64,000 nt of DNA. Source: Alloascoidea hylecoeti. Its lineage: Eukaryota. Position numbers and translations under genes: made by a program. Of this stretch, positions 1 to 64,000 are shown piece by piece (position 1 is the first letter of the stretch; each line of letters opens with the position of its first letter). The notes beneath the pieces were generated by a model. That model was not told the origin of the DNA and did no database searches. It saw only the letters and a program-made list of their open reading frames with translations. The stretch spans positions 682,001-746,000 of the forward strand of contig BCKZ01000004.1 in the NCBI GenBank assembly GCA_001600815.1. Reading direction: 5' to 3'.

Positions 1-3000
1 TATAAAAGTATAGATATTTTTGGTATACATGTATCAGCTAGAAAAAACTATTTGAAATTACATACCGTAACTTCTAGTTCGAATTCATATAATTTAAATT
101 TTAGACATGAAAACGGTCTTAATTATATAATTATCTATATGCATAATAGTTGCATATGCATAGCTATAGGTTTCTAATTCTATTTTCTGTGAAGCTATTC
201 CCCAAATTGTGGTGAGAGACACTGATAGTTATGAGCTTATGAAGATATAGTTGAATACACGGAGTGAAAAGTGCCGAGCCTATATATTTTATGGTAGACT
301 TATATCAAATATTATCAATCCAAACGAAAATCAATTATCAAAAGCTTGGAGGCGTTTGTTACAAGATCTAGAGTGGAATATAAGGCCCTTATTAATATTA
401 ATGATCTGAATTTGATCATCTTTCAAGTGCCTAAAATATAACGTTTTCTTGTGAATCTGGAATTAATGTTAGATTCAAGTAAAAAATATTGCAATCCATA
501 AGTTATTTATTGTAGTATAAATTTCTATGATAGAATATATATGAATAATATGATACTACTGTATATCTAATTAATAGTAATATTGCAATTGGTTAACGTT
601 ATAAGGTTGGGAATGCTTACTATGTTAAATTCATAAAACCGTTTACGCAGCAACCACATGATTTCACAAATTAACATAGATATTATAGAATAGACTTCAG
701 CTTAATATATTAATTACCGTATTAGCTTATACTGGTCCGGTGTGTGGAATCTATGAATTAATAATACTGTAGTACTGGGTCCACTGACTAGTTATTAGTT
801 AATAGTAGTTAATAGTTACGTATGATAGTAATAAAATATGATATTGATGTTGCGATATTTACATATGCTCCTAGGTCTAATACTATACCTTTTGATTATA
901 ATTATTATACTGGCCTTATCATGGTCACTTTTAAGTGACAACACTGACAGTCTGACAAGCTTAATTTAGCACTGAGTCCAGTAAAGACTGCCATAGGCTA
1001 CTCTACGGCAGTACTACTGTATAACAACTGACAATTGCAACAATCTTAAAAAGACTCTTAAATTCTTATAATAAATTATCATCTAATGTAATATTATCTA
1101 TTTTATAATTTTTTTTTTCTATATTATAATGATAGCTGGTCCTCTGCAAGTGTTGGCTGTATCCGTAATTAATAAATAATTATAAGCTTTTAATTATAGA
1201 TTGATCAAATTCATGATTAACTGCAGCATAATGCTTATAGGAGGCCCCTATTATCACTACCATGAAATTGCTGGATATGCAAACTGCCAAAAAAAAACAG
1301 GGCAGATTTAAGATGCACCCGTACTGTATTTTACGTGTGGACTAGTCTACTACTGTCCCGGGTATCCTTCTATACACTTCAAGCTTAAAATATACCTAGT
1401 TGCCGGTAATGACTAAATAGACCCCGAATACCCGATACGGGTACTACCGGTTCCTTGGTTTTCATTTTGGCGGTTTTCATTCTGGCAATTTCACGGTATA
1501 GCTATTATTAAGGTAGCTACTAGCTAGCTAAACGATGTAGATCTGAATATCGAAACCAATAATAATAAGTAGGTGAGATTCAATTGCAACATGATATAAG
1601 CTTATATTACTATATGATAATATAAGGCCTTATATTTATAAGATCTTGTATATAAAAATACAGTTACATTTAATTTTCTAACCCACAAGAGCGCTTGAGT
1701 AGGACTTTTTTTATAGTTATTTTCCTAGTTACCTTGCGCTGGCTCTGTTGCGGTCGTAAATTAACCAAGACCTACCGTATATTAAGAATCATGGTTAGTC
1801 AGTTTTAATATAATTATAAATTTATAATGAGTATTGCAAAATTGGAATTACTGCCATATGTTTGTTTCATTTTCAAGCCAGGTACTTCAGCTTATGAATC
1901 ATTTTAATTAGATTTAATAGCAACTACAATGTATATATAACTATAGCCACTATTAATCGGGTTATACGAATTTATAGATATATTTAATATTATTATGGAG
2001 CACTGAGCCATAGTAATAGATTATGAAAAATATTTAGGATCATCTCCGCATAGATGAAATTTTCAAATTATTCATGCAGATGATTGTTTCATTCACAAAG
2101 GATTATATATAGGGCCATTAATAGCATTAAAAATGGGTTAAAAAACTGTATACATGTATATCGATTATAAGTTCAAGCTTATAAGACTTCTTCGATTAGA
2201 GCTAATTTCGGCAATGGAAGCCTATAAGCTAAGTTTGGTCTGACAATGGCATTGTAAGCTCTTTTGCAAGCTTAAGAAGAATTAAAGATTATTAAGTACT
2301 TCCTGCTGCAGCTGCTCTTAAGCTAATACTTTCAATGAATGGCCGTTTAAATATTATTTCCTGTACTACTAGTCAAGGTTCCTTAGCTGGATCATTGTGA
2401 AAATTCTTTTCCAAAGGTTGAATATTGAGGGCTTAATTTTCCAAAAAACATTTTCGTGATTTTATCTCACAAGTTGTGAATAGTTTTAGAGTTATGTAAG
2501 TTACCCTGCTTGTCACAAAGTAATTTGAATTTTTATTCATATTATATTATAATTAACCTATAAATTAATCAAAGTTAATCACAAATGTAATTGTAAATAG
2601 AAACCTGCAGCTTAAAGTAGAAAATTCGTTTTCTGTCAGAATATATAATTTCCATGGGATTGTTAGTAGAAAGACCTGAAAACAAAATCTAAAGCGCGGT
2701 ATCGGCTTAATATTAACTATAGTATGGGATAATAATCAACTTTAAATATATCTTCTGATGATCATACATCGAGCAGGTTTTATATTTAAATATTACAATT
2801 GGCCATGGGATCCGGATATCGATGTATGTGGCTATGAGATCTACATCATGCGCAGCTGACACTAAGATGCACTGTTTAAATATTAAACAGAATATATATT
2901 TTCATGTATCAGCTTAAATAAGTTGAAGTTATTTGGTGTAGCAAGATCCTTGCATATATCTTTTGTTTACAAAATAATCGAGCTTTTTTTAAAAAATTTA

Positions 3001-3207
3001 ATAATATATTAATAAAAATATAACTTATCATATTCAATAGCAAAGACATATAAAAATCTAATATCTTTAAATTTGTCCTTTTATGAAATTTCGAGTTTAA
3101 ATTTAGGCTAATCTTTTATCAATTGTTACATCCAACTAGACTGGTTTATTTTATATACCTTTGTAAATTAATATAACTTAGTTTGTTTGATGAAATTATT
3201 CTTATAA

Positions 3208-6200
3208 ATGTCTTCTTCAATTATTTCAAAACTTCACACTCAACTTATAAAATTGGTACGTTTTAAATTTCTAAATATGGTATATGATTTGATCTTCAAA
3301 CTCTAACTTTTAAACTTTGAATCATGCATTAGCTGCCGATTGAAACCGGTAATAGTATTGAAGATGTCGAAAATAATCAGAACTTTATCTCAACAAAAGA
3401 CACCCTTCTACAGCTATCAGAATCAAATTTGATTTCGGAAGTCTTAATTGGATTTACATCTCTACTGGATAATATACAAAAGGTATGAAATTATGATTAT
3501 TACGCCATAAAGTAAATAAGACTTTATAATCGGTCAATACATGAATAAAAACTAACCAATTTTTGAAATCTTTGTCTTTATAATTAAAGCATGATCGACA
3601 TGAGAAAGTTACAAGTAAAAATGTTTATTCATTAAGCTCAATCATTATTATCTTGAAGTTGATGACAGAATGTATCGAAGCAAATTGGGATTCATATGAA
3701 CCTTCACCAGTCGCCAAAGGTCGCGTTCCTATTCCCTTCAACAATTCTGGTTACATTAAACCATTTCTAAAATTTCATACTGTGTCTCCAAGGAGCTTAG
3801 ACTCAGCTCTTGTTCGAGAGCTATTTGGGCATGTTAAAAACTTAAGGTCCCCTGATGAAGTGATTACGTCCACAATGATTATATCTAATGGTAACATCAA
3901 GGCATCTACGATAATTGAGACACACGCTTACAGAACTCTCATTCAGGAAATTGATGAATATTGTTCAGTAATAATAAGATATATATCTGCAACAAACTGG
4001 AAAGATACCTTTGCATTTTTGAAGTCAAAATTAGGGATATTTCAAAGAACTCACGATGATAACGAATATATTCCATATATTGATTATTTGGGATGTTTAT
4101 ATCTTAATGAAGCTTCTCTTATAACTGTTTTTAAAGAGTTATGGGATTTCACAACCAGAGTCAGGAATCCATTGCATCATGCTTTGGTTTTCAATTTTTT
4201 CTCAGTTAGCATGGAGTATTGGGTTCAGTCAAGACCAAATGAGTTGTATAGAGGAACTCTTGAAGGGTCTTCGCTATTTCGAGAAACTAATGCTCTTTTT
4301 GACTATATGTATAATTCAACTGAAAATATAAATTCTCCTTATCAATTTGTTCTTCATAGATTTTTTTCACTTTTGGTTTGCTTTTCTCCGTCTAGTTTTC
4401 TCTCATTTATGTCATCTTCTGGAATTAAAAGATTTACGACAAATGCCAAAAAGATGAAATTTTTAAGTCTTCTTAAATCCCAAATATTTATTAAAAAACC
4501 AGGTGATTTACAACTGACCTGTATGGCAAACATTGGTATGATTGCGGCCTCTTTATTCAAGTACGACCCTGGAACACCCATCGCAAAATTCTTCCTATCG
4601 TTAAAATCTGACCTGATATCAGCATTTAAAGCATACAAAAATGACTTTTCAATAAATATTGTTTTACTTTACAGCAGTATATTTTGCTCCTACACCCTCA
4701 TGATCCCAGACTTTGTGAGTGATTATATTCAAAAAGAGTTAAACCGACCGGAAACTGATCCATTTGAGATCTGTTGCTTATGCACGGCGCTAAGGTCTAT
4801 TGGTGCAATTCCTTCGGCCTTTTCATTATATACCCGATATATGAATGAAAATGCTACTGAGTTAAGGGGCTTGATAAAAAAACATACACGCCTATTATTG
4901 AAATCAAGAGCAGGTGGCTCCTCTTCAAAGAGGTCATTATCTACAAGCAACTCTGAAGTTGTTAGTCTTCCTATTCTGATTAATGTCTTCTATGCCTTTA
5001 ATCCTAATCCATATTCATACTTTGAAGGATATGCTAAACCTGGGGCTGTTGTACGATCTCTTGAAAACACGGACATGGATCCTATTTGTGTATGCTTGGT
5101 TGATAGTGATAACGATGTAGCAAAGGGTGTCTTGGATTATATTACCTCATTTGTTCAAAAAATGGAGTCAGTCAAGCCTGAAGATGTGAATTTTGAAACA
5201 AGTAATCCAATAATGCCTATATATACTGCTGGCGGATATTTTGCTAAAGCTCTGTCCGATAAAATATTGGAGATTGATATGTATGATCAAAGGTTGCAAA
5301 GAATTCTAAATGCTCTTCTACTTTGCTTTTCTACCAGAGCTTATGTTGCTGAGCATTACGACTTAAAGAAAAAATGCTACAATGAAATCACAAGATTGGA
5401 AGAAGCTTCAACGAGACAGAAGATTTACTCAAGTTTTGAAACTGCATTTCTTTACTGTTTATGTTCACCTGATCAGGAAGTTTATAAGCTTGCATCCAAG
5501 GCTTTATCAGCTGCTTTAAAAGATGGTCATCTAACCTCTGGGATCGATAAATCATTATGCCCTCTATTGTTCAATGCTGAGCAATATGAAGAACTTTGCC
5601 CCAAAACGTTTGTCATCACAGGTGCTGCTGCATTACAGAAGAGAAAGCAATCAGTAGTACTTAAATTTACAATCCCCACTGATGGAATATTCAATGCCTG
5701 GGAACATATTTTCAATTGTTTCAATGCAGGTTCAGATACATTTGCTTATCAAAATGAATTTTCTAAAGAAAAAAGAAACTATGCTGGTATGCTCTCATCC
5801 CTTAGTGAATGCATTTTATCAAGTGATCCAGATACCAATGATAGGATTGCAGACCTAATTCCAGTTATTGAAGAATATCTTAAAAATGTAGTAAAACTGT
5901 TAAACTCTCCTAATATATATATTAATAATGCTATTAAGGATATTTTGTCGAAAGAGTTCAGTTTCTATTCACTTCCATTAATGTTTTCATTAATTGAAAC
6001 ACTTACAAAAGAAGTTTTACAAAAGGGAACAAAAGAAGAAATCATTAGAGTTTCTGATGGCGTAATATCCATTATTAAAGCTACTATACAGAGATGTACC
6101 AAAGAAAAGATGAAAATGACTACAATTTCGGTTTCAGTTTTATATCGTATTGTTATTCATTTATCTAATCTTCCGAATGATATAATTTATACGAAGCTGA

Positions 6201-9200
6201 AAATTAGAGCCTGTATGGTAATTCAAGATCTTTGCATAAATGCAGAAGAGTTACAAATGAAAGAGTCCGGTAAAATCAAGTTCAATGCAGTATCAATTAT
6301 GTTAAGGTGGTTTGAAAAGTCTATATTTTATAATTCAGATGAAAATTCTTTGACAACAAGCACTACTTTCACTTCAATCAGTAGTAGATTCGAAAAAAGG
6401 GTTGGTGAAATGGATTACTTATTGGCCGATTTAGCAATGGAATCAATCAAGGGTATTGCGTATCTTTCTTCTAGAACTGTGATTGAAGTTCCTCGAACTT
6501 CATCGGAAGAAGATTATTTGCAAGCCAAATCTTCTAAATATGGAGAAATGTTTGCAGTACTGCTGAGAGGCCTAGAGAAATATGAAAATTTTTCACCGGA
6601 ATTAACCAATGGTTCTAGTAGCTTCATTGCTAGAAGTGTTTTAACCCACACTAACTCTTCGGATGGCACTAATATAAGTGAAACTATTAATAGAGGACCT
6701 CAGTATCAACGATCTGGTACCATGTCTAAATTTATTATAATGGCACTAACTAATTTTCTCACATCCAATCCAGATGTTGGTTTGAAATTCAGTATACCTG
6801 TTGGTTATCACAACAATCCAAAGATTAGAGCTGACTTCTTGAGAGTTTTTGCAGGTATTATACAACTAGGTGTATCTAAAAGATTAGGTGGAAATGATCA
6901 AGTAAAATATCAAGCTTTGATGGAATTTTTACTGGAGAATCCTGCAATTTGTATCCGTATTTGCGATATTTGTCCTGCAGGTGAGGTCGATGAGTTGGCA
7001 ACTGGGTTATTGAACCTATATGAAAAAAAAGGAAAAGGTTTGGAGTTGTTGATGGGGATGGTCACAAGAGAAATTCAAAATACTACTCGAGTTGTGAGTT
7101 TATTAAGAAGAAATAGTGTTGCTACACGAATGTTATCACTGTTCGCAAAAACACATGGAAAGAAATATCTTACCTCTACTCTCCGGCCCCTTCTTGAAAG
7201 TTTTGTTAATAATCCAGAGGAGTATGTATTTGAACTTAGTACTGATAAAATTGGGTCGCATGAAGAAAAATCTACCGAAAATGTTAATAGATTTATGAAA
7301 GTCTTATCTTTATTTGCGACTGCCTTTCGAAGTTCTTATAAAACCATGCCACATGTTTTCAAAGAGATTTGTAGAACTATCTATGAAGCAGTTTTACCTC
7401 GATATCCAGAAGCAGCAGTAACTTCTGTGGGTTCATTTCTGTTTCTTCGCTTCTTTTGTCCAGCAATTGTAGCGCCGGAGTCAGAGGGTCTGATAAGTGA
7501 AGAACCTAAACGTGAAGTTAGGAGATCTTTATTGTTACTTGCCAAAGTGATCCAAAATATGGCTAATGGGACAATTTATTCTTTAAAATTACCTTTATTA
7601 TATGATAGGATGGGAGAACTAAACAAAGTCAACGAAATAATCGTAAACTTCATGAGGGAATCCACCATGTTTGATAAGTCTTTTTTGGAAATAATTCCAG
7701 AGTCCACAACCAATCATATGCAACCAGCTGCAGTTGTTGTAGAGAAGAAAGACATGATGTCTATTCATGCTTATATATACAACCATTTAGACGATATCAA
7801 TGCGATAGCTAAGGAATATGATTTAAATCCAAGATCATCACTTCATAGGCCAAGCCTTGATACTTTTTCAATAAATACCACAAGCACTGGATCATCTTCG
7901 TTAGATCTTGATACAAATTCGTCATATAACACTACTTTGTATGAAAAAATGCAGGAACTTGTGGAATCAATTGGTCAACCAAAAATTAGTGCTTCTTCCC
8001 AAATGGATCAAGATGATATATTTGTTGGTGATTTCGGTGAGAATGAGAGAAGATTGAATGATTTTATGACAAAAAATTCAGCTAAAGATTTTGGTCCTAT
8101 GCTTGATAAAAAATTGATTAGTGAGGGTGTTGCATCTGATGGTACATTATACTTAATTGTATCTTGGGGATTGTTTGATTCAAGAGTACTTACTGACACG
8201 GACATGCTTGTGTATAGAATTTTTAAGGTGTTGCATAAGATGAAAAATAGAACCTTTTCAATCTTGCTTGATTCTTCTGGATTCACTCAAAAAAACTCTC
8301 TGTCTGGCGATGTTGTTGAAAAATTCCGAAATCTTTGTCCACAATCTTTGCTAGAAAAATGTCAAGGAATTTACTGCTATAATATCTCCTCTGTATACTT
8401 ACCTATTCTTAAAGCCATTATTGAGGAAAATCAAACTGGTTTTGTTTTTAACCCCAACAAAACTCAATACTACTTCCGCTCTTCTTTTCATGACAATGAA
8501 GATTTTCGGTCCAAACCATTTGGTCTTAGTAAGAAAACGAGAAAAATTGATAATGACAACGGAGCAAAATTTGATGATGTACTATTATTTGAATATGATA
8601 CTAAACAATTCGTACCAGTTGAAATCAGTGTCGGCCGGGAATACCTTAAAATATATCATTCTGAACCAGTTTCTATACAATGTGGCCGACATAAGGAATA
8701 TCTTAAGCTCCACGATGTCTACCACGCAACCGATATAACAGGTTCATTTTTATCTAGTAAAGTCGGTGTCTCTGATGAATTTTCCGTTCGGCTTGAAATT
8801 GGAGATGATATTATACTTTCAAGCCCTAGAGGGGCAGAAATTATCAGGAGTATCAATTCTTCTCTTAAGAAATTTAGCGAGCATTCTTCTACAGCTTCTT
8901 TAAATGACATAGTTGTTCATTCAATTCAAGAAATTTCAAGTATTTTTAATAACTTGGTATTCGCATCCTTTTGTTCTGAGGACAATGATGTTAGAAGCGC
9001 TGGATTTACTTTAAACTGTGTCATGGAAAATATTTTTGGAGAATCAAGTAATTCAACTATTCCCCGCGATGAATTATTTGTTCCAAAAAATATTGTGTCT
9101 ACTGTGAGACGTTATTCAGAAGAATTATCAAATAAATCCCCAAATACAACCTATGATTTCATTAAAGGATTTTTCCAGGCATTTGAAATGACTACTTCAT

Positions 9201-11239
9201 CTAGAAGAGATCTAATTTTAATGTATGTCTCTCCATGGATCCATAATATCTATACCAATGTTTATCTATCAGATAAAAGGAAAGGTCCAAGAAGAAGTAG
9301 AACCTTGATACGAGAATTTTTAAGAATATCGTCAATATCAAAATCACTCACGGGATTATTTCACAAATATATTTGGAGACCTCTATGTGAGAGAGAAGAA
9401 TTGAGTGATATTCTTGTAGATGAGGTAATTAACTCGGCGATTGATAAGAAAAATGAAGGTTCTAATGAAGAAGATATTTTATCAGTTCTTACTGCTTTTC
9501 CTTCTTATATTCACAGTCAAGAAATAATGAATAAATTGATTAATATTTCCTGTGTTCCTACAGAAGAGAAGAACCAAGCGAAAGCCTTAGTATATACTCA
9601 AACGAGTTGGGTAGAGACAATTGTTCTATTAAAAGCTATTACTATTTTGGGTTTTGATAGGGTTGATATATGCCGATTAATTGTTCCTAAATTGATATAT
9701 GTTGGTGCAATGTTTATTGGCAGAGGACCACTTGATTTAAAATCATCATTACTTAAAACTATTGTGAATATGTTTCATATTTTTATTGCAGATGAAAGCA
9801 TTAATCGATCAAAGAGAGATCGATTAACTTCTTTAGCTGAGAAGTTTACATCTCAAAGAGCCCTATTATTGATGGGTTTGAATGGTAAAAACGATAAAGA
9901 AGAAGAAGAAAGAATGCACACACCTTCTCTTATCAATTCTCTAGAAATATATATTGACTATTTTTATGAGATCATGGATCTAACTTCCAAAGATAAAGGT
10001 CAGTTTGAAGAATGGAAGGAAGAACTATTATCACTAGTTATAGATTCTGCATTTAGGGAACAATCTGCAGTTAGATCTAGAGCGATATTAGTTATGGGAT
10101 TCTTAGCTAAAAGCAACACAAATGATCTTATATCGCGGACATTGACTTTACTGCAATCAGCTACTCACACAGATGTGGCCTCAGATGAAAGAGTTGTTGA
10201 TTTATCAGTATGTTTACTTGAATGCGTGGCAAATCTTTTGGGTGGACTCCCCTCAGATTCTCATTGGTATGGTAAACTATTTTGGTTAGGTTTTGGGTGT
10301 CTTCAGTTCCAACACCCAAGAATATACACATCTTCGATTCAATTAGTAGCCAAAGTATTGGAGCTTATGGATAATCATGGGTTCTTTCCTGATGGAGAAA
10401 TGATTAAAGTTCTGATGAAAGAAAGATTCCCTTATGGACAATTACTAGATAAACTCGATGAACTTGCTAATGTCCGATTTTCACAAAACATGTTTGATAA
10501 TTATATGAGAGCTAATATGCTTAGAGGATTATTTTATCATCCAACTAGATCTATAACACTTAAGTGTTTGTCTAAAATAATGGTTATAGAAAAGAAGAAC
10601 ATGAAGGTTTACTATAGGACGCATCCGGTTGTTGAACCTAATGAAGAATTACATCCTTCTTTAATTCTTGATTATTTGAATGTATTCACAATCGAAAGAA
10701 AGGAAGCTATTAAATTTTCAAAGATGTATGATAAAAATATGGAAATAGTTGATTGTGGTGAAGGTATATATACTCCAAAGGTTTTGCTTGATTTTTATAG
10801 TGGTGGAGGTGATTTCATCATTGTATCTGGTTACTTTGAACTGGAAATGTATAAGTATTTGTCAAATGATGATCCAATTTTGTTGATTTTCCTAAGATGG
10901 TTATTAAAAAGCCCAAATATGCCACAAAAATTTATTGTCTTGGGGTATTTGGAAGACAAGTTTAAAGAAATTATGGAAAAATCTACATCTTTTCCAATTC
11001 TCTCATCATTACAACAATGTATTGTACAGATTACAACAGATCCAGAATACAACTCAGATTATCATCCATTATATAAACAAAAAGTCCTGGATGTTGCTGA
11101 AAAGTATGGGTTTTCTCATGTTGACGTTGATGTCTTCACCAATCCAGAAAAAATATCAGTGAATGTTGTTTCTGAGCAAACTGATTATTTGAAACGATTA
11201 TTAGGAAGAATTCTGGATAATAAAACTTTATATCCCTAG
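3208..11239 (+). CDS. Neurofibromin/Ira1-Ira2-type RasGAP, paralog A; exons 3208-3255, 3333-3482, 3590-11239
   Basis: RasGAP motifs LLRRNSVATR (Arg finger), FLRFFCPAIVAPE and LAKVIQNMAN, followed by a Sec14/PH-like region. Introns GTACGT..CTCTAAC..TAG and GTATGA..ACTAAC..AAG join in frame to the 2528-aa ORF. Confidence 0.93.
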
Positions 11240-11973
11240 TCTATCACACATCTATCTTTATATTTTCATATATGCATTTTATTTATGAACATCATATACA
11301 TTAATGTTTCTGTTGATTTTGAATTTGGAAATTACATTTTGTTTATTGTTTTATTATCTTTTGTTTTATAAATTATATATATTATATTATGCTAATACTG
11401 TGAAATTTAAATATAAGTCTTACACAAAAAACATTCGCATAAAGTTGAGCTTATTAACTCTAACTAAAAGGTTAGTGTAAATTTTTTCTTTCTGATATTA
11501 AATATCTAATATCTTTTGCTTCTACATAGTTGTATGGTTTAGTGCCAAGCAGCCTTCTGTATAGTTGTTGAAAGTTATTATAAGTAGTCTCCTGTAGTAT
11601 TTCTGTACCATTATCAGTTAAGTATGACTTACACCAGTAAATATTTACCTAAAGAATTAATTTGTACGGAGATCATCACTCTACGAGATTTCACACAAGT
11701 CATATACGTAATTGAAAGGAAATAGGGATCTTTACTTATTTTAACTGGAGATTAATTTGAATGTAATGTTAAATGATTTTAGGTGAAATATATTATTAGT
11801 ATATAAACTATCTAGAAATCAGAAGAGTGGACAACCACATATGCATGTCTATAACTGGATATAAGAGTGAAATAAATATAATATGAATCAAGGTCATAAT
11901 TTGAAGATTCGAATGCGTGAAATGAATGCAAATTTAAAAAAATATTGGTTTGATTATGGTACATTATTTGTAA

Positions 11974-12495
11974 TTATAATCCAAAAGTAATTGATCCAAT
12001 AATCATAGCTAAAGGAACCATCATTAACTTTCTAGATGCTTCATTACTGAACTTAATAGAATCAGCAGAACTGGTTGATCCATTAACTGAAATAGTAGCT
12101 GATGATTGGGAAAATGATTCTGATGCTGATTCTTCATTAGATGATTTTGTTGAAGCGGATTTAGATGTGGTTTTANCATTGCTTCCGGATGCTTTTATTG
12201 TAGTTGCAACTGATGNGACATCTGAAGCAATAGAAGNACCTGACAAGTAAGAAGTAAGAAGAGTAGTTGTGGCAGAGGCTGCAGAGGCCACAGCTGATTC
12301 ACTGGCATATAGCGACTTAAGATATGTAGATTCACCAGCTTTAACTGAATTGACGGCTGCTGAGATAACAGATTGTTGCGCCAGAACACTGGACTCTGTG
12401 TATGAAACATACTGAAGATAATTTGAAGTTGTGGATGTAGCAAAGACTGCTTGGAGGAAGACAGCTGTGAGTGTGAAGATGGTTGAAAATTGCAT
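11974..12495 (-). CDS. Ser/Ala/Thr-rich secreted, probably GPI-anchored surface protein, copy 1
   Basis: Signal peptide MQFSTIFTLTAVFLQAVFA, Ser-rich body, hydrophobic C-terminus (LMMVPLAMIIGSITFGL); TATA box about 75 bp upstream. Confidence 0.85.
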   Translation of the reverse strand: MQFSTIFTLTAVFLQAVFATSTTSNYLQYVSYTESSVLAQQSVISAAVNSVKAGESTYLKSLYASESAVASAASATTTLLTSYLSGXSIASDVXSVATTIKASGSNXKTTSKSASTKSSNEESASESFSQSSATISVNGSTSSADSIKFSNEASRKLMMVPLAMIIGSITFGL

Positions 12496-12575
12496 TGTGC
12501 TTATATGTAAAGTATGAATGATGATTATCAGTTTTGGATGAGGTTATAATTGATGGATATCCATGGTCTTTATAT
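11974..12575 (-). repeat. Left arm of ~600 bp inverted repeat (partner 35670-36271)
   Basis: Near-identical to the reverse complement of 35670-36271 from the TATA box to the stop codon. Confidence 0.95.
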
Positions 12576-13628
12576 GAGCCATACTGGCCACTGTTTGAAA
12601 CCACGGAAGGAGCAGTAAAAGAGGTGGCCAGTTTCTAACCAGCTCCCTAAATAAATTACGTCCCCAGCCCCGGATGATCCTAAATATTACAAATATTACA
12701 CACCTCCTCAATAAAAATGTAAGGTTGTTAATATCTAAATTCATCTCTTCTTTTTTCTTCTTGTCCTAAAATATTCTTAGAGTAGAAGAAAAAATAACAC
12801 ATATTTTTATTGATAAAATTTTCAAACATGTCCTTAAAAAGTATCCCAATACTTTTTTAGAAATCACGATAATGTGTTATATGCTTAACTATAAGTTGGT
12901 AAGTCATAAACAAAACAAACGAAAATTGATGATGTTTCATTTACTATTATTAATATATGATTGACCAAAACATTGTAGATTATAATCTATTCATATAAAA
13001 ACCAAGAGTTAAATTCATTTTATTAATATTTCCTCGGTTTTTTATACACAGAAGTTTATAAAATGTTGTTTTATGCTTAAGTTATTCTATGATTTCTCTC
13101 GTTTACCAGTACATGAAGTTTCATTCATCTTCTCTGGAATCATTTATACCCCAACCGTATTATTATTATACTGTGGGGAAAGAAATGTTTTATAATTTTT
13201 TACAAAGATATTATAAGGCCTTATATGATTCTAGAAATGAGAATGAAAGTTCAAGTTTGAGCAACGAAAGAGTTTATTTGCTTTTCTTTTAATTTTAGAT
13301 AGAGGGAAAACAATATTTAAACAAACACAAATAAATATTAGTCGTGAACAATACATAAACAAATTAAATTGGTCGATCATATTTCTTTAAATTTGACTTC
13401 AATTGTCAATGTCAAACCTTGGGATCCAAGGATTAAATAGATATGGAACATCTAGTTAAACGTTTCATGGCAAGTTTGTAATTAACTATACATGTATATA
13501 ACCGCGTAATATGTACGATTATATGTTATTTAATTATCCAAGAAACATTTGGCATCATTTGAATAAGTTTGACATCAAAATGATTACTAAACAAATGTTA
13601 GTTATATTTATCAATCAAAATTTAAAGA

Positions 13629-14309
13629 TTATTTCTTTTTCTTCAAGCTAAATTTTGAGACCAGTTTTGAAAGACCGTGTTTTTTCTTCTGTTGTACTAC
13701 TTCTTTAACCGGCGCCGTCTCTTTTACAATATTATTATCTTCATTAATATTATTGTCTGTTATATCACTAGACAATGGTAGTTCCTCTTCAAGTTCCACA
13801 TGATTTTCCAACTCTTTCATATTTCGTTCATATAATTCAGGAAATTCGGTCTTAAAAAGGTTTATCTTTTCACAATTTGTCCTTTTTGATTCTTTTGCAA
13901 ATTTAGTTTTAGTTTTTGCACTAGTAGTGATTGAACCAGTTGTGATAACATCAGATGTACACATAAATGTAACAATACCTAATAAGACAGCATTAACACT
14001 TAAATCTAAACTCCAATATTGGCTATCAGCAAACCGGAAACAAATACTCCTATTTAATTCAAATCGCCCATTTGGTGTATGCATGAAAACTTCTGGGAGA
14101 CTCTCTGGGTAATTTTGTGGGAAACGGATACTTCCAAAATATTGACCATTGGCATAGGGTGTATCTGGAGGGCCGATGAATACAAAATACCAGAAGAAAA
14201 TATCATCATTTGTCGGATGAGCTCTCAGATTCGCAGAAGGGTGTTCGACGATGTATTTATAATCTTTGGTTAGACGTTTTAAAGCAGGTAACACTGCTGC
14301 TGTTGACAT
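13629..14309 (-). CDS. Divergent Ubc6/UBE2J2-family E2 ubiquitin-conjugating enzyme without a TM anchor
   Basis: KRLTKDYK, GPPDTPYANGQY, TPNGRF, ICF (catalytic Cys) and TTGSITTS match Ubc6; the C-terminus is polybasic. Confidence 0.85.
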   Translation of the reverse strand: MSTAAVLPALKRLTKDYKYIVEHPSANLRAHPTNDDIFFWYFVFIGPPDTPYANGQYFGSIRFPQNYPESLPEVFMHTPNGRFELNRSICFRFADSQYWSLDLSVNAVLLGIVTFMCTSDVITTGSITTSAKTKTKFAKESKRTNCEKINLFKTEFPELYERNMKELENHVELEEELPLSSDITDNNINEDNNIVKETAPVKEVVQQKKKHGLSKLVSKFSLKKKK

Positions 14310-14720
14310 TGTTAATTGTTAATTATTTATATATTGTATACTCTTTGTTTTGAAGCTGTAGTTGGGTGTTTTAAAGTTATTATAAGAAATAGATGCACCC
14401 GACAGTAATATTGATTGCTATGAAGACCTTATATAGTGTTTATGGCTAAAACTGCCTCGTTTTTGTTCAGTCGACTAATATAACTAATAATGATATATTT
14501 AGCAAATGTTAGCTAATTATAACACTAATTATTAATACATATGATGATACCGCTGAGCTTATACGCGAATACGACTACTATATGGTATTTATTTATAGTT
14601 TCACTGCCAGGGTATGTTTAATTGATATATTATAGCTATGCCAAGCACAAAGCATCACATATCATATTGATTCTTCTTACCCCATAATGTTATTTAATGA
14701 AAAGATCAGTACTTGATAAC

Positions 14721-15350
14721 AGTATCTTGGCCCATGGATCACCATCAAGCACAACGACTAAACTCTCAGTAATACCTCGACAATGTTACTATTGCCTGGG
14801 ACCGACACCAGGATTCCCGCACCACAATCTTTGAAACTCCAAAATGACGATCCCAAAAAACCAGATAAGAAACTTAAAATAGCGGGAATATGGATATAAT
14901 CTTAAAACTTTAGTAGAGCGCCTAAAACTTGGATCAAAATGAACGGTAAATACAATACACCAATTAAGTGGCTCATTTACTAGACTCCCGATGACCTAAA
15001 TCGTTCCCTAAATGACACGCTCAGCATCCCACCATCATCTATAGATTTTATACCTTTGAAGAAGGTGATGAAAAAAGTGTGAAGGAAAGCAGCAAGAGTG
15101 ATCGACCGTTGCATAGACATGCCCTACGAATATGCTCAAAGATACTTTAAGCATGACCCAACCCAATGCAAGTGCGGAGCACACTCATCAAAGATGAAAA
15201 CTCATAATTGTAAATTTTACAAACAAGCCTATGAATTAAGAAGTTAAAGGTACAACGCAACATGGAAATGACCAATTTAAGATGGTACACGAAAAGAAAA
15301 AAGAACTGGATGAATATATATTATGGTATACGTCGTCGAAATTTAAAATC
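14721..15350 (+). mobile_element. Degenerate non-LTR retroelement (reverse transcriptase) relic
   Basis: Ordered fragments LAHGSPSS (QGSPLS-like), YLDNVTI (YxDD-like), KLKIAGIWI (KYLG-like) and CKCG-x7-HNC, broken by stops and frameshifts. Confidence 0.45.
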
Positions 15351-17191
15351 CCGTCATAAGATGGTGATTTTTATATTTTGTGTAGCATTGACCATAAACT
15401 TATTACAAGTAAAATCAATTATTTAGTTTACAAGAAATTGAAAAATGAAAAAAAATATATAAAAGATGAATAAAGACGACTATAATATAAAACATATTTC
15501 AAGATTATTATAAGAATTTTTGTTACTTTCTTAAAAAATAACGTTTACACCCTTATGGATATTTTCTTCTAGGTCTTGAGAAGACGGACAATTAATATTG
15601 AACCACTACATTATATCCATTTTGGGTTCTCTGAATTGTCGTTCCTTTTGTGTATTTATACAAATGAAAATTCGTCACTTGATCCAAGTCATCTTCCTTT
15701 TTGCATACTTCCATTATAGTTTTATTATCTTGTTTTACAGATAATATTGAAGACTATAATAATAAGGATACCCTCCATGATCATATGAAAGATCAAATTA
15801 ACCACTCTTATTTAGATTATTCTAATAAGAAATTTGACATTGAAGATAATTGCAACAATCAAGTTCAATCGTCAAATTATAACGATTATAAATATATTAT
15901 TCTAAATATATTCACCAGTTAGTCATAAAGCTACTCCAGTTGCAACTGTCAGTAGTGAAGACTGAGAGATTAACTTATATTATTGCCTAGATTTTGATTT
16001 ACTATTCAAAAATCTGTCTTAGAAACAAGTTAATGAAAGAAGAAGGTCGAGGATACCCGCAATTAAAAGTACAGACTCCAAATACACTAACCCTTGAAGG
16101 ATGGCAATTCCTTATTCCAAAAGGGTTTAGGTTATTTGATTAAATATATCTTTCGTGTGTGTTTTTATTTAATATATTTTTATCCTTATTTAAATTAAAA
16201 TTTATATAAATCAGACTATAATATTAGCAACGGATGAGCTTATAAATTATATATTGATTGCCTCTCGTCCTGAGTGCTCGATGTTCCAAACGTGATCTTT
16301 CGATCCATTTGTAAATAACCCTGAAGATCAATATTAATATTAATTGCGAACAGTCCTTTGTTAGGACTTAGCACCCCAACAGTTGTAATTTGAAAAGCTG
16401 TGTATACTTGCGGTCTGAGCTTCATTGTGAACTTCATAATTATGGGTATTATGGAGGAGCCCCACTTGCACTAGCTATAGAAATCGATTGGATTGTGGAC
16501 CCTCAGTATTTGAAGTAGATACCGATGGGGCACACGTGAGATTGACGATCACCTTGTGAATATGGTTGGTATTGGTTCGGATTGCCTTTACTGGGATGAT
16601 CATTAACGACACTAGCCCTCCTATTCTACCATCGGCGGTCCGCTTGCTCCAAAGTCTTTCTCAGGTTCCTTCTGTCCAATATGATGTGGACGTTTGTGGA
16701 GTGGAGGGGTACAGCTGATCCATGATTGATTATCCCAGGGTGATTCGCTCGCAAGGAATATATTTTAAGGCCCTTAGGTTTGATGCAATTTACTAAAATA
16801 CTGATAACAATTTTTTCAGAATTTTATCATTTGGAACTTCGGATGCTATAATATCTCAACTGTAAGCTTATAATTAAATATAAAATTAAATATATAATTA
16901 TTTATAAAAAAAACATATGGTTCAATAAAAATAAGAGAAAATTTTATAAAATATAGCTAAAAATCATCATTTCACTTGGTATCAAAATTTTTTTAAGAAA
17001 AACAATTAGAAAAAAAAAAAAAAAACACAATTCAAGGCTAATATTAACAACGGTGTTTGTCATCAGTGTCAATTAGTAAATCTAGAGATATCATTAATTA
17101 AGTTCATATCTATAAGTCTTTCTAGATTTCTAAAGTTTTATTATCGATCATTTATCATTTATAATTTCATATTCGTAATTATATTTTAGGA

Positions 17192-17542
17192 TTATTTCCC
17201 TGAAGTCAGTTTTCTTAATCTTGCAACTTCATCTTCCAATTCTTTATTCCTACTAATCAATTCTTCAACTTTTTCTTCCAGTTGATTCATTCTTTCCATT
17301 TTTCTTGCTCTACTTCTTCTTGCTGCTTCTGTATTTCTAGCTCTTTTTTGAGCAGCATTATCAGCACCTTCAGGTATAACAATTTCCGTTAATGGAGTAG
17401 AACGATGTTTTCTATTATATGGAATACAACCAAGATGATCTCTTTTAACTTCAGATAATAAAATTGATGCAGATTCTGCTAATGAAGAAACTGAAGAATT
17501 AGTTGATAATGGAGATTCTGATCTTGAATTTGATCTTGATCT

Positions 17543-17573
<31 letters not shown>

Positions 17574-18292
17574 GAAGGTGAAATTAAACGAATCTTTTGC
17601 CTATTATTATTACAAGATTTATTGTTATCATTATCTTTTGAAATTTGTGATATTGATCGCTTTCTATTTGGTTTTTCATTATCATTAGGTTTTGGTATTA
17701 ATTTGATAACAGTTTTAGGTTTAATCAAAGAATTTGCTCTTTTCTTAACTGATAATTTATTATTATTATTATTATTAACCTTTTTAGAATCATTAATTGT
17801 AGATTTTTGAATAACTGAATTAACAGGATCATTAAATAGTGGTTGCCATGAGTTAGGATCATTTTCTTCAAGTATACCAAACATTGGAGTTATGTCAACA
17901 TCTGTTGGATTCTCACTCGTTGAGCAAATATCAAGTGATGAATTTGTTGGCAATAGTAATTCCATGGGAGATACGGTTTTTGCGTTTGAATTACATGAAG
18001 CAAATTGATCAATTGAATTAAAGTTAAGGGGTGAATTTATTGCGGCAACAGAATCCGCAGCTGTTTTTGGAGAGTTTAACATGGTTAATAGATTACCGTT
18101 TAAAAGTTCCGTTTTGGGAGTTGGGTAAGGGTAATAAGTTAAGTAGTCAGGATCTGAATCGGTTTTAAAACCTTCAAGTACAGATTCACCAAGAATGAAA
18201 ACATTGTCATTGGAATGATGTGTTGAATCATCTTTGGACAGATCCAATTGAAGATCTGAAGAATTGTTATTAACGTTGAGAATTAAAGACAT
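17192..18292 (-). CDS. GCN4: bZIP general amino-acid control transcription factor
   Basis: C-terminal [34 protein letters not shown] and WQPLF activation motifs; uORFs in the leader. Confidence 0.95.
17544..17570. repeat. (GAT)n microsatellite encoding poly-Ser in Gcn4
   Basis: gatgatgat run, followed in the protein by RSRSNSRS. Confidence 0.9.
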
Positions 18293-18376
18293 TTTTTTTA
18301 TCAGTAGTTTATATTTGTTTCAGGAATATCAGTGGTGTGAAAATAAGATAGAAACTTTCGATCAATTGATGATGGA

Positions 18377-18397
18377 TTAAAAGAAAAAATATATCAT
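18377..18397 (-). promoter_or_regulatory. GCN4 uORF3 (MIYFFF)
   Basis: ATG ATA TAT TTT TTC TTT TAA on the minus strand. Confidence 0.75.
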
Positions 18398-18436
18398 TAA
18401 TATATTATTTTTTTTTAATTGATGAATAATTTTTCT

Positions 18437-18448
18437 TCAATCCAACAT
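18437..18448 (-). promoter_or_regulatory. GCN4 uORF2 (MLD)
   Basis: ATG TTG GAT TGA on the minus strand. Confidence 0.8.
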
Positions 18449-18510
18449 TTCTTTAAACGTTACAGTTCTTTTCTTTATTTTCTAATAATTTTTTTTTTTA
18501 ATATATTGAT

Positions 18511-18522
18511 TTAACAAGCCAT
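18511..18522 (-). promoter_or_regulatory. GCN4 uORF1 (MAC)
   Basis: ATG GCT TGT TAA, the same tripeptide as S. cerevisiae GCN4 uORF1, with an AT-rich 3' flank. Confidence 0.9.
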
Positions 18523-18872
18523 AATGAACCAACTTCCTTTATTAAAAAAACCACTTGTTACTGAAAAAAATTGAGATGAAATAGAACTAGGGAAAAGAAA
18601 AGAAAAAAGAAAAAGAAGAAGAAAAAGTTGGGGAAGACGCAAAATATATGCACTTTCCAAATGCTATGCATGCGTTCTGATAAGGAAATATTTAAGAAAA
18701 ATTTTCACGCATACGAACCCTGCTTATCATTGGTTGGATCGCCGGGTGGGCCGACGTCAGATGGAGTCTCCCAGAAAACGCTCGGGCCGGAACCGCTGTG
18801 TGACAAAGTTCACGTGGGTACCTTCGATGTATATTCTTTTTTATATATAATTATTTTATATATAGAGATTAT

Positions 18873-20391
18873 TTATTTCCACACATTTCCAAACACTTCA
18901 TCTTCCAGTAAGTTACTTCCCGTAGCAGTGCTCCTACTAGATAAAGAAGGTTGCGTACTCCATTCATTAGTACTGGGTTTAGAAATTGTTTCTTTATTTG
19001 GAGAAGCATTGGAAGAATACAATTGAGAATACAATGAGCTAAACGCAGCATTGTTATTATTATTAGTATTATTGTTGTTGTTTATAGTATTGTTAGAATT
19101 ATTATAACCAGCACTATATTGTGTATTATTAAATGCTAAAGATTGTGGTGACAATGATGATGGGATTTGTTGTTGTGAGATTGAAAGACCAGATAAACCA
19201 GATAATAAATCATTATTACCATTACCAATTGATGGTTGTATATGTTGTGGTGATGCCAATGAATTTGAAAACGTTTGGTTAGTTGGTGTTAATGGTGATG
19301 AATAAAGAGACAAGATTGATTTTTTTAAATCAGGTCTAGCATTTGTTGTAGTTGTATTAATGGTAGCACCAGACGTTGGTGTTGATGAATTATTAGGAGC
19401 TGTTAATGATAATAAATCTTGAGTTGCTGATGACTGAATTGGGGTAGATACAGAAGATGGGGCTGAAACAAAATCGCCAAAATCAAGCAATGATTGTTTT
19501 GGTTGTTGTTGGGGTTTTGTCTGGATACGAGGCGGTTGATTTGATCTTTGAGAATGATTATAACGAGATTTTGATTCTGAAGAATTTCCAATACTACCTG
19601 AGTGGTTATTATTAGTAGCCAGTTTTTGTTGTTGATTGTGAGGAGAAGTTGAATTTTCAGAAGATTTTGATCTGGAGCCTTTTAAAGTTGAAGGGTTTGG
19701 AACTTCTTTAGACGCCGCCCATTTTTTTAAGGCATATTTTGTTCTAATGAAATTTTCAATTTTGCTAATCAGAAGAAGTTATTAGTTTTCTTTATTTCAT
19801 TCCAATTTAACTATTAAATAGATCGTATCTTTTGCAGATATTGTTTAATACATACCTTTCATCAGGGGTATAATTTAAAGGTAATTTATCTTCCCAAAAC
19901 CTAAAAGAGAAAAATGGTTAAATGATATATATATTTTTTTTTCAAAAAATTGTGAAAAAAAACATACAAATTAGCTTTTTCATTGCCCCATTGAATCATA
20001 GATTGCATTTGTTCCTCAGTCCATGAATCAAGATCAATAGATTTTACTAAATGAAATTCGTTAATAAGATAACCCAATGACAGACAAGAGTCACTTTTGG
20101 ATGTAATTACCTCGACTAATATGGGTTCCCATACTTCTATGTATCCCAGAACATCTAAGATAAAAAGTTAACAAATCATTCCTTTTATTTTTATTGTTAT
20201 TTGTGTTTAACATACCTGATACAAATGAAAATACCTAGATTCCAACTTGCCCACCTTGGATGAGCATTTGTCTTACAATCAGCACAATACTTATTACCAG
20301 ATTCCTTTAATAAGGTTCTTAATATCTGCAAGTTCTTCTCATTCAGTGCTTTTCTCGCATGGATGGAAGAATTCTGATCGTATCTTCTCAT
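18873..20391 (-). CDS. AGE2: ArfGAP (Age2/SMAP-like); exons 20391-20216, 20154-20111, 20046-19968, 19900-19856, 19764-18873
   Basis: Spliced product has the CADC...[27 protein letters not shown] zinc finger, WGNEKAN and FIRTKY, and ends DEVFGNVWK; four GT-AG introns keep the frame. Confidence 0.88.
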
Positions 20392-20466
20392 TCTTATATA
20401 TTGTGTCAAACCACTTTTCTGCCAGAGTTGGACAACAAATCAACAGGCGTACGGGTGTTCGCGTGG

Positions 20467-20474
20467 TTACCCGG
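20467..20474 (+). promoter_or_regulatory. Reb1-type site TTACCCGG
   Basis: Exact motif about 80 bp upstream of the ArfGAP ATG; it recurs at 39034 and 42709 in similar promoter positions. Confidence 0.6.
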
Positions 20475-20919
20475 ACATCTTCATTTATAATGATGATGTA
20501 AGCAAGATAATTGGCAAACAACTCGCAATTATGGCCGCTTAGCTGTAGGTATAATTGGTGCATCAGCACAGAGATATTCGCAAAATAGCCAGTCACATGA
20601 TGTAAGCTGAAATGAAGCTACTGAATTCAGCCAATCAAACAGAAAGCCGACGCTCCATAAAAATAATCTCCGATGCTTTTCTAAATTCAAAGGCAGTTTT
20701 TTGTAACTTTAGAAATTACAACTTTCAGTGTTTTTACAAATTTCTATATTTATATATTTATATTTGTAATCTTCTTGTTGTTTTTGTTAAATTTCAACAA
20801 ATAGAAAAGAAAAGATTTTACTGAGTTTTTTTCCATATTAGCTGAAATTATCTTAAACTTGTTTTTTAATTGACGCTTGAATAGGACTATTATCTCACCC
20901 CTATATCTTTATTTTTTTA

Positions 20920-21829
20920 ATGATGAGATCTAGCAGTTTATTTATCATTTCTACTCCGCACACTCAAACTAGAGATTCAACAGAACCAATTACAAAACCA
21001 CAATTACAATATATACTCGATTTTATTGATATTGTTAAAGATAGAATACGGAGGCGTTCTCATATGCCAAATTTAAAGAATATTAATAGGAGTTCAAATA
21101 CAAATTCAGAAACCATGATACCAACAACGCCCAATTTAAACACAACCGTTATCACTTTAAGTACTACTAACAATAATGATAAAGAACCTTCACAATATAA
21201 AGATTTATTAATATCTCCTTTATTACGGATATTTCAAAAAACAAAAAAAGTTGAATTACCTATTTTTACATTAGAAGAAATAAAAACACATTGTCATAGA
21301 GAAGATATATGGATGGTCATAAATAATAAAGTATATGATATAACGGTCCTAATGAAAAATCATCCGTATGTATAACAAATCTTTTCTATCAATTAAGAAT
21401 TCAATTGTTTACTAATTATTAAATAGTGGAGGTGATGAAGTTCTTCTTGATTGTGGCGGAGTAGATGCCACTGACCCCTTTATTGATGTTGGCCATTCAG
21501 AGGCTGCTTTTAATATGCTTGAACCCGTCTTAATTGGAGTTGTTGATCCAAGGGTATGTTTATTAGTATTTTTAGCTGTTTAAGCTATCGCGTTTAGTTT
21601 GTTTATTATCTATAATTGATGATAATGATAAGGATTATAACTAACATCTCTTTGATATAAATAGCAAGTTACAAATTCATCAAGATCTATAAATTGTGAT
21701 TTATTTTGGCAAAAAAAACCAGAAGAAAAAAAATTAATCCATTTAAGTTCAACAATTATGTTTTTACTGCTGGCAGTAATAGCAGCATCATTATTTATTC
21801 TTGTTCAAAAATTGAAGCATCTTGAATAA
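20920..21829 (+). CDS. Tail-anchored cytochrome b5-domain protein with N-terminal extension; exons 20920-21365, 21427-21553, 21665-21829
   Basis: WMVINNKVYD, HPGG (spans intron 1), DAT and VGHS heme motifs; C-terminal hydrophobic helix; GTATGT..ACTAAY..TAG introns. Confidence 0.85.
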
Positions 21830-24178
21830 ATACAATTAATATTATCAATTATCAATTAACATTATTTACAATTACAATTAAAAATTATTAAAATTATTAT
21901 TATTATTATTTATTTTGTGTTTTGTTAAATTTGTTATTCATTTTTTATATTTATTTCATTTTATTTTGGTTCTAGATTTATTGACGTCATTTATCAATTG
22001 AAATCTAATCAATCTATGCATCTATCTTTTGTTTATCTAAATTTGATGTCATTGTTAGCATAACACTATAATTTTATATATAACCGTCATTTATTTATAT
22101 TAAACAATTATAATCATCTATTTCATATTTCTTATGGGTATTACCTGTAAAGCTTGTCCATTGAGATTTATTAAAACACTGAATAAAAAAACATCTAGAA
22201 TCTAGATTGATATGTATTTATGTTATACCTGGTTTACAAGATTCGAATAGGAAATGCATAATGTTTCGTTTTGTATTTTCGCTCTGATCATGAAATGAAT
22301 TCAATATATATATAAAATAATCTATACAAATTTATAGTTATAATTTAATTAACATTTTATATGTATGAAACAATAATTCAAAAGAATCATATATAATATT
22401 AGATGTAATTTGTAAAACAATAGCAATTTTAGTCTCGAAATGTTCGTATACGTACTCTGTAAAATCAATGTGAAGAGTATATCTAGAAAATCTAGAAACT
22501 TCATCTTTTTATGATAAGTAAATTATATTTCCAAGTCAAGCACACAAACACTGTCATTAAGCGTTCTAGTATTCTTAACGTTGAAACATCCTACTCTCAA
22601 TAGAACTCTTTGAGATATAGCTAGCAATTTTACTCATATTTGTACATGTTGTTCCTTTAACACATGGTTCTACTAATCAGTTGGAGATCTAGATTTCTTT
22701 GTTTCGACAATCTAAATCACCTAGGCCTGTATAATTCTGCTGGCCATAACAAGCATTGATCAACAAGACCAACAACTTTATATAGCCATGAAAGACAATA
22801 TGAAATAATTAATCTTGAGGGGCTTGTTCTATGAATGTAAAGCCCTAAATAAATATATGTGTATTTGAATTATAGATGAAGTTCGCCAGAACTTTCCTTA
22901 ATAATAGTTACCTTCGCTAAAACTTACTACACATTAAATAGTTATATGATTAATTAACTAGTTAGAAACAAGATAAAAGGTGAACAAAATCTACTTTACA
23001 GGTTTTGTTCTACACTGAATTACATTTATATCTTTTAAAAAGAATAACTATACAACAGTAGTAGCAATTTAGCATAAGTATTTGTTGGCTATCTCTACTC
23101 AGTCTCTTTTAATCAACATTTTTTAAGTAAATAACCATTCAATTTCTGAAAGATTTATTAGATTTATCAGAGTTAGATGTAGAGCTGTTCCTGAACTTGC
23201 AATTGACCATGGTGATCCAGGTAAATTTAAGATAAAATAATAAGCTTCTATATGCATATGCATATATAAGTATCGATATCGGTCGTGTAATTAAATTTAA
23301 AACTAAAAGATTGGTTATAAATGACATTGAATAAAACTACGGTCTAGTTACTAAATATATAGCTGATTATTCTCACAATTGATATCTTAATTATGATATA
23401 TATATTTTGTATCAAAGAAGAAATTTTCAGAAGCATGTATCATAATATAATCAGTTAGAGTTAAATAAAAAGTATGTTTGGATCGATATATTTAGCTGAT
23501 ATAATTAATGTTAATCAAGATTCAAGAACAAAGAAGTTATTCCTCTGATTTCTTAGAATTCTCACCTTAGTCACCCTGCAAGAATCGTCTGTATTCAATT
23601 ATTATCATGATTAATGTCAGCTAATAGTTCTAGGTTAAATTCTTTTGGAAAGGAAATATATCTCGTTTAATTATTTATCTATTTTAAATATAGGAACAAT
23701 ATTTCAAACCCATTTAATATATATTACTTTAAAAATCATTTCATAAATTTTTTAGATAATAATGTATTACACCCTTGGAACAGTTCACTAAAGAGTCGAT
23801 TGGCTTTTTGGCGCAACTGGGAGAACAGGCACTTTGAACTTTAACAAATAAAATAATTCCTGTTCAGGAATATATTGTACGTATACCTTGTTAGTGAATT
23901 GGTGATAAATCTTGGTTAAAATCAAATATATATATATATATATATCAAGTTTCTTGGAGCTCAAAAAAAGAGTGCTTAAGCAGGCCGAATCCGGCCCTGA
24001 GGGAAGTCGGTGGTTTCATTCGAATTGTTGGAGGTTAAACGCCAAAAAAACACCTTTATTAAATGGATATATAGTTATAATTTGTATTATTGGCAATTAA
24101 TTGCTCACTTTCTAGGTTTCTTATCGATGCTTCTGAATTTGCTTTGAAATTGATAATATTTACATTCTATTATAGATT

Positions 24179-24720
24179 TTAGCATAATCTATTTACTAAC
24201 CAGGCAAACAGATAGGCTTTATGAGTAAATCCGAGTATTTCTGATTGACTAGACCGAACAAAATCCAACATTTCAGGGTCAAAAAGACACGCTTCTTCCA
24301 TTGCTAAATAAACCTCAACTTCATTATAAGGCTGAAATTTAAACTGATTTATAAAATCACGGGTAAAAATAAATCTTTTATCAAAATGAAGAGGTGGAAA
24401 CCAAAATTCCTCTTCATCAGTGACATTTGATACTTTCAAACCACCAGATAGACGAATATGCAAATTGTTTATTCTATTCTCTAATTGTGTAAATCTTAGA
24501 TCCATATCGTTTATTTTAGTTTCCAATTGTGTATATTTTAAATCTATCGTTTCGATGATTTTTGTTTCATAGTTTTCTGCCAATTTTTTAGATTCAGCGG
24601 TTAAGTCCTTTAACAATATATATACATATCCTTTAGGTTTATCATTCCACTTGAATCTGACGCTATGTCACAAAAATCTGAAGACCCGGTGGTCAAAACT
24701 GAGTATGCATCTGTGGACAT
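24179..24720 (-). pseudogene. Orphan coiled-coil family copy 1, frameshifted by an extra TA in a TA run (24616-24624)
   Basis: The ATG at 24720 (MSTDAYSV) is 104 nt upstream of the 145-aa ORF; removing 2 nt gives DMYILLKD, matching DIYTLLKE of copy 2. Confidence 0.8.
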
Positions 24721-25236
24721 CTTATATTATAAGGATCCTAAATTAGTGATAAGGGATATTTAATTAAATAAATTTTGATTTAGTTGTATAAATAAATACC
24801 TAGTACCTACCACGGCTTCAATTAGATTTATATCAAGATTTTAAAATGTTGGATTATCAGCCGAATTTATAGTATAAGCCAATACTCAGTTGAGCTATAA
24901 AATAAATACCTGTCCAACTACTAAGCAACCTATAAATCATGTTGATTTTAATTAATATCAAAAAGGCAACTCCAAATATGTCGATACTCGTAATTTATAA
25001 GAAGCAGACGAAATTGATCATATATAGGACTAATTTGGAAAATACATCATTTTTTATAGCGCATAAGAAATGTAAAACAGGTTCCTCGGAGTTCACACTT
25101 GAGTGATCAGGCTAGTTGGTTATAAGGAACTTACTTGTTCAACAAATAGCTATAGGCCAAGGAAAAATAAAAAAACACCTTTCAAAAAAACATTCTTTTA
25201 TATGAAGTTGTAAACTAATGGCGTTAACATTGCTAT

Positions 25237-25519
25237 TGTCAGGTTATTATGCATGTGAGACATCGATACGGGTATCAACACCTATAAATACAGTAATGCC
25301 ACAGTTATTTTAGCAACGTCTATAATTAAGTAAATTTAGACATTTATTTTATATAAAGATAAGGGGGAAGAAGAGAATCGAATGAGGTTTCTAATTCTAC
25401 ATAGAAAAGTCTCTCTTTAAATACATGAGTTAGATTGGGTAAATGAGAAACATAGGAACAAGATCATAAGGAATAGATAGGATAACAAACAAGATAGTAT
25501 CATATTATAACCTCAAACA
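25237..25519. mobile_element. Possible solo LTR
   Basis: 283 bp, TG...CA ends with imperfect inverted termini (TGTCAGGTTATTATG / CATATTATAACCTCAAACA) and internal TATA-like motifs; no clean target-site duplication. Confidence 0.3.
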
Positions 25520-25692
25520 GTAGGACTTCAGGAATTGATCGGTTTCAGTGGTAACTTGTAAGTGGTTAGCGCGTTATCCCTCCTTGAGTCTTTGTAATAC
25601 AAGTCATTCTTCAATTATGGATATATAAACCGCTAACATTAAACTGCTATATCTTTATATTCCTTACATAAGTACAGCTATACTGCTACTTA

Positions 25693-26262
25693 TTAACGGT
25701 TATCTAGTTTTCTAATAAATTCTTCTGCATCTGTTTTGATATTTCCTAACCACTCAAACAGATCAATTTTGTGGGAAAATCCGAGTATTTTTGATTTATT
25801 GGCACGAACATACCTCAATATTGTAGAGTCATCACAGGCATTTTCCAGTGCTAAATATACCCCAACCTCATTATAATATGTATTTTGAAATTGATATTTC
25901 ATATTTCTGAGACTGCTATCATATTTGCAACCAAAATGAAGAGATGGAAAGTAATATGCATCAACATCACTGGAATTTGATGCACTATGTTTGCCAACAA
26001 CGGATAATTTAAATTTGTTAGATAAACCAATGTACATATTGTTTATTCTAGTTTCTAATTGACTAAGTTTTAGATCAATCGACTTAATATTTTTTTGATA
26101 GCGCTTTGCCAGATTGTTAGATTCGGTGTTAGAATCCTTCACTTCCTTTAATAATGTATATATATCATCCAGATCTATATCGGTTGAAACTGAAGCTGTA
26201 TCACAGGATTCTAAGATATAAGAGTTGACAGTATTTGAGCGAGACAATTCACTTGTAGACAT
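25693..26262 (-). CDS. Orphan coiled-coil family copy 2 (intact, 189 aa)
   Basis: Open ATG-to-stop ORF, homologous to its neighbours (QLETRINN, FPSLHF, YNEVGVYLALENAC, ILGFSHK). Confidence 0.85.
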   Translation of the reverse strand: MSTSELSRSNTVNSYILESCDTASVSTDIDLDDIYTLLKEVKDSNTESNNLAKRYQKNIKSIDLKLSQLETRINNMYIGLSNKFKLSVVGKHSASNSSDVDAYYFPSLHFGCKYDSSLRNMKYQFQNTYYNEVGVYLALENACDDSTILRYVRANKSKILGFSHKIDLFEWLGNIKTDAEEFIRKLDNR

Positions 26263-27614
26263 CTTATAGATCTTACAACGAATAAAAATATTTGCAGCTA
26301 TTAGTTAGTTATATTTTTGGGCTATAACTTCGTGCGATTGGACTATGCATATAAATCACTAGTATTATGGTGATAATTAATATATACTATAATTAGTTTT
26401 TGTATAAATGTAATCATATACAGCAATTGAGAGATTAATTTTAAAGTTGAATTGAGTCTTATAATATACATACATATCGTTACTAGAGTGTCAGTTATAT
26501 ATATTTATATATCAAATTTTCAAAAAGTTGGATTTTCAGCTAAATTTATAACATATATTCCGTTGAGCTATAACTTAATTATATAAATACCAGTATATTT
26601 TAATAATAATTATGAGCAACTACTAAGCAGACTATAAAATATGTTGATTTTAATTCCAGTAGTATCAAAAAAGGTAACTCCAAGTGTAATACCGAAAATC
26701 GTAATTCATAATATGAAGACCAAATTACATGTAGAACTAGGCTGGAAAATACATCAGCTAATTGATTAAATATCTTATAATAAATGGGCTTCGCTCAGGT
26801 TCATTGAACTTGTGATTCGGAAAACCCTGGTAGTACATAAACTATGGATTTTTAGGAGTAGGCGTATATAAGTTAGGGGTTCTTATCAGGATTCAGGACG
26901 CTTGCAACCTGTTTATATCTTCCTGCAGTCTCCTAGAGATATTACCTCCCACAAAATTATTAATAAAGTTCTAAGTTCCTGTTTCTCCCAGTTACACCAA
27001 AAAGCCAAACAACTTCTTGTGAACCGTTCTAAGAGTGATACCTGCATATAACTCTAAAATATTAATAGGCATCAGCCAATGTATAATTGTACTTACAGTG
27101 GAAATATTCCTAATCGCCAAGACAAACTCGAAATTGTTCACTGAAGCTGATAACACTACCAGTATAATACGGATATTTGTGTTACCTAATGGGGTATTTA
27201 TGCACTGTATATATGTATAATGTTTGCATGTTACTGCATTCATGCGTTACGAATGAAGGAAAGGGCTCATATTTGAATAGCTTATTTATCTAGCCTCAAC
27301 TAACCGAACCAATATAAATTCAATAAGAACGGCATGAATTCCATTCGACATATATCTAACAGTTTAACTCTTTGAAAATTCATTTAATTCTGTTGGTGGT
27401 GGTGCCAAGGATTTCAAAATGACGTGTCAGGAAAGTCCATGACTGCCACCATACTTGGGCGCTTAAATACTACCTATTATCAAAGATTCCAAACAGTATC
27501 ATTCGAGCTTCAGATCATTTGTTACACACATATTTACTGCTTTATGACAAAAAGACTAACATTTCTTGTTAATCTTCTAATATATATATATTTATATATA
27601 TCCATTTTCTATTT

Positions 27615-28056
27615 AGCTTAACGTATTTAGAAAAGAATCAGACAGATAGAGTCCATGATTATAGATTCGAGTATTTCTAAGTCTTCCGGTTATCTCTTTG
27701 AGTTTATTTCTGCCACATTGACGAATGTACCAATATTACATTATTTGTTCAAACATATCTTCCAATCGAGAAAGATTTGGATCCAGAGCGTTTATTTTAG
27801 TTTCTAATTGTCTGATTCTTAGATTGATATCGTTTATTTTGAATTGTGTAAATTTAAGATTTATCGTTTCGATAATTTTTGTTTGACAGTTTTCTGACAA
27901 TATTTTAGATTCAGTGTTATAATATTTTATCCCCTTTAATAATGTAATTATACGTATATCATTTAGATCTATTATCCTAGTGGAATTTGAAGCCATGTTA
28001 CAAAAATCTGAACAAGAATCGGTAATGCTCAAAGGTGACTCTATATGTGTAAACTT
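27615..28056 (-). pseudogene. Orphan coiled-coil family copy 3, decayed
   Basis: Start position reads AAG TTT ACA versus ATG TCY ACA in the other copies; premature stop at 27736; remnants of the C-terminal EILGF..YLF block lie downstream. Confidence 0.75.
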
Positions 28057-28779
28057 CTAGTAATTATAGATCTAGAGGAACAGAATATAGGTAGATGTAT
28101 TGTTGTTTATAATATAGACAAAAATTTGAATAGTTGGATTGTCATTATAAGATAGCTATAGTGTATGTATATCTTATATTTAGTTGATTATGATATAATA
28201 AATAAGATAAATAAATAAGTACTATTGTGTTTTTATAATCACTCAAGAACAACTAGTTAACTAGTAACCAATCTATAGACCACTCAATTATACTTAATAT
28301 ATCGAAAAAGGCAACTCCAAAGATGACTTATATTATATACCGAAACTCATAATTCGCATGAAGATGAGAAAAAGATTATATATTACTAATTTGGACATTA
28401 CATCATCATCAACCATAATATAAACACTGTTCTTTAAATGATCCACTAATTGATTAAGCTTGTAATTGAACAAACTTTGGTTGCAATTAGCACTGTGATA
28501 TGTATTGATTAATTAGTTGGAATTTTAATCATGATTTAAGAAATCCATACTAGACCTTATTACTGGTTAATTGATCAAGAACAAAGAACAAAATAACACC
28601 CTAAAACATTGTATTTCATTCATTTATAACTAATTTCTGATAGTCAGTAGCTCTAGATTTACATTTAAATTTATCTCAGAAAGAAGAACTAATTAGTATC
28701 TTCTTATATAAATACAAGCTTAAAGTCTTGACTTAGATCCAAAGAAAAAAAAGATCTTGGCTATCATAGTTACAAAACA

Positions 28780-28995
28780 ATGAATAATTATACTAATACT
28801 CCCGGTACATATCTAATGGGCGATACAGTTATTGTGGCCAAGGTCGTGAACGACCGTTATAGTTTTGAGTTCAAAGCACCTCGAGTTGGTGCACATTATA
28901 CAGAAGTTTTCACCGAGGACGGAAATTATAACATTTGTGGGAGAAGATGTGAACTTGAAAACGGGAAATTTAAGGGTGTCAAATCCCACTCATAA
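28780..28995 (+). CDS. Small orphan protein (71 aa)
   Basis: TATATAAATA at 28705, strong context ACAAAACA-ATG, higher GC than flanks, globular composition. Confidence 0.6.
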   Translation: MNNYTNTPGTYLMGDTVIVAKVVNDRYSFEFKAPRVGAHYTEVFTEDGNYNICGRRCELENGKFKGVKSHS

Positions 28996-29268
28996 TGAAA
29001 TCATTATTTGATATGTTATTTGGTACATTTCAGAACGTTGTTATATGCAGATGATGAGCATTTATTAATATTTAAATTTGAAACTGTTTATGTGTTGGAA
29101 AATATTTATCGCTCTTTATACTTTTTTTACTTATTATATAATTAATCAAAAATAAAGCATTGATGTTGAAATGTTAACTTCAAATCTTCAGTAATGGTAA
29201 GCTAAAAATAAATAGGTGCTTGAATCGATCTTTTGTAAATGCAAATGATGTATAAATCATAAAATTGA

Positions 29269-29777
29269 TTAAAGCTTCCCTTCTTTAATAAATGATGTGG
29301 AAGTTATTTTACCCTTTTGCACCAAATCTTGAAGGTCTGAATTTCCACCGATGAAATGACCATTTATAAAAATGAATGGGACAGTCTTTTGACCAGTTAT
29401 TGAAGTTAATTCCTTTTGAATTTCAGGTCCTTCCACTATTTTGAGAGCGTTATAATTAGTATTAATAATCAAAGTTAAAGACAAAAAACAAAAAGAACTA
29501 CTCACACATCTCATCGAGTTCCAGTACCTTTGATTTAAACCCTAATTCTTCTAATGTCTTCTTGCTCCGTACACAAAATCTTATTCTCGTTGTTAGAAAA
29601 TAGATCCATATCTATGATTACCTTCAATTAATTACTTACGGACAATATCTGTATAGAATCATTCAGTTAATTTTATTTCAACAATAGATTCAACAAACAT
29701 ACTCACGATTTAGAGCCAACAAATGCCTGAGATCCTTTAATTAGATTTAGTATATTATTCTTGATTACTCCCGACAT
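29269..29777 (-). CDS. Dithiol glutaredoxin (Grx1/2-like); exons 29777-29707, 29648-29640, 29579-29506, 29435-29269
   Basis: Spliced product gives SKSYCPFC, TGQKTVPFIFING and IGGNSDL; three GT-AG introns. Confidence 0.9.
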
Positions 29778-29899
29778 TGGTGCACAATTATTGGTGAAGT
29801 TTCTATGGAGAAGAAGATTTATAACCAAAAAGAAATATAATATATTACGTAATAATGATGGTAAATATTACATAATGCTACATTAGGATTAACTATTTA

Positions 29900-31008
29900 T
29901 TAATGACCGCCGGTAGTTGGTAAACCGACCCATAATTTGAAAGAATCATAAATTAACCATTGAGACCCGGTCAGAGTACCAATCATAAGGATTCTAACTG
30001 GCAAACCATTCCATAAGCCTGACATACCAATTTTTTGATAAATTCTAACGGTTGCAGCTAACATTGTTTCACTTGCCGTTTTTTCTGAGTTTATCTTTGA
30101 AACCATTACATCTGCTGGATGAGATATAATTGCACAAAATATACCTGCAATATAACCACCTAAAAATGAAACCCCAGTTTGTTGTAGAGAAGAGTATTCA
30201 CTTTTTGATTTTGGTAATTTGGCATAGATCTGTTCAACTACTTTTTCAAAAGTTGCAAACTTTGCCATTGTATATGGAATCTGTCTAAGCCATAATGGTG
30301 TTAAACCTTTATATAAACCTGCAATGCCTTCCTTCGCAGTGATTTTCTTCCATCCGTCGAAAGCAGAAGTAGCGAAAGGAGGGATTGTAGTTTGAGTTTT
30401 CACCTTAATTGCTTCAAATGGACACAAAAATAAATCAGCAATGAACTCGGCTGATGCAGAAGATGCTAAAAACACACCAGTGTTATATTTCTTTGCAAAA
30501 TCTGTTCCAACTAAATTGGCATAATGATATTTAAAAAATTCATATAAACCATATTTACCAGCACCTTGGAATGAATAACCAATAAATGTTGCTCCAACAC
30601 CTGTAAAAATTCCACCGATTCCTTCGGTTGTGATAATTGATTTCCATGCTTGGAAATTGCTTTTATAAAGTGTTGGATCAACTTGAAGACGACATTTAAC
30701 CAAATCTAATGGTGTTACACTTGAATGAGTAGGTCCACAGGCTATACATTATCATTATAATTAGTTTTTAATTGATCACTTGCAGAATATCATATAGGTA
30801 AGAACTACTTACCTAGCATTCCACCAAGACCACACGTCAAGAAATACTCCGGTGAATTTAGCTTAATTGTTTTCTTCGCTGGAGCAGCATCTAAAGCTGA
30901 ATTTAAGATATAACGGTTATTGTTGTTACTCTTCAATTGACTTAAGCCGATTGAGCTGGAAGCGTTAGCAACTGTTTGAGACGATGGAAATAAACCGTTA
31001 TAGACCAT
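29900..31008 (-). CDS. PIC2: Mitochondrial phosphate/copper carrier; exons 31008-30813, 30741-29900
   Basis: [39 protein letters not shown]; carrier-family Px(D/E)xx(K/R)-type motifs. Confidence 0.9.
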
Positions 31009-32227
31009 AGTAATTAATTGTTAAATATGGGCAAAGAAACAAGGAAAAGACTATTATTTATCAGTTGCATGTTGCTCTATTTAAAGTTTCATCTATCAAC
31101 GTCATTGTAACTGAACATTATCCGATCTATGCCGGTCACAACAGAACATAAAAAGCGCATAAGACAGACCGTGCCGATATATTTATATTTGGTAGGTCAT
31201 TCTATGGTTAACAAAAACCGAATGTGCCGGAAACCCAATTGAACTCGAAATATATATCGATATCCATAACAATCGCATTTACCGCTAATGCTGCAGATGT
31301 AGTCATTTCACTTAATTTGGACCACAGTGACTACTAATTATCTGCCACATTATTGCCGGTGCGATCCGTTAATATGCAGGGATAAGGAACAGCTTCGGAC
31401 GCCAAACCCAGCCGAAAATTAGTAAAGGGTGGCCAACAAATAGTAGTCATAATGGCTGATATTCAGTAAACGTCTCTAAAACCTTGTACTGTAATATACG
31501 CGGTTTACACCAACAAAAGTGTAAATATCATACCTGATGATTCTGAATCATTTCAATTTTTTTCCAGATTTCCTTTCTTTTCTTCTAACAAAACTCATTG
31601 GAATTGTAGATTCACTAAAATATACCGGTATACTTTTTTTTAATAAAACTTCATATACTTCAGTCTCTTTTATTTTTTCGTTTCTAATTTTTTCGTTTTA
31701 ATTTATTAATTGCAATTAATCCCTCATTTCATGGACGAATCTCTAAATTCACGATTCACATGTCCTCATTTAACTGAATCGTTTTGATTCAATCTTGAAG
31801 ATCATGAGATGGAAATTATTTGTTTAATTTCATTTTAAATTAATTTTTAATGTGGGGATTAAATTGTTGCTAGAAGAAGAAAGTGTATCATAGTTCGTGT
31901 TAACTATTTTTGATTCTTTTGAAAATTCATAGTTAAGACGTCTCCAATCACACAAACATTATTTGACATAGTATATAAGTTATTATGATATATAGGTATA
32001 TTTTATATAAAATATGATGATATATTGATAATGACACTTTTTACTCTTTAAATACAAACTTCAAATGTAGCTACCAACTTCATACTTTTATGTACTCTCA
32101 CTTTCACTTTATCATCAACTCTTTTCTCACCTTCTTTCTGTTAATTTTTTTACTTTCATTTTTATTTTCTTCACTCATCATGTATACCACTTTATGTGAT
32201 AATTAAGTTCAACTAATTGATATCTTT

Positions 32228-33442
32228 TTAAGTTTTATTTTGACTTTGACTTGGGTTTTGATTTTGATTCTGGTTTTGGTTTTGGTTTGGATTCTTCTTC
32301 TTTCTATACTTTTTAAATGGTTTATCCTTTTCATTATTTGAAGTTCCATTTCCTTGAGAAGATGAGTGACCATTATTATTATTATCTTTTGAATCATTCT
32401 CATTGTTACTCTTCTTCTTCCTATAATTATTGTGACGCCAGTATTTCTTGGGTCCAGGTTCAGTAACATTTGTTTTTCCCTCTTTAATTTCCTTTGTACT
32501 ACTAATAGGTGTAGTATTGGTTGAAGTATTAACATCACCATCATCATTGTTTTTATTTTCACTTTCCTTGCTTTCATTTACATTTTCTTTATCATTATTA
32601 AGAATATTAATATCACTTTGAGTCTCTTCTTGTTCTTCTCCACCAACATTGATTTCACTTTCATTAATAAACGATACAGGAGCATTATTAACATTATTAT
32701 TTTCATTGTGTTCGAATTTATCGTTTTTATCATCATTATGTCCATTTTCTTCATTTTCCTCCTCCTCATCAAGAAGATTAGCGGGGAAAAAACTTTCTAA
32801 TGGTTGATTGGACTCTTCTTTAATTTTACCATAAGTAACATCATCAACAATTATATCATCTGATGATTCATAGAGTTTATCAATTGCCTCTAAACTAGAA
32901 TCATCACCTAAGTAAATGGTCTTCAATAAATTTTCAAAAGCAATATTTAAGGATGAATTTGAATCTGTATCTTTATATTGTAAAATTAATGAAATTGTTC
33001 TTAAAAATCTTGTTAATAAACTAATTTTTTCTCTTGATTTTAATTCTTGTTCAATTATAATTTTTTTATTTTCTTCAATTATTTTTAATTCCATTTCTTT
33101 TTTAATTGTTTCAATTTCATTTTTAACTTCCAAAGTTTTCAAGTTATAAACAGTTAAAAAATCATTCAATTCTTTTAATGGAGCTTCAACAGCATCTTTA
33201 TGTTTTAAAGCATTGATTTGATCTTGATTTAATTCAGGTGCTTCTGGGTCATTAGCCAATTGTTCATATTTCTCTAACTTTTGTTTTCTCTTTTGTAAAT
33301 TACGGATACGCTTGTAACAATGATCAAGAACAATATCAGTTTTAATATCGTCCGGTGGAAGATCTAGAATGTTAAAAGATGGAGGTGGAGAAGGAGAAAC
33401 AGAGTTCTGCTGCTGTTGTTTTTTAGATTTTTTTGGAGCCAT
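32228..33442 (-). CDS. Caprin-like (HR1 coiled-coil) protein with acidic and Asn/Gln-rich disordered tail
   Basis: KRIRNLQKRKQKLEKYE...LNQDQINAL resembles the Caprin HR1 motif KKxRNLEKKKxKL...LNQDQxxA; first ATG at 33442. Confidence 0.7.
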   Translation of the reverse strand: MAPKKSKKQQQQNSVSPSPPPSFNILDLPPDDIKTDIVLDHCYKRIRNLQKRKQKLEKYEQLANDPEAPELNQDQINALKHKDAVEAPLKELNDFLTVYNLKTLEVKNEIETIKKEMELKIIEENKKIIIEQELKSREKISLLTRFLRTISLILQYKDTDSNSSLNIAFENLLKTIYLGDDSSLEAIDKLYESSDDIIVDDVTYGKIKEESNQPLESFFPANLLDEEEENEENGHNDDKNDKFEHNENNNVNNAPVSFINESEINVGGEEQEETQSDINILNNDKENVNESKESENKNNDDGDVNTSTNTTPISSTKEIKEGKTNVTEPGPKKYWRHNNYRKKKSNNENDSKDNNNNGHSSSQGNGTSNNEKDKPFKKYRKKKNPNQNQNQNQNQNPSQSQNKT

Positions 33443-33637
33443 TGGCAAAAGATAATTATTCCGTTTTGAGAAGGAGGATGAAAATTTCTGGTGATGAAAA
33501 ATTTAAGTGGTTTTGTTCACTTTTTTCCACGTGCACCTCATTTTGCTAAGTTTCACTCTTCTGAATCTGAATCTGTGGCTTTTTGACATTTTTATTATTC
33601 TTCAAAAACATATAAATTCTTCACAAAGAAATCAAAA

Positions 33638-35083
33638 ATGGCTTCTGCCGTGTTTTTCCTGGACTTAAAAGGTAAACCACTGCTTTCTCGTAATTATCGT
33701 GGTGATGTGAATCTCTCGGCTGTTGAGAAATTCCCACTGCTGCTGCTGGAAGCCGAAGAAGAAAGCAGTGCTGTTCCTCCCTGTTTCTCAAATGATGGAG
33801 TTAATGTATGTTTATTGATGTTCAACCACTTGTTTTTTTCAATTTTAACTGACTTTTGTTATAAAATAGTATCTATATATATCTCACAATAATTTGTACT
33901 TGCTTGCACTAACAAAGAGAAATGACAACGCTTCTGAAATTCTCCTGTTTTTACACAGAATAGTTGAGGTATGTTTTCAATCCTCACTGTTTTTCTTTGA
34001 TCCAATCTATACTAATTATTGTTTTATCAGGTTCTCACACAATATTTCAAAGAATTGGAAGAAGAGTCAATTCGTGATAATTTCGTAGTCATTTATGAAT
34101 TATTGGATGAAATGATGGATTTTGGGTATCCTCAAACAACAGATACAAAAATACTAAAGGAATATATTACACAAGAAAGTCACACTCTTGAGATTCAAAA
34201 ACGCCCTCCTGTTGCAGTAACAAATGCTGTATCATGGCGTTCAGAAGGAATTATATATAAGAAAAATGAAGCATTTCTTGATGTGGTTGAATCAGTTAAT
34301 ATGTTAATGAATTCTCATGGACAAGTTTTACGTTCTGAAATTCTTGGAAAAATTAAAATTAAATCACATTTATCAGGTATGCCTGATTTACGTCTTGGAT
34401 TAAATGATAAAGGTATGTTTGATTTAAATAATTCAAATACATCTGGTGGTAATGCAAATGGAAATGGTCATAATAATAAAGGTAAAGCAATTGAAATGGA
34501 AGATGTTAAATTTCATCAATGTGTTAGATTATCGAAGTTTGAAAATGAAAGAATTATTACTTTTATACCACCAGATGGAGAATTTGAATTAATGTCATAT
34601 CGTTTATCAACTCCAATTAAACCTTTAATTTGGGTTGATTGTAAAATAAATACTTTTAGTAATTCAAGAATTGAAATTCATGCAAAAGCAAGAGCACAAA
34701 TTAAAAGAAAATCAACGGCAAATAATGTTGAAATTATTATACCAATTCCTTCAGATGCTGACTCACCACATTTTAAACAAACTGCTGGTTCATGTAAATG
34801 GGTACCAGAAAAATCATGTATAATTTGGAAAATTAAACAATTTGGCGGTGGTAAAGAATTTGCAATGCAATCACAATTAGGATTACCAAGTGTTAAAGCA
34901 AATGATGATACAGCTGGTAAATCAAAAAGACCAATTGAAGTTAAATTTGAAATTCCTTATTTTACAACTTCTGGTATTCAAGTAAGATATTTAAGAATTA
35001 ATGAACCAAAATTGCAATATCCTTCTTATCCTTGGGTTAGATATATTACTCAATCTGGTGATGATTATACAATTAGGATCTAA
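33638..35083 (+). CDS. APM1: AP-1 adaptor mu1 subunit; exons 33638-33805, 33870-33968, 34031-35083
   Basis: MASAVFFLDLKGK, IRDNFVVIYELLDEMMDFGYPQ, FIPPDGEFELMSYR, PWVRYITQSG; two GTATGT introns. Confidence 0.96.
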
Positions 35084-35669
35084 TAACAAAATAAATAAAT
35101 TTAAAAGATAAAAAAGAAATGAAACAAGAGAAATTTAGTAATTAAATTAGAAGAAAAAACTTTCCGTCATGGAGAGAGTTATAACTGATAAAGAGAGACC
35201 ATCGATATGATATCACAAGTTATTATAATTAATGAAAGAATGTGTGTAATCAATATATCTTTCCTGACATCCTATAAATAGGCCTATATACTATAATCGT
35301 TTAATGCTAGAATATTCAATCGCAATATTCAATTGCAAAATTCCGTAACTATTTCGATCCTTAGTATATTACTCTGATAAATTCTCAGGGTATAACCGAA
35401 TTCGAATGTTTGTTGCCAACCATGTTTAAATTCCTTCGCCGTCCATAGTAGTCCATAGATTCCATAGTATGGAATCTGGATATCAATAATTATTTTTAAC
35501 TAATTATCATCTAGATCTAAGGGGGGTGGTTGGTAATTATCTTGGTACGTAAAATATAAATCGATATGGATTGAAACAAATTATAATTATATGCAAGATG
35601 CACCCACCTCTTTTTATTGCCTTCTTATGATTATAGCTCAATTTATTGTAGTAGCTATGAGTCTTGTAT

Positions 35670-36271
35670 ATATAAAGATCATGGATATCCATCAATTATA
35701 ACCTCATCCAAAACTAATAATCATCATTCATACTTTACATATAAGCACAATGCAATTTTCAACCATCTTCACACTCACAGCTGTCTTCCTCCAAGCAGTC
35801 TTTGCTACATCCACAACTTCAAATTATCTTCAGTATGTTTCATACACAGAGTCCAGTGTTCTGGCGCAACAATCTGTTATCTCAGCAGCCGTCAATTCAG
35901 TTAAAGCTGGTGAATCTACATATCTTAAGTCGCTATATGCCAGTGAATCAGCTGTGGCCTCTGCAGCCTCTGCCACAACTACTCTTCTTACTTCTTACTT
36001 GTCAGGTNCTTCTATTGCTTCAGATGTCNCATCAGTTGCAACTACAATAAAAGCATCCGGAAGCAATGNTAAAACCACATCTAAATCCGCTTCAACAAAA
36101 TCATCTAATGAAGAATCAGCATCAGAATCATTTTCCCAATCATCAGCTACTATTTCAGTTAATGGATCAACCAGTTCTGCTGATTCTATTAAGTTCAGTA
36201 ATGAAGCATCTAGAAAGTTAATGATGGTTCTTTTAGCTATGATAATTGGCTCAGTTACTTTTGGATTATAA
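35670..36271 (+). repeat. Right arm of ~600 bp inverted repeat (partner 11974-12575)
   Basis: Sequence identity from the TATA box to the stop codon. Confidence 0.95.
35750..36271 (+). CDS. Ser/Ala/Thr-rich putative GPI-anchored surface protein, copy 2
   Basis: Identical to copy 1 except P>L and I>V in the C-terminal hydrophobic signal. Confidence 0.85.
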   Translation: MQFSTIFTLTAVFLQAVFATSTTSNYLQYVSYTESSVLAQQSVISAAVNSVKAGESTYLKSLYASESAVASAASATTTLLTSYLSGXSIASDVXSVATTIKASGSNXKTTSKSASTKSSNEESASESFSQSSATISVNGSTSSADSIKFSNEASRKLMMVLLAMIIGSVTFGL

Positions 36272-36659
36272 GTTAAACAAGGTTGTAAAAATTCATGTAA
36301 AACATTCACCAATTACCCTCATTATGGCATATCTCTTCATCATTAGCATTTGAACATCAATTCATTTTTTATTTTTTACATATTTATACATTAACACCTC
36401 TGTTAATCGGTTTTTCATTTGATATAATTTGCTAATATACATTAAAATAAATAATAACATATTTAACGTGTATATTTAAGTTTACAGTATTCACGACCAC
36501 AAATATAATAGTAGTACGATTAGATAAAAATAGTAGCATTCAATAGTTATTTTCCCAAAAAGGTAGTATTTCAAAACAAAAAAAAAGTTAGAGAAGTAAG
36601 TACGGCAGCAAAAAAAAACATAATCCCCGGCTTTGTCTCCGTTCCATTTAGGCTTTTTC

Positions 36660-37275
36660 AGTTGATCCAGAACCCAAGATGATATAGTATCCTTGGGTCA
36701 GGAATTACATAGAGGCCTCGAGTCCATTGATGAAATGGATGTTCTTATAACAAAAGTCATTGGTGTGATGTGGGGATCTTCAAAAATCCTGATTCGTTCC
36801 TTGAAAATACGCGTTGTACAAGATTGTCAACTCTCAAAAGTTCGTAAACTTTATCATACCCCCTTGAAAATACCCCCTTTACAGTGCTCATGAAGAACAT
36901 CCTTAAGGTATCCAATATTGATGTGGAAATTTCAAAGGAATTGGAATATCGAGATCCAAATCTTGACTTGGCTGCAGTTATTGATTCGTTAGATTCAAGA
37001 TTTTTGTGATTACAGCAGAGCTTATGTCTTTAAGGCCCTCATAGTATATCATGTTACTAGGCTTATCAGGATTGATTACAGATAATAAACGGTTAAGTCC
37101 ATATTCATCCAACTGTTCCATGGCATGTTACCTTTTGTGAATGATGAGGATAATGAAGTGTTAAATGATGTCTTCAAGTATATTAAAAACATTCATGATC
37201 ATCTACCGAAGAATAAAAAAGAGTCTCAATACAATCATATCATATCGATTGATTTCATAATTATTATAGGTTGAC
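36660..37275 (+). pseudogene. Fragmented coding-like relic of unknown origin
   Basis: Successive broken protein-like frames (e.g. MKNILKVSNIDVEISKELEYRDPNLDL, IFIQLFHGMLPFVNDEDNEVLNDVFKYIK). Confidence 0.3.
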
Positions 37276-37509
37276 TATAAGATATACAAACTAATGTTTC
37301 ATATTTTAAAAAAAGGTTTAAAGGGTAAAAAAAAAATATATAAAAAAATAAAATGATCATTGCTTTCAAAACATTCATTATAATTTCCAAAGAATAACCA
37401 GATATGTCCTAATTTGTTGAAATTCAGCGTCTATAAGTTATTCATTACCATTTGCTCTCCTGCTCTCCTATATTAGCAAGATCAAAATTTAAAATCAAAT
37501 TAATCTAAT

Positions 37510-38934
37510 TTATTGATTGGTTGGACCAACAGCTAAAGTATATTTACCAGTCCATTCATAAATATCATTCTTTAAACTGGTTAATTCATCACTACCTTGG
37601 GCAATAGCAGCTTTGAAATCCTTTAATCTATTTGCTTCCTTTGGCAGACTTTGTTGGGTCTTCAGAGCATATTTAACAGCAGCATCAATGTAATGAACAA
37701 TCTTTTTAAAATCTTCTTCATCTAATCCACGAGTTGTCATTGCTGGAGCACCAATTCTAATACCACCTGGGACTAAAGCAGATTTATCACCTGGAATTGA
37801 GTTCTTATTTAAAGCTATGTTAATTTTTTCACAAACTGTTTCAACTCTAGCACCATCAATGTGTTTGTCTCTTAATGAAACAAGGACCATATGGGAATCA
37901 GTACCATCAGAAACAAGTTTATAACCAAATTTCTTAAATTCAGATTCCAAAGCTTTAGCATTTTTCAAGACTTGTTCTTGATAAGCTTTAAATTCTGGAG
38001 TATGTGCTTGTTTCAATGCAACACTTAATGCAGCAATGGTATGGTTATGTGGACCACCTTGGTGACCAGGGAAAACGGAGAAGTTAATTGGGTTCTCTAA
38101 GTCATATAAGACTTCCTTACCAGTCTTGGCGTTAACAGATCTAACACCACGTCGAAAGAAAATCATAGCACCACGAGGGCCACGAAGAGATTTATGGGTG
38201 GTGGTTGTAACAATATCAGCATATTGGAATGGAGATGGGATGACTTCAGCAGCGATTAAGCCAGAAATGTGGGCCATATCAACAACCAAGTAAGCACCAA
38301 CCTTATCAGCAATCTCTCTCATGCGCTTGTAGTCAATCAATCTACAGTAAGCAGATGTACCAGCAACAAGAACCTTTGGACGGAACAAAACAGCAGTCTT
38401 CTCCAACATATCATAGTCAATGATTCCAGTCTCTAAATCAACACGGTAAGGCATTGTTTCAAAATAAGTTGAAACAGCAGAGATTTTTCTTGAATCAGTT
38501 TGATAACCATGGGACAAATGTCCACCATGAGGTAAATCCAAACCCATTAATCTTTCATGAGGTTTCATAATTGCTTGGTAAACTTGTAAATTTGCTGGAG
38601 AGCCACTTAATGTTTGAACATTAACACCCCATTTATCAGGTGTAACATGGAAAGCTTCAAGAGCTCTTTGTTGACATAAAAGTTCAATTCTATCAATATG
38701 TTCATTACCACCATAATAACGAGCACCAGGATAACCTTCAGAATACTTATTTGATAATGGAGTACCCAAAGCTTCAAAAACAGCAGTTGAAGTAAAATTT
38801 TCAGATGCAATAAGAACAATTGAATGACGTTGACGATCAATCTCATCAGCAACAATTGAGTCGACCAATGGATCAATTTCTTTGAGATGACCAGTGATGA
38901 GGTTCTTTTGGGAAGTAGTTAAAATATCAGGCAT
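37510..38934 (-). CDS. SHM2: Cytosolic serine hydroxymethyltransferase
   Basis: [25 protein letters not shown] lysine in [12 protein letters not shown]; no mitochondrial presequence; strong codon bias. Confidence 0.97.
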
Positions 38935-39033
38935 TGTGTTTTTTAAATGAATTGAAGGAAATACAAAGAGGAAGAAAGAATAAAATCAAAAGCCGATGGA
39001 GTTTTAAATTTTTCAAAAATGATTCATCTTTTG

Positions 39034-39137
39034 TTACCCGGAATGAGCATCGAGCAAAACGGGCGAACTTTATTTTAATGTATCACGTGTGTGGTGTTTT
39101 GCAGTCAAAAAAAGAAGATCTACAAAATCCGGAGTCA
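39034..39137 (-). promoter_or_regulatory. SHM2 promoter motifs: TTACCCGG (39034), TCACGTG (39083), TGACTC (39132-39137)
   Basis: Exact matches to Reb1, Cbf1 and Bas1/Gcn4 consensus sites within about 200 bp of the ATG. Confidence 0.55.
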
Positions 39138-39360
39138 AATGTGACAGGGGTATTCGTATATGCACACGTATGCAAGGGAGCATCTATATAAAACTGTTTT
39201 ATGGTAAACATTATATTTAAATTTATATATAACTATTGCTATACTTTGAAGAGGTTCAGTCTACTCATTTATCAGCTTCACGATCAGAAGAAATCTTCAA
39301 CCTCCGTAATGATTTTGTTCTTGAGATACAAATAAAAAATCATGTAAACCAACTTAACAA

Positions 39361-39780
39361 TCAAGCGAAAGTAGTAATAACCGCTGTAGCAGTAGCAGCA
39401 ACGCTCAATTCTGAATCGATTGTGGATGAGACAACCCAAGTTCCTGCTCCGACACTATTACACAATGATTTAGCCAAAGAAACAGCCTTGACAACATCAT
39501 TCCCATAACAACTCTCAGCAATACAATCAGCAACAGAGCTTGCGAAAGTTGTAATGACACAAAGACACCCAGTATCCCAATAAGGGCAAGGAGTAATATC
39601 AGTAGATATGCTAACACATGTTTGGGCACATGTTGGTAAAAGGTCATAAATTGGGTCAGCAAAACCATTAATCGAAGCAGTATGAGGTACAGATGGGTAG
39701 GTGCTGTAATTCTCTGCTTGACATTTGGAGATTAAAGCTGTTGTGGATAAAGCAATGTTGAATATAGTATTGAACTTCAT
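39361..39780 (-). CDS. Secreted CFEM hemophore-like protein (Csa2/Rbt5/Pga7 type)
   Basis: Signal peptide, INGFADPIYD, eight-Cys CFEM with CPYWDTGCLC; no Ser/Thr stalk or clear GPI signal. Confidence 0.9.
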   Translation of the reverse strand: MKFNTIFNIALSTTALISKCQAENYSTYPSVPHTASINGFADPIYDLLPTCAQTCVSISTDITPCPYWDTGCLCVITTFASSVADCIAESCYGNDVVKAVSLAKSLCNSVGAGTWVVSSTIDSELSVAATATAVITTFA

Positions 39781-41418
39781 TTTGAATTGTTGACAATTGC
39801 TGTTGATATCAGAAACTTAAGTGTTTTTCTGTTATAATTATTATATCTATAGGTAATTGCAAAAATTTAAAGCAGATATTCTTTAAATTTATAGTATTTG
39901 ATGATATAGCTATGATAAAATATCAACCGATACCCTCTAGATCTAAATATTTGAAGATTATATAATTTATGTTCAGATGTTTATATACGATATTGTTTAA
40001 TTTCCGGGGCGAATTATATCCCATCATATATTATACATATATTTATATATCACAATAGTAGACTATCTATATCGTTATATATACGCTATATGTGTTATAT
40101 AATTATTATATATCGGTAAATGACATCTTTTACGTTATACATACGATTGTATAAGACATATCTGCGTGTTTTCAGATAATTAATATTAATTATGAAAATG
40201 GCTGCAGTTGATCTTTCATATATACCGGTACACAAGTATAAGGTCATATATGTTTAATTTCCGTAGCTGATTATACATAATAATTCTCGGGTATCTTTTG
40301 AAATTGTCAAATGGCCATGGAAATTGTTTACCATTACATATAAGTCCTTCAATTCAATGTTTCTATATCATATAAGTTGTAGCTGTATAAGTATACGGCA
40401 TACTCCTAATTAATATTACTTGAATGATTGCAATTGTGGCGTCAATGTCATATATAAAATCATCATATATTTACATGTATAATAACAATTGCAGTTGCAA
40501 AAGTGTTTCAGATGTTATTTTACATAAGTCTTATATTATAACTAATTATTATCACAAGTTTTCTTTTCAAGCCTAACTTTCTTCGGAAATTTCAATAACA
40601 ATGGATGCTGACATATTAAAAGTTATACCCCGGCCAAAATAAATTAATATTTAATCGACACGGCTAGGCAAAGCCTATAGTTAGAACATAGAAAGCAAAT
40701 GTTTCTTTGGATTGTAGACTGAATCATGGAAGTTAACTTTTGGCTTATGAATATATCTTATTCTATATAATACAATTAAGCGCCATGATAAATGCGAAAG
40801 TTTATATTATAGAGTAATGTTTGGATTAATCTACGATGGCTCCACTTAGTTTCGTTAAACTGTGTTTGGTACTGTAGAGACAAACATCCAGGTTCTTTTA
40901 TTTTTATATATTCGGCAGTAAATGTGTAGAATGTTCGATAGATCGGTATGAAATATCAACATAAATATGGACATAGCTGATAATAAGTAATTAGAGTGGC
41001 CGAATTTAAGTGAAATGACTGTAAAGTTATTATCGCTTATAAAGTTCACATTGCAATATCAATTGATGTTTTTTACCACTACTTAATACTAATTATATTC
41101 TAGTAATAAATTTTCTAAATATATAATTGTCAGCTCTCGAGTGAATTTAACAATTAACAAGATCTAAAGTTTGTAAAATATTATTATTATAGTAACTAAA
41201 TAACTATTTATTCCTAAATTCCGGTTTAATAAAAAAAGAGTAGTAATGTTCGATGTTTATATACACGTATTCGTAATTGTCTTACAGGATATCGATACTG
41301 TCATGGGACTATTACTTAGCTCCCCTGATATATTTTGTTATAAGTATTATATATCACACCAGTCTAATAATTATATTCTGATAATTTTATTTTAACAATT
41401 GCAAATAAGAAGATTTTA

Positions 41419-42627
41419 CTAAAATTCGTAAGATTTTAATTGTTTCATGAAAGCCTGGGCTTTTAAGGCTGCAACATTAGTAGGTAATGGTTTAGAAGGT
41501 AATCTAACATCCTTTGAATCTGATCTTGATTCTGATTCACTACCTTTAGATGATCCCTTGGTTTTTGTATTAGTATCAGGCGAAATACGTTGTTTTGAAT
41601 GAGTACGTCCACGACGATGGACTGAAGAAGTACGTGGATTACTGTAATCAATAGAAGGTTTGTTTGTTAAATGGTAATCTCTATAGCGAGATCTATTGTG
41701 GTGTGATCTATCTCTTGAATTAGATCGCGATCGTGTTCTCAATAAATGGCGAGAAGAGTGCGGCTTTGATGATGATTGTGATCGATGTCGAGATCGTGAT
41801 CGGGACATAGAATATACGCCATCTCTTTTACTATAAGACCTTGTTGGTGGACGTGAACGCGTACGTGATTGTGAAGGCGATCGAGAATATGGTCTAGACA
41901 ATGATCTAGTACTAGAATGCGATAGCGATCGTGATCTTCCCTTTCGAGTTCTCTTAAATGGTGGTGATCTGGACCTTGAATTCTTATTATAATTTGGAAC
42001 ATAAGAATCATATCTTAACCCGCGTTTTAAATTTCTATCGTCTCCCCTAAAATTCCCATTTGTACCATTATTATTATTGTTATCATAATATTTATCGATT
42101 TCGTCGTCCTCATCTGGTTTTAAATTAAATGCTCTTCTCATTCTTTCATTTTCTTCCTTTTTGGCCTTCGCCATATCATGTATTTCATGACCTTTAAAAT
42201 GTTGAGGTTCCCTTTGATTATTATTCCAGCCATTTCCTTTTCCTCTATTATTGAACCTTCCAGAATTATTGCGTTGGGCAGCAAATTGTTCTTGTTCAAG
42301 GGTTAATTTGCGTCGTAGCTCATCGACTTTCACTTCGATCTCTTCAGAAGTTAATTTTCCGTCATCCTCTAGCTCAACTTGTAGTTCAAAACATTTAACC
42401 TCAACTTTTCTTTTATTATTATGATCAAGTATATCTTGATCCAACTTTCTTGCCCCAAGACCTCCTTTGACTTTCTTGATATTTCTTTCATCTTCAAGTC
42501 GCATTTCTTGTCTTCTGGCATAATTACCTGATTTTTGAGAAGTATATAAAGAGGACATGTTCTTTTGAACATAACCATTTGTTCCACTCCCTCTGGCAGT
42601 GGATAAACCGATTCCATTATACGACAT
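41419..42627 (-). CDS. CWC21: Spliceosomal Cwc21/SRRM2-like protein with RS-rich tail
   Basis: MSYNGIGLSTARGSGTNGYVQKN N-terminus, cwf21 domain (ILDHNNKRKVEVKC), many RS dipeptides. Confidence 0.93.
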   Translation of the reverse strand: MSYNGIGLSTARGSGTNGYVQKNMSSLYTSQKSGNYARRQEMRLEDERNIKKVKGGLGARKLDQDILDHNNKRKVEVKCFELQVELEDDGKLTSEEIEVKVDELRRKLTLEQEQFAAQRNNSGRFNNRGKGNGWNNNQREPQHFKGHEIHDMAKAKKEENERMRRAFNLKPDEDDEIDKYYDNNNNNGTNGNFRGDDRNLKRGLRYDSYVPNYNKNSRSRSPPFKRTRKGRSRSLSHSSTRSLSRPYSRSPSQSRTRSRPPTRSYSKRDGVYSMSRSRSRHRSQSSSKPHSSRHLLRTRSRSNSRDRSHHNRSRYRDYHLTNKPSIDYSNPRTSSVHRRGRTHSKQRISPDTNTKTKGSSKGSESESRSDSKDVRLPSKPLPTNVAALKAQAFMKQLKSYEF

Positions 42628-42803
42628 TGTTATTCAAATAAAGTAAACAAACTTTGTTGATATGCTTCTTATTTTACTCTAATAATAAATGAGAAAAAAT
42701 TACTGAGATTACCCGGTTTTGTGTCATTATCTATTTATGCCGGTTGAGTCTCTTCTCCTCCTTTCCTCACTCATCGCCGCCCCCTCATTTTACTTTTTCA
42801 CAA

Positions 42804-43322
42804 ATGAAGCTTCTATCTATCCTCTCTGGTGCCGCATTAATTTCTTATGCTGCCGCTTCTCCGATCGGGGTTGACATCCAAGGAATCTTGAACGGCCCAA
42901 GCCCACAGAATACACCAATAAAGGGTGATTCACCGGTACAATTATGTGATGAATCTGATCCCCAAATTCTTACAATTGATCATGTTAATCTATCACCTAA
43001 CCCTCCCAAAAAGGGCGAGAAACTGGTCATTGAAGCGAGTGGTATATTCAGCAAGGAAGTTGACACTGGCTCTTATGTTGACATTGACGTCAGATATGGT
43101 TATATTAAATTAGTTCAAGAAACCTTTGATTTATGTGAACAATTAGAAAATGTTGATTTAACTTGTCCTCTAGATAAGGGTAAATTGGTTATCACAAAAG
43201 AGGTTGATATTCCTAATGAAGTTCCTCCTGGTGTCTATACAGTTTTTGCAAGAGCTTATACTCCGGGTGATGAGTTGATAACATGTTTGGCCGCAACAGT
43301 CGAATTTCCTTACGCATTCTAA
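42804..43322 (+). CDS. NPC2: ML-domain sterol/phospholipid transfer protein
   Basis: Signal peptide from ATG 42804; PNPPKKG, VRYGYIKL, DLC..CP, IPNEVPPGVYTV, ITCL. Confidence 0.92.
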   Translation: MKLLSILSGAALISYAAASPIGVDIQGILNGPSPQNTPIKGDSPVQLCDESDPQILTIDHVNLSPNPPKKGEKLVIEASGIFSKEVDTGSYVDIDVRYGYIKLVQETFDLCEQLENVDLTCPLDKGKLVITKEVDIPNEVPPGVYTVFARAYTPGDELITCLAATVEFPYAF

Positions 43323-46300
43323 TTAGTTAGATTCTCTTTCTTATCACTAATACATTTTTCTATACAAGATTATGCCCGCGGAATTATAAATTACTGAATA
43401 TTAATGGTAATGATATGAAGAAAAGATTAGAAATTAAATTTAGAATTGTTGGGCAAGAGTTTTGGTTTAGTGCGTCATATATGAAGATCCTTCAAAATAT
43501 TTTTTAATCTCTATTATGGCATTATTGCATCATCTATTCTCATTAATAATTAATCTTATTTTGTTTTGGCTTCATGTTTTTGTCTTCTTATATATGCTCC
43601 TATTAAGATGGTGGTAGCTAATAGCTATAGAATATCACTAATTAATGCGCGAAGTATCATTTCATGTTCACACTTAATAATAATACTGCTGGTAGTTTTA
43701 AGTACCAAATTTTTCAAAAGTTAGATATATAGTATGCTAAAATAACGGTATGATAATATAATTAAGATATTATATCTCTCTTGTTTTGTAATTAACTGGG
43801 TATTTCTGTTATAATTATAGATTAGATCGATATCGACGTCGGTGTATTGGTATAATTTATATGAGGGGAATTTTTGCAAGGTGAAATCTTTTATTGGTCT
43901 AAAATCATGAACCCATTACTACAATGTTTTATGTAGCTCTGTATGTCTCATACTAATTTTCAGTGTTCATCAGCGGTAACATAAACTTTTATTGGAGTAT
44001 ATCAACCTGGTTCGGTTCAAGATATGAGATAGTCTACTTATAATTAGCATATAATTATTAATTAACCTTTCTGTTTTCCTTAAACTATGACTAGAAATAT
44101 TTAGTACACAATTAAAATCAGGGTCCAGGATAAGCATTATAATTATAGGAAACGGATATAAGGATATTAAGGAGTAAAGAGAGGAGTATTCCCATGCCAC
44201 TGATAAAGTGATAATTATAGACGCTTATGGCTATGGTCTGCAAGTTTCAGCATTTATATTCTTATTAAAATACAACATTATCGGCATGCTCCAAAGATAC
44301 GTCCTTTGGGATCTGTGTTAAATATGAAGTATAGAATGTTGAAAGAGTGATTGGATAAAAAGAGAAAAAAACTTGTAGGGATATATGTTTCCTTGATCTT
44401 AAAGAGTTTTGAGAAACGCTGTTAGGTTATCAACAAATGCCTAAACCACTTTTGCTGTTGTTGATTTCTCTAAACCTCTTTCAAAAAAAGTACTAGTAGT
44501 TACTAGTTAGTGGCTCTAAACCCAATATAAAAAAGATTGAGACAATGGATTATCCGATCTTACACTTCCTCACGATGAAAAAGGTGACCTTAGAATAATC
44601 ATTTAATTCGATTGATCCTACTTGCTGGTGAATAAACACAATATATGTACGCTAATCCAGCTTCATCCATATGACCTTCCTCGGGTAAGAAACTCAGTTG
44701 CTTGAACTGATTCTATACTAGATTATTTTTACTTTCCCAGATATATGTAGGTAATTTGTTGGGGACATACCAAGCCTTTTTAGAAAGGGGAGCAGAAACA
44801 AATTTATAATAATTCTACGTCATTATTAATAAAAAAATAAGATTATTTTCTTTATACCTTATCGGGTTAAAAAGAGGGAAATCTGATTATAATCATGGGC
44901 CAAGGACTTGCTTTTGTTCAACTGTGTAGAACTCAACTTTAAGCCATATACCTACTAAAAATGCTCTTTACGCTAACAAATGAATCCTTCTCACACATTC
45001 TAATTTATTTTTACTAAGGATTCCTTTATTCCGCAAAGACAATCCGCTTTAGAAATTGTAGCGATTATTATTTATTAATATCGAATATAGTGTTTCCGCA
45101 AGAAATATTTTGCAAGATCAGTAACATTATGTTTCTTCTACCAGTAATCAGTACTATTCACATTTTAAGTTACAAACATATCGATTCTTATTTATGCTCT
45201 ACGAGTCTCTTGAGTATTTTTGTATGCCTACTAGCTCACACATATAAACTCGAAACTCGCGAGCCTACTATTAGATTCTATATAAATTATATTCAGATTT
45301 ACTCTCCCTCAAATTATTAGTTACCAGTTTATTTTCCAGCTATAAAATTATATTTATCACTCGTTCTTGGTTATTCTCTATCTTTATTCTGTTATAGAAA
45401 TTTTAAAGGGGTTTGTGAGTGTTATGGTTCCGGTAGCAATAAAACCTGACTGAAACAATTATATTAATGAATTCCTTATCTAAGTACGAAATCAAATTTG
45501 TTGTTGTTCTATACTTTATCTCAAAAGACTAAATACTAAATAGGTATAGCGTGCCAGTGACTAAATGTGAAACCTTTCCACTTGTGGATGGAAAATTGGC
45601 AATTGTGTTTGGCGAATTGCTTTTACCTTGACAACTAATTTATATGACAGATTAATTAATTGAGATTACCAGAAAACTAAGTATCTGAGTAGAAGGGATC
45701 TATTAAAATTCACTCCTTTCGCATTCAATTGTACCAGAATCAAGGGGACTAGAGCAAATTCCAATACCAATATTTAGTGAAACTATGTGTATTGTAAGCA
45801 TTATATATTGTTGAAATCTATAATTCTTATGATGATAACTACTCTGTAGTATAATTACTCACTAGTACTTATAACTGTAAATTTCGTACTTACAATGAAC
45901 AATCTTCTCTTGACTTTTGTTGTTATAAGGTCTAATAATTCAAAGCTTAATCTAGACATGTGGAGGCAGATTATTTTTTTATTGAAATTATTGTATTCAC
46001 GGGGTATAAAATAATATAAAGATTTATATCTAGATGCTAATATAACGTAATTGAAAACAATAAATTAATCATATTCATAAATACCATGCAGTCTTCGCGT
46101 TAGTATTATAAGACTTATATTAATATGGTGATAGCTTATAATTAATTAGCCTATCAAATGTTCCGGGTATTTTTTAATGGTTTAAATAAATATAATGTAA
46201 TAATTTCTGACCAATTTTAAACCACATCAAATGCAAAAGGGGAATTTTAATTAATGAATCTACATATAGATCAAATTAGACTAATGTATTATATTACTAT

Positions 46301-46899
46301 AAAGCTTTAAATATAATTAAGAGAAAAATTTAGTCATATCATGCTCATATATGCTAATATACCAGTAAAATAATTCAATATATGCAGAAATAAAATCATG
46401 ACATAGCTTGAAATATCGATCACTTGCCTTATCTCACTCGATCCGGGATCCCACTAGTTATTTATTTATTGAGCAACCATAATTTTCTGAGTTCAAATTA
46501 TAATTTTAAGTCTCATTTAATATTAGTTGGAATGTAAAAGGTAGATGTAATAATACAGAACCTGCCGTTGTAGTTGAGGAAGAATGTAGAGTAAAAAATG
46601 GTCACGCATTACCTTATTAGGTTATTTGAATAGCAGTTGCATTAAGAAAAATGAGCTGCTTAAAAATCATTATAATTGGATATATAAAAACACCCGCAAC
46701 ATCATATAAGATAATATCAAACTCATAAAATTAACGTTAACGGTGCAGTAAAATAATATGGTGTACATAATTTATATGGTATGCTTTGTAACAACGTTAA
46801 AAGTCAATAACGGTGACGTTAGTTACGAAAATCATTTTGGAATATCCCTGTCTCGTAAAACTTGACTTTAAACAACTTTAACCCAAAATTGGCAATATT

Positions 46900-47760
46900 G
46901 ATATTAAAACCAAAAAAACCCAGTAACTGTGGCTCAAAATTTAGAAGAAACTACACTACTTAATCTATTTCCCGATGAAATCTTACACACCTCGAAGAAA
47001 GAGTGAGAAAAATTACACCGCGAAGACGAGTTAATGAAGGCGTTTCCAAAGACATTAGCAACCAATTGATCCAAAAGCTTACTGTTTTGGAGGAGGCCAA
47101 AATCTCAAGCAATATTCAGGAAATAGGAGGGTTTGGTTGTACTCCAGATGAACTCCATTTTCCCCGCCCCTTGGTGAATGTATTGAGGCGCATATTTTGG
47201 GAAAGCCATACAATTACACAAGTTTTATAAATTCTGCGAACGAGAATTATAGCTTATAGGTAAGGGCCCTTAAGAATTAACATCGTCAGTTGAAATATAA
47301 TCGATCAAGCTCACTGGAACTCTACAGATTCTTCGCTTCAAAGAGAGAGGATGTGACATCTTGATGCAAGTGGTTAGAGTATTGGTGGTTGTTCAACAGA
47401 TATCATATATAATAAAAGGAAACACTAATGAAACAGTATATATACTAGCTGAGGTAAATGAATTGGTTAAGCTGTTGATACCAGCTGCGAATATGAAGGT
47501 TCCTCAATTGGTGCTGACACTTGCTACAATAGTGTGCACTGTGTAGGCTGCTTTCAAAAAATATGATTCAAAAAATCTACTTCTACCGGCCAGAAAACCT
47601 GTGCCCCAAAAGGTGACGTCTTAGAACTATAGGTTATATGTCGAAACTAGACACTAAACTCCAAAAGCATAATTGCTGGATTCAAGAAAAAAGATAATCA
47701 CTTCACTCAACCTAGAAGAAGTCTTGAAGATATACAGGGATGGAACTCCCAGTTAAATCG
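46900..47760 (+). mobile_element. Possible decayed DDE (pogo/Fot1-like) transposase fragment
   Basis: GC-elevated island with broken frames; NSKSIIAGFKK..SLNLEEVLK resembles the pogo NIxSGFxxxGIxPxNxxxVL segment. Confidence 0.25.
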
Positions 47761-48461
47761 AATGAAAGTACGCCCACTTTATACGGAGAATCGACTATAG
47801 AGGTTAATAAACAAAAAATGAAGTAGTTGGCATATTTTTTGGAAGAATCACTGATTCAGATGGGAAGATCGCTAATCTACTGCACATGTTTCAGTCCTCT
47901 CGGCGCTAACACCTATATGTACCAAAGCCACGCAAGAGGCTCAATTCACCGAAAAAATTGAAGTTTCTATAATCTAGATGGAAATCAGGTGTGGGAGTGC
48001 TTTCCCAGATGAAACCTAGTCTTAAAATTGATGAATAGTGAGAGGATATGCCCCCATCTTTACGACGTATTCCATCTGCTGAGTCACGCAAAATGCTTGT
48101 ATAATCTTTGGCCCCAGAAGATCCTGTGACTTTCCTGAAATGAGATCCTTGTTTAGTCAATAACGAAATTTGTTAATTTTTAAAAAAAAATTCTGTCTAT
48201 GTGTTACATGCAAATGTGTTAACCGTTGTCGCGGAATATAACAATAATCAATGATATATAAATTTAAAATCGAGTCAAGTTGTCATAATTATGAGCACAA
48301 GCTTATGCGCTAACTATACTTATCCGTCTTGGATCTTAAAGATTCAAGAATCATCAATATCTAGATATGCATAAAATCTAAATAAATCAAATGTATAAAT
48401 ATTTAGATAATATTATACTAAATCTAAACATATTGGTGTATGTATAGATCTATAAGGTAAT

Positions 48462-48466
<5 letters not shown>

Positions 48467-48498
<32 letters not shown>
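48467..48498. repeat. (AT)16 microsatellite
   Basis: Direct reading. Confidence 0.95.
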
Positions 48499-48501
<3 letters not shown>

Positions 48502-48916
48502 CCCAATTATAACCAATATAAGAATGTACTTATTATAAAGTTTATATGGATCAGTAAACATAATTACCCAAGTAGCACAAATGACTTATTGTTCTAGTGT
48601 TGATTATATATTATTTATAATCAATTGACGAAACGGGCTTTGCATATGCCTAAAAATGCGTAGTAGTTAAAACTTAATTAATATAGCTATATTATATTTC
48701 TGATTTACGTTCTGAGTAATTGATTTTATTCAAAGGGGAATCAATTTTATTGATATTCCATTTAATCTTAACGTGGTTGTGCTATGCGAGCTATATGCGT
48801 TTATAATTATAAGTATACAATTAATAGCTATAGCTAGTTATAGCACCAGCTATATAGCTCACATATCCAATTGGAATGATATTACAATGAAGAATAGAAG
48901 CTGAGTAATTAAAATC

Positions 48917-48952
48917 ATTTAAACTGTGTATAGAATTTAAACTGTGTATAGA
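48917..48952. repeat. 18-bp tandem duplication ATTTAAACTGTGTATAGA x2
   Basis: Direct reading. Confidence 0.9.
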
Positions 48953-51738
48953 TGGTAATAACCGAAGATTTATAATGATCAATTTTAACCTCCACAACCG
49001 TTTACATCAATAATTATAGTCTATTCAAACTGCTGCAGTAGATGTTTGCTTTAAAAGGAATATTAGGATCTTAAAGCAGGTTCTAAGAGTTTTGAGCCCT
49101 TACAGACAGAAAATAACGATTGATGCTGATATCTGAGATTATAATTATAAATTTCTATACATTATACAGCTATAGTTATATAAGTTATATCTATAATAGT
49201 ATGGGTATATATTGATAAACGTGTATTGTGATCATGATTTTAAGATGAATATTTTTAATTTGCAGAAGAAGAAAAAGTTATTAGGTGTTGATTAATCTTA
49301 AACATTAATAAAGCTTAAAACTTCTATTCCAAATATAGATCCAAAGGTCCTCCGCGGTTTAATTGTGTGATTCTCAACGTTGTATCAAAATAAACCAAAT
49401 AAAGAATATTAAACAACTAAAGACTAGTTGATCTTATTATAATATATTAATATCTGCATGTACAATATTGAGGGTGCCCAAAATTGGGATTATATATAAC
49501 TAATGTATTATTATGAAACGCGTTTTGGAAACATAATAACCTACAGTACTTCTTTATTTTTCGCTGATTGGAATTAATATATATATTATATATGATTTAA
49601 CTAAAGGGAATTGAAAATCACCAAAATTCAGCAAGATGATGAATCACCCACATATGTCAAACAATAATTATAAGAGTACTCGGTATAATATAAAGTTATA
49701 TTATGCGCTGTATATATAACCCACAGCCCGAACATAATAAATATATAAAACAACCAGTTTTGCTGTACACAACTTATATAATTAAATACCATTTTCACTG
49801 ATATTTTTCAAAGAAAGAGCCAGTAATAAATCTTATTGTCATCACTTATCTTTGAAATCGAACAATTATCTAATATATAATTAGTTGGTGCACATGTATA
49901 TTTCTTGAAATGCGTGGTTGGGTCTATGGTCAGTTAATTAAATATTATTTGTTGCTATTGTGAATATATCTAGATCTCACATAATCATCATTATTTTTAA
50001 AAACTATATACTTTGAATAATTTTCAATTGTAATATATATCAATATATTGTAATAAGTATTAGTTGGAAAAATTTCTAGAACTATGGGTGTCAATTTTAA
50101 ATTGCATGCATATAATAATATATGCAACAACTGTGTATTTAGAAGTATCTTACTAAATTCATTCAGGAGCATCTATCAACTGCAAACTCAATTATATACT
50201 TAAAATAGAAGCTAAAGTCCGATACTAAAAGCTTATAAAGTTATGTCTTAAAGAGAGGTATATCATATGTCATTCTTGTCCTTCCTCAAAAGTTACAACC
50301 TTAATATTATATTGATACGATATCACACTTATATTTTTGCAATATTAATCTAAATTGTGGCATACTATATAATATATACACTATACTGTAACTTGTCAAA
50401 CTTGTAATCATGAGCTAAACTTAATTGTTCTAATATATCATCAAACTGAATGATCGTTTCATTTATATTATTTACTTCAAATATAAATTACATAAATAGA
50501 GGCGCATATCTAGATCCGGTCTTCTTGTATAACTATTATAATTATGAATAAAAAAATATACAAATGTCCCTATATGAACTTCGAAGGCAATTGAAATTAT
50601 TACTTAATCACCTTCATTGAGAAGCGGCGTTATAACGTTATGTGTGGTACTGAAACTTCATTGTTAGGATTGAAACGTGCTGGGTTGAAATTAATGGTTA
50701 TGATTTCTAAATTAGTATTTATACTATAACTAATATAATTGAACTTATTGCAGTTGAAGCCGACAAGTTAATATACTTATAAATAATATGATCACAATAA
50801 TCTAGTGTTACTTGGGATTATATTAAAGATCTAGTTTCTAAAAATTTAATTAATATTCAGCCTTTTTTATAAGTGCAAAATTAAATCCTCAGGAATATTA
50901 ATATTTACTCGTGAATATAGTTTATAAATACATATGAGTTGCCGGTAAAATCATCCGGTGAAATTATTCTATATTGTTGTCGCTATTATTTATAAAAATG
51001 TGCGTCAAAGTGAGAATAATAAAACTAACCGCCAAACTGAAAAAATTGTTATGTATGATAATTAGTACAATATATGCCGTTACAGCATTTCATAGATTAT
51101 ATCTGTTTCTAGTGACATTCATCATTCTATTTCATTGAAACCACTTTCACATCTCAAATGCCTAAGATTTCGGCCTCATATTATATATGCTAGCTATGCA
51201 TAATTTCCGAGTTCATTGTTAAAGCTTTATAAATTAAATTTATTTAACTGGTGGTGTTAAACCTATTAAAAAAGTATATTATCATTCTTTCATTTAATTA
51301 ATGAAAAACATGATAGGGACATATAGCTATGAGAACTATATTCTTATAATTTAGAGTTTTATATATCTAATTGCACACAATCTAAACCCGCCTTAAAATG
51401 TCCAAGTTTGGATAACCTTTTAATTTGATTTAGAATATTAACAATAAAATATATTGATGGTAATATGCTATTGAAGATAAAGGGTATCGTGCATCCTTGG
51501 CCATATGAATTATTAATTCGATTGAGAAACTGATTTTTCTCAACGTGATTGTCAAGTATCGGTACAAAATTGTTCTTGATTTGAATATTATGCCATAAGC
51601 ATAACAGTGTGATTATATATAATGAATTCTGTTTGTCTCTAGGTCTTATTTATAAACGCAAACATCCAGCTAATAAACTCTACCCTTTATTTTAAATTCA
51701 TCTTTTAATCTGACCAGTTTATACCTTTTATTTTTAAG

Positions 51739-54700
51739 ATGACTGGTAATCAGAAGTCTATAACTAAACCGATTCATGTTATACCTGCCATTATAACAAG
51801 GCTGCTTAAAATTGTAAGTATTTTTATGCATATGCTAATATAATTTATAAACTTTAGCACTAACAAAAATGCAGTTACCCTTCGAGACGGGAAATAGTGT
51901 AGCCGATACTGAAGAAGATAAACTCTTCATCTCCACAAAGAGGACACTATTAGAATTGTCTAAATCACAACAAATCACACAAGTTCTTCTTGGATTTTCT
52001 ACATTGTTAGATACTATAACGAAAGTAAGTACCAGTTGCTATTGTGAATATTTGACAAATAATTACTTGAAACTAATTGTCGGTATTCGTACATATGCAT
52101 AGCGAGATCAATTCGAAGAAACTAAAAACAGAAATGTGTTTTCCTTAAGAACACTTGTTGTAGTGTTAAAACTTATCAATAAATGCACAGAGGCTAGTTG
52201 GGATACTTGTGAATCCGCACCAGTACGAAAAGGACGTGTACCAGTTACTTTTGGTCAAACAGGCTATGTTAAGCCATTTTTGAAATACCACACTGTTTTA
52301 CCATCTCCAATTGATGATAATATAGTTTTAAAGATGATGGATCAAATGTTAAAACTAAGATCAGAGGCTACAATTGCCGATACAATGACACTCATTTCTA
52401 ATGGAGCTATTCAACATTCTACTGGTTTAGACGGTCACCCTAACAGAGACTTGATAGATGAGATCGATGAATACTGCTGTACTATTATTAGATATTTGAC
52501 GGCATCAAATTGGACAGCCTCCTATTCAATAATTTATTCCCAAATTGATTTGTACAAAACTTTCTCCGGTAATGAAAATGATATTATTCCTAATAGCGAT
52601 TTACTTTCCATGATTTATTTGGATGAAAAATCGATAATTGCTTTATTTAAAGAACTGTGGCTTCTGCTTGCTTCAGTTAAAAGTCCATTGCATCAATCTT
52701 TGATTTTCTATTTCTTCTCTGTGAGTTTAGAATATTGGATAGTTGCTCGACCGGAGGAATATTACGAAGCCATCTCCAGTGAAACTTCCCCTCTCACAAT
52801 TGAGACCAATGGCTTTTTTGATTATTTGTACACTGCCAGTGAAAATTCAAAATATTATTGTATTATGATCAGATTTCTCACGATTCTGATTTGTTTATTA
52901 CCCAATGTTTTTAATGCATATCTAACCTCAGGAATGAAAAGATTTACCACAAATTCAAAGAAGCTCAAACTACTAAGTTATTTGAAATCTCAACTGCATG
53001 TAACTAGTGTTGGAGATTTACTTCTTGTATGCATGTCTACTATTGCCACAGCAGCTTCGTCTATCTATAAATTCGATGCGCAAAATCCAATTGTTAAATT
53101 TGCAGTTGGTGTTAGTCTTGAAATTCAACCTATTGTTTATAATTATGCCAATGACATGTCTCCATCTGTTATGCATATATATGCTGAATTATTTACTGCA
53201 TATTGCATTATCAAACCTGAATTCATAGAACACAGCGATTTTCGCAATCTATTAGAAGGGACAGATATTGAACCATCCATCATTTGCTGTGTTGCAGTGG
53301 CTTTGAGGGCTGCTGGTTCTGTTCCTCAATGCAACAATATGTATATGAATTATATGAAACAAAATGGACGTGTTTGGAGAAACATGATTTGGAAACAATC
53401 TCGATTACTCTTGAAATCAAGAGCCTCAGGGAACTCCTCCAAAAAATCGTTGTCAACTAGCAATTCTGAGGCCGTTAATCTTCCAATTATTATCAATGTA
53501 TACTATGCATTCGCTCCTTATCCTCTTCTTTATTTTGAGGATCTTGATGCAAAACAAAATGGATCAGTGATTAAGTATATGGACCCAATTGTGACTTCAT
53601 TAGTTGACTATGATGGTGATCTAGTACAGGCATCGACTGAATTTATTAAAGCTCTTATTTCACCTAGTAGAATTTTGAACATTTCCCCAGATGATGTTAA
53701 TCTTTCTAAAGGTCATATTATTACACAGGTATACAGTTGTTGTGGATATTTAATTGGTGCTCTTTCCGATAACATTTTGGACAGTGAAATCAATGTTAAA
53801 CGTGTTTCAGGATCTTTAAGTTTAATAAATGAGCTTCTAAAATGTAGAGCACTAATTGCAGAAAGATTTAAACTGCTTGGGAAATCTGGTAATAATTTTT
53901 CTATTGTCGAAGGATTTGAGACTAGACAAAGATTATATACATCTCTGGAGAGTGCAATATTGTCTTGTCTCTGCTCTCCTGATGTTGAAATTTATAAAGT
54001 GGTAATACAAGCTATTGATAATGTACTTAAAGATGCTTATGCCACAGAGGATATGAACGGTCATGTTCTATCTTGTCCAATGCTATATAACTCTGATATA
54101 TACAAAGAATTTAATACTGGAAATTTTGTAATTACAGGGCAGGTAGCATTACAGAAGAGGATTAGGAAAATCATTAAGCAATTAACTGTCGCAACTGATG
54201 GTATCATCAATGCTTGGAGTTCAATTCATAGAAGATGGATCGATCTTCATAGAGATGAGGAGACTTATCAAACTAAATTTGCAATTGAGGTCAGGAACTA
54301 TGGTGGTATGTTATCTTCATTGTCTGGTTGTATTCTTACATCTGATTCAGATACAAATGATAAGGTTGCTGCAATCTTGCCAAATATCCACACATTTATC
54401 CAGAGCTTGGTAGATTACCTTATTTCTCCAAATCTTGTCATTTCTGATTATTCCAAGGAGATGATATCCCGGGAATTAAGCGGGGATGCTTGGCCATATG
54501 CTTATGACTGTATGGTAGCTGCAACAAAGAGACTAATGGGGCTACCAAATAAGGACCAGGCTCTTAAACTTTTGGGACAAGTCATTGGTGTTACTAAAAT
54601 AGGAAATCTGAGATGTGTTGATGAAGGAATTGATATTCCAGCAGGCGCCATAGAAGTTGTTTGGACTGTTGCCCAATATTTGACTCAACAGAACTATAAT

Positions 54701-57700
54701 AATCCCAATGTTTTAAGATTACTCATTACAGTTACACAAACAAATAATATCGCAGAGGAAAATAAAGATAATTGTTCTTTTAAAGTTGCAAAATCATTGA
54801 AATATCAAGTTGCTATGCTGTTTGCAGATATTTGCCAAAAATCAAGTTTTTATAAAGAAACGGATGCATATGCTGCAGCAGTTGCCGCTTTTGGAAACTC
54901 AGAACGTCGTATTGAAGAACTAGATAATTTATATTTTGACATGGCTTTGGAAAGTGCTAAGGCAGCTGCTTTATTAAGTTCTATCACGTTTGATGTGCCT
55001 CAAACTGGAAGTGAGGATGATTATCTCCAGACTAAGTCTGCTCTTTGTGGACAACAATTTTCTGGAATCATGAGTATTTTGGAGTATTGGGATGGAATTT
55101 TACATGATAATGAATCTACTATACATGTTCCAAGTAGTAACAACAGTGTTGTTAGATCATTCAACTCCTCTAAATCATCTGATTACTTTATACATGAACA
55201 AAAAAGAAGAGCAAAACGAATTTGTGACTATTGTATTACAAGCATGTCAAACATGACAAGAGTGAATATGGATGTTGCTCTAAAGTTTGCAATTCCAATG
55301 GGGTACCATAAAAATGCTATGATTAGATCTTCTTTTCTTGGAATATTCACAGATTTAGTACTTCAAGGTAAAAGCAATGTTATAAATAAAAGTGACAATG
55401 AAAGATTTACTTCATTATTGAAATTCTTGGTTGAGAACATACATATTGCAGTTGACCTTTGTGAAAATTGTCCCGTAACTGAGGTTGATGGACTAGCATC
55501 TGCACTTATGAATCTATTCGAAACACAGGGAAAAGGTCTTTCTTTGCTGAAAGCAGCTGTAACCAGGGAAATTCATAATACTGTTAGAGTTGTTGATTTA
55601 TTGAGAAGAAATAGTGTTGCGACAAGGCTTCTTTCTTTATATGCTCACAAGTATGGATCGGAATATTTGTCATCTACTCTGGGTCCTATTCTTAAAAGTT
55701 TTATGGATTCTCCAGATGAACATGTTTTTGAACTTAGCGCAGATAAGTTTAATTTTCAAGATAGTAAGGCAAAAGAAAATATTGATAAGTTTATGCGATC
55801 GTTATCAGCATTTTCAGGTGCATTTTTACGATCACTTGATGCGATGCCAAAATCATTTAAGGAGATATGTTATACAATTCAACAAACAACAATACCAAAG
55901 TTTCCAGAGGCCTCTATTACTTCTGTTGGATGTTTTCTTTTTCTAAGATTTTTTTGTCCGGCAATTGTAGCCCCTGAAACAGAAAATCTTCTTACGAAAC
56001 AACCAAGACGTGATGTCCGTCGTTCTTTGCTTCTTTTGGCGAAAGTCATTCAAAACATGGCCAATGGTAGTTTATATTCCTTGAAGTTACCTTTACTTTA
56101 TAACCGAATGAAGGAACTAAACAGAGTTAATGATTATATTATTCAATTCATGAAAAGTGCCGCCGAAATCCCATTTATGAAAAATGATTTGCTTGACATG
56201 GCACCCGTTATTGAAATAAACAATAAAGTAGAAGGGATTGATATTGATAAAATTGATAAGTCGTTTATCCATGAATATTTACACAATCATTGGGAAGGTA
56301 TTCATCTTAGAGTGAAATCTCAAGGCACCAAAAAAGGCCTAGGTGATGCAAGATCGGTTGAAATTAACAATAATTCAGCTTCTTCACTTTCAAGTAGCGA
56401 TTCCGATGCTCCGGATTCGAAGCTTTATAACAAATTGGATGAACTAGTAGAAGCTTTAGGCCAACCAAAAGGCTCGTCTACATATCAATTACCTGAATCT
56501 ATTACTAATAATACCACAGAAGCTGGAATTCGTCTTTACGAATTTATGGTGAAGCATGCATCAAAAGATTTTGGGTCTATGACTGAGAAACAATTGATCA
56601 GACAGGCTGTCACTCGAGATGGTGATGTTTTTCTTGTTGTTAATATAGGTCTTTTTGGAACAACAAATATTGGTGATCCCGAAATGGTCATATATCGATT
56701 TTTCCAGGTTGCTGCAAATTTGTGGGATAAAAAATTCGCATTGCTTATGGATTGTACAGGGTTTACAAATAAGAATTCAATTCCTGTTCAAATTATTACA
56801 CAGGTTGATGCACTTTTCCCACCAAATATTCGTACCTGTAGGGCCGTTTATTACTATAATATTTCGAAACCGTTTATTCCTTATTTAAATCATTTTATTT
56901 CACAGTACTCTGGGGGAAATTCGGTTATATTTGACTCATATACTGTGAAATATATTTTCACATCTTCATTCTATGAAACTGAGGAGATGAATGTACCACC
57001 TTTTGGATTAACACACAAAACTTTAAAAATTGCTAAGGATGTAAGAATCGAATTCTCTGATGTTTCGATGTATTTAAAGGATGAGGATAAGCAAACTGGG
57101 GTTGAAATGAGAATTGGGGAAGAATATGTTCAAATTTGTCGAATTGACCCAGCTGTATTCGATTGTGGCGGAAGAACAAGATATGTTCGTCCCATGGAAG
57201 CTTATCATGTCACAGATTTGAAGAAAGCATATGTTTCAAATGCAGCCGATTCAGGACATTTTACCGTTGAATTAGAAGATGGAGAACAACTAATATTATT
57301 CAGTAAAGAAAAAAGTACAGATATCATTCGTTCTGTCAATGCTATGATTTCAAGGTATAGTGAAAATTCATCCTCAACTTCAGACAATGAAGGTGTTGTT
57401 CATTCGATTAAAGATGTAGCAGCTTCTTTTACCACAATGGCCTTTTCCGGTCTTACATCTGAAGAAAATGAAGTGCGATCTGTTGCCTATCGTTTGGCAT
57501 GTGAGACTGTTGACTTATTTGATTTTAAGACAGGTAAATCTAGAAATTCAAGAAAAGATCTTTATTTCCCAGCCCATAATACATTCTTCTGTTCTGATAT
57601 TTCTGAAAGTATTTCTATGGACCAACCAGAGATGACTTATGATTTTATTAAAGCATTTTCTTCAGCGTTTATAAACTCTTCAATGAAACAACGTGGTGAT

Positions 57701-59719
57701 ATATTAAACATGTTATCAAAATGGGTTGGTAATATATACAAGTACATATATCTTGTTGATAATGCGGCAGGTAAAAAATCCAGAAGAACTAGAGAAATTA
57801 TCAGAAACCTTATAAAGTTAACTATGATATCACCCGAACATGTGGCATCTTTTCATGAAAGTATTTGGGAACCAATCTTCCAAACCCCTGAGTTGGCTGA
57901 TGTTTTACTTGATCAAATTATTGAATCTGCAATTGATCGAAATACAGAGGGTAAAGATTGCGAAGATATAATATCAATTCTAACAGTTCAACCAAGTCTT
58001 GAAATGTCAGGTAAAGCTATCTCAAGGCTAATAAAAATAGCATCCGTTCCAATTGAATCAGCTTCTTCGCAAATCTCTCATGTACAAGGAAATTGGAATG
58101 AACTTATAGTCATGGTGAAAGCATGTGTTGCAATATTTTTTGATAAATTAGAATATTGCAAAGCATATTTCCCAGAATTATGCTTTTTATGCACATCATT
58201 TTTAGATATAGGACCATTTGAATTTCGTGAATACTTGCATGAATTGACATTAAATTCATTACATACTTTTACCAATTTAAAGGATTTATCTGTTGAAACT
58301 CATAACAAAATAAGTTTTATTGTGGAGAGATTTTCTGGAAGTCGAGCTAGATTAATTTATGGGTTAAATAGAACAACTACAGACTTCAATGTTGGGGCAA
58401 ATAGTGAAACAGGCAGTGGATTAGAATTCGTTTGTAATTCAATATTTGAATTTTTTGAAACTGTCGGTGAGGAAAATGATGTTAAAAATTGGCGTTCAAA
58501 GTGGACATCATATATTATTGATGCTGCATTTAAAAAGGCATCACTTATAAGAGGAAGAGCATTAATTGTTATGGGACTATTGGTTAAAGATAGTACAGCC
58601 GATGTTTTAATACCTAGAATTCTTAAACTGACAACGAGATCAGTAAGTGCTGATCAGGTTGGTGATACTCAATCTTCTGACTTGAATGAATGTGTTCTAT
58701 ATTGTTTCACAAAACTGATAGATGATTTATCACCTAACTCTGCTTGGATTCCTGTGATGTTTTGGTTTGGATGTGCTTGTTCTCACTTTGCATATCCAGG
58801 TATATATCTTGGTGGTATTTCGCTAATGGCGAGGGCAATGAAAAAGCTTGACGAAAGCCACAGATTCCCAGATGGTGATGTGATTGGTTATCTAACAGAA
58901 GAAAGGAATAATCTTGGAAATTACTTGAACGAAATGGATGAACTCTTAAACATGAAATATTCTCCAAGTAATTTTCATATCTATATTTGTGCACTTCTTG
59001 TTAAAGGTATTAATTATTCACCTACACGTCATATTGTGATGGAGGTTATGACAACTATAATAAATATTTGTGCAAAGAATGCAAACATTTATAAAGAAAA
59101 ACATGCTGTTGAAATCCCAAATTTGAAAGAATTTATATTGAGTCCAATGATTTATGCTATTTTCTTATTACTTAATTCAAGAACAGATTCAGAAAAGAAA
59201 CATTATCTACAAAAGTATTTTGCAGCTAGTGGATCTAAGATAGTTAAGATCGGAGAAGGATTCTCTATTCCAAATACATTAATTGAATTTTTTGAATCAG
59301 ATTGTGATGAAGTATTAATAGCTATCTATATGGCTGTTTCATTAATGAATGAACCAACTTGTGAGGAATTGGTTTGTCATAAATTTGTTAGATGTCTGAT
59401 TTTTTTTGGTGATAAAGCTTTAAGACCAAAATTTATGTCATTTACTTTTTTTAGCAAAAAGCTCAAGGAAATTTGCGACCATTACCCATCACTTCAGTTA
59501 GTTAATACATGCCAAGAGTTTCTCACGAATGTGTACAGCAATCCACAATATGATTATTCACATTCAGAAGAATACCTTAATGCTTTAATGCAACTGGTAA
59601 ATAAATACAAAGTAACAAATCTTAATATTAGAGGTCTTACAGATATTGATTACCCGTTCATGGCTAAACAAACAGAAAAATTTATGTATTTCACTAACGA
59701 TATTCTCAGTATAATATGA
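51739..59719 (+). CDS. Neurofibromin/Ira1-Ira2-type RasGAP, paralog B; exons 51739-51813, 51875-52024, 52103-59719
   Basis: LLRRNSVATR, FLRFFCPAIVAPE, LAKVIQNMAN; two GTAAGT introns at the same positions as paralog A (150-nt exon 2 in both). Confidence 0.93.
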
Positions 59720-61269
59720 GATTACCAAGTTAATAGATCATCAAGGTTTAACTTTTTGTTCCATTTTCCTTTATTATTATTGTCAAAATTTCAATTATAT
59801 TTATAATTATATTATTTTTAATCATATAAATATTATAGCTAATATTAGGGTTCTTTTTATATACGCTGGGCGTTTTGGCTAGTCTAAGTATAGTCTATAG
59901 CTAATATAGTAATTGTAAAACTATTAATTGAAATTGTTGTTTTTACTCGATGTGTACGTAAAAACAACCTTAAGTATTTAGCTATAAATAGGGAGTCTGT
60001 GAATTTATAGTACAAGTCATATCTCTATTCATATCTGGAATAGGTCTAAGGTTATAATTGATTTATATGGGGTTGTAAGTGTAATAGAAGATCATTGCAG
60101 ATATAATGTTGCATTGATTTTGATTTTGGAAGGGTTAATATATTTAAAGCTGAAGCAACTTCTAGATATATATCGATCATCACTATCTATATATAATGAT
60201 AGAAACTAGTTGTCAATGATAAAGCAATTATACAATAACTATGATCTCTAAAGATAAAGCTGACGTTTTTTAACTTAAGATGTTACACTAAAATTTTGTT
60301 AGATCTTAAGTTTAACCGGTTGGAGTGTAATTTATATTGTTTTGCAATTGGATCCTTTCAAGAACGTTATTTTTATCTTCCAATATAAATTTATAATGTC
60401 TGTAATTTCTAAACCTTGGGGTCATCTCTGGCTTTTTTCATTTGAAGATTAGTGATGTTGACGTCACTGGTGTCCTCTAGCTGGATTATTGCAACTGCAA
60501 TGACCATCATCGGAATCTTGCAGTGATATCCCCAGATTCTCCGCTATTATCTTCATTAGAAATATCAATTGCAATTTGCAAGAACTAAGTCTACTCATAA
60601 TGTCATAGTAATCACTGCTCTGACTCTATTGTGCAGGGAATCCTCAATTGCACCATGAATTGGCCGATGCAAAACCTGGATATATAAGATTTATGCTAGG
60701 TTTAGAGAATGATGTCACATTGGTGAATTTGGCTGTTGCGGAGGTTAACAACTTTATTTCAACTGCAGCCAGAAATCCGTGTAATATATCCTTGAGCTGA
60801 GCTTTATAATATAAAATTTTTCGTTTTATAACGTCCTTTTCATTTACCCCAGTTTGAACATGTTATGGATAAAATATTAATTTTCAACATGCGATTTTGT
60901 TGAGGTCATTGGGGTGTGATTTAGATCTGAACATCTGGGCCCACCCCATAACAAAAGCAAAACCGCGGAAAAATCACGGAACTAGTTGACCGCGGAAAAA
61001 TATATCTATGAGTTGATAAAAACGATTTGTAATCACAATCTATCAATCTAGGAAATGTATCCGTCAATGTTACATATTTATTTCCAGATCTGCTCTTTGT
61101 TTTAAGCGAAAAACAAATGCCTTAAAACGAAGCTTAATGTCAAGTTTTTTCAAAGGAAAAAAATTGCTTTAAAGATTTGAAGTGGGAAGTAAGCAATTAT
61201 TTAATGCAAATTTGATGTATCCTGTAGCTGGTATAATTAGAAGAGGGAATTTAAAAAAATAAAAACCTG

Positions 61270-61384
61270 GGTTGTTTGGCCGAGTTGGTCTAAGGCGTCC
61301 GACTCAAGAGAAATATCTCTTCGCAGCTTTGATAGCAGTGTTCGGATCTCGCAAGAGGCGAGAGTTCGAATCTCTCAGCAACCA
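61270..61384 (+). tRNA. tRNA-Leu(CAA) with 32-nt intron (61309-61340)
   Basis: GGTTGTT/AGCAACC acceptor stem, A box TGGCCGAGTTGG, TCCGA/TCGGA anticodon stem, CAA at 61305-61307, variable arm, B box GTTCGAATC, downstream T run. Confidence 0.95.
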
Positions 61385-61542
61385 TTCTTTTTTGGTTTTT
61401 TCAATTTTTCAATCTTCTTTTTTCTCACAAAAAATTCAGCTCCAAGGTGCGTAAGAATCAACAACGGTTAAATCGTTACAAGTTATAATTTTTGACACAA
61501 ATTGCAGGATATGAAATTCCTTTAAAACAAGCGATGACCGTC

Positions 61543-61568
61543 CACGTGACCCCTCGGAAGTGCTTCCG
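61543..61568. promoter_or_regulatory. CACGTGAC plus near-palindromic CGG-N8-CCG site upstream of the FGGY kinase
   Basis: CACGTGAC at 61543, CGGAAGTGCTTCCG at 61555, TATAAAAG at 61671. Confidence 0.5.
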
Positions 61569-61765
61569 CAAAAGGAAATGAAATTTAAAAAATAATCCAT
61601 AAAAAATAAAATAAAATTTGAGATTTAAAGTTCTCCACAAGATCTAAAAAAATGCTATTTTTAATAAATGTATAAAAGGCCGCTGTTTGTTCAAATCTCT
61701 TTTTTTTCTACTCCCACTTTTATATTTATATCTATACTTTTTTCACATAAACTACTTTATTTGTA

Positions 61766-63505
61766 ATGACTGCTGATAACCAATCATATTATATCGGTGT
61801 TGATGTCGGGACTGGATCTGCTCGAGCTGCCATCGTTGATAATAACGGTGAAATTATTTCAATGGCTGAAAAACCAATCGATCATCATGAATTAATTCAT
61901 GATTATATTACACAATCAACTACTCAAATTTGGAATTCTATTTCATATTGTTGCCAAAAAATTATTAAAGAATCAAAAGTTGATATTAATTTAATTAAAG
62001 GTATTGGTTTTGATGCAACTTGTTCATTAACTGTTATTAATGAAAAAAATGATAAACCAGTAGCTGTTGGTCCTGATTTTCAAGATAATGATCAAAATAT
62101 TATTTTATGGATGGATCATAGAGCAACAAAACAAACTGATGAAATTAATTCAACAGACTTTAAATTATTAAATTATGTTGGTGGTAAAATGTCTGTTGAA
62201 ATGGAAATGCCAAAAATTAAATGGTTAAAAGAAAACTTTCCTAAGGATTTGGATGTTAAATTTACTGATTGTAAATTTTATGATTTAGCTGATTATTTAA
62301 CTCATAGAGCAACTGGATCTGAAGCAAGAAGTAATTGTTCAACTGTTTGTAAGCAAGGTTATGTTCCTATTGGAGTTGAAGATTCAAAGTATGGTTGGAA
62401 TGCCGATTTCTTAAATCAAATGGGTTTACCTGAATTGGTTGAAGATGATTTCAGAAGATTAGGTGGTATTCATGGTAAAAACGGTAAATGGTTATCCGCT
62501 GGAGAAAATGTTGGATATTTAACTTCAGAGTCCGCAAAAGATTTAGGATTAACTACAAATGTTAAAGTTGGCAGCGGAGTTATCGATGCCTATGCTGGTT
62601 GGATTGGTACAGTTGCTGCAAAGACACGTGAGGATGATAAAATCTCAGAAAGATCTGATCTATCAAACTCTATCGGTAGATTGGCCGCTGTTGCCGGTAC
62701 TTCAACATGTCATTTAGCATTAACAAAAGAAGCGGTTTTTGTGCCAGGAGTTTGGGGTCCATATCGTGATGCTATTTTCCCAGATTATTGGTTAGCAGAA
62801 GGTGGTCAATCTTGTACTGGTGAATTATTAAGATATGTATTAGAATCTCATCCTGCATATCAGCAATTATTAGATTTTTCTTTAACTTCAAATATCAATA
62901 AATTTGAATGGTTAAATAACCATTTAGAAGAATTAAAAATTAAAAGATCAGAAAAATCAATTTTATCATTAGGTAAACATTTTTTCTTTTATGGTGATTT
63001 TCATGGTAATAGATCTCCAATTGCAGATCCAAAGATGAAAGGTTCAATAATTGGTCAAAATATGGATGTAACAATTGATAATTTAGCTTTAAATTATTTA
63101 GGTGCAATTGAATTTATTGCCCAACAAACAAGACATATTATTGAAACTATGAATAAATCTGGTCATTCAATTAATTCAATTTATTTATCTGGTGGACAAT
63201 GTAGAAACAAATTATTAACAAAAATTATTTCAAATGCAACTGGTTTATCAGTTATCATACCAAGATATATTGATTCTGCTGTTGTTTTTGGTTCTGCATT
63301 ATTAGGAGCAAAAGCTGCTTCTGAAGATAAAGATACCAGTCTTTGGGATATAATGTCAACATTAACAAGTAAAAGTACTATAATTAATGCTGATGATGAA
63401 AATACATGGGATAGAAAACTTTTAAATGTTAAATATGATATTTATTTGGATATGGCCAAAAAACAAATTGATTATAGAAATATGGTTGATAAGGTTATTG
63501 GATAA
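61766..63505 (+). CDS. FGGY-family carbohydrate kinase (YDR109C-like D-ribulokinase)
   Basis: IGVDVGTGSARA, GIGFDATCSL, WMDHRA, AGTSTCH, EGGQS, DFHGNRSP. Confidence 0.93.
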   Translation: MTADNQSYYIGVDVGTGSARAAIVDNNGEIISMAEKPIDHHELIHDYITQSTTQIWNSISYCCQKIIKESKVDINLIKGIGFDATCSLTVINEKNDKPVAVGPDFQDNDQNIILWMDHRATKQTDEINSTDFKLLNYVGGKMSVEMEMPKIKWLKENFPKDLDVKFTDCKFYDLADYLTHRATGSEARSNCSTVCKQGYVPIGVEDSKYGWNADFLNQMGLPELVEDDFRRLGGIHGKNGKWLSAGENVGYLTSESAKDLGLTTNVKVGSGVIDAYAGWIGTVAAKTREDDKISERSDLSNSIGRLAAVAGTSTCHLALTKEAVFVPGVWGPYRDAIFPDYWLAEGGQSCTGELLRYVLESHPAYQQLLDFSLTSNINKFEWLNNHLEELKIKRSEKSILSLGKHFFFYGDFHGNRSPIADPKMKGSIIGQNMDVTIDNLALNYLGAIEFIAQQTRHIIETMNKSGHSINSIYLSGGQCRNKLLTKIISNATGLSVIIPRYIDSAVVFGSALLGAKAASEDKDTSLWDIMSTLTSKSTIINADDENTWDRKLLNVKYDIYLDMAKKQIDYRNMVDKVIG

Positions 63506-64000
63506 ATGAAATTTATGAAACAATCTAAATAAATAATAATGCAGCTACAACTAGTACTGCAATGGGGTAACATTTTAATGATGGAAATAATGATGCATTT
63601 GGGAAGGAATAACTCATCAATCATGTTAGTAAGAATAAGGAATATGGATATTTTTTAAAAAAAATTATGATTAGATAGAACTTTGATCTTGCAATTGGAT
63701 TGAGTTTAAAGGATAGAGCTACAGTATATTTTATTTCACGATATGGTACCAAAATGTGGATTAATTAGATATAGGATACGCACAATTATATATATAGATT
63801 TTGATTTTTTTGCTTTGATTGTTTTTATAATTATAACTTAAGTTTGTTTGACTTACGATAAAGATTTGTTGTATAGGTAACATAATATAATATTTGCCAT
63901 TGTATTTAATATTAATATTGATTTTTAAAGATTTCGTATGTTTAAGTTATATTAATCATAGTGAGTATTTACAGGTGAAGACTTCGAAGTTCATATTGTC

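Follow-up and report, generated by a model that had tools for sequence, protein, structure and literature searches.

Three tandem paralogs and their upstream blocks

The locus lies within a 64-kb window (the whole stretch of Alloascoidea hylecoeti DNA that was analysed) and comprises three paralogous genes on the minus strand, spaced ~1.55 and 1.75 kb apart. Searches with tblastn within the window confirmed the three same-strand paralogs placed here by an earlier note on this DNA: copies 2 and 3 align over 149 amino acids (aa) with 42% identity (E 4e-27), copies 1 and 3 over 56 aa with 57% identity (E 1e-13), and copies 1 and 2 over 78 aa with 41% identity (E 2e-6). In addition, the region immediately upstream of the copy 1 ORF matches the N-terminal frame of copy 3 in a tblastn comparison (26 aa, 46%, E 8e-5). 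At the DNA level, the paralogs are 66-76% identical, with a coding dS between them of 0.4-0.8. The birth-and-death pattern proposed in the earlier note is borne out, as the array holds one intact, one frameshifted, and one truncated copy. In the dN/dS comparison that it had suggested, omega between the paralogs (Nei-Gojobori) was 0.50 overall and 0.85 in the C-terminal domain, which is near neutral, and 1.7 in the linker. Read depth across the genes is flat and at the single-copy level in runs X1 and X4 (85% likeness). The host DNA is AT-rich, with ~30% GC. The genes are found outside any recognisable element and are single copy by depth. Rfam identified no RNA genes at the locus, nor was a tRNA present, and the flanking ORFs carry no Pfam family. 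The metatranscriptome run X7 returned only two short pieces of low likeness (28165-28231), judged to be unrelated.

Copy 2 (25693..26262, minus strand) is the sole intact gene, with an ORF of 189 codons. Its product starts with an acidic, Ser-rich head (~1-30) and continues into a coiled coil (~31-83) with one 14-aa unit, a Ser/acidic linker with FPSLHF at its end, and a helical C-terminal domain (~114-188). Three variants of the protein were found in other assemblies or runs, i.e., M121I, an extra Asp, and the X4 allele with three amino-acid changes. The indel polymorphism found in copy 2, an ATC insertion carried by X3 and X4, preserves the reading frame, which, together with a 189-codon ORF in DNA of 30% GC and the conservation of the protein among paralogs, argues that copy 2 is truly coding.

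Copy 3 (24179..24720, minus strand) is frameshifted. Its N-terminal frame runs from an ATG at 24720 to a stop at 24610-24612, and the frame of the coiled coil and C-terminal domain is open from 24619 to 24179, with the first ATG at 24505 (108 codons). The frameshift site is a (TA)n run (24616..24624) that is 2 nt longer than it would be in frame, judging from copy 2. The frameshift noted earlier is real, and the same excess is present in the independent metagenome run X3. In isolate X4, the run is 2 nt longer still than in the window, giving a different, doubly shifted allele. Copy 3 is disrupted in each run covering it, and all three alleles seen are broken; the C-terminal frame stays open in both alleles despite nine substitutions. 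Slippage in the TA run probably cost copy 3 its full-length frame, and because the frame of the coiled coil and bundle is open, an N-terminally truncated product may be made. Two ways of restoring the full-length frame were considered by eye and rejected: the candidate intron (GTATAT...CAG, 49 nt) is of the wrong length class, and no slippery heptamer for ribosomal frameshifting lies in the correct frame.

Copy 1 (27736..28026, minus strand) is a truncated paralog lacking the C-terminal domain. Its ORF (27736-27996, 86 codons) encodes the head and coiled coil only, and homology to the N-terminus reaches 28026 and includes no start codon, the original one having been lost. The homology ends abruptly at ~27769-27790 and is followed by ~1 kb of unrelated sequence containing a dispersed repeat. 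Copy 1 had been described as decayed; the sharp end of homology and the unrelated sequence behind it instead point to truncation by a rearrangement rather than to gradual loss. The sequence of copy 1 is identical across runs X1, X3, and X4. The repeat fragment in the sequence that replaces its 3' part (26960..27066) has a core (26960-27042) at ~12 times the single-copy depth (774 vs 62), where many contigs stop. A second, inverted copy with 78% identity (23743..23843) lies beyond the stop codon of copy 3, 336 nt downstream; fragments of ~100 nt each adjoin two of the three gene copies.

Each gene is preceded by a conserved upstream block (promoter or 5' UTR) on the minus strand with motif islands, at 24829..25050 for copy 3, 26508..26757 for copy 2, and 28259..28406 for copy 1. 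These blocks, which the first inspection of the sequence had passed over, are candidate promoters that recur, conserved, in each of the three units. Within the 64-kb window, two motif islands are present three times each, confined to the three blocks, against chance expectations of 0.00 and 0.11, and a pattern scan for the promoter motifs beyond the locus gave no matches. The near-identity of the islands despite a coding dS of 0.4-0.8 argues for continued use. One upstream island, GATGTATTTTCCAAATTAGT, could be read as Mcm1 P-box-like, but its copy 2 version has no A/T-rich core, and a P-box is not claimed. The best reading of the sequence is that the three paralogs are real protein-coding genes of a family that appears restricted to A. 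hylecoeti or its close kin.

Protein architecture and orphan status

The encoded protein would consist of a disordered, acidic, Ser-rich head, a coiled coil, a flexible acidic/aromatic linker, and a C-terminal bundle of ~75 residues with five or six predicted helices. The 14-aa units agree with the counts given before, with two units in copy 3, one in copy 2, and two plus a partial third in copy 1, the first unit of copy 1 being 2 aa short. Copies 2 and 3 share the C-terminal motifs FPxLHF, YNEVxVYLAxExAC, and ILGFxHK..LFxWL without variation. Heptad positions a and d are hydrophobic at a fraction of 0.75-0.92 vs 0.13-0.17 elsewhere in the best 42-residue windows, and 11, 0, and 1 of 500 shuffles reached that value. 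In copy 2, AlphaFold2 placed a helix at residues 31-83 (pLDDT 71-78). The segment is a canonical heptad coiled coil of ~6-8 heptads, with hydrophobic 3-4 spacing across at least five heptads free of helix breakers in a predicted long helix. With a coiled coil of this length, the protein should form oligomers; a homodimer prediction, run without controls, scored 0.02. On the models, we read the coiled coil as a probable oligomerisation module and the bundle as a putative module for binding a partner.

The C-terminal domain was modelled with a pLDDT of 64.8 and a pTM of 0.52. When this model was used in a fold search, 26 of the 50 matches listed were retroviral or retrotransposon capsid domains or domains of Arc, PNMA, PEG10, or MOAP1. 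Foldseek searches of BFVD and PDB with the same model yielded no match at E <= 0.001. With the full-length model (pLDDT 53.7), the VIA fold search returned only long-helix matches, and BFVD nothing at E <= 0.001. At the sequence level, Pfam contained no match at E <= 10 to the Gag families TYA, Retrotran_gag_2/UBN2, or Retrotrans_gag, PDB sequence searches found no capsid chains at E <= 10, and no Gag was among the HMMER matches from 1.84 billion proteins.

The family had not been recognised from the sequence, and its orphan status holds across Pfam, HMMER on 1.84 billion proteins, and an index of 5.8 billion clusters: outside the coiled-coil repeat, the only matches at E <= 0.001 are the three proteins of the locus itself. 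The HMMER profile retrieved nine representatives at E <= 0.001, three of them from the locus. The best stretch of the other six lies within profile positions 14-100, i.e., the N-terminal and coiled-coil part, and the five of these that were inspected are all coiled coils with 14-residue repeats. Word-index searches confirmed 1 of 67 and 3 of 1536 candidates, all from the locus itself. Pfam reported no family at threshold for the paralog proteins, NCBIfam gave matches at chance level only, and none of the 64 pattern matches in IMG/VR viral contigs or the 594 in metagenome contigs was confirmed as a relative. Mug135, DUF1640/CCDC90, and ORF1p, put forward earlier as candidate families, were absent from the Pfam scans at E <= 10. 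CRAL_TRIO_N (PF03765) was considered and set aside, as copy 2 reached 17.1 bits (gathering threshold 23; E 0.006) over 25 residues, copy 3 did not match, and no CRAL/TRIO (Sec14 lipid-binding) domain follows the match in copy 2.

Polymorphism between isolates and its possible causes

Run X4 derives from another isolate with the same species label and provides one 5.5-kb contig at depth 8; the comparison is thus with a single divergent isolate. The window and X4 differ by 17 substitutions in 4401 nt. All but two lie within the coding regions of copies 2 and 3, and of these 15 substitutions, 14 are non-synonymous. Copy 3 carries 11 coding substitutions (2.0%, Fisher p = 3e-8), all of them non-synonymous, and copy 2 carries four (0.7%, Fisher p = 0.006), three of them non-synonymous, compared with two (0.06%) in the remaining ~3180 nt and none in copy 1. 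These differences lend real support to the fast divergence, of the type seen in putative conflict loci, that the earlier note suggested. Against a neutral expectation of 0.80, the 14:1 ratio of non-synonymous to synonymous changes is not significantly raised (p = 0.16), so that the argument for selection hinges on how much denser the substitutions are than in the flanking DNA, and a local cluster of mutations could account for that contrast equally well. The X4 changes are scattered singles and doublets, with three adjacent doublets among the 11 changes of copy 3, and X4 carries the paralog state at about half of them. Conversion by copy 1 or 2 was rejected as the source, as the changes stand in isolation and only about half agree with a paralog; since gene depth is flat in X1 and X4, no close extra paralog is available as a donor.

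It may well be, although we hold it only tentatively, that the array is a real, species-restricted, and fast-evolving family of predicted binding proteins under diversifying pressure, as in genetic conflict. The family would have arisen by an old tandem duplication of a ~0.9-kb unit (promoter block plus gene), after which amino-acid changes would accumulate in the two copies that retain the C-terminal domain, with copy 1, which lacks that domain, and the flanking DNA staying nearly unchanged between isolates. This presupposes that the genes are expressed and that selection caused the clustering, and copy 3 would be under selection only if its putative truncated product exists or if the changes predate the breaks. 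The most specific guess at a partner would be a capsid-type protein of a retroelement in the A. hylecoeti genome. By analogy with Ty1 p22/Drt2, the bundle could then be an assembly poison resembling the C-terminal capsid domain of Gag (CA-CTD), which we consider unlikely. In its full form, and with the same low probability, an ancient single capsid lobe would have been domesticated and joined to a coiled coil, giving tandem restriction factors that poison capsid assembly and whose binding surface is caught in a continuing arms race inside the species, with copy 3 yielding a DRT2/p22-like product from an internal start.

The clustering could also have arisen without conflict. The genes may encode an orphan cellular coiled-coil protein, e.g., with a stage-specific structural or regulatory role, that is under relaxed constraint in a family dying back, and the cluster in copy 3 may reflect a mutational event near the unstable TA repeat, e.g., error-prone repair. 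This is a serious if somewhat improbable alternative: the near-neutral paralog omega (0.5-0.85), the disruption of two of the three copies, the three doublets in copy 3, and an N:S ratio not significantly beyond neutral would all be expected, but the intact copy 2, 1 kb off, shows an 11-fold enrichment of substitutions over the flanks (p = 0.006) with three of four non-synonymous, the upstream islands are near-identical in all three copies despite the coding dS of 0.4-0.8, and the copy 3 changes fall on both lineages (X4 having the paralog state at about half of the sites), unlike a single mutational shower. Taken further, the three genes might have no function and be decaying relics, copy 2 being simply unbroken so far. 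While two broken copies and the lack of any homolog in HMMER searches of 1.84 billion proteins or in the cluster index fit such decay, it is quite unlikely, as a base-composition estimate makes a 189-codon frame open by chance very improbable in stop-rich DNA of 30% GC, the copy 2 indel is in frame, the promoter islands are conserved, and neutral decay cannot yield a substitution density so far over that of the flanks.

A different origin is conceivable through DUF3627 (PF12299), a module at the C-terminus of KilA-N/Bro-type proteins, which occur in large DNA viruses and in many eukaryotic copies. Were the C-terminal domain a very distant member, the family would be derived from a virus or an element. 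A language-model feature search with the whole protein points in this direction, as its top three clusters (scores 0.79, 0.79, and 0.77) contain 72%, 23%, and 29% DUF3627 members with proteins of 174-201 aa, similar in length to copy 2, and residues 96-189 gave a best cluster of 0.88 with 162 shared features and 48% DUF3627 members. However, all scores lie under the 0.9 line and the shared features under 170, making this a lead only; furthermore, only five of the ten best family-bearing C-terminal matches agree, whole proteins and C-terminal parts alike failed to match the Pfam HMM at E <= 10, and neither IMG/VR viral contigs nor BFVD (Foldseek) held a relative. Membership is accordingly doubtful. 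Least probable of all, and very much so, is a selfish poison-antidote or meiotic-drive locus in which a full-length coiled-coil product would assemble with truncated ones, reduced to the coiled coil in copy 1 and headless in copy 3, one serving as the toxin and another as the antidote. A tandem, lineage-restricted, and fast-evolving array with structural variation among copies would suit such a system, as would conserved promoter blocks before the truncated copies and the perfect conservation of copy 1 between isolates, but Pfam, PHROG, and NCBIfam scans revealed no transmembrane segment or known toxin domain.

The locus is a rare candidate, open to direct testing, for a new interface between host and parasite or selfish gene in a non-model yeast, namely a species-restricted array in which amino-acid change is 10-30 times above the surroundings within one species. 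To our knowledge, RNAi-type control of transposons is absent from budding yeasts, as are many other controls, and the Ty1 capsid-fragment system of Saccharomyces is the only well-understood protein-based control. If the capsid version were true, budding yeasts would have invented capsid-fragment restriction a second time and independently, here in a lineage that abounds in LINE and mini-LTR elements. If it fails, the locus is still a compact example of birth and death with intact, microsatellite-toggled, and truncated copies, and should the polymorphism be a mutational cluster, it would become one more orphan family of modest interest.

Comparison with known systems

Fast-evolving tandem gene families engaged in conflict are known from fungi, e.g., wtf in fission yeast and Spok in Podospora. 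The paralogs of A. hylecoeti are similarly lineage-restricted and tandem, mix intact with broken copies, and show rapid protein change. They resemble wtf and Spok in neither sequence nor domains, and they have no transmembrane segments.

The 14-aa unit also matches bacterial and phage coiled-coil repeats of the form xLExRIxxLDxRFxx (P0005-P0009; E 6e-8 to 9e-4), and a PHROG scan showed the same likeness for families 12015 (phrog_12015, E 4.5e-5), 6701, and the XhlA-type hemolysin 1193. The likeness in the PHROG scan is limited to ~36 repeat residues, and the C-terminal profile did not retrieve P0005-P0009. We take the resemblance to be convergent coiled-coil sequence, probably not common ancestry.

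DUF3627 proteins, found in nucleocytoviruses, as Ac13 in baculoviruses, and in eukaryotes, are of similar length (174-201 aa) and form the nearest feature clusters (0.79-0.88), but the paralogs have no HMM match to them (E <= 10) and no KilA-N/Bro domain. Ac13 is reported to act in the nuclear egress of nucleocapsids (bioRxiv 10.1101/2020.07.13.201756), a role with no evident counterpart in the A. hylecoeti paralogs. Among domesticated Gag genes, Arc, PNMA, PEG10/RTL, and MOAP1 share an N-terminal coiled coil; these are, however, animal genes with two capsid lobes and detectable Gag signatures, in contrast to the one small predicted bundle without sequence signal here.

The closest parallel may be found in Drt2 and Ty1 p22/p18, the Gag CA-CTD restriction factors of Saccharomyces (PDB 9rxy). 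Capsid assembly is poisoned by Ty1 p18m, a bundle of five helices and ~90 residues (PMC13709905), and DRT2 is a relic whose 5' part is frameshifted and whose C-terminal ORF is intact (PMC10951436). In contrast to these factors, the paralogs have no sequence similarity to any Gag and carry a coiled coil before the bundle, and they form a three-member tandem array with its own conserved promoter, unlike Drt2, a relic inside LTRs between tRNA genes. Judged by the models, the products would likewise be small yeast proteins in which a helical bundle of ~75-90 residues and five helices is the functional part, and copy 3 resembles DRT2 in its frameshifted 5' part and intact C-terminal ORF (PMC10951436). 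The likeness to Drt2 and Ty1 p22 extends to structural variation at the locus, nearby repeat fragments of the retroelement type, and evolution resembling an arms race.

Organisation of the three units

The array at 24179..28410 holds three paralogs of a small coiled-coil gene, all on one strand, as the earlier note had it, namely the minus strand, with DNA identities of 66-76% and similarity far above the chance level (copy 2 versus copy 3, E 4e-27; copy 1 versus copy 3, 1e-13; copy 1 versus copy 2, 2e-6). Copy 2 (25693-26262) is the intact member that the note described, an ORF of 189 codons. Copy 3 (24179-24720) is indeed frameshifted: a first frame of 36 codons begins with the ATG at 24720 and ends in a stop at 24610-24612, and a second, one base out of phase and open from 24619 to its stop at 24179, encodes what is left of the coiled coil plus the C-terminal domain. 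The shift falls within a (TA)n repeat (24616-24624), and with one TA taken out copy 3 aligns codon for codon with copy 2. The proposed variation in repeat number is likewise seen: copy 3 has two of the 14-aa heptad units, copy 2 has a single one and copy 1 has two and part of a third. The C-terminal motifs named earlier (FPxLHF, YNEVxVYLAxExAC and ILGFxHK..LFxWL) do not vary from copy 2 to copy 3.

Copy 1 comprises an 86-codon minus-strand ORF (27736-27996), and its match to the copy 3 N-terminus reaches 28026, upstream of the ORF, in sequence that lacks a start codon. Homology stops near 27769-27790, beyond which no trace of a C-terminal domain was found. Since the sequence in place of the 3' half contains, at 26960-27066, 80-100 nt of a dispersed repeat, copy 1 was truncated by rearrangement; thus it is broken, as the note held, and did not reach that state by slow decay. 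The repeat piece has a depth of about 774 versus 62 in the source run, i.e., roughly 12 times single-copy, and many contigs from three runs break at it. An inverted copy with 78% identity lies at 23743-23843, 336 nt downstream of copy 3. Neither Rfam nor ARAGORN detected an RNA gene at these two positions; part of the repeat may be complementary to the 3' end of a tRNA, like a primer-binding site.

The repeated unit also takes in a block upstream of each gene, about 150-250 nt long, that the note had missed, at 24829-25050 (copy 3), 26508-26757 (copy 2) and 28259-28406 (copy 1). Two near-invariant islands, TTGGAGTTRCCTTTTT and GATGTANTNTCCA, each occur three times in the 64-kb window, always within these blocks, against chance expectations of 0.00 and 0.11. 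One promoter island common to all three units is at 25036-25048, 26743-26755 and 28392-28404, the other at 24960-24975, 26668-26683 and 28305-28320. In copies 3 and 1 (25036-25048 and 28392-28404) the former presumably resembles a homeodomain half-site adjoining an Mcm1 P-box, an arrangement found in mating-type-regulated yeast genes; the copy 2 version (26743-26755) is without the A/T core. The spacers and 3' flanks of the three units have no detectable similarity among them.

The window has a GC content of 30%. Its fungal genes, of which some are interrupted, include CFEM, cwf21, SHMT, an AP mu subunit, glutaredoxin and a split mitochondrial carrier. The array and the glutaredoxin gene are separated by a stretch with a 71-codon ORF (28780-28995, plus strand), a possible gene, for which no Pfam family was found. 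Two giant IRA/neurofibromin-like RasGAP ORFs are also present, at 3662-11239 (2525 aa) and 52334-59719 (2461 aa); both on the plus strand, 41 kb apart and 37% identical across about 2480 residues, they are an old local duplication. In baker's yeast, the same gene is known to be duplicated only via the whole-genome duplication. The sole tRNA gene of the window (61270-61384, plus strand) was detected by Rfam (47.4 bits) and missed by ARAGORN run with bacterial settings; it spans 115 nt and therefore presumably contains an intron.

Orphan status and predicted architecture

The earlier note did not recognise the family, and database searches agree, yielding only the locus's own proteins beyond the 14-residue repeat. 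No Pfam family reached threshold, whether the query was a whole copy or its C-terminal part; the best match, CRAL_TRIO_N in copy 2 only (window 25770-25850, residues about 133-157), covers 25 residues at 17.1 bits versus a cutoff of 23 (E 0.006) and is probably chance. A HMMER profile built from the three copies and searched against 1.84 billion representatives retrieved nine proteins at E <= 0.001, three of them products of this locus. The other six have their best-matching stretch inside profile positions 14-100, ahead of the C-terminal domain, and the five inspected are all 14-residue-repeat coiled coils; PHROG matches are likewise restricted to the repeat. Word-index searches confirmed 1/67 and 3/1536 candidates, every one from this locus, and scans of viral and metagenome contigs confirmed no relatives. 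The sequence family is new in the sense of being without a relative in the collections searched and without a name in any source. The kind of thing it represents, a fast-evolving tandem orphan family, possibly element-derived, is itself already known.

The heptad pattern is pronounced, with 75-92% hydrophobic residues at a/d positions of the best 42-residue windows versus 13-17% elsewhere, a value reached by 11, 0 and 1 of 500 shuffles. AlphaFold2, run full-length on a shallow family alignment (mean pLDDT 53.7), predicted a disordered head, residues 31-83 as a helix (pLDDT 71-78), residues 84-115 as a linker that is likewise disordered, and short helices beyond 116. Modelled alone, the C-terminal 94 residues reached a pLDDT of 64.8 and a pTM of 0.52, with five or six predicted helices and a pLDDT of 70-81 across the last 55 residues.

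Divergence between paralogs and isolates

By the Nei-Gojobori method, omega (dN/dS) is 0.50 for copy 2 versus copy 3 overall, with 0.2 in the head and coiled coil, where dS is saturated, 1.7 in the linker and 0.85 in the C-terminal domain; copy 1 versus copy 3 gives 0.80.

The locus is present in four DNA runs from three studies and in no RNA run. In the wood-decay metagenome run X3, copy 3 matches the window exactly and has the frameshift too, and copy 2 has one synonymous change and an extra in-frame Asp codon, the latter also found in the 190-aa Logan protein P0010. Codon 31 of copy 2 (window 26170) is the one CTG at a conserved Leu; copies 1 and 3 have CTA there, and runs X3 and X4 have CTC, a small hint that CUG may be read as Leu in this yeast.

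A more divergent allele comes from X4, another isolate under the same species label, as one 5.5-kb contig of depth 8 across the whole stretch. It differs from the window by 17 bases and four indels. Copy 3 has 11 of the substitutions within its 542-nt coding sequence and copy 2 has four (570 nt); one more lies 24 nt before the copy 3 ATG, one is intergenic and none falls within 26263-28500, copy 1 included. Substitution density is therefore 2.0% in copy 3 and 0.7% in copy 2 versus 0.06% in the rest (Fisher p = 3e-8 and 0.006). All 11 changes in copy 3 and three of the four in copy 2 alter amino acids, and nine of the 11 fall within the coiled-coil and bundle frame. Copy 3 of X4 has one more TA in its run and a 1-nt deletion at 24564, giving a 17-codon out-of-frame segment with three stops, and its C-terminal frame is open here as well. 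A conversion tract from copy 1 or 2 was ruled out as the source, because the changes are isolated singles and doubles of which only about half match the homologous base of either copy and half match neither; in addition, depth is flat at the single-copy level in both X1 and X4, which speaks against a donor in the form of a further close paralog.

The comparison uses a single divergent allele, taken from contigs. Site counts predict a non-synonymous share of 0.80, and the 14/15 seen is not significantly higher (p = 0.16); the case for selection therefore lies in the 11- to 32-fold excess over the flanks, in two separate genes. Three adjacent doublets among the changes could point to error-prone repair, as would suit an orphan under relaxed constraint that happens to carry a mutational cluster; this reading, which the neutral-like share fits and the excess in two genes speaks against, is considered rather unlikely.

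Candidate functions and known parallels

Just short of an even chance is given to the reading that these are real genes, encoding a species-restricted, fast-evolving and putatively oligomeric binding protein in some genetic conflict. The coiled coil would assemble the protein and the C-terminal bundle would provide specificity. A poison-antidote driver is the least probable of the readings. Relics without function would suit the truncated copy 1 and the shifted copy 3, set beside an intact copy 2 and a C-terminal frame that stays open in both alleles, and are improbable. A DUF3627-type viral derivative is given the same low probability: the clusters closest to it in a language-model atlas contain this domain, but the scores, 0.79 with the full-length protein and 0.88 with residues 96-189, are in every case under the tool's line of 0.9. 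The DUF3627 Pfam model had no match at E <= 10 to whole proteins or C-terminal parts, and the likeness is a weak lead. DUF3627 is the domain of baculovirus Ac13, which is required for nucleocapsid nuclear egress (bioRxiv 10.1101/2020.07.13.201756).

The polymorphism pattern behind the genetic-conflict reading is striking, though drawn from one isolate, and the hypothesis is open to direct test. Its most specific mechanism, a capsid-like assembly poison of a retroelement, is distinctly unlikely; it would build on the modelled C-terminal domain as a capsid-lobe-like five-helix bundle, a lead and not a finding. Parallels to this lead are found in DRT2, which PMC10951436 describes as a relic of Gag with its 5' part shut by a 1-bp deletion and with an intact CA-CTD ORF that restricts Ty1', and in Ty1 p18m, described in PMC13709905 as a bundle of five helices, about 90 residues long, which heterodimerises with Gag and poisons the capsid lattice.
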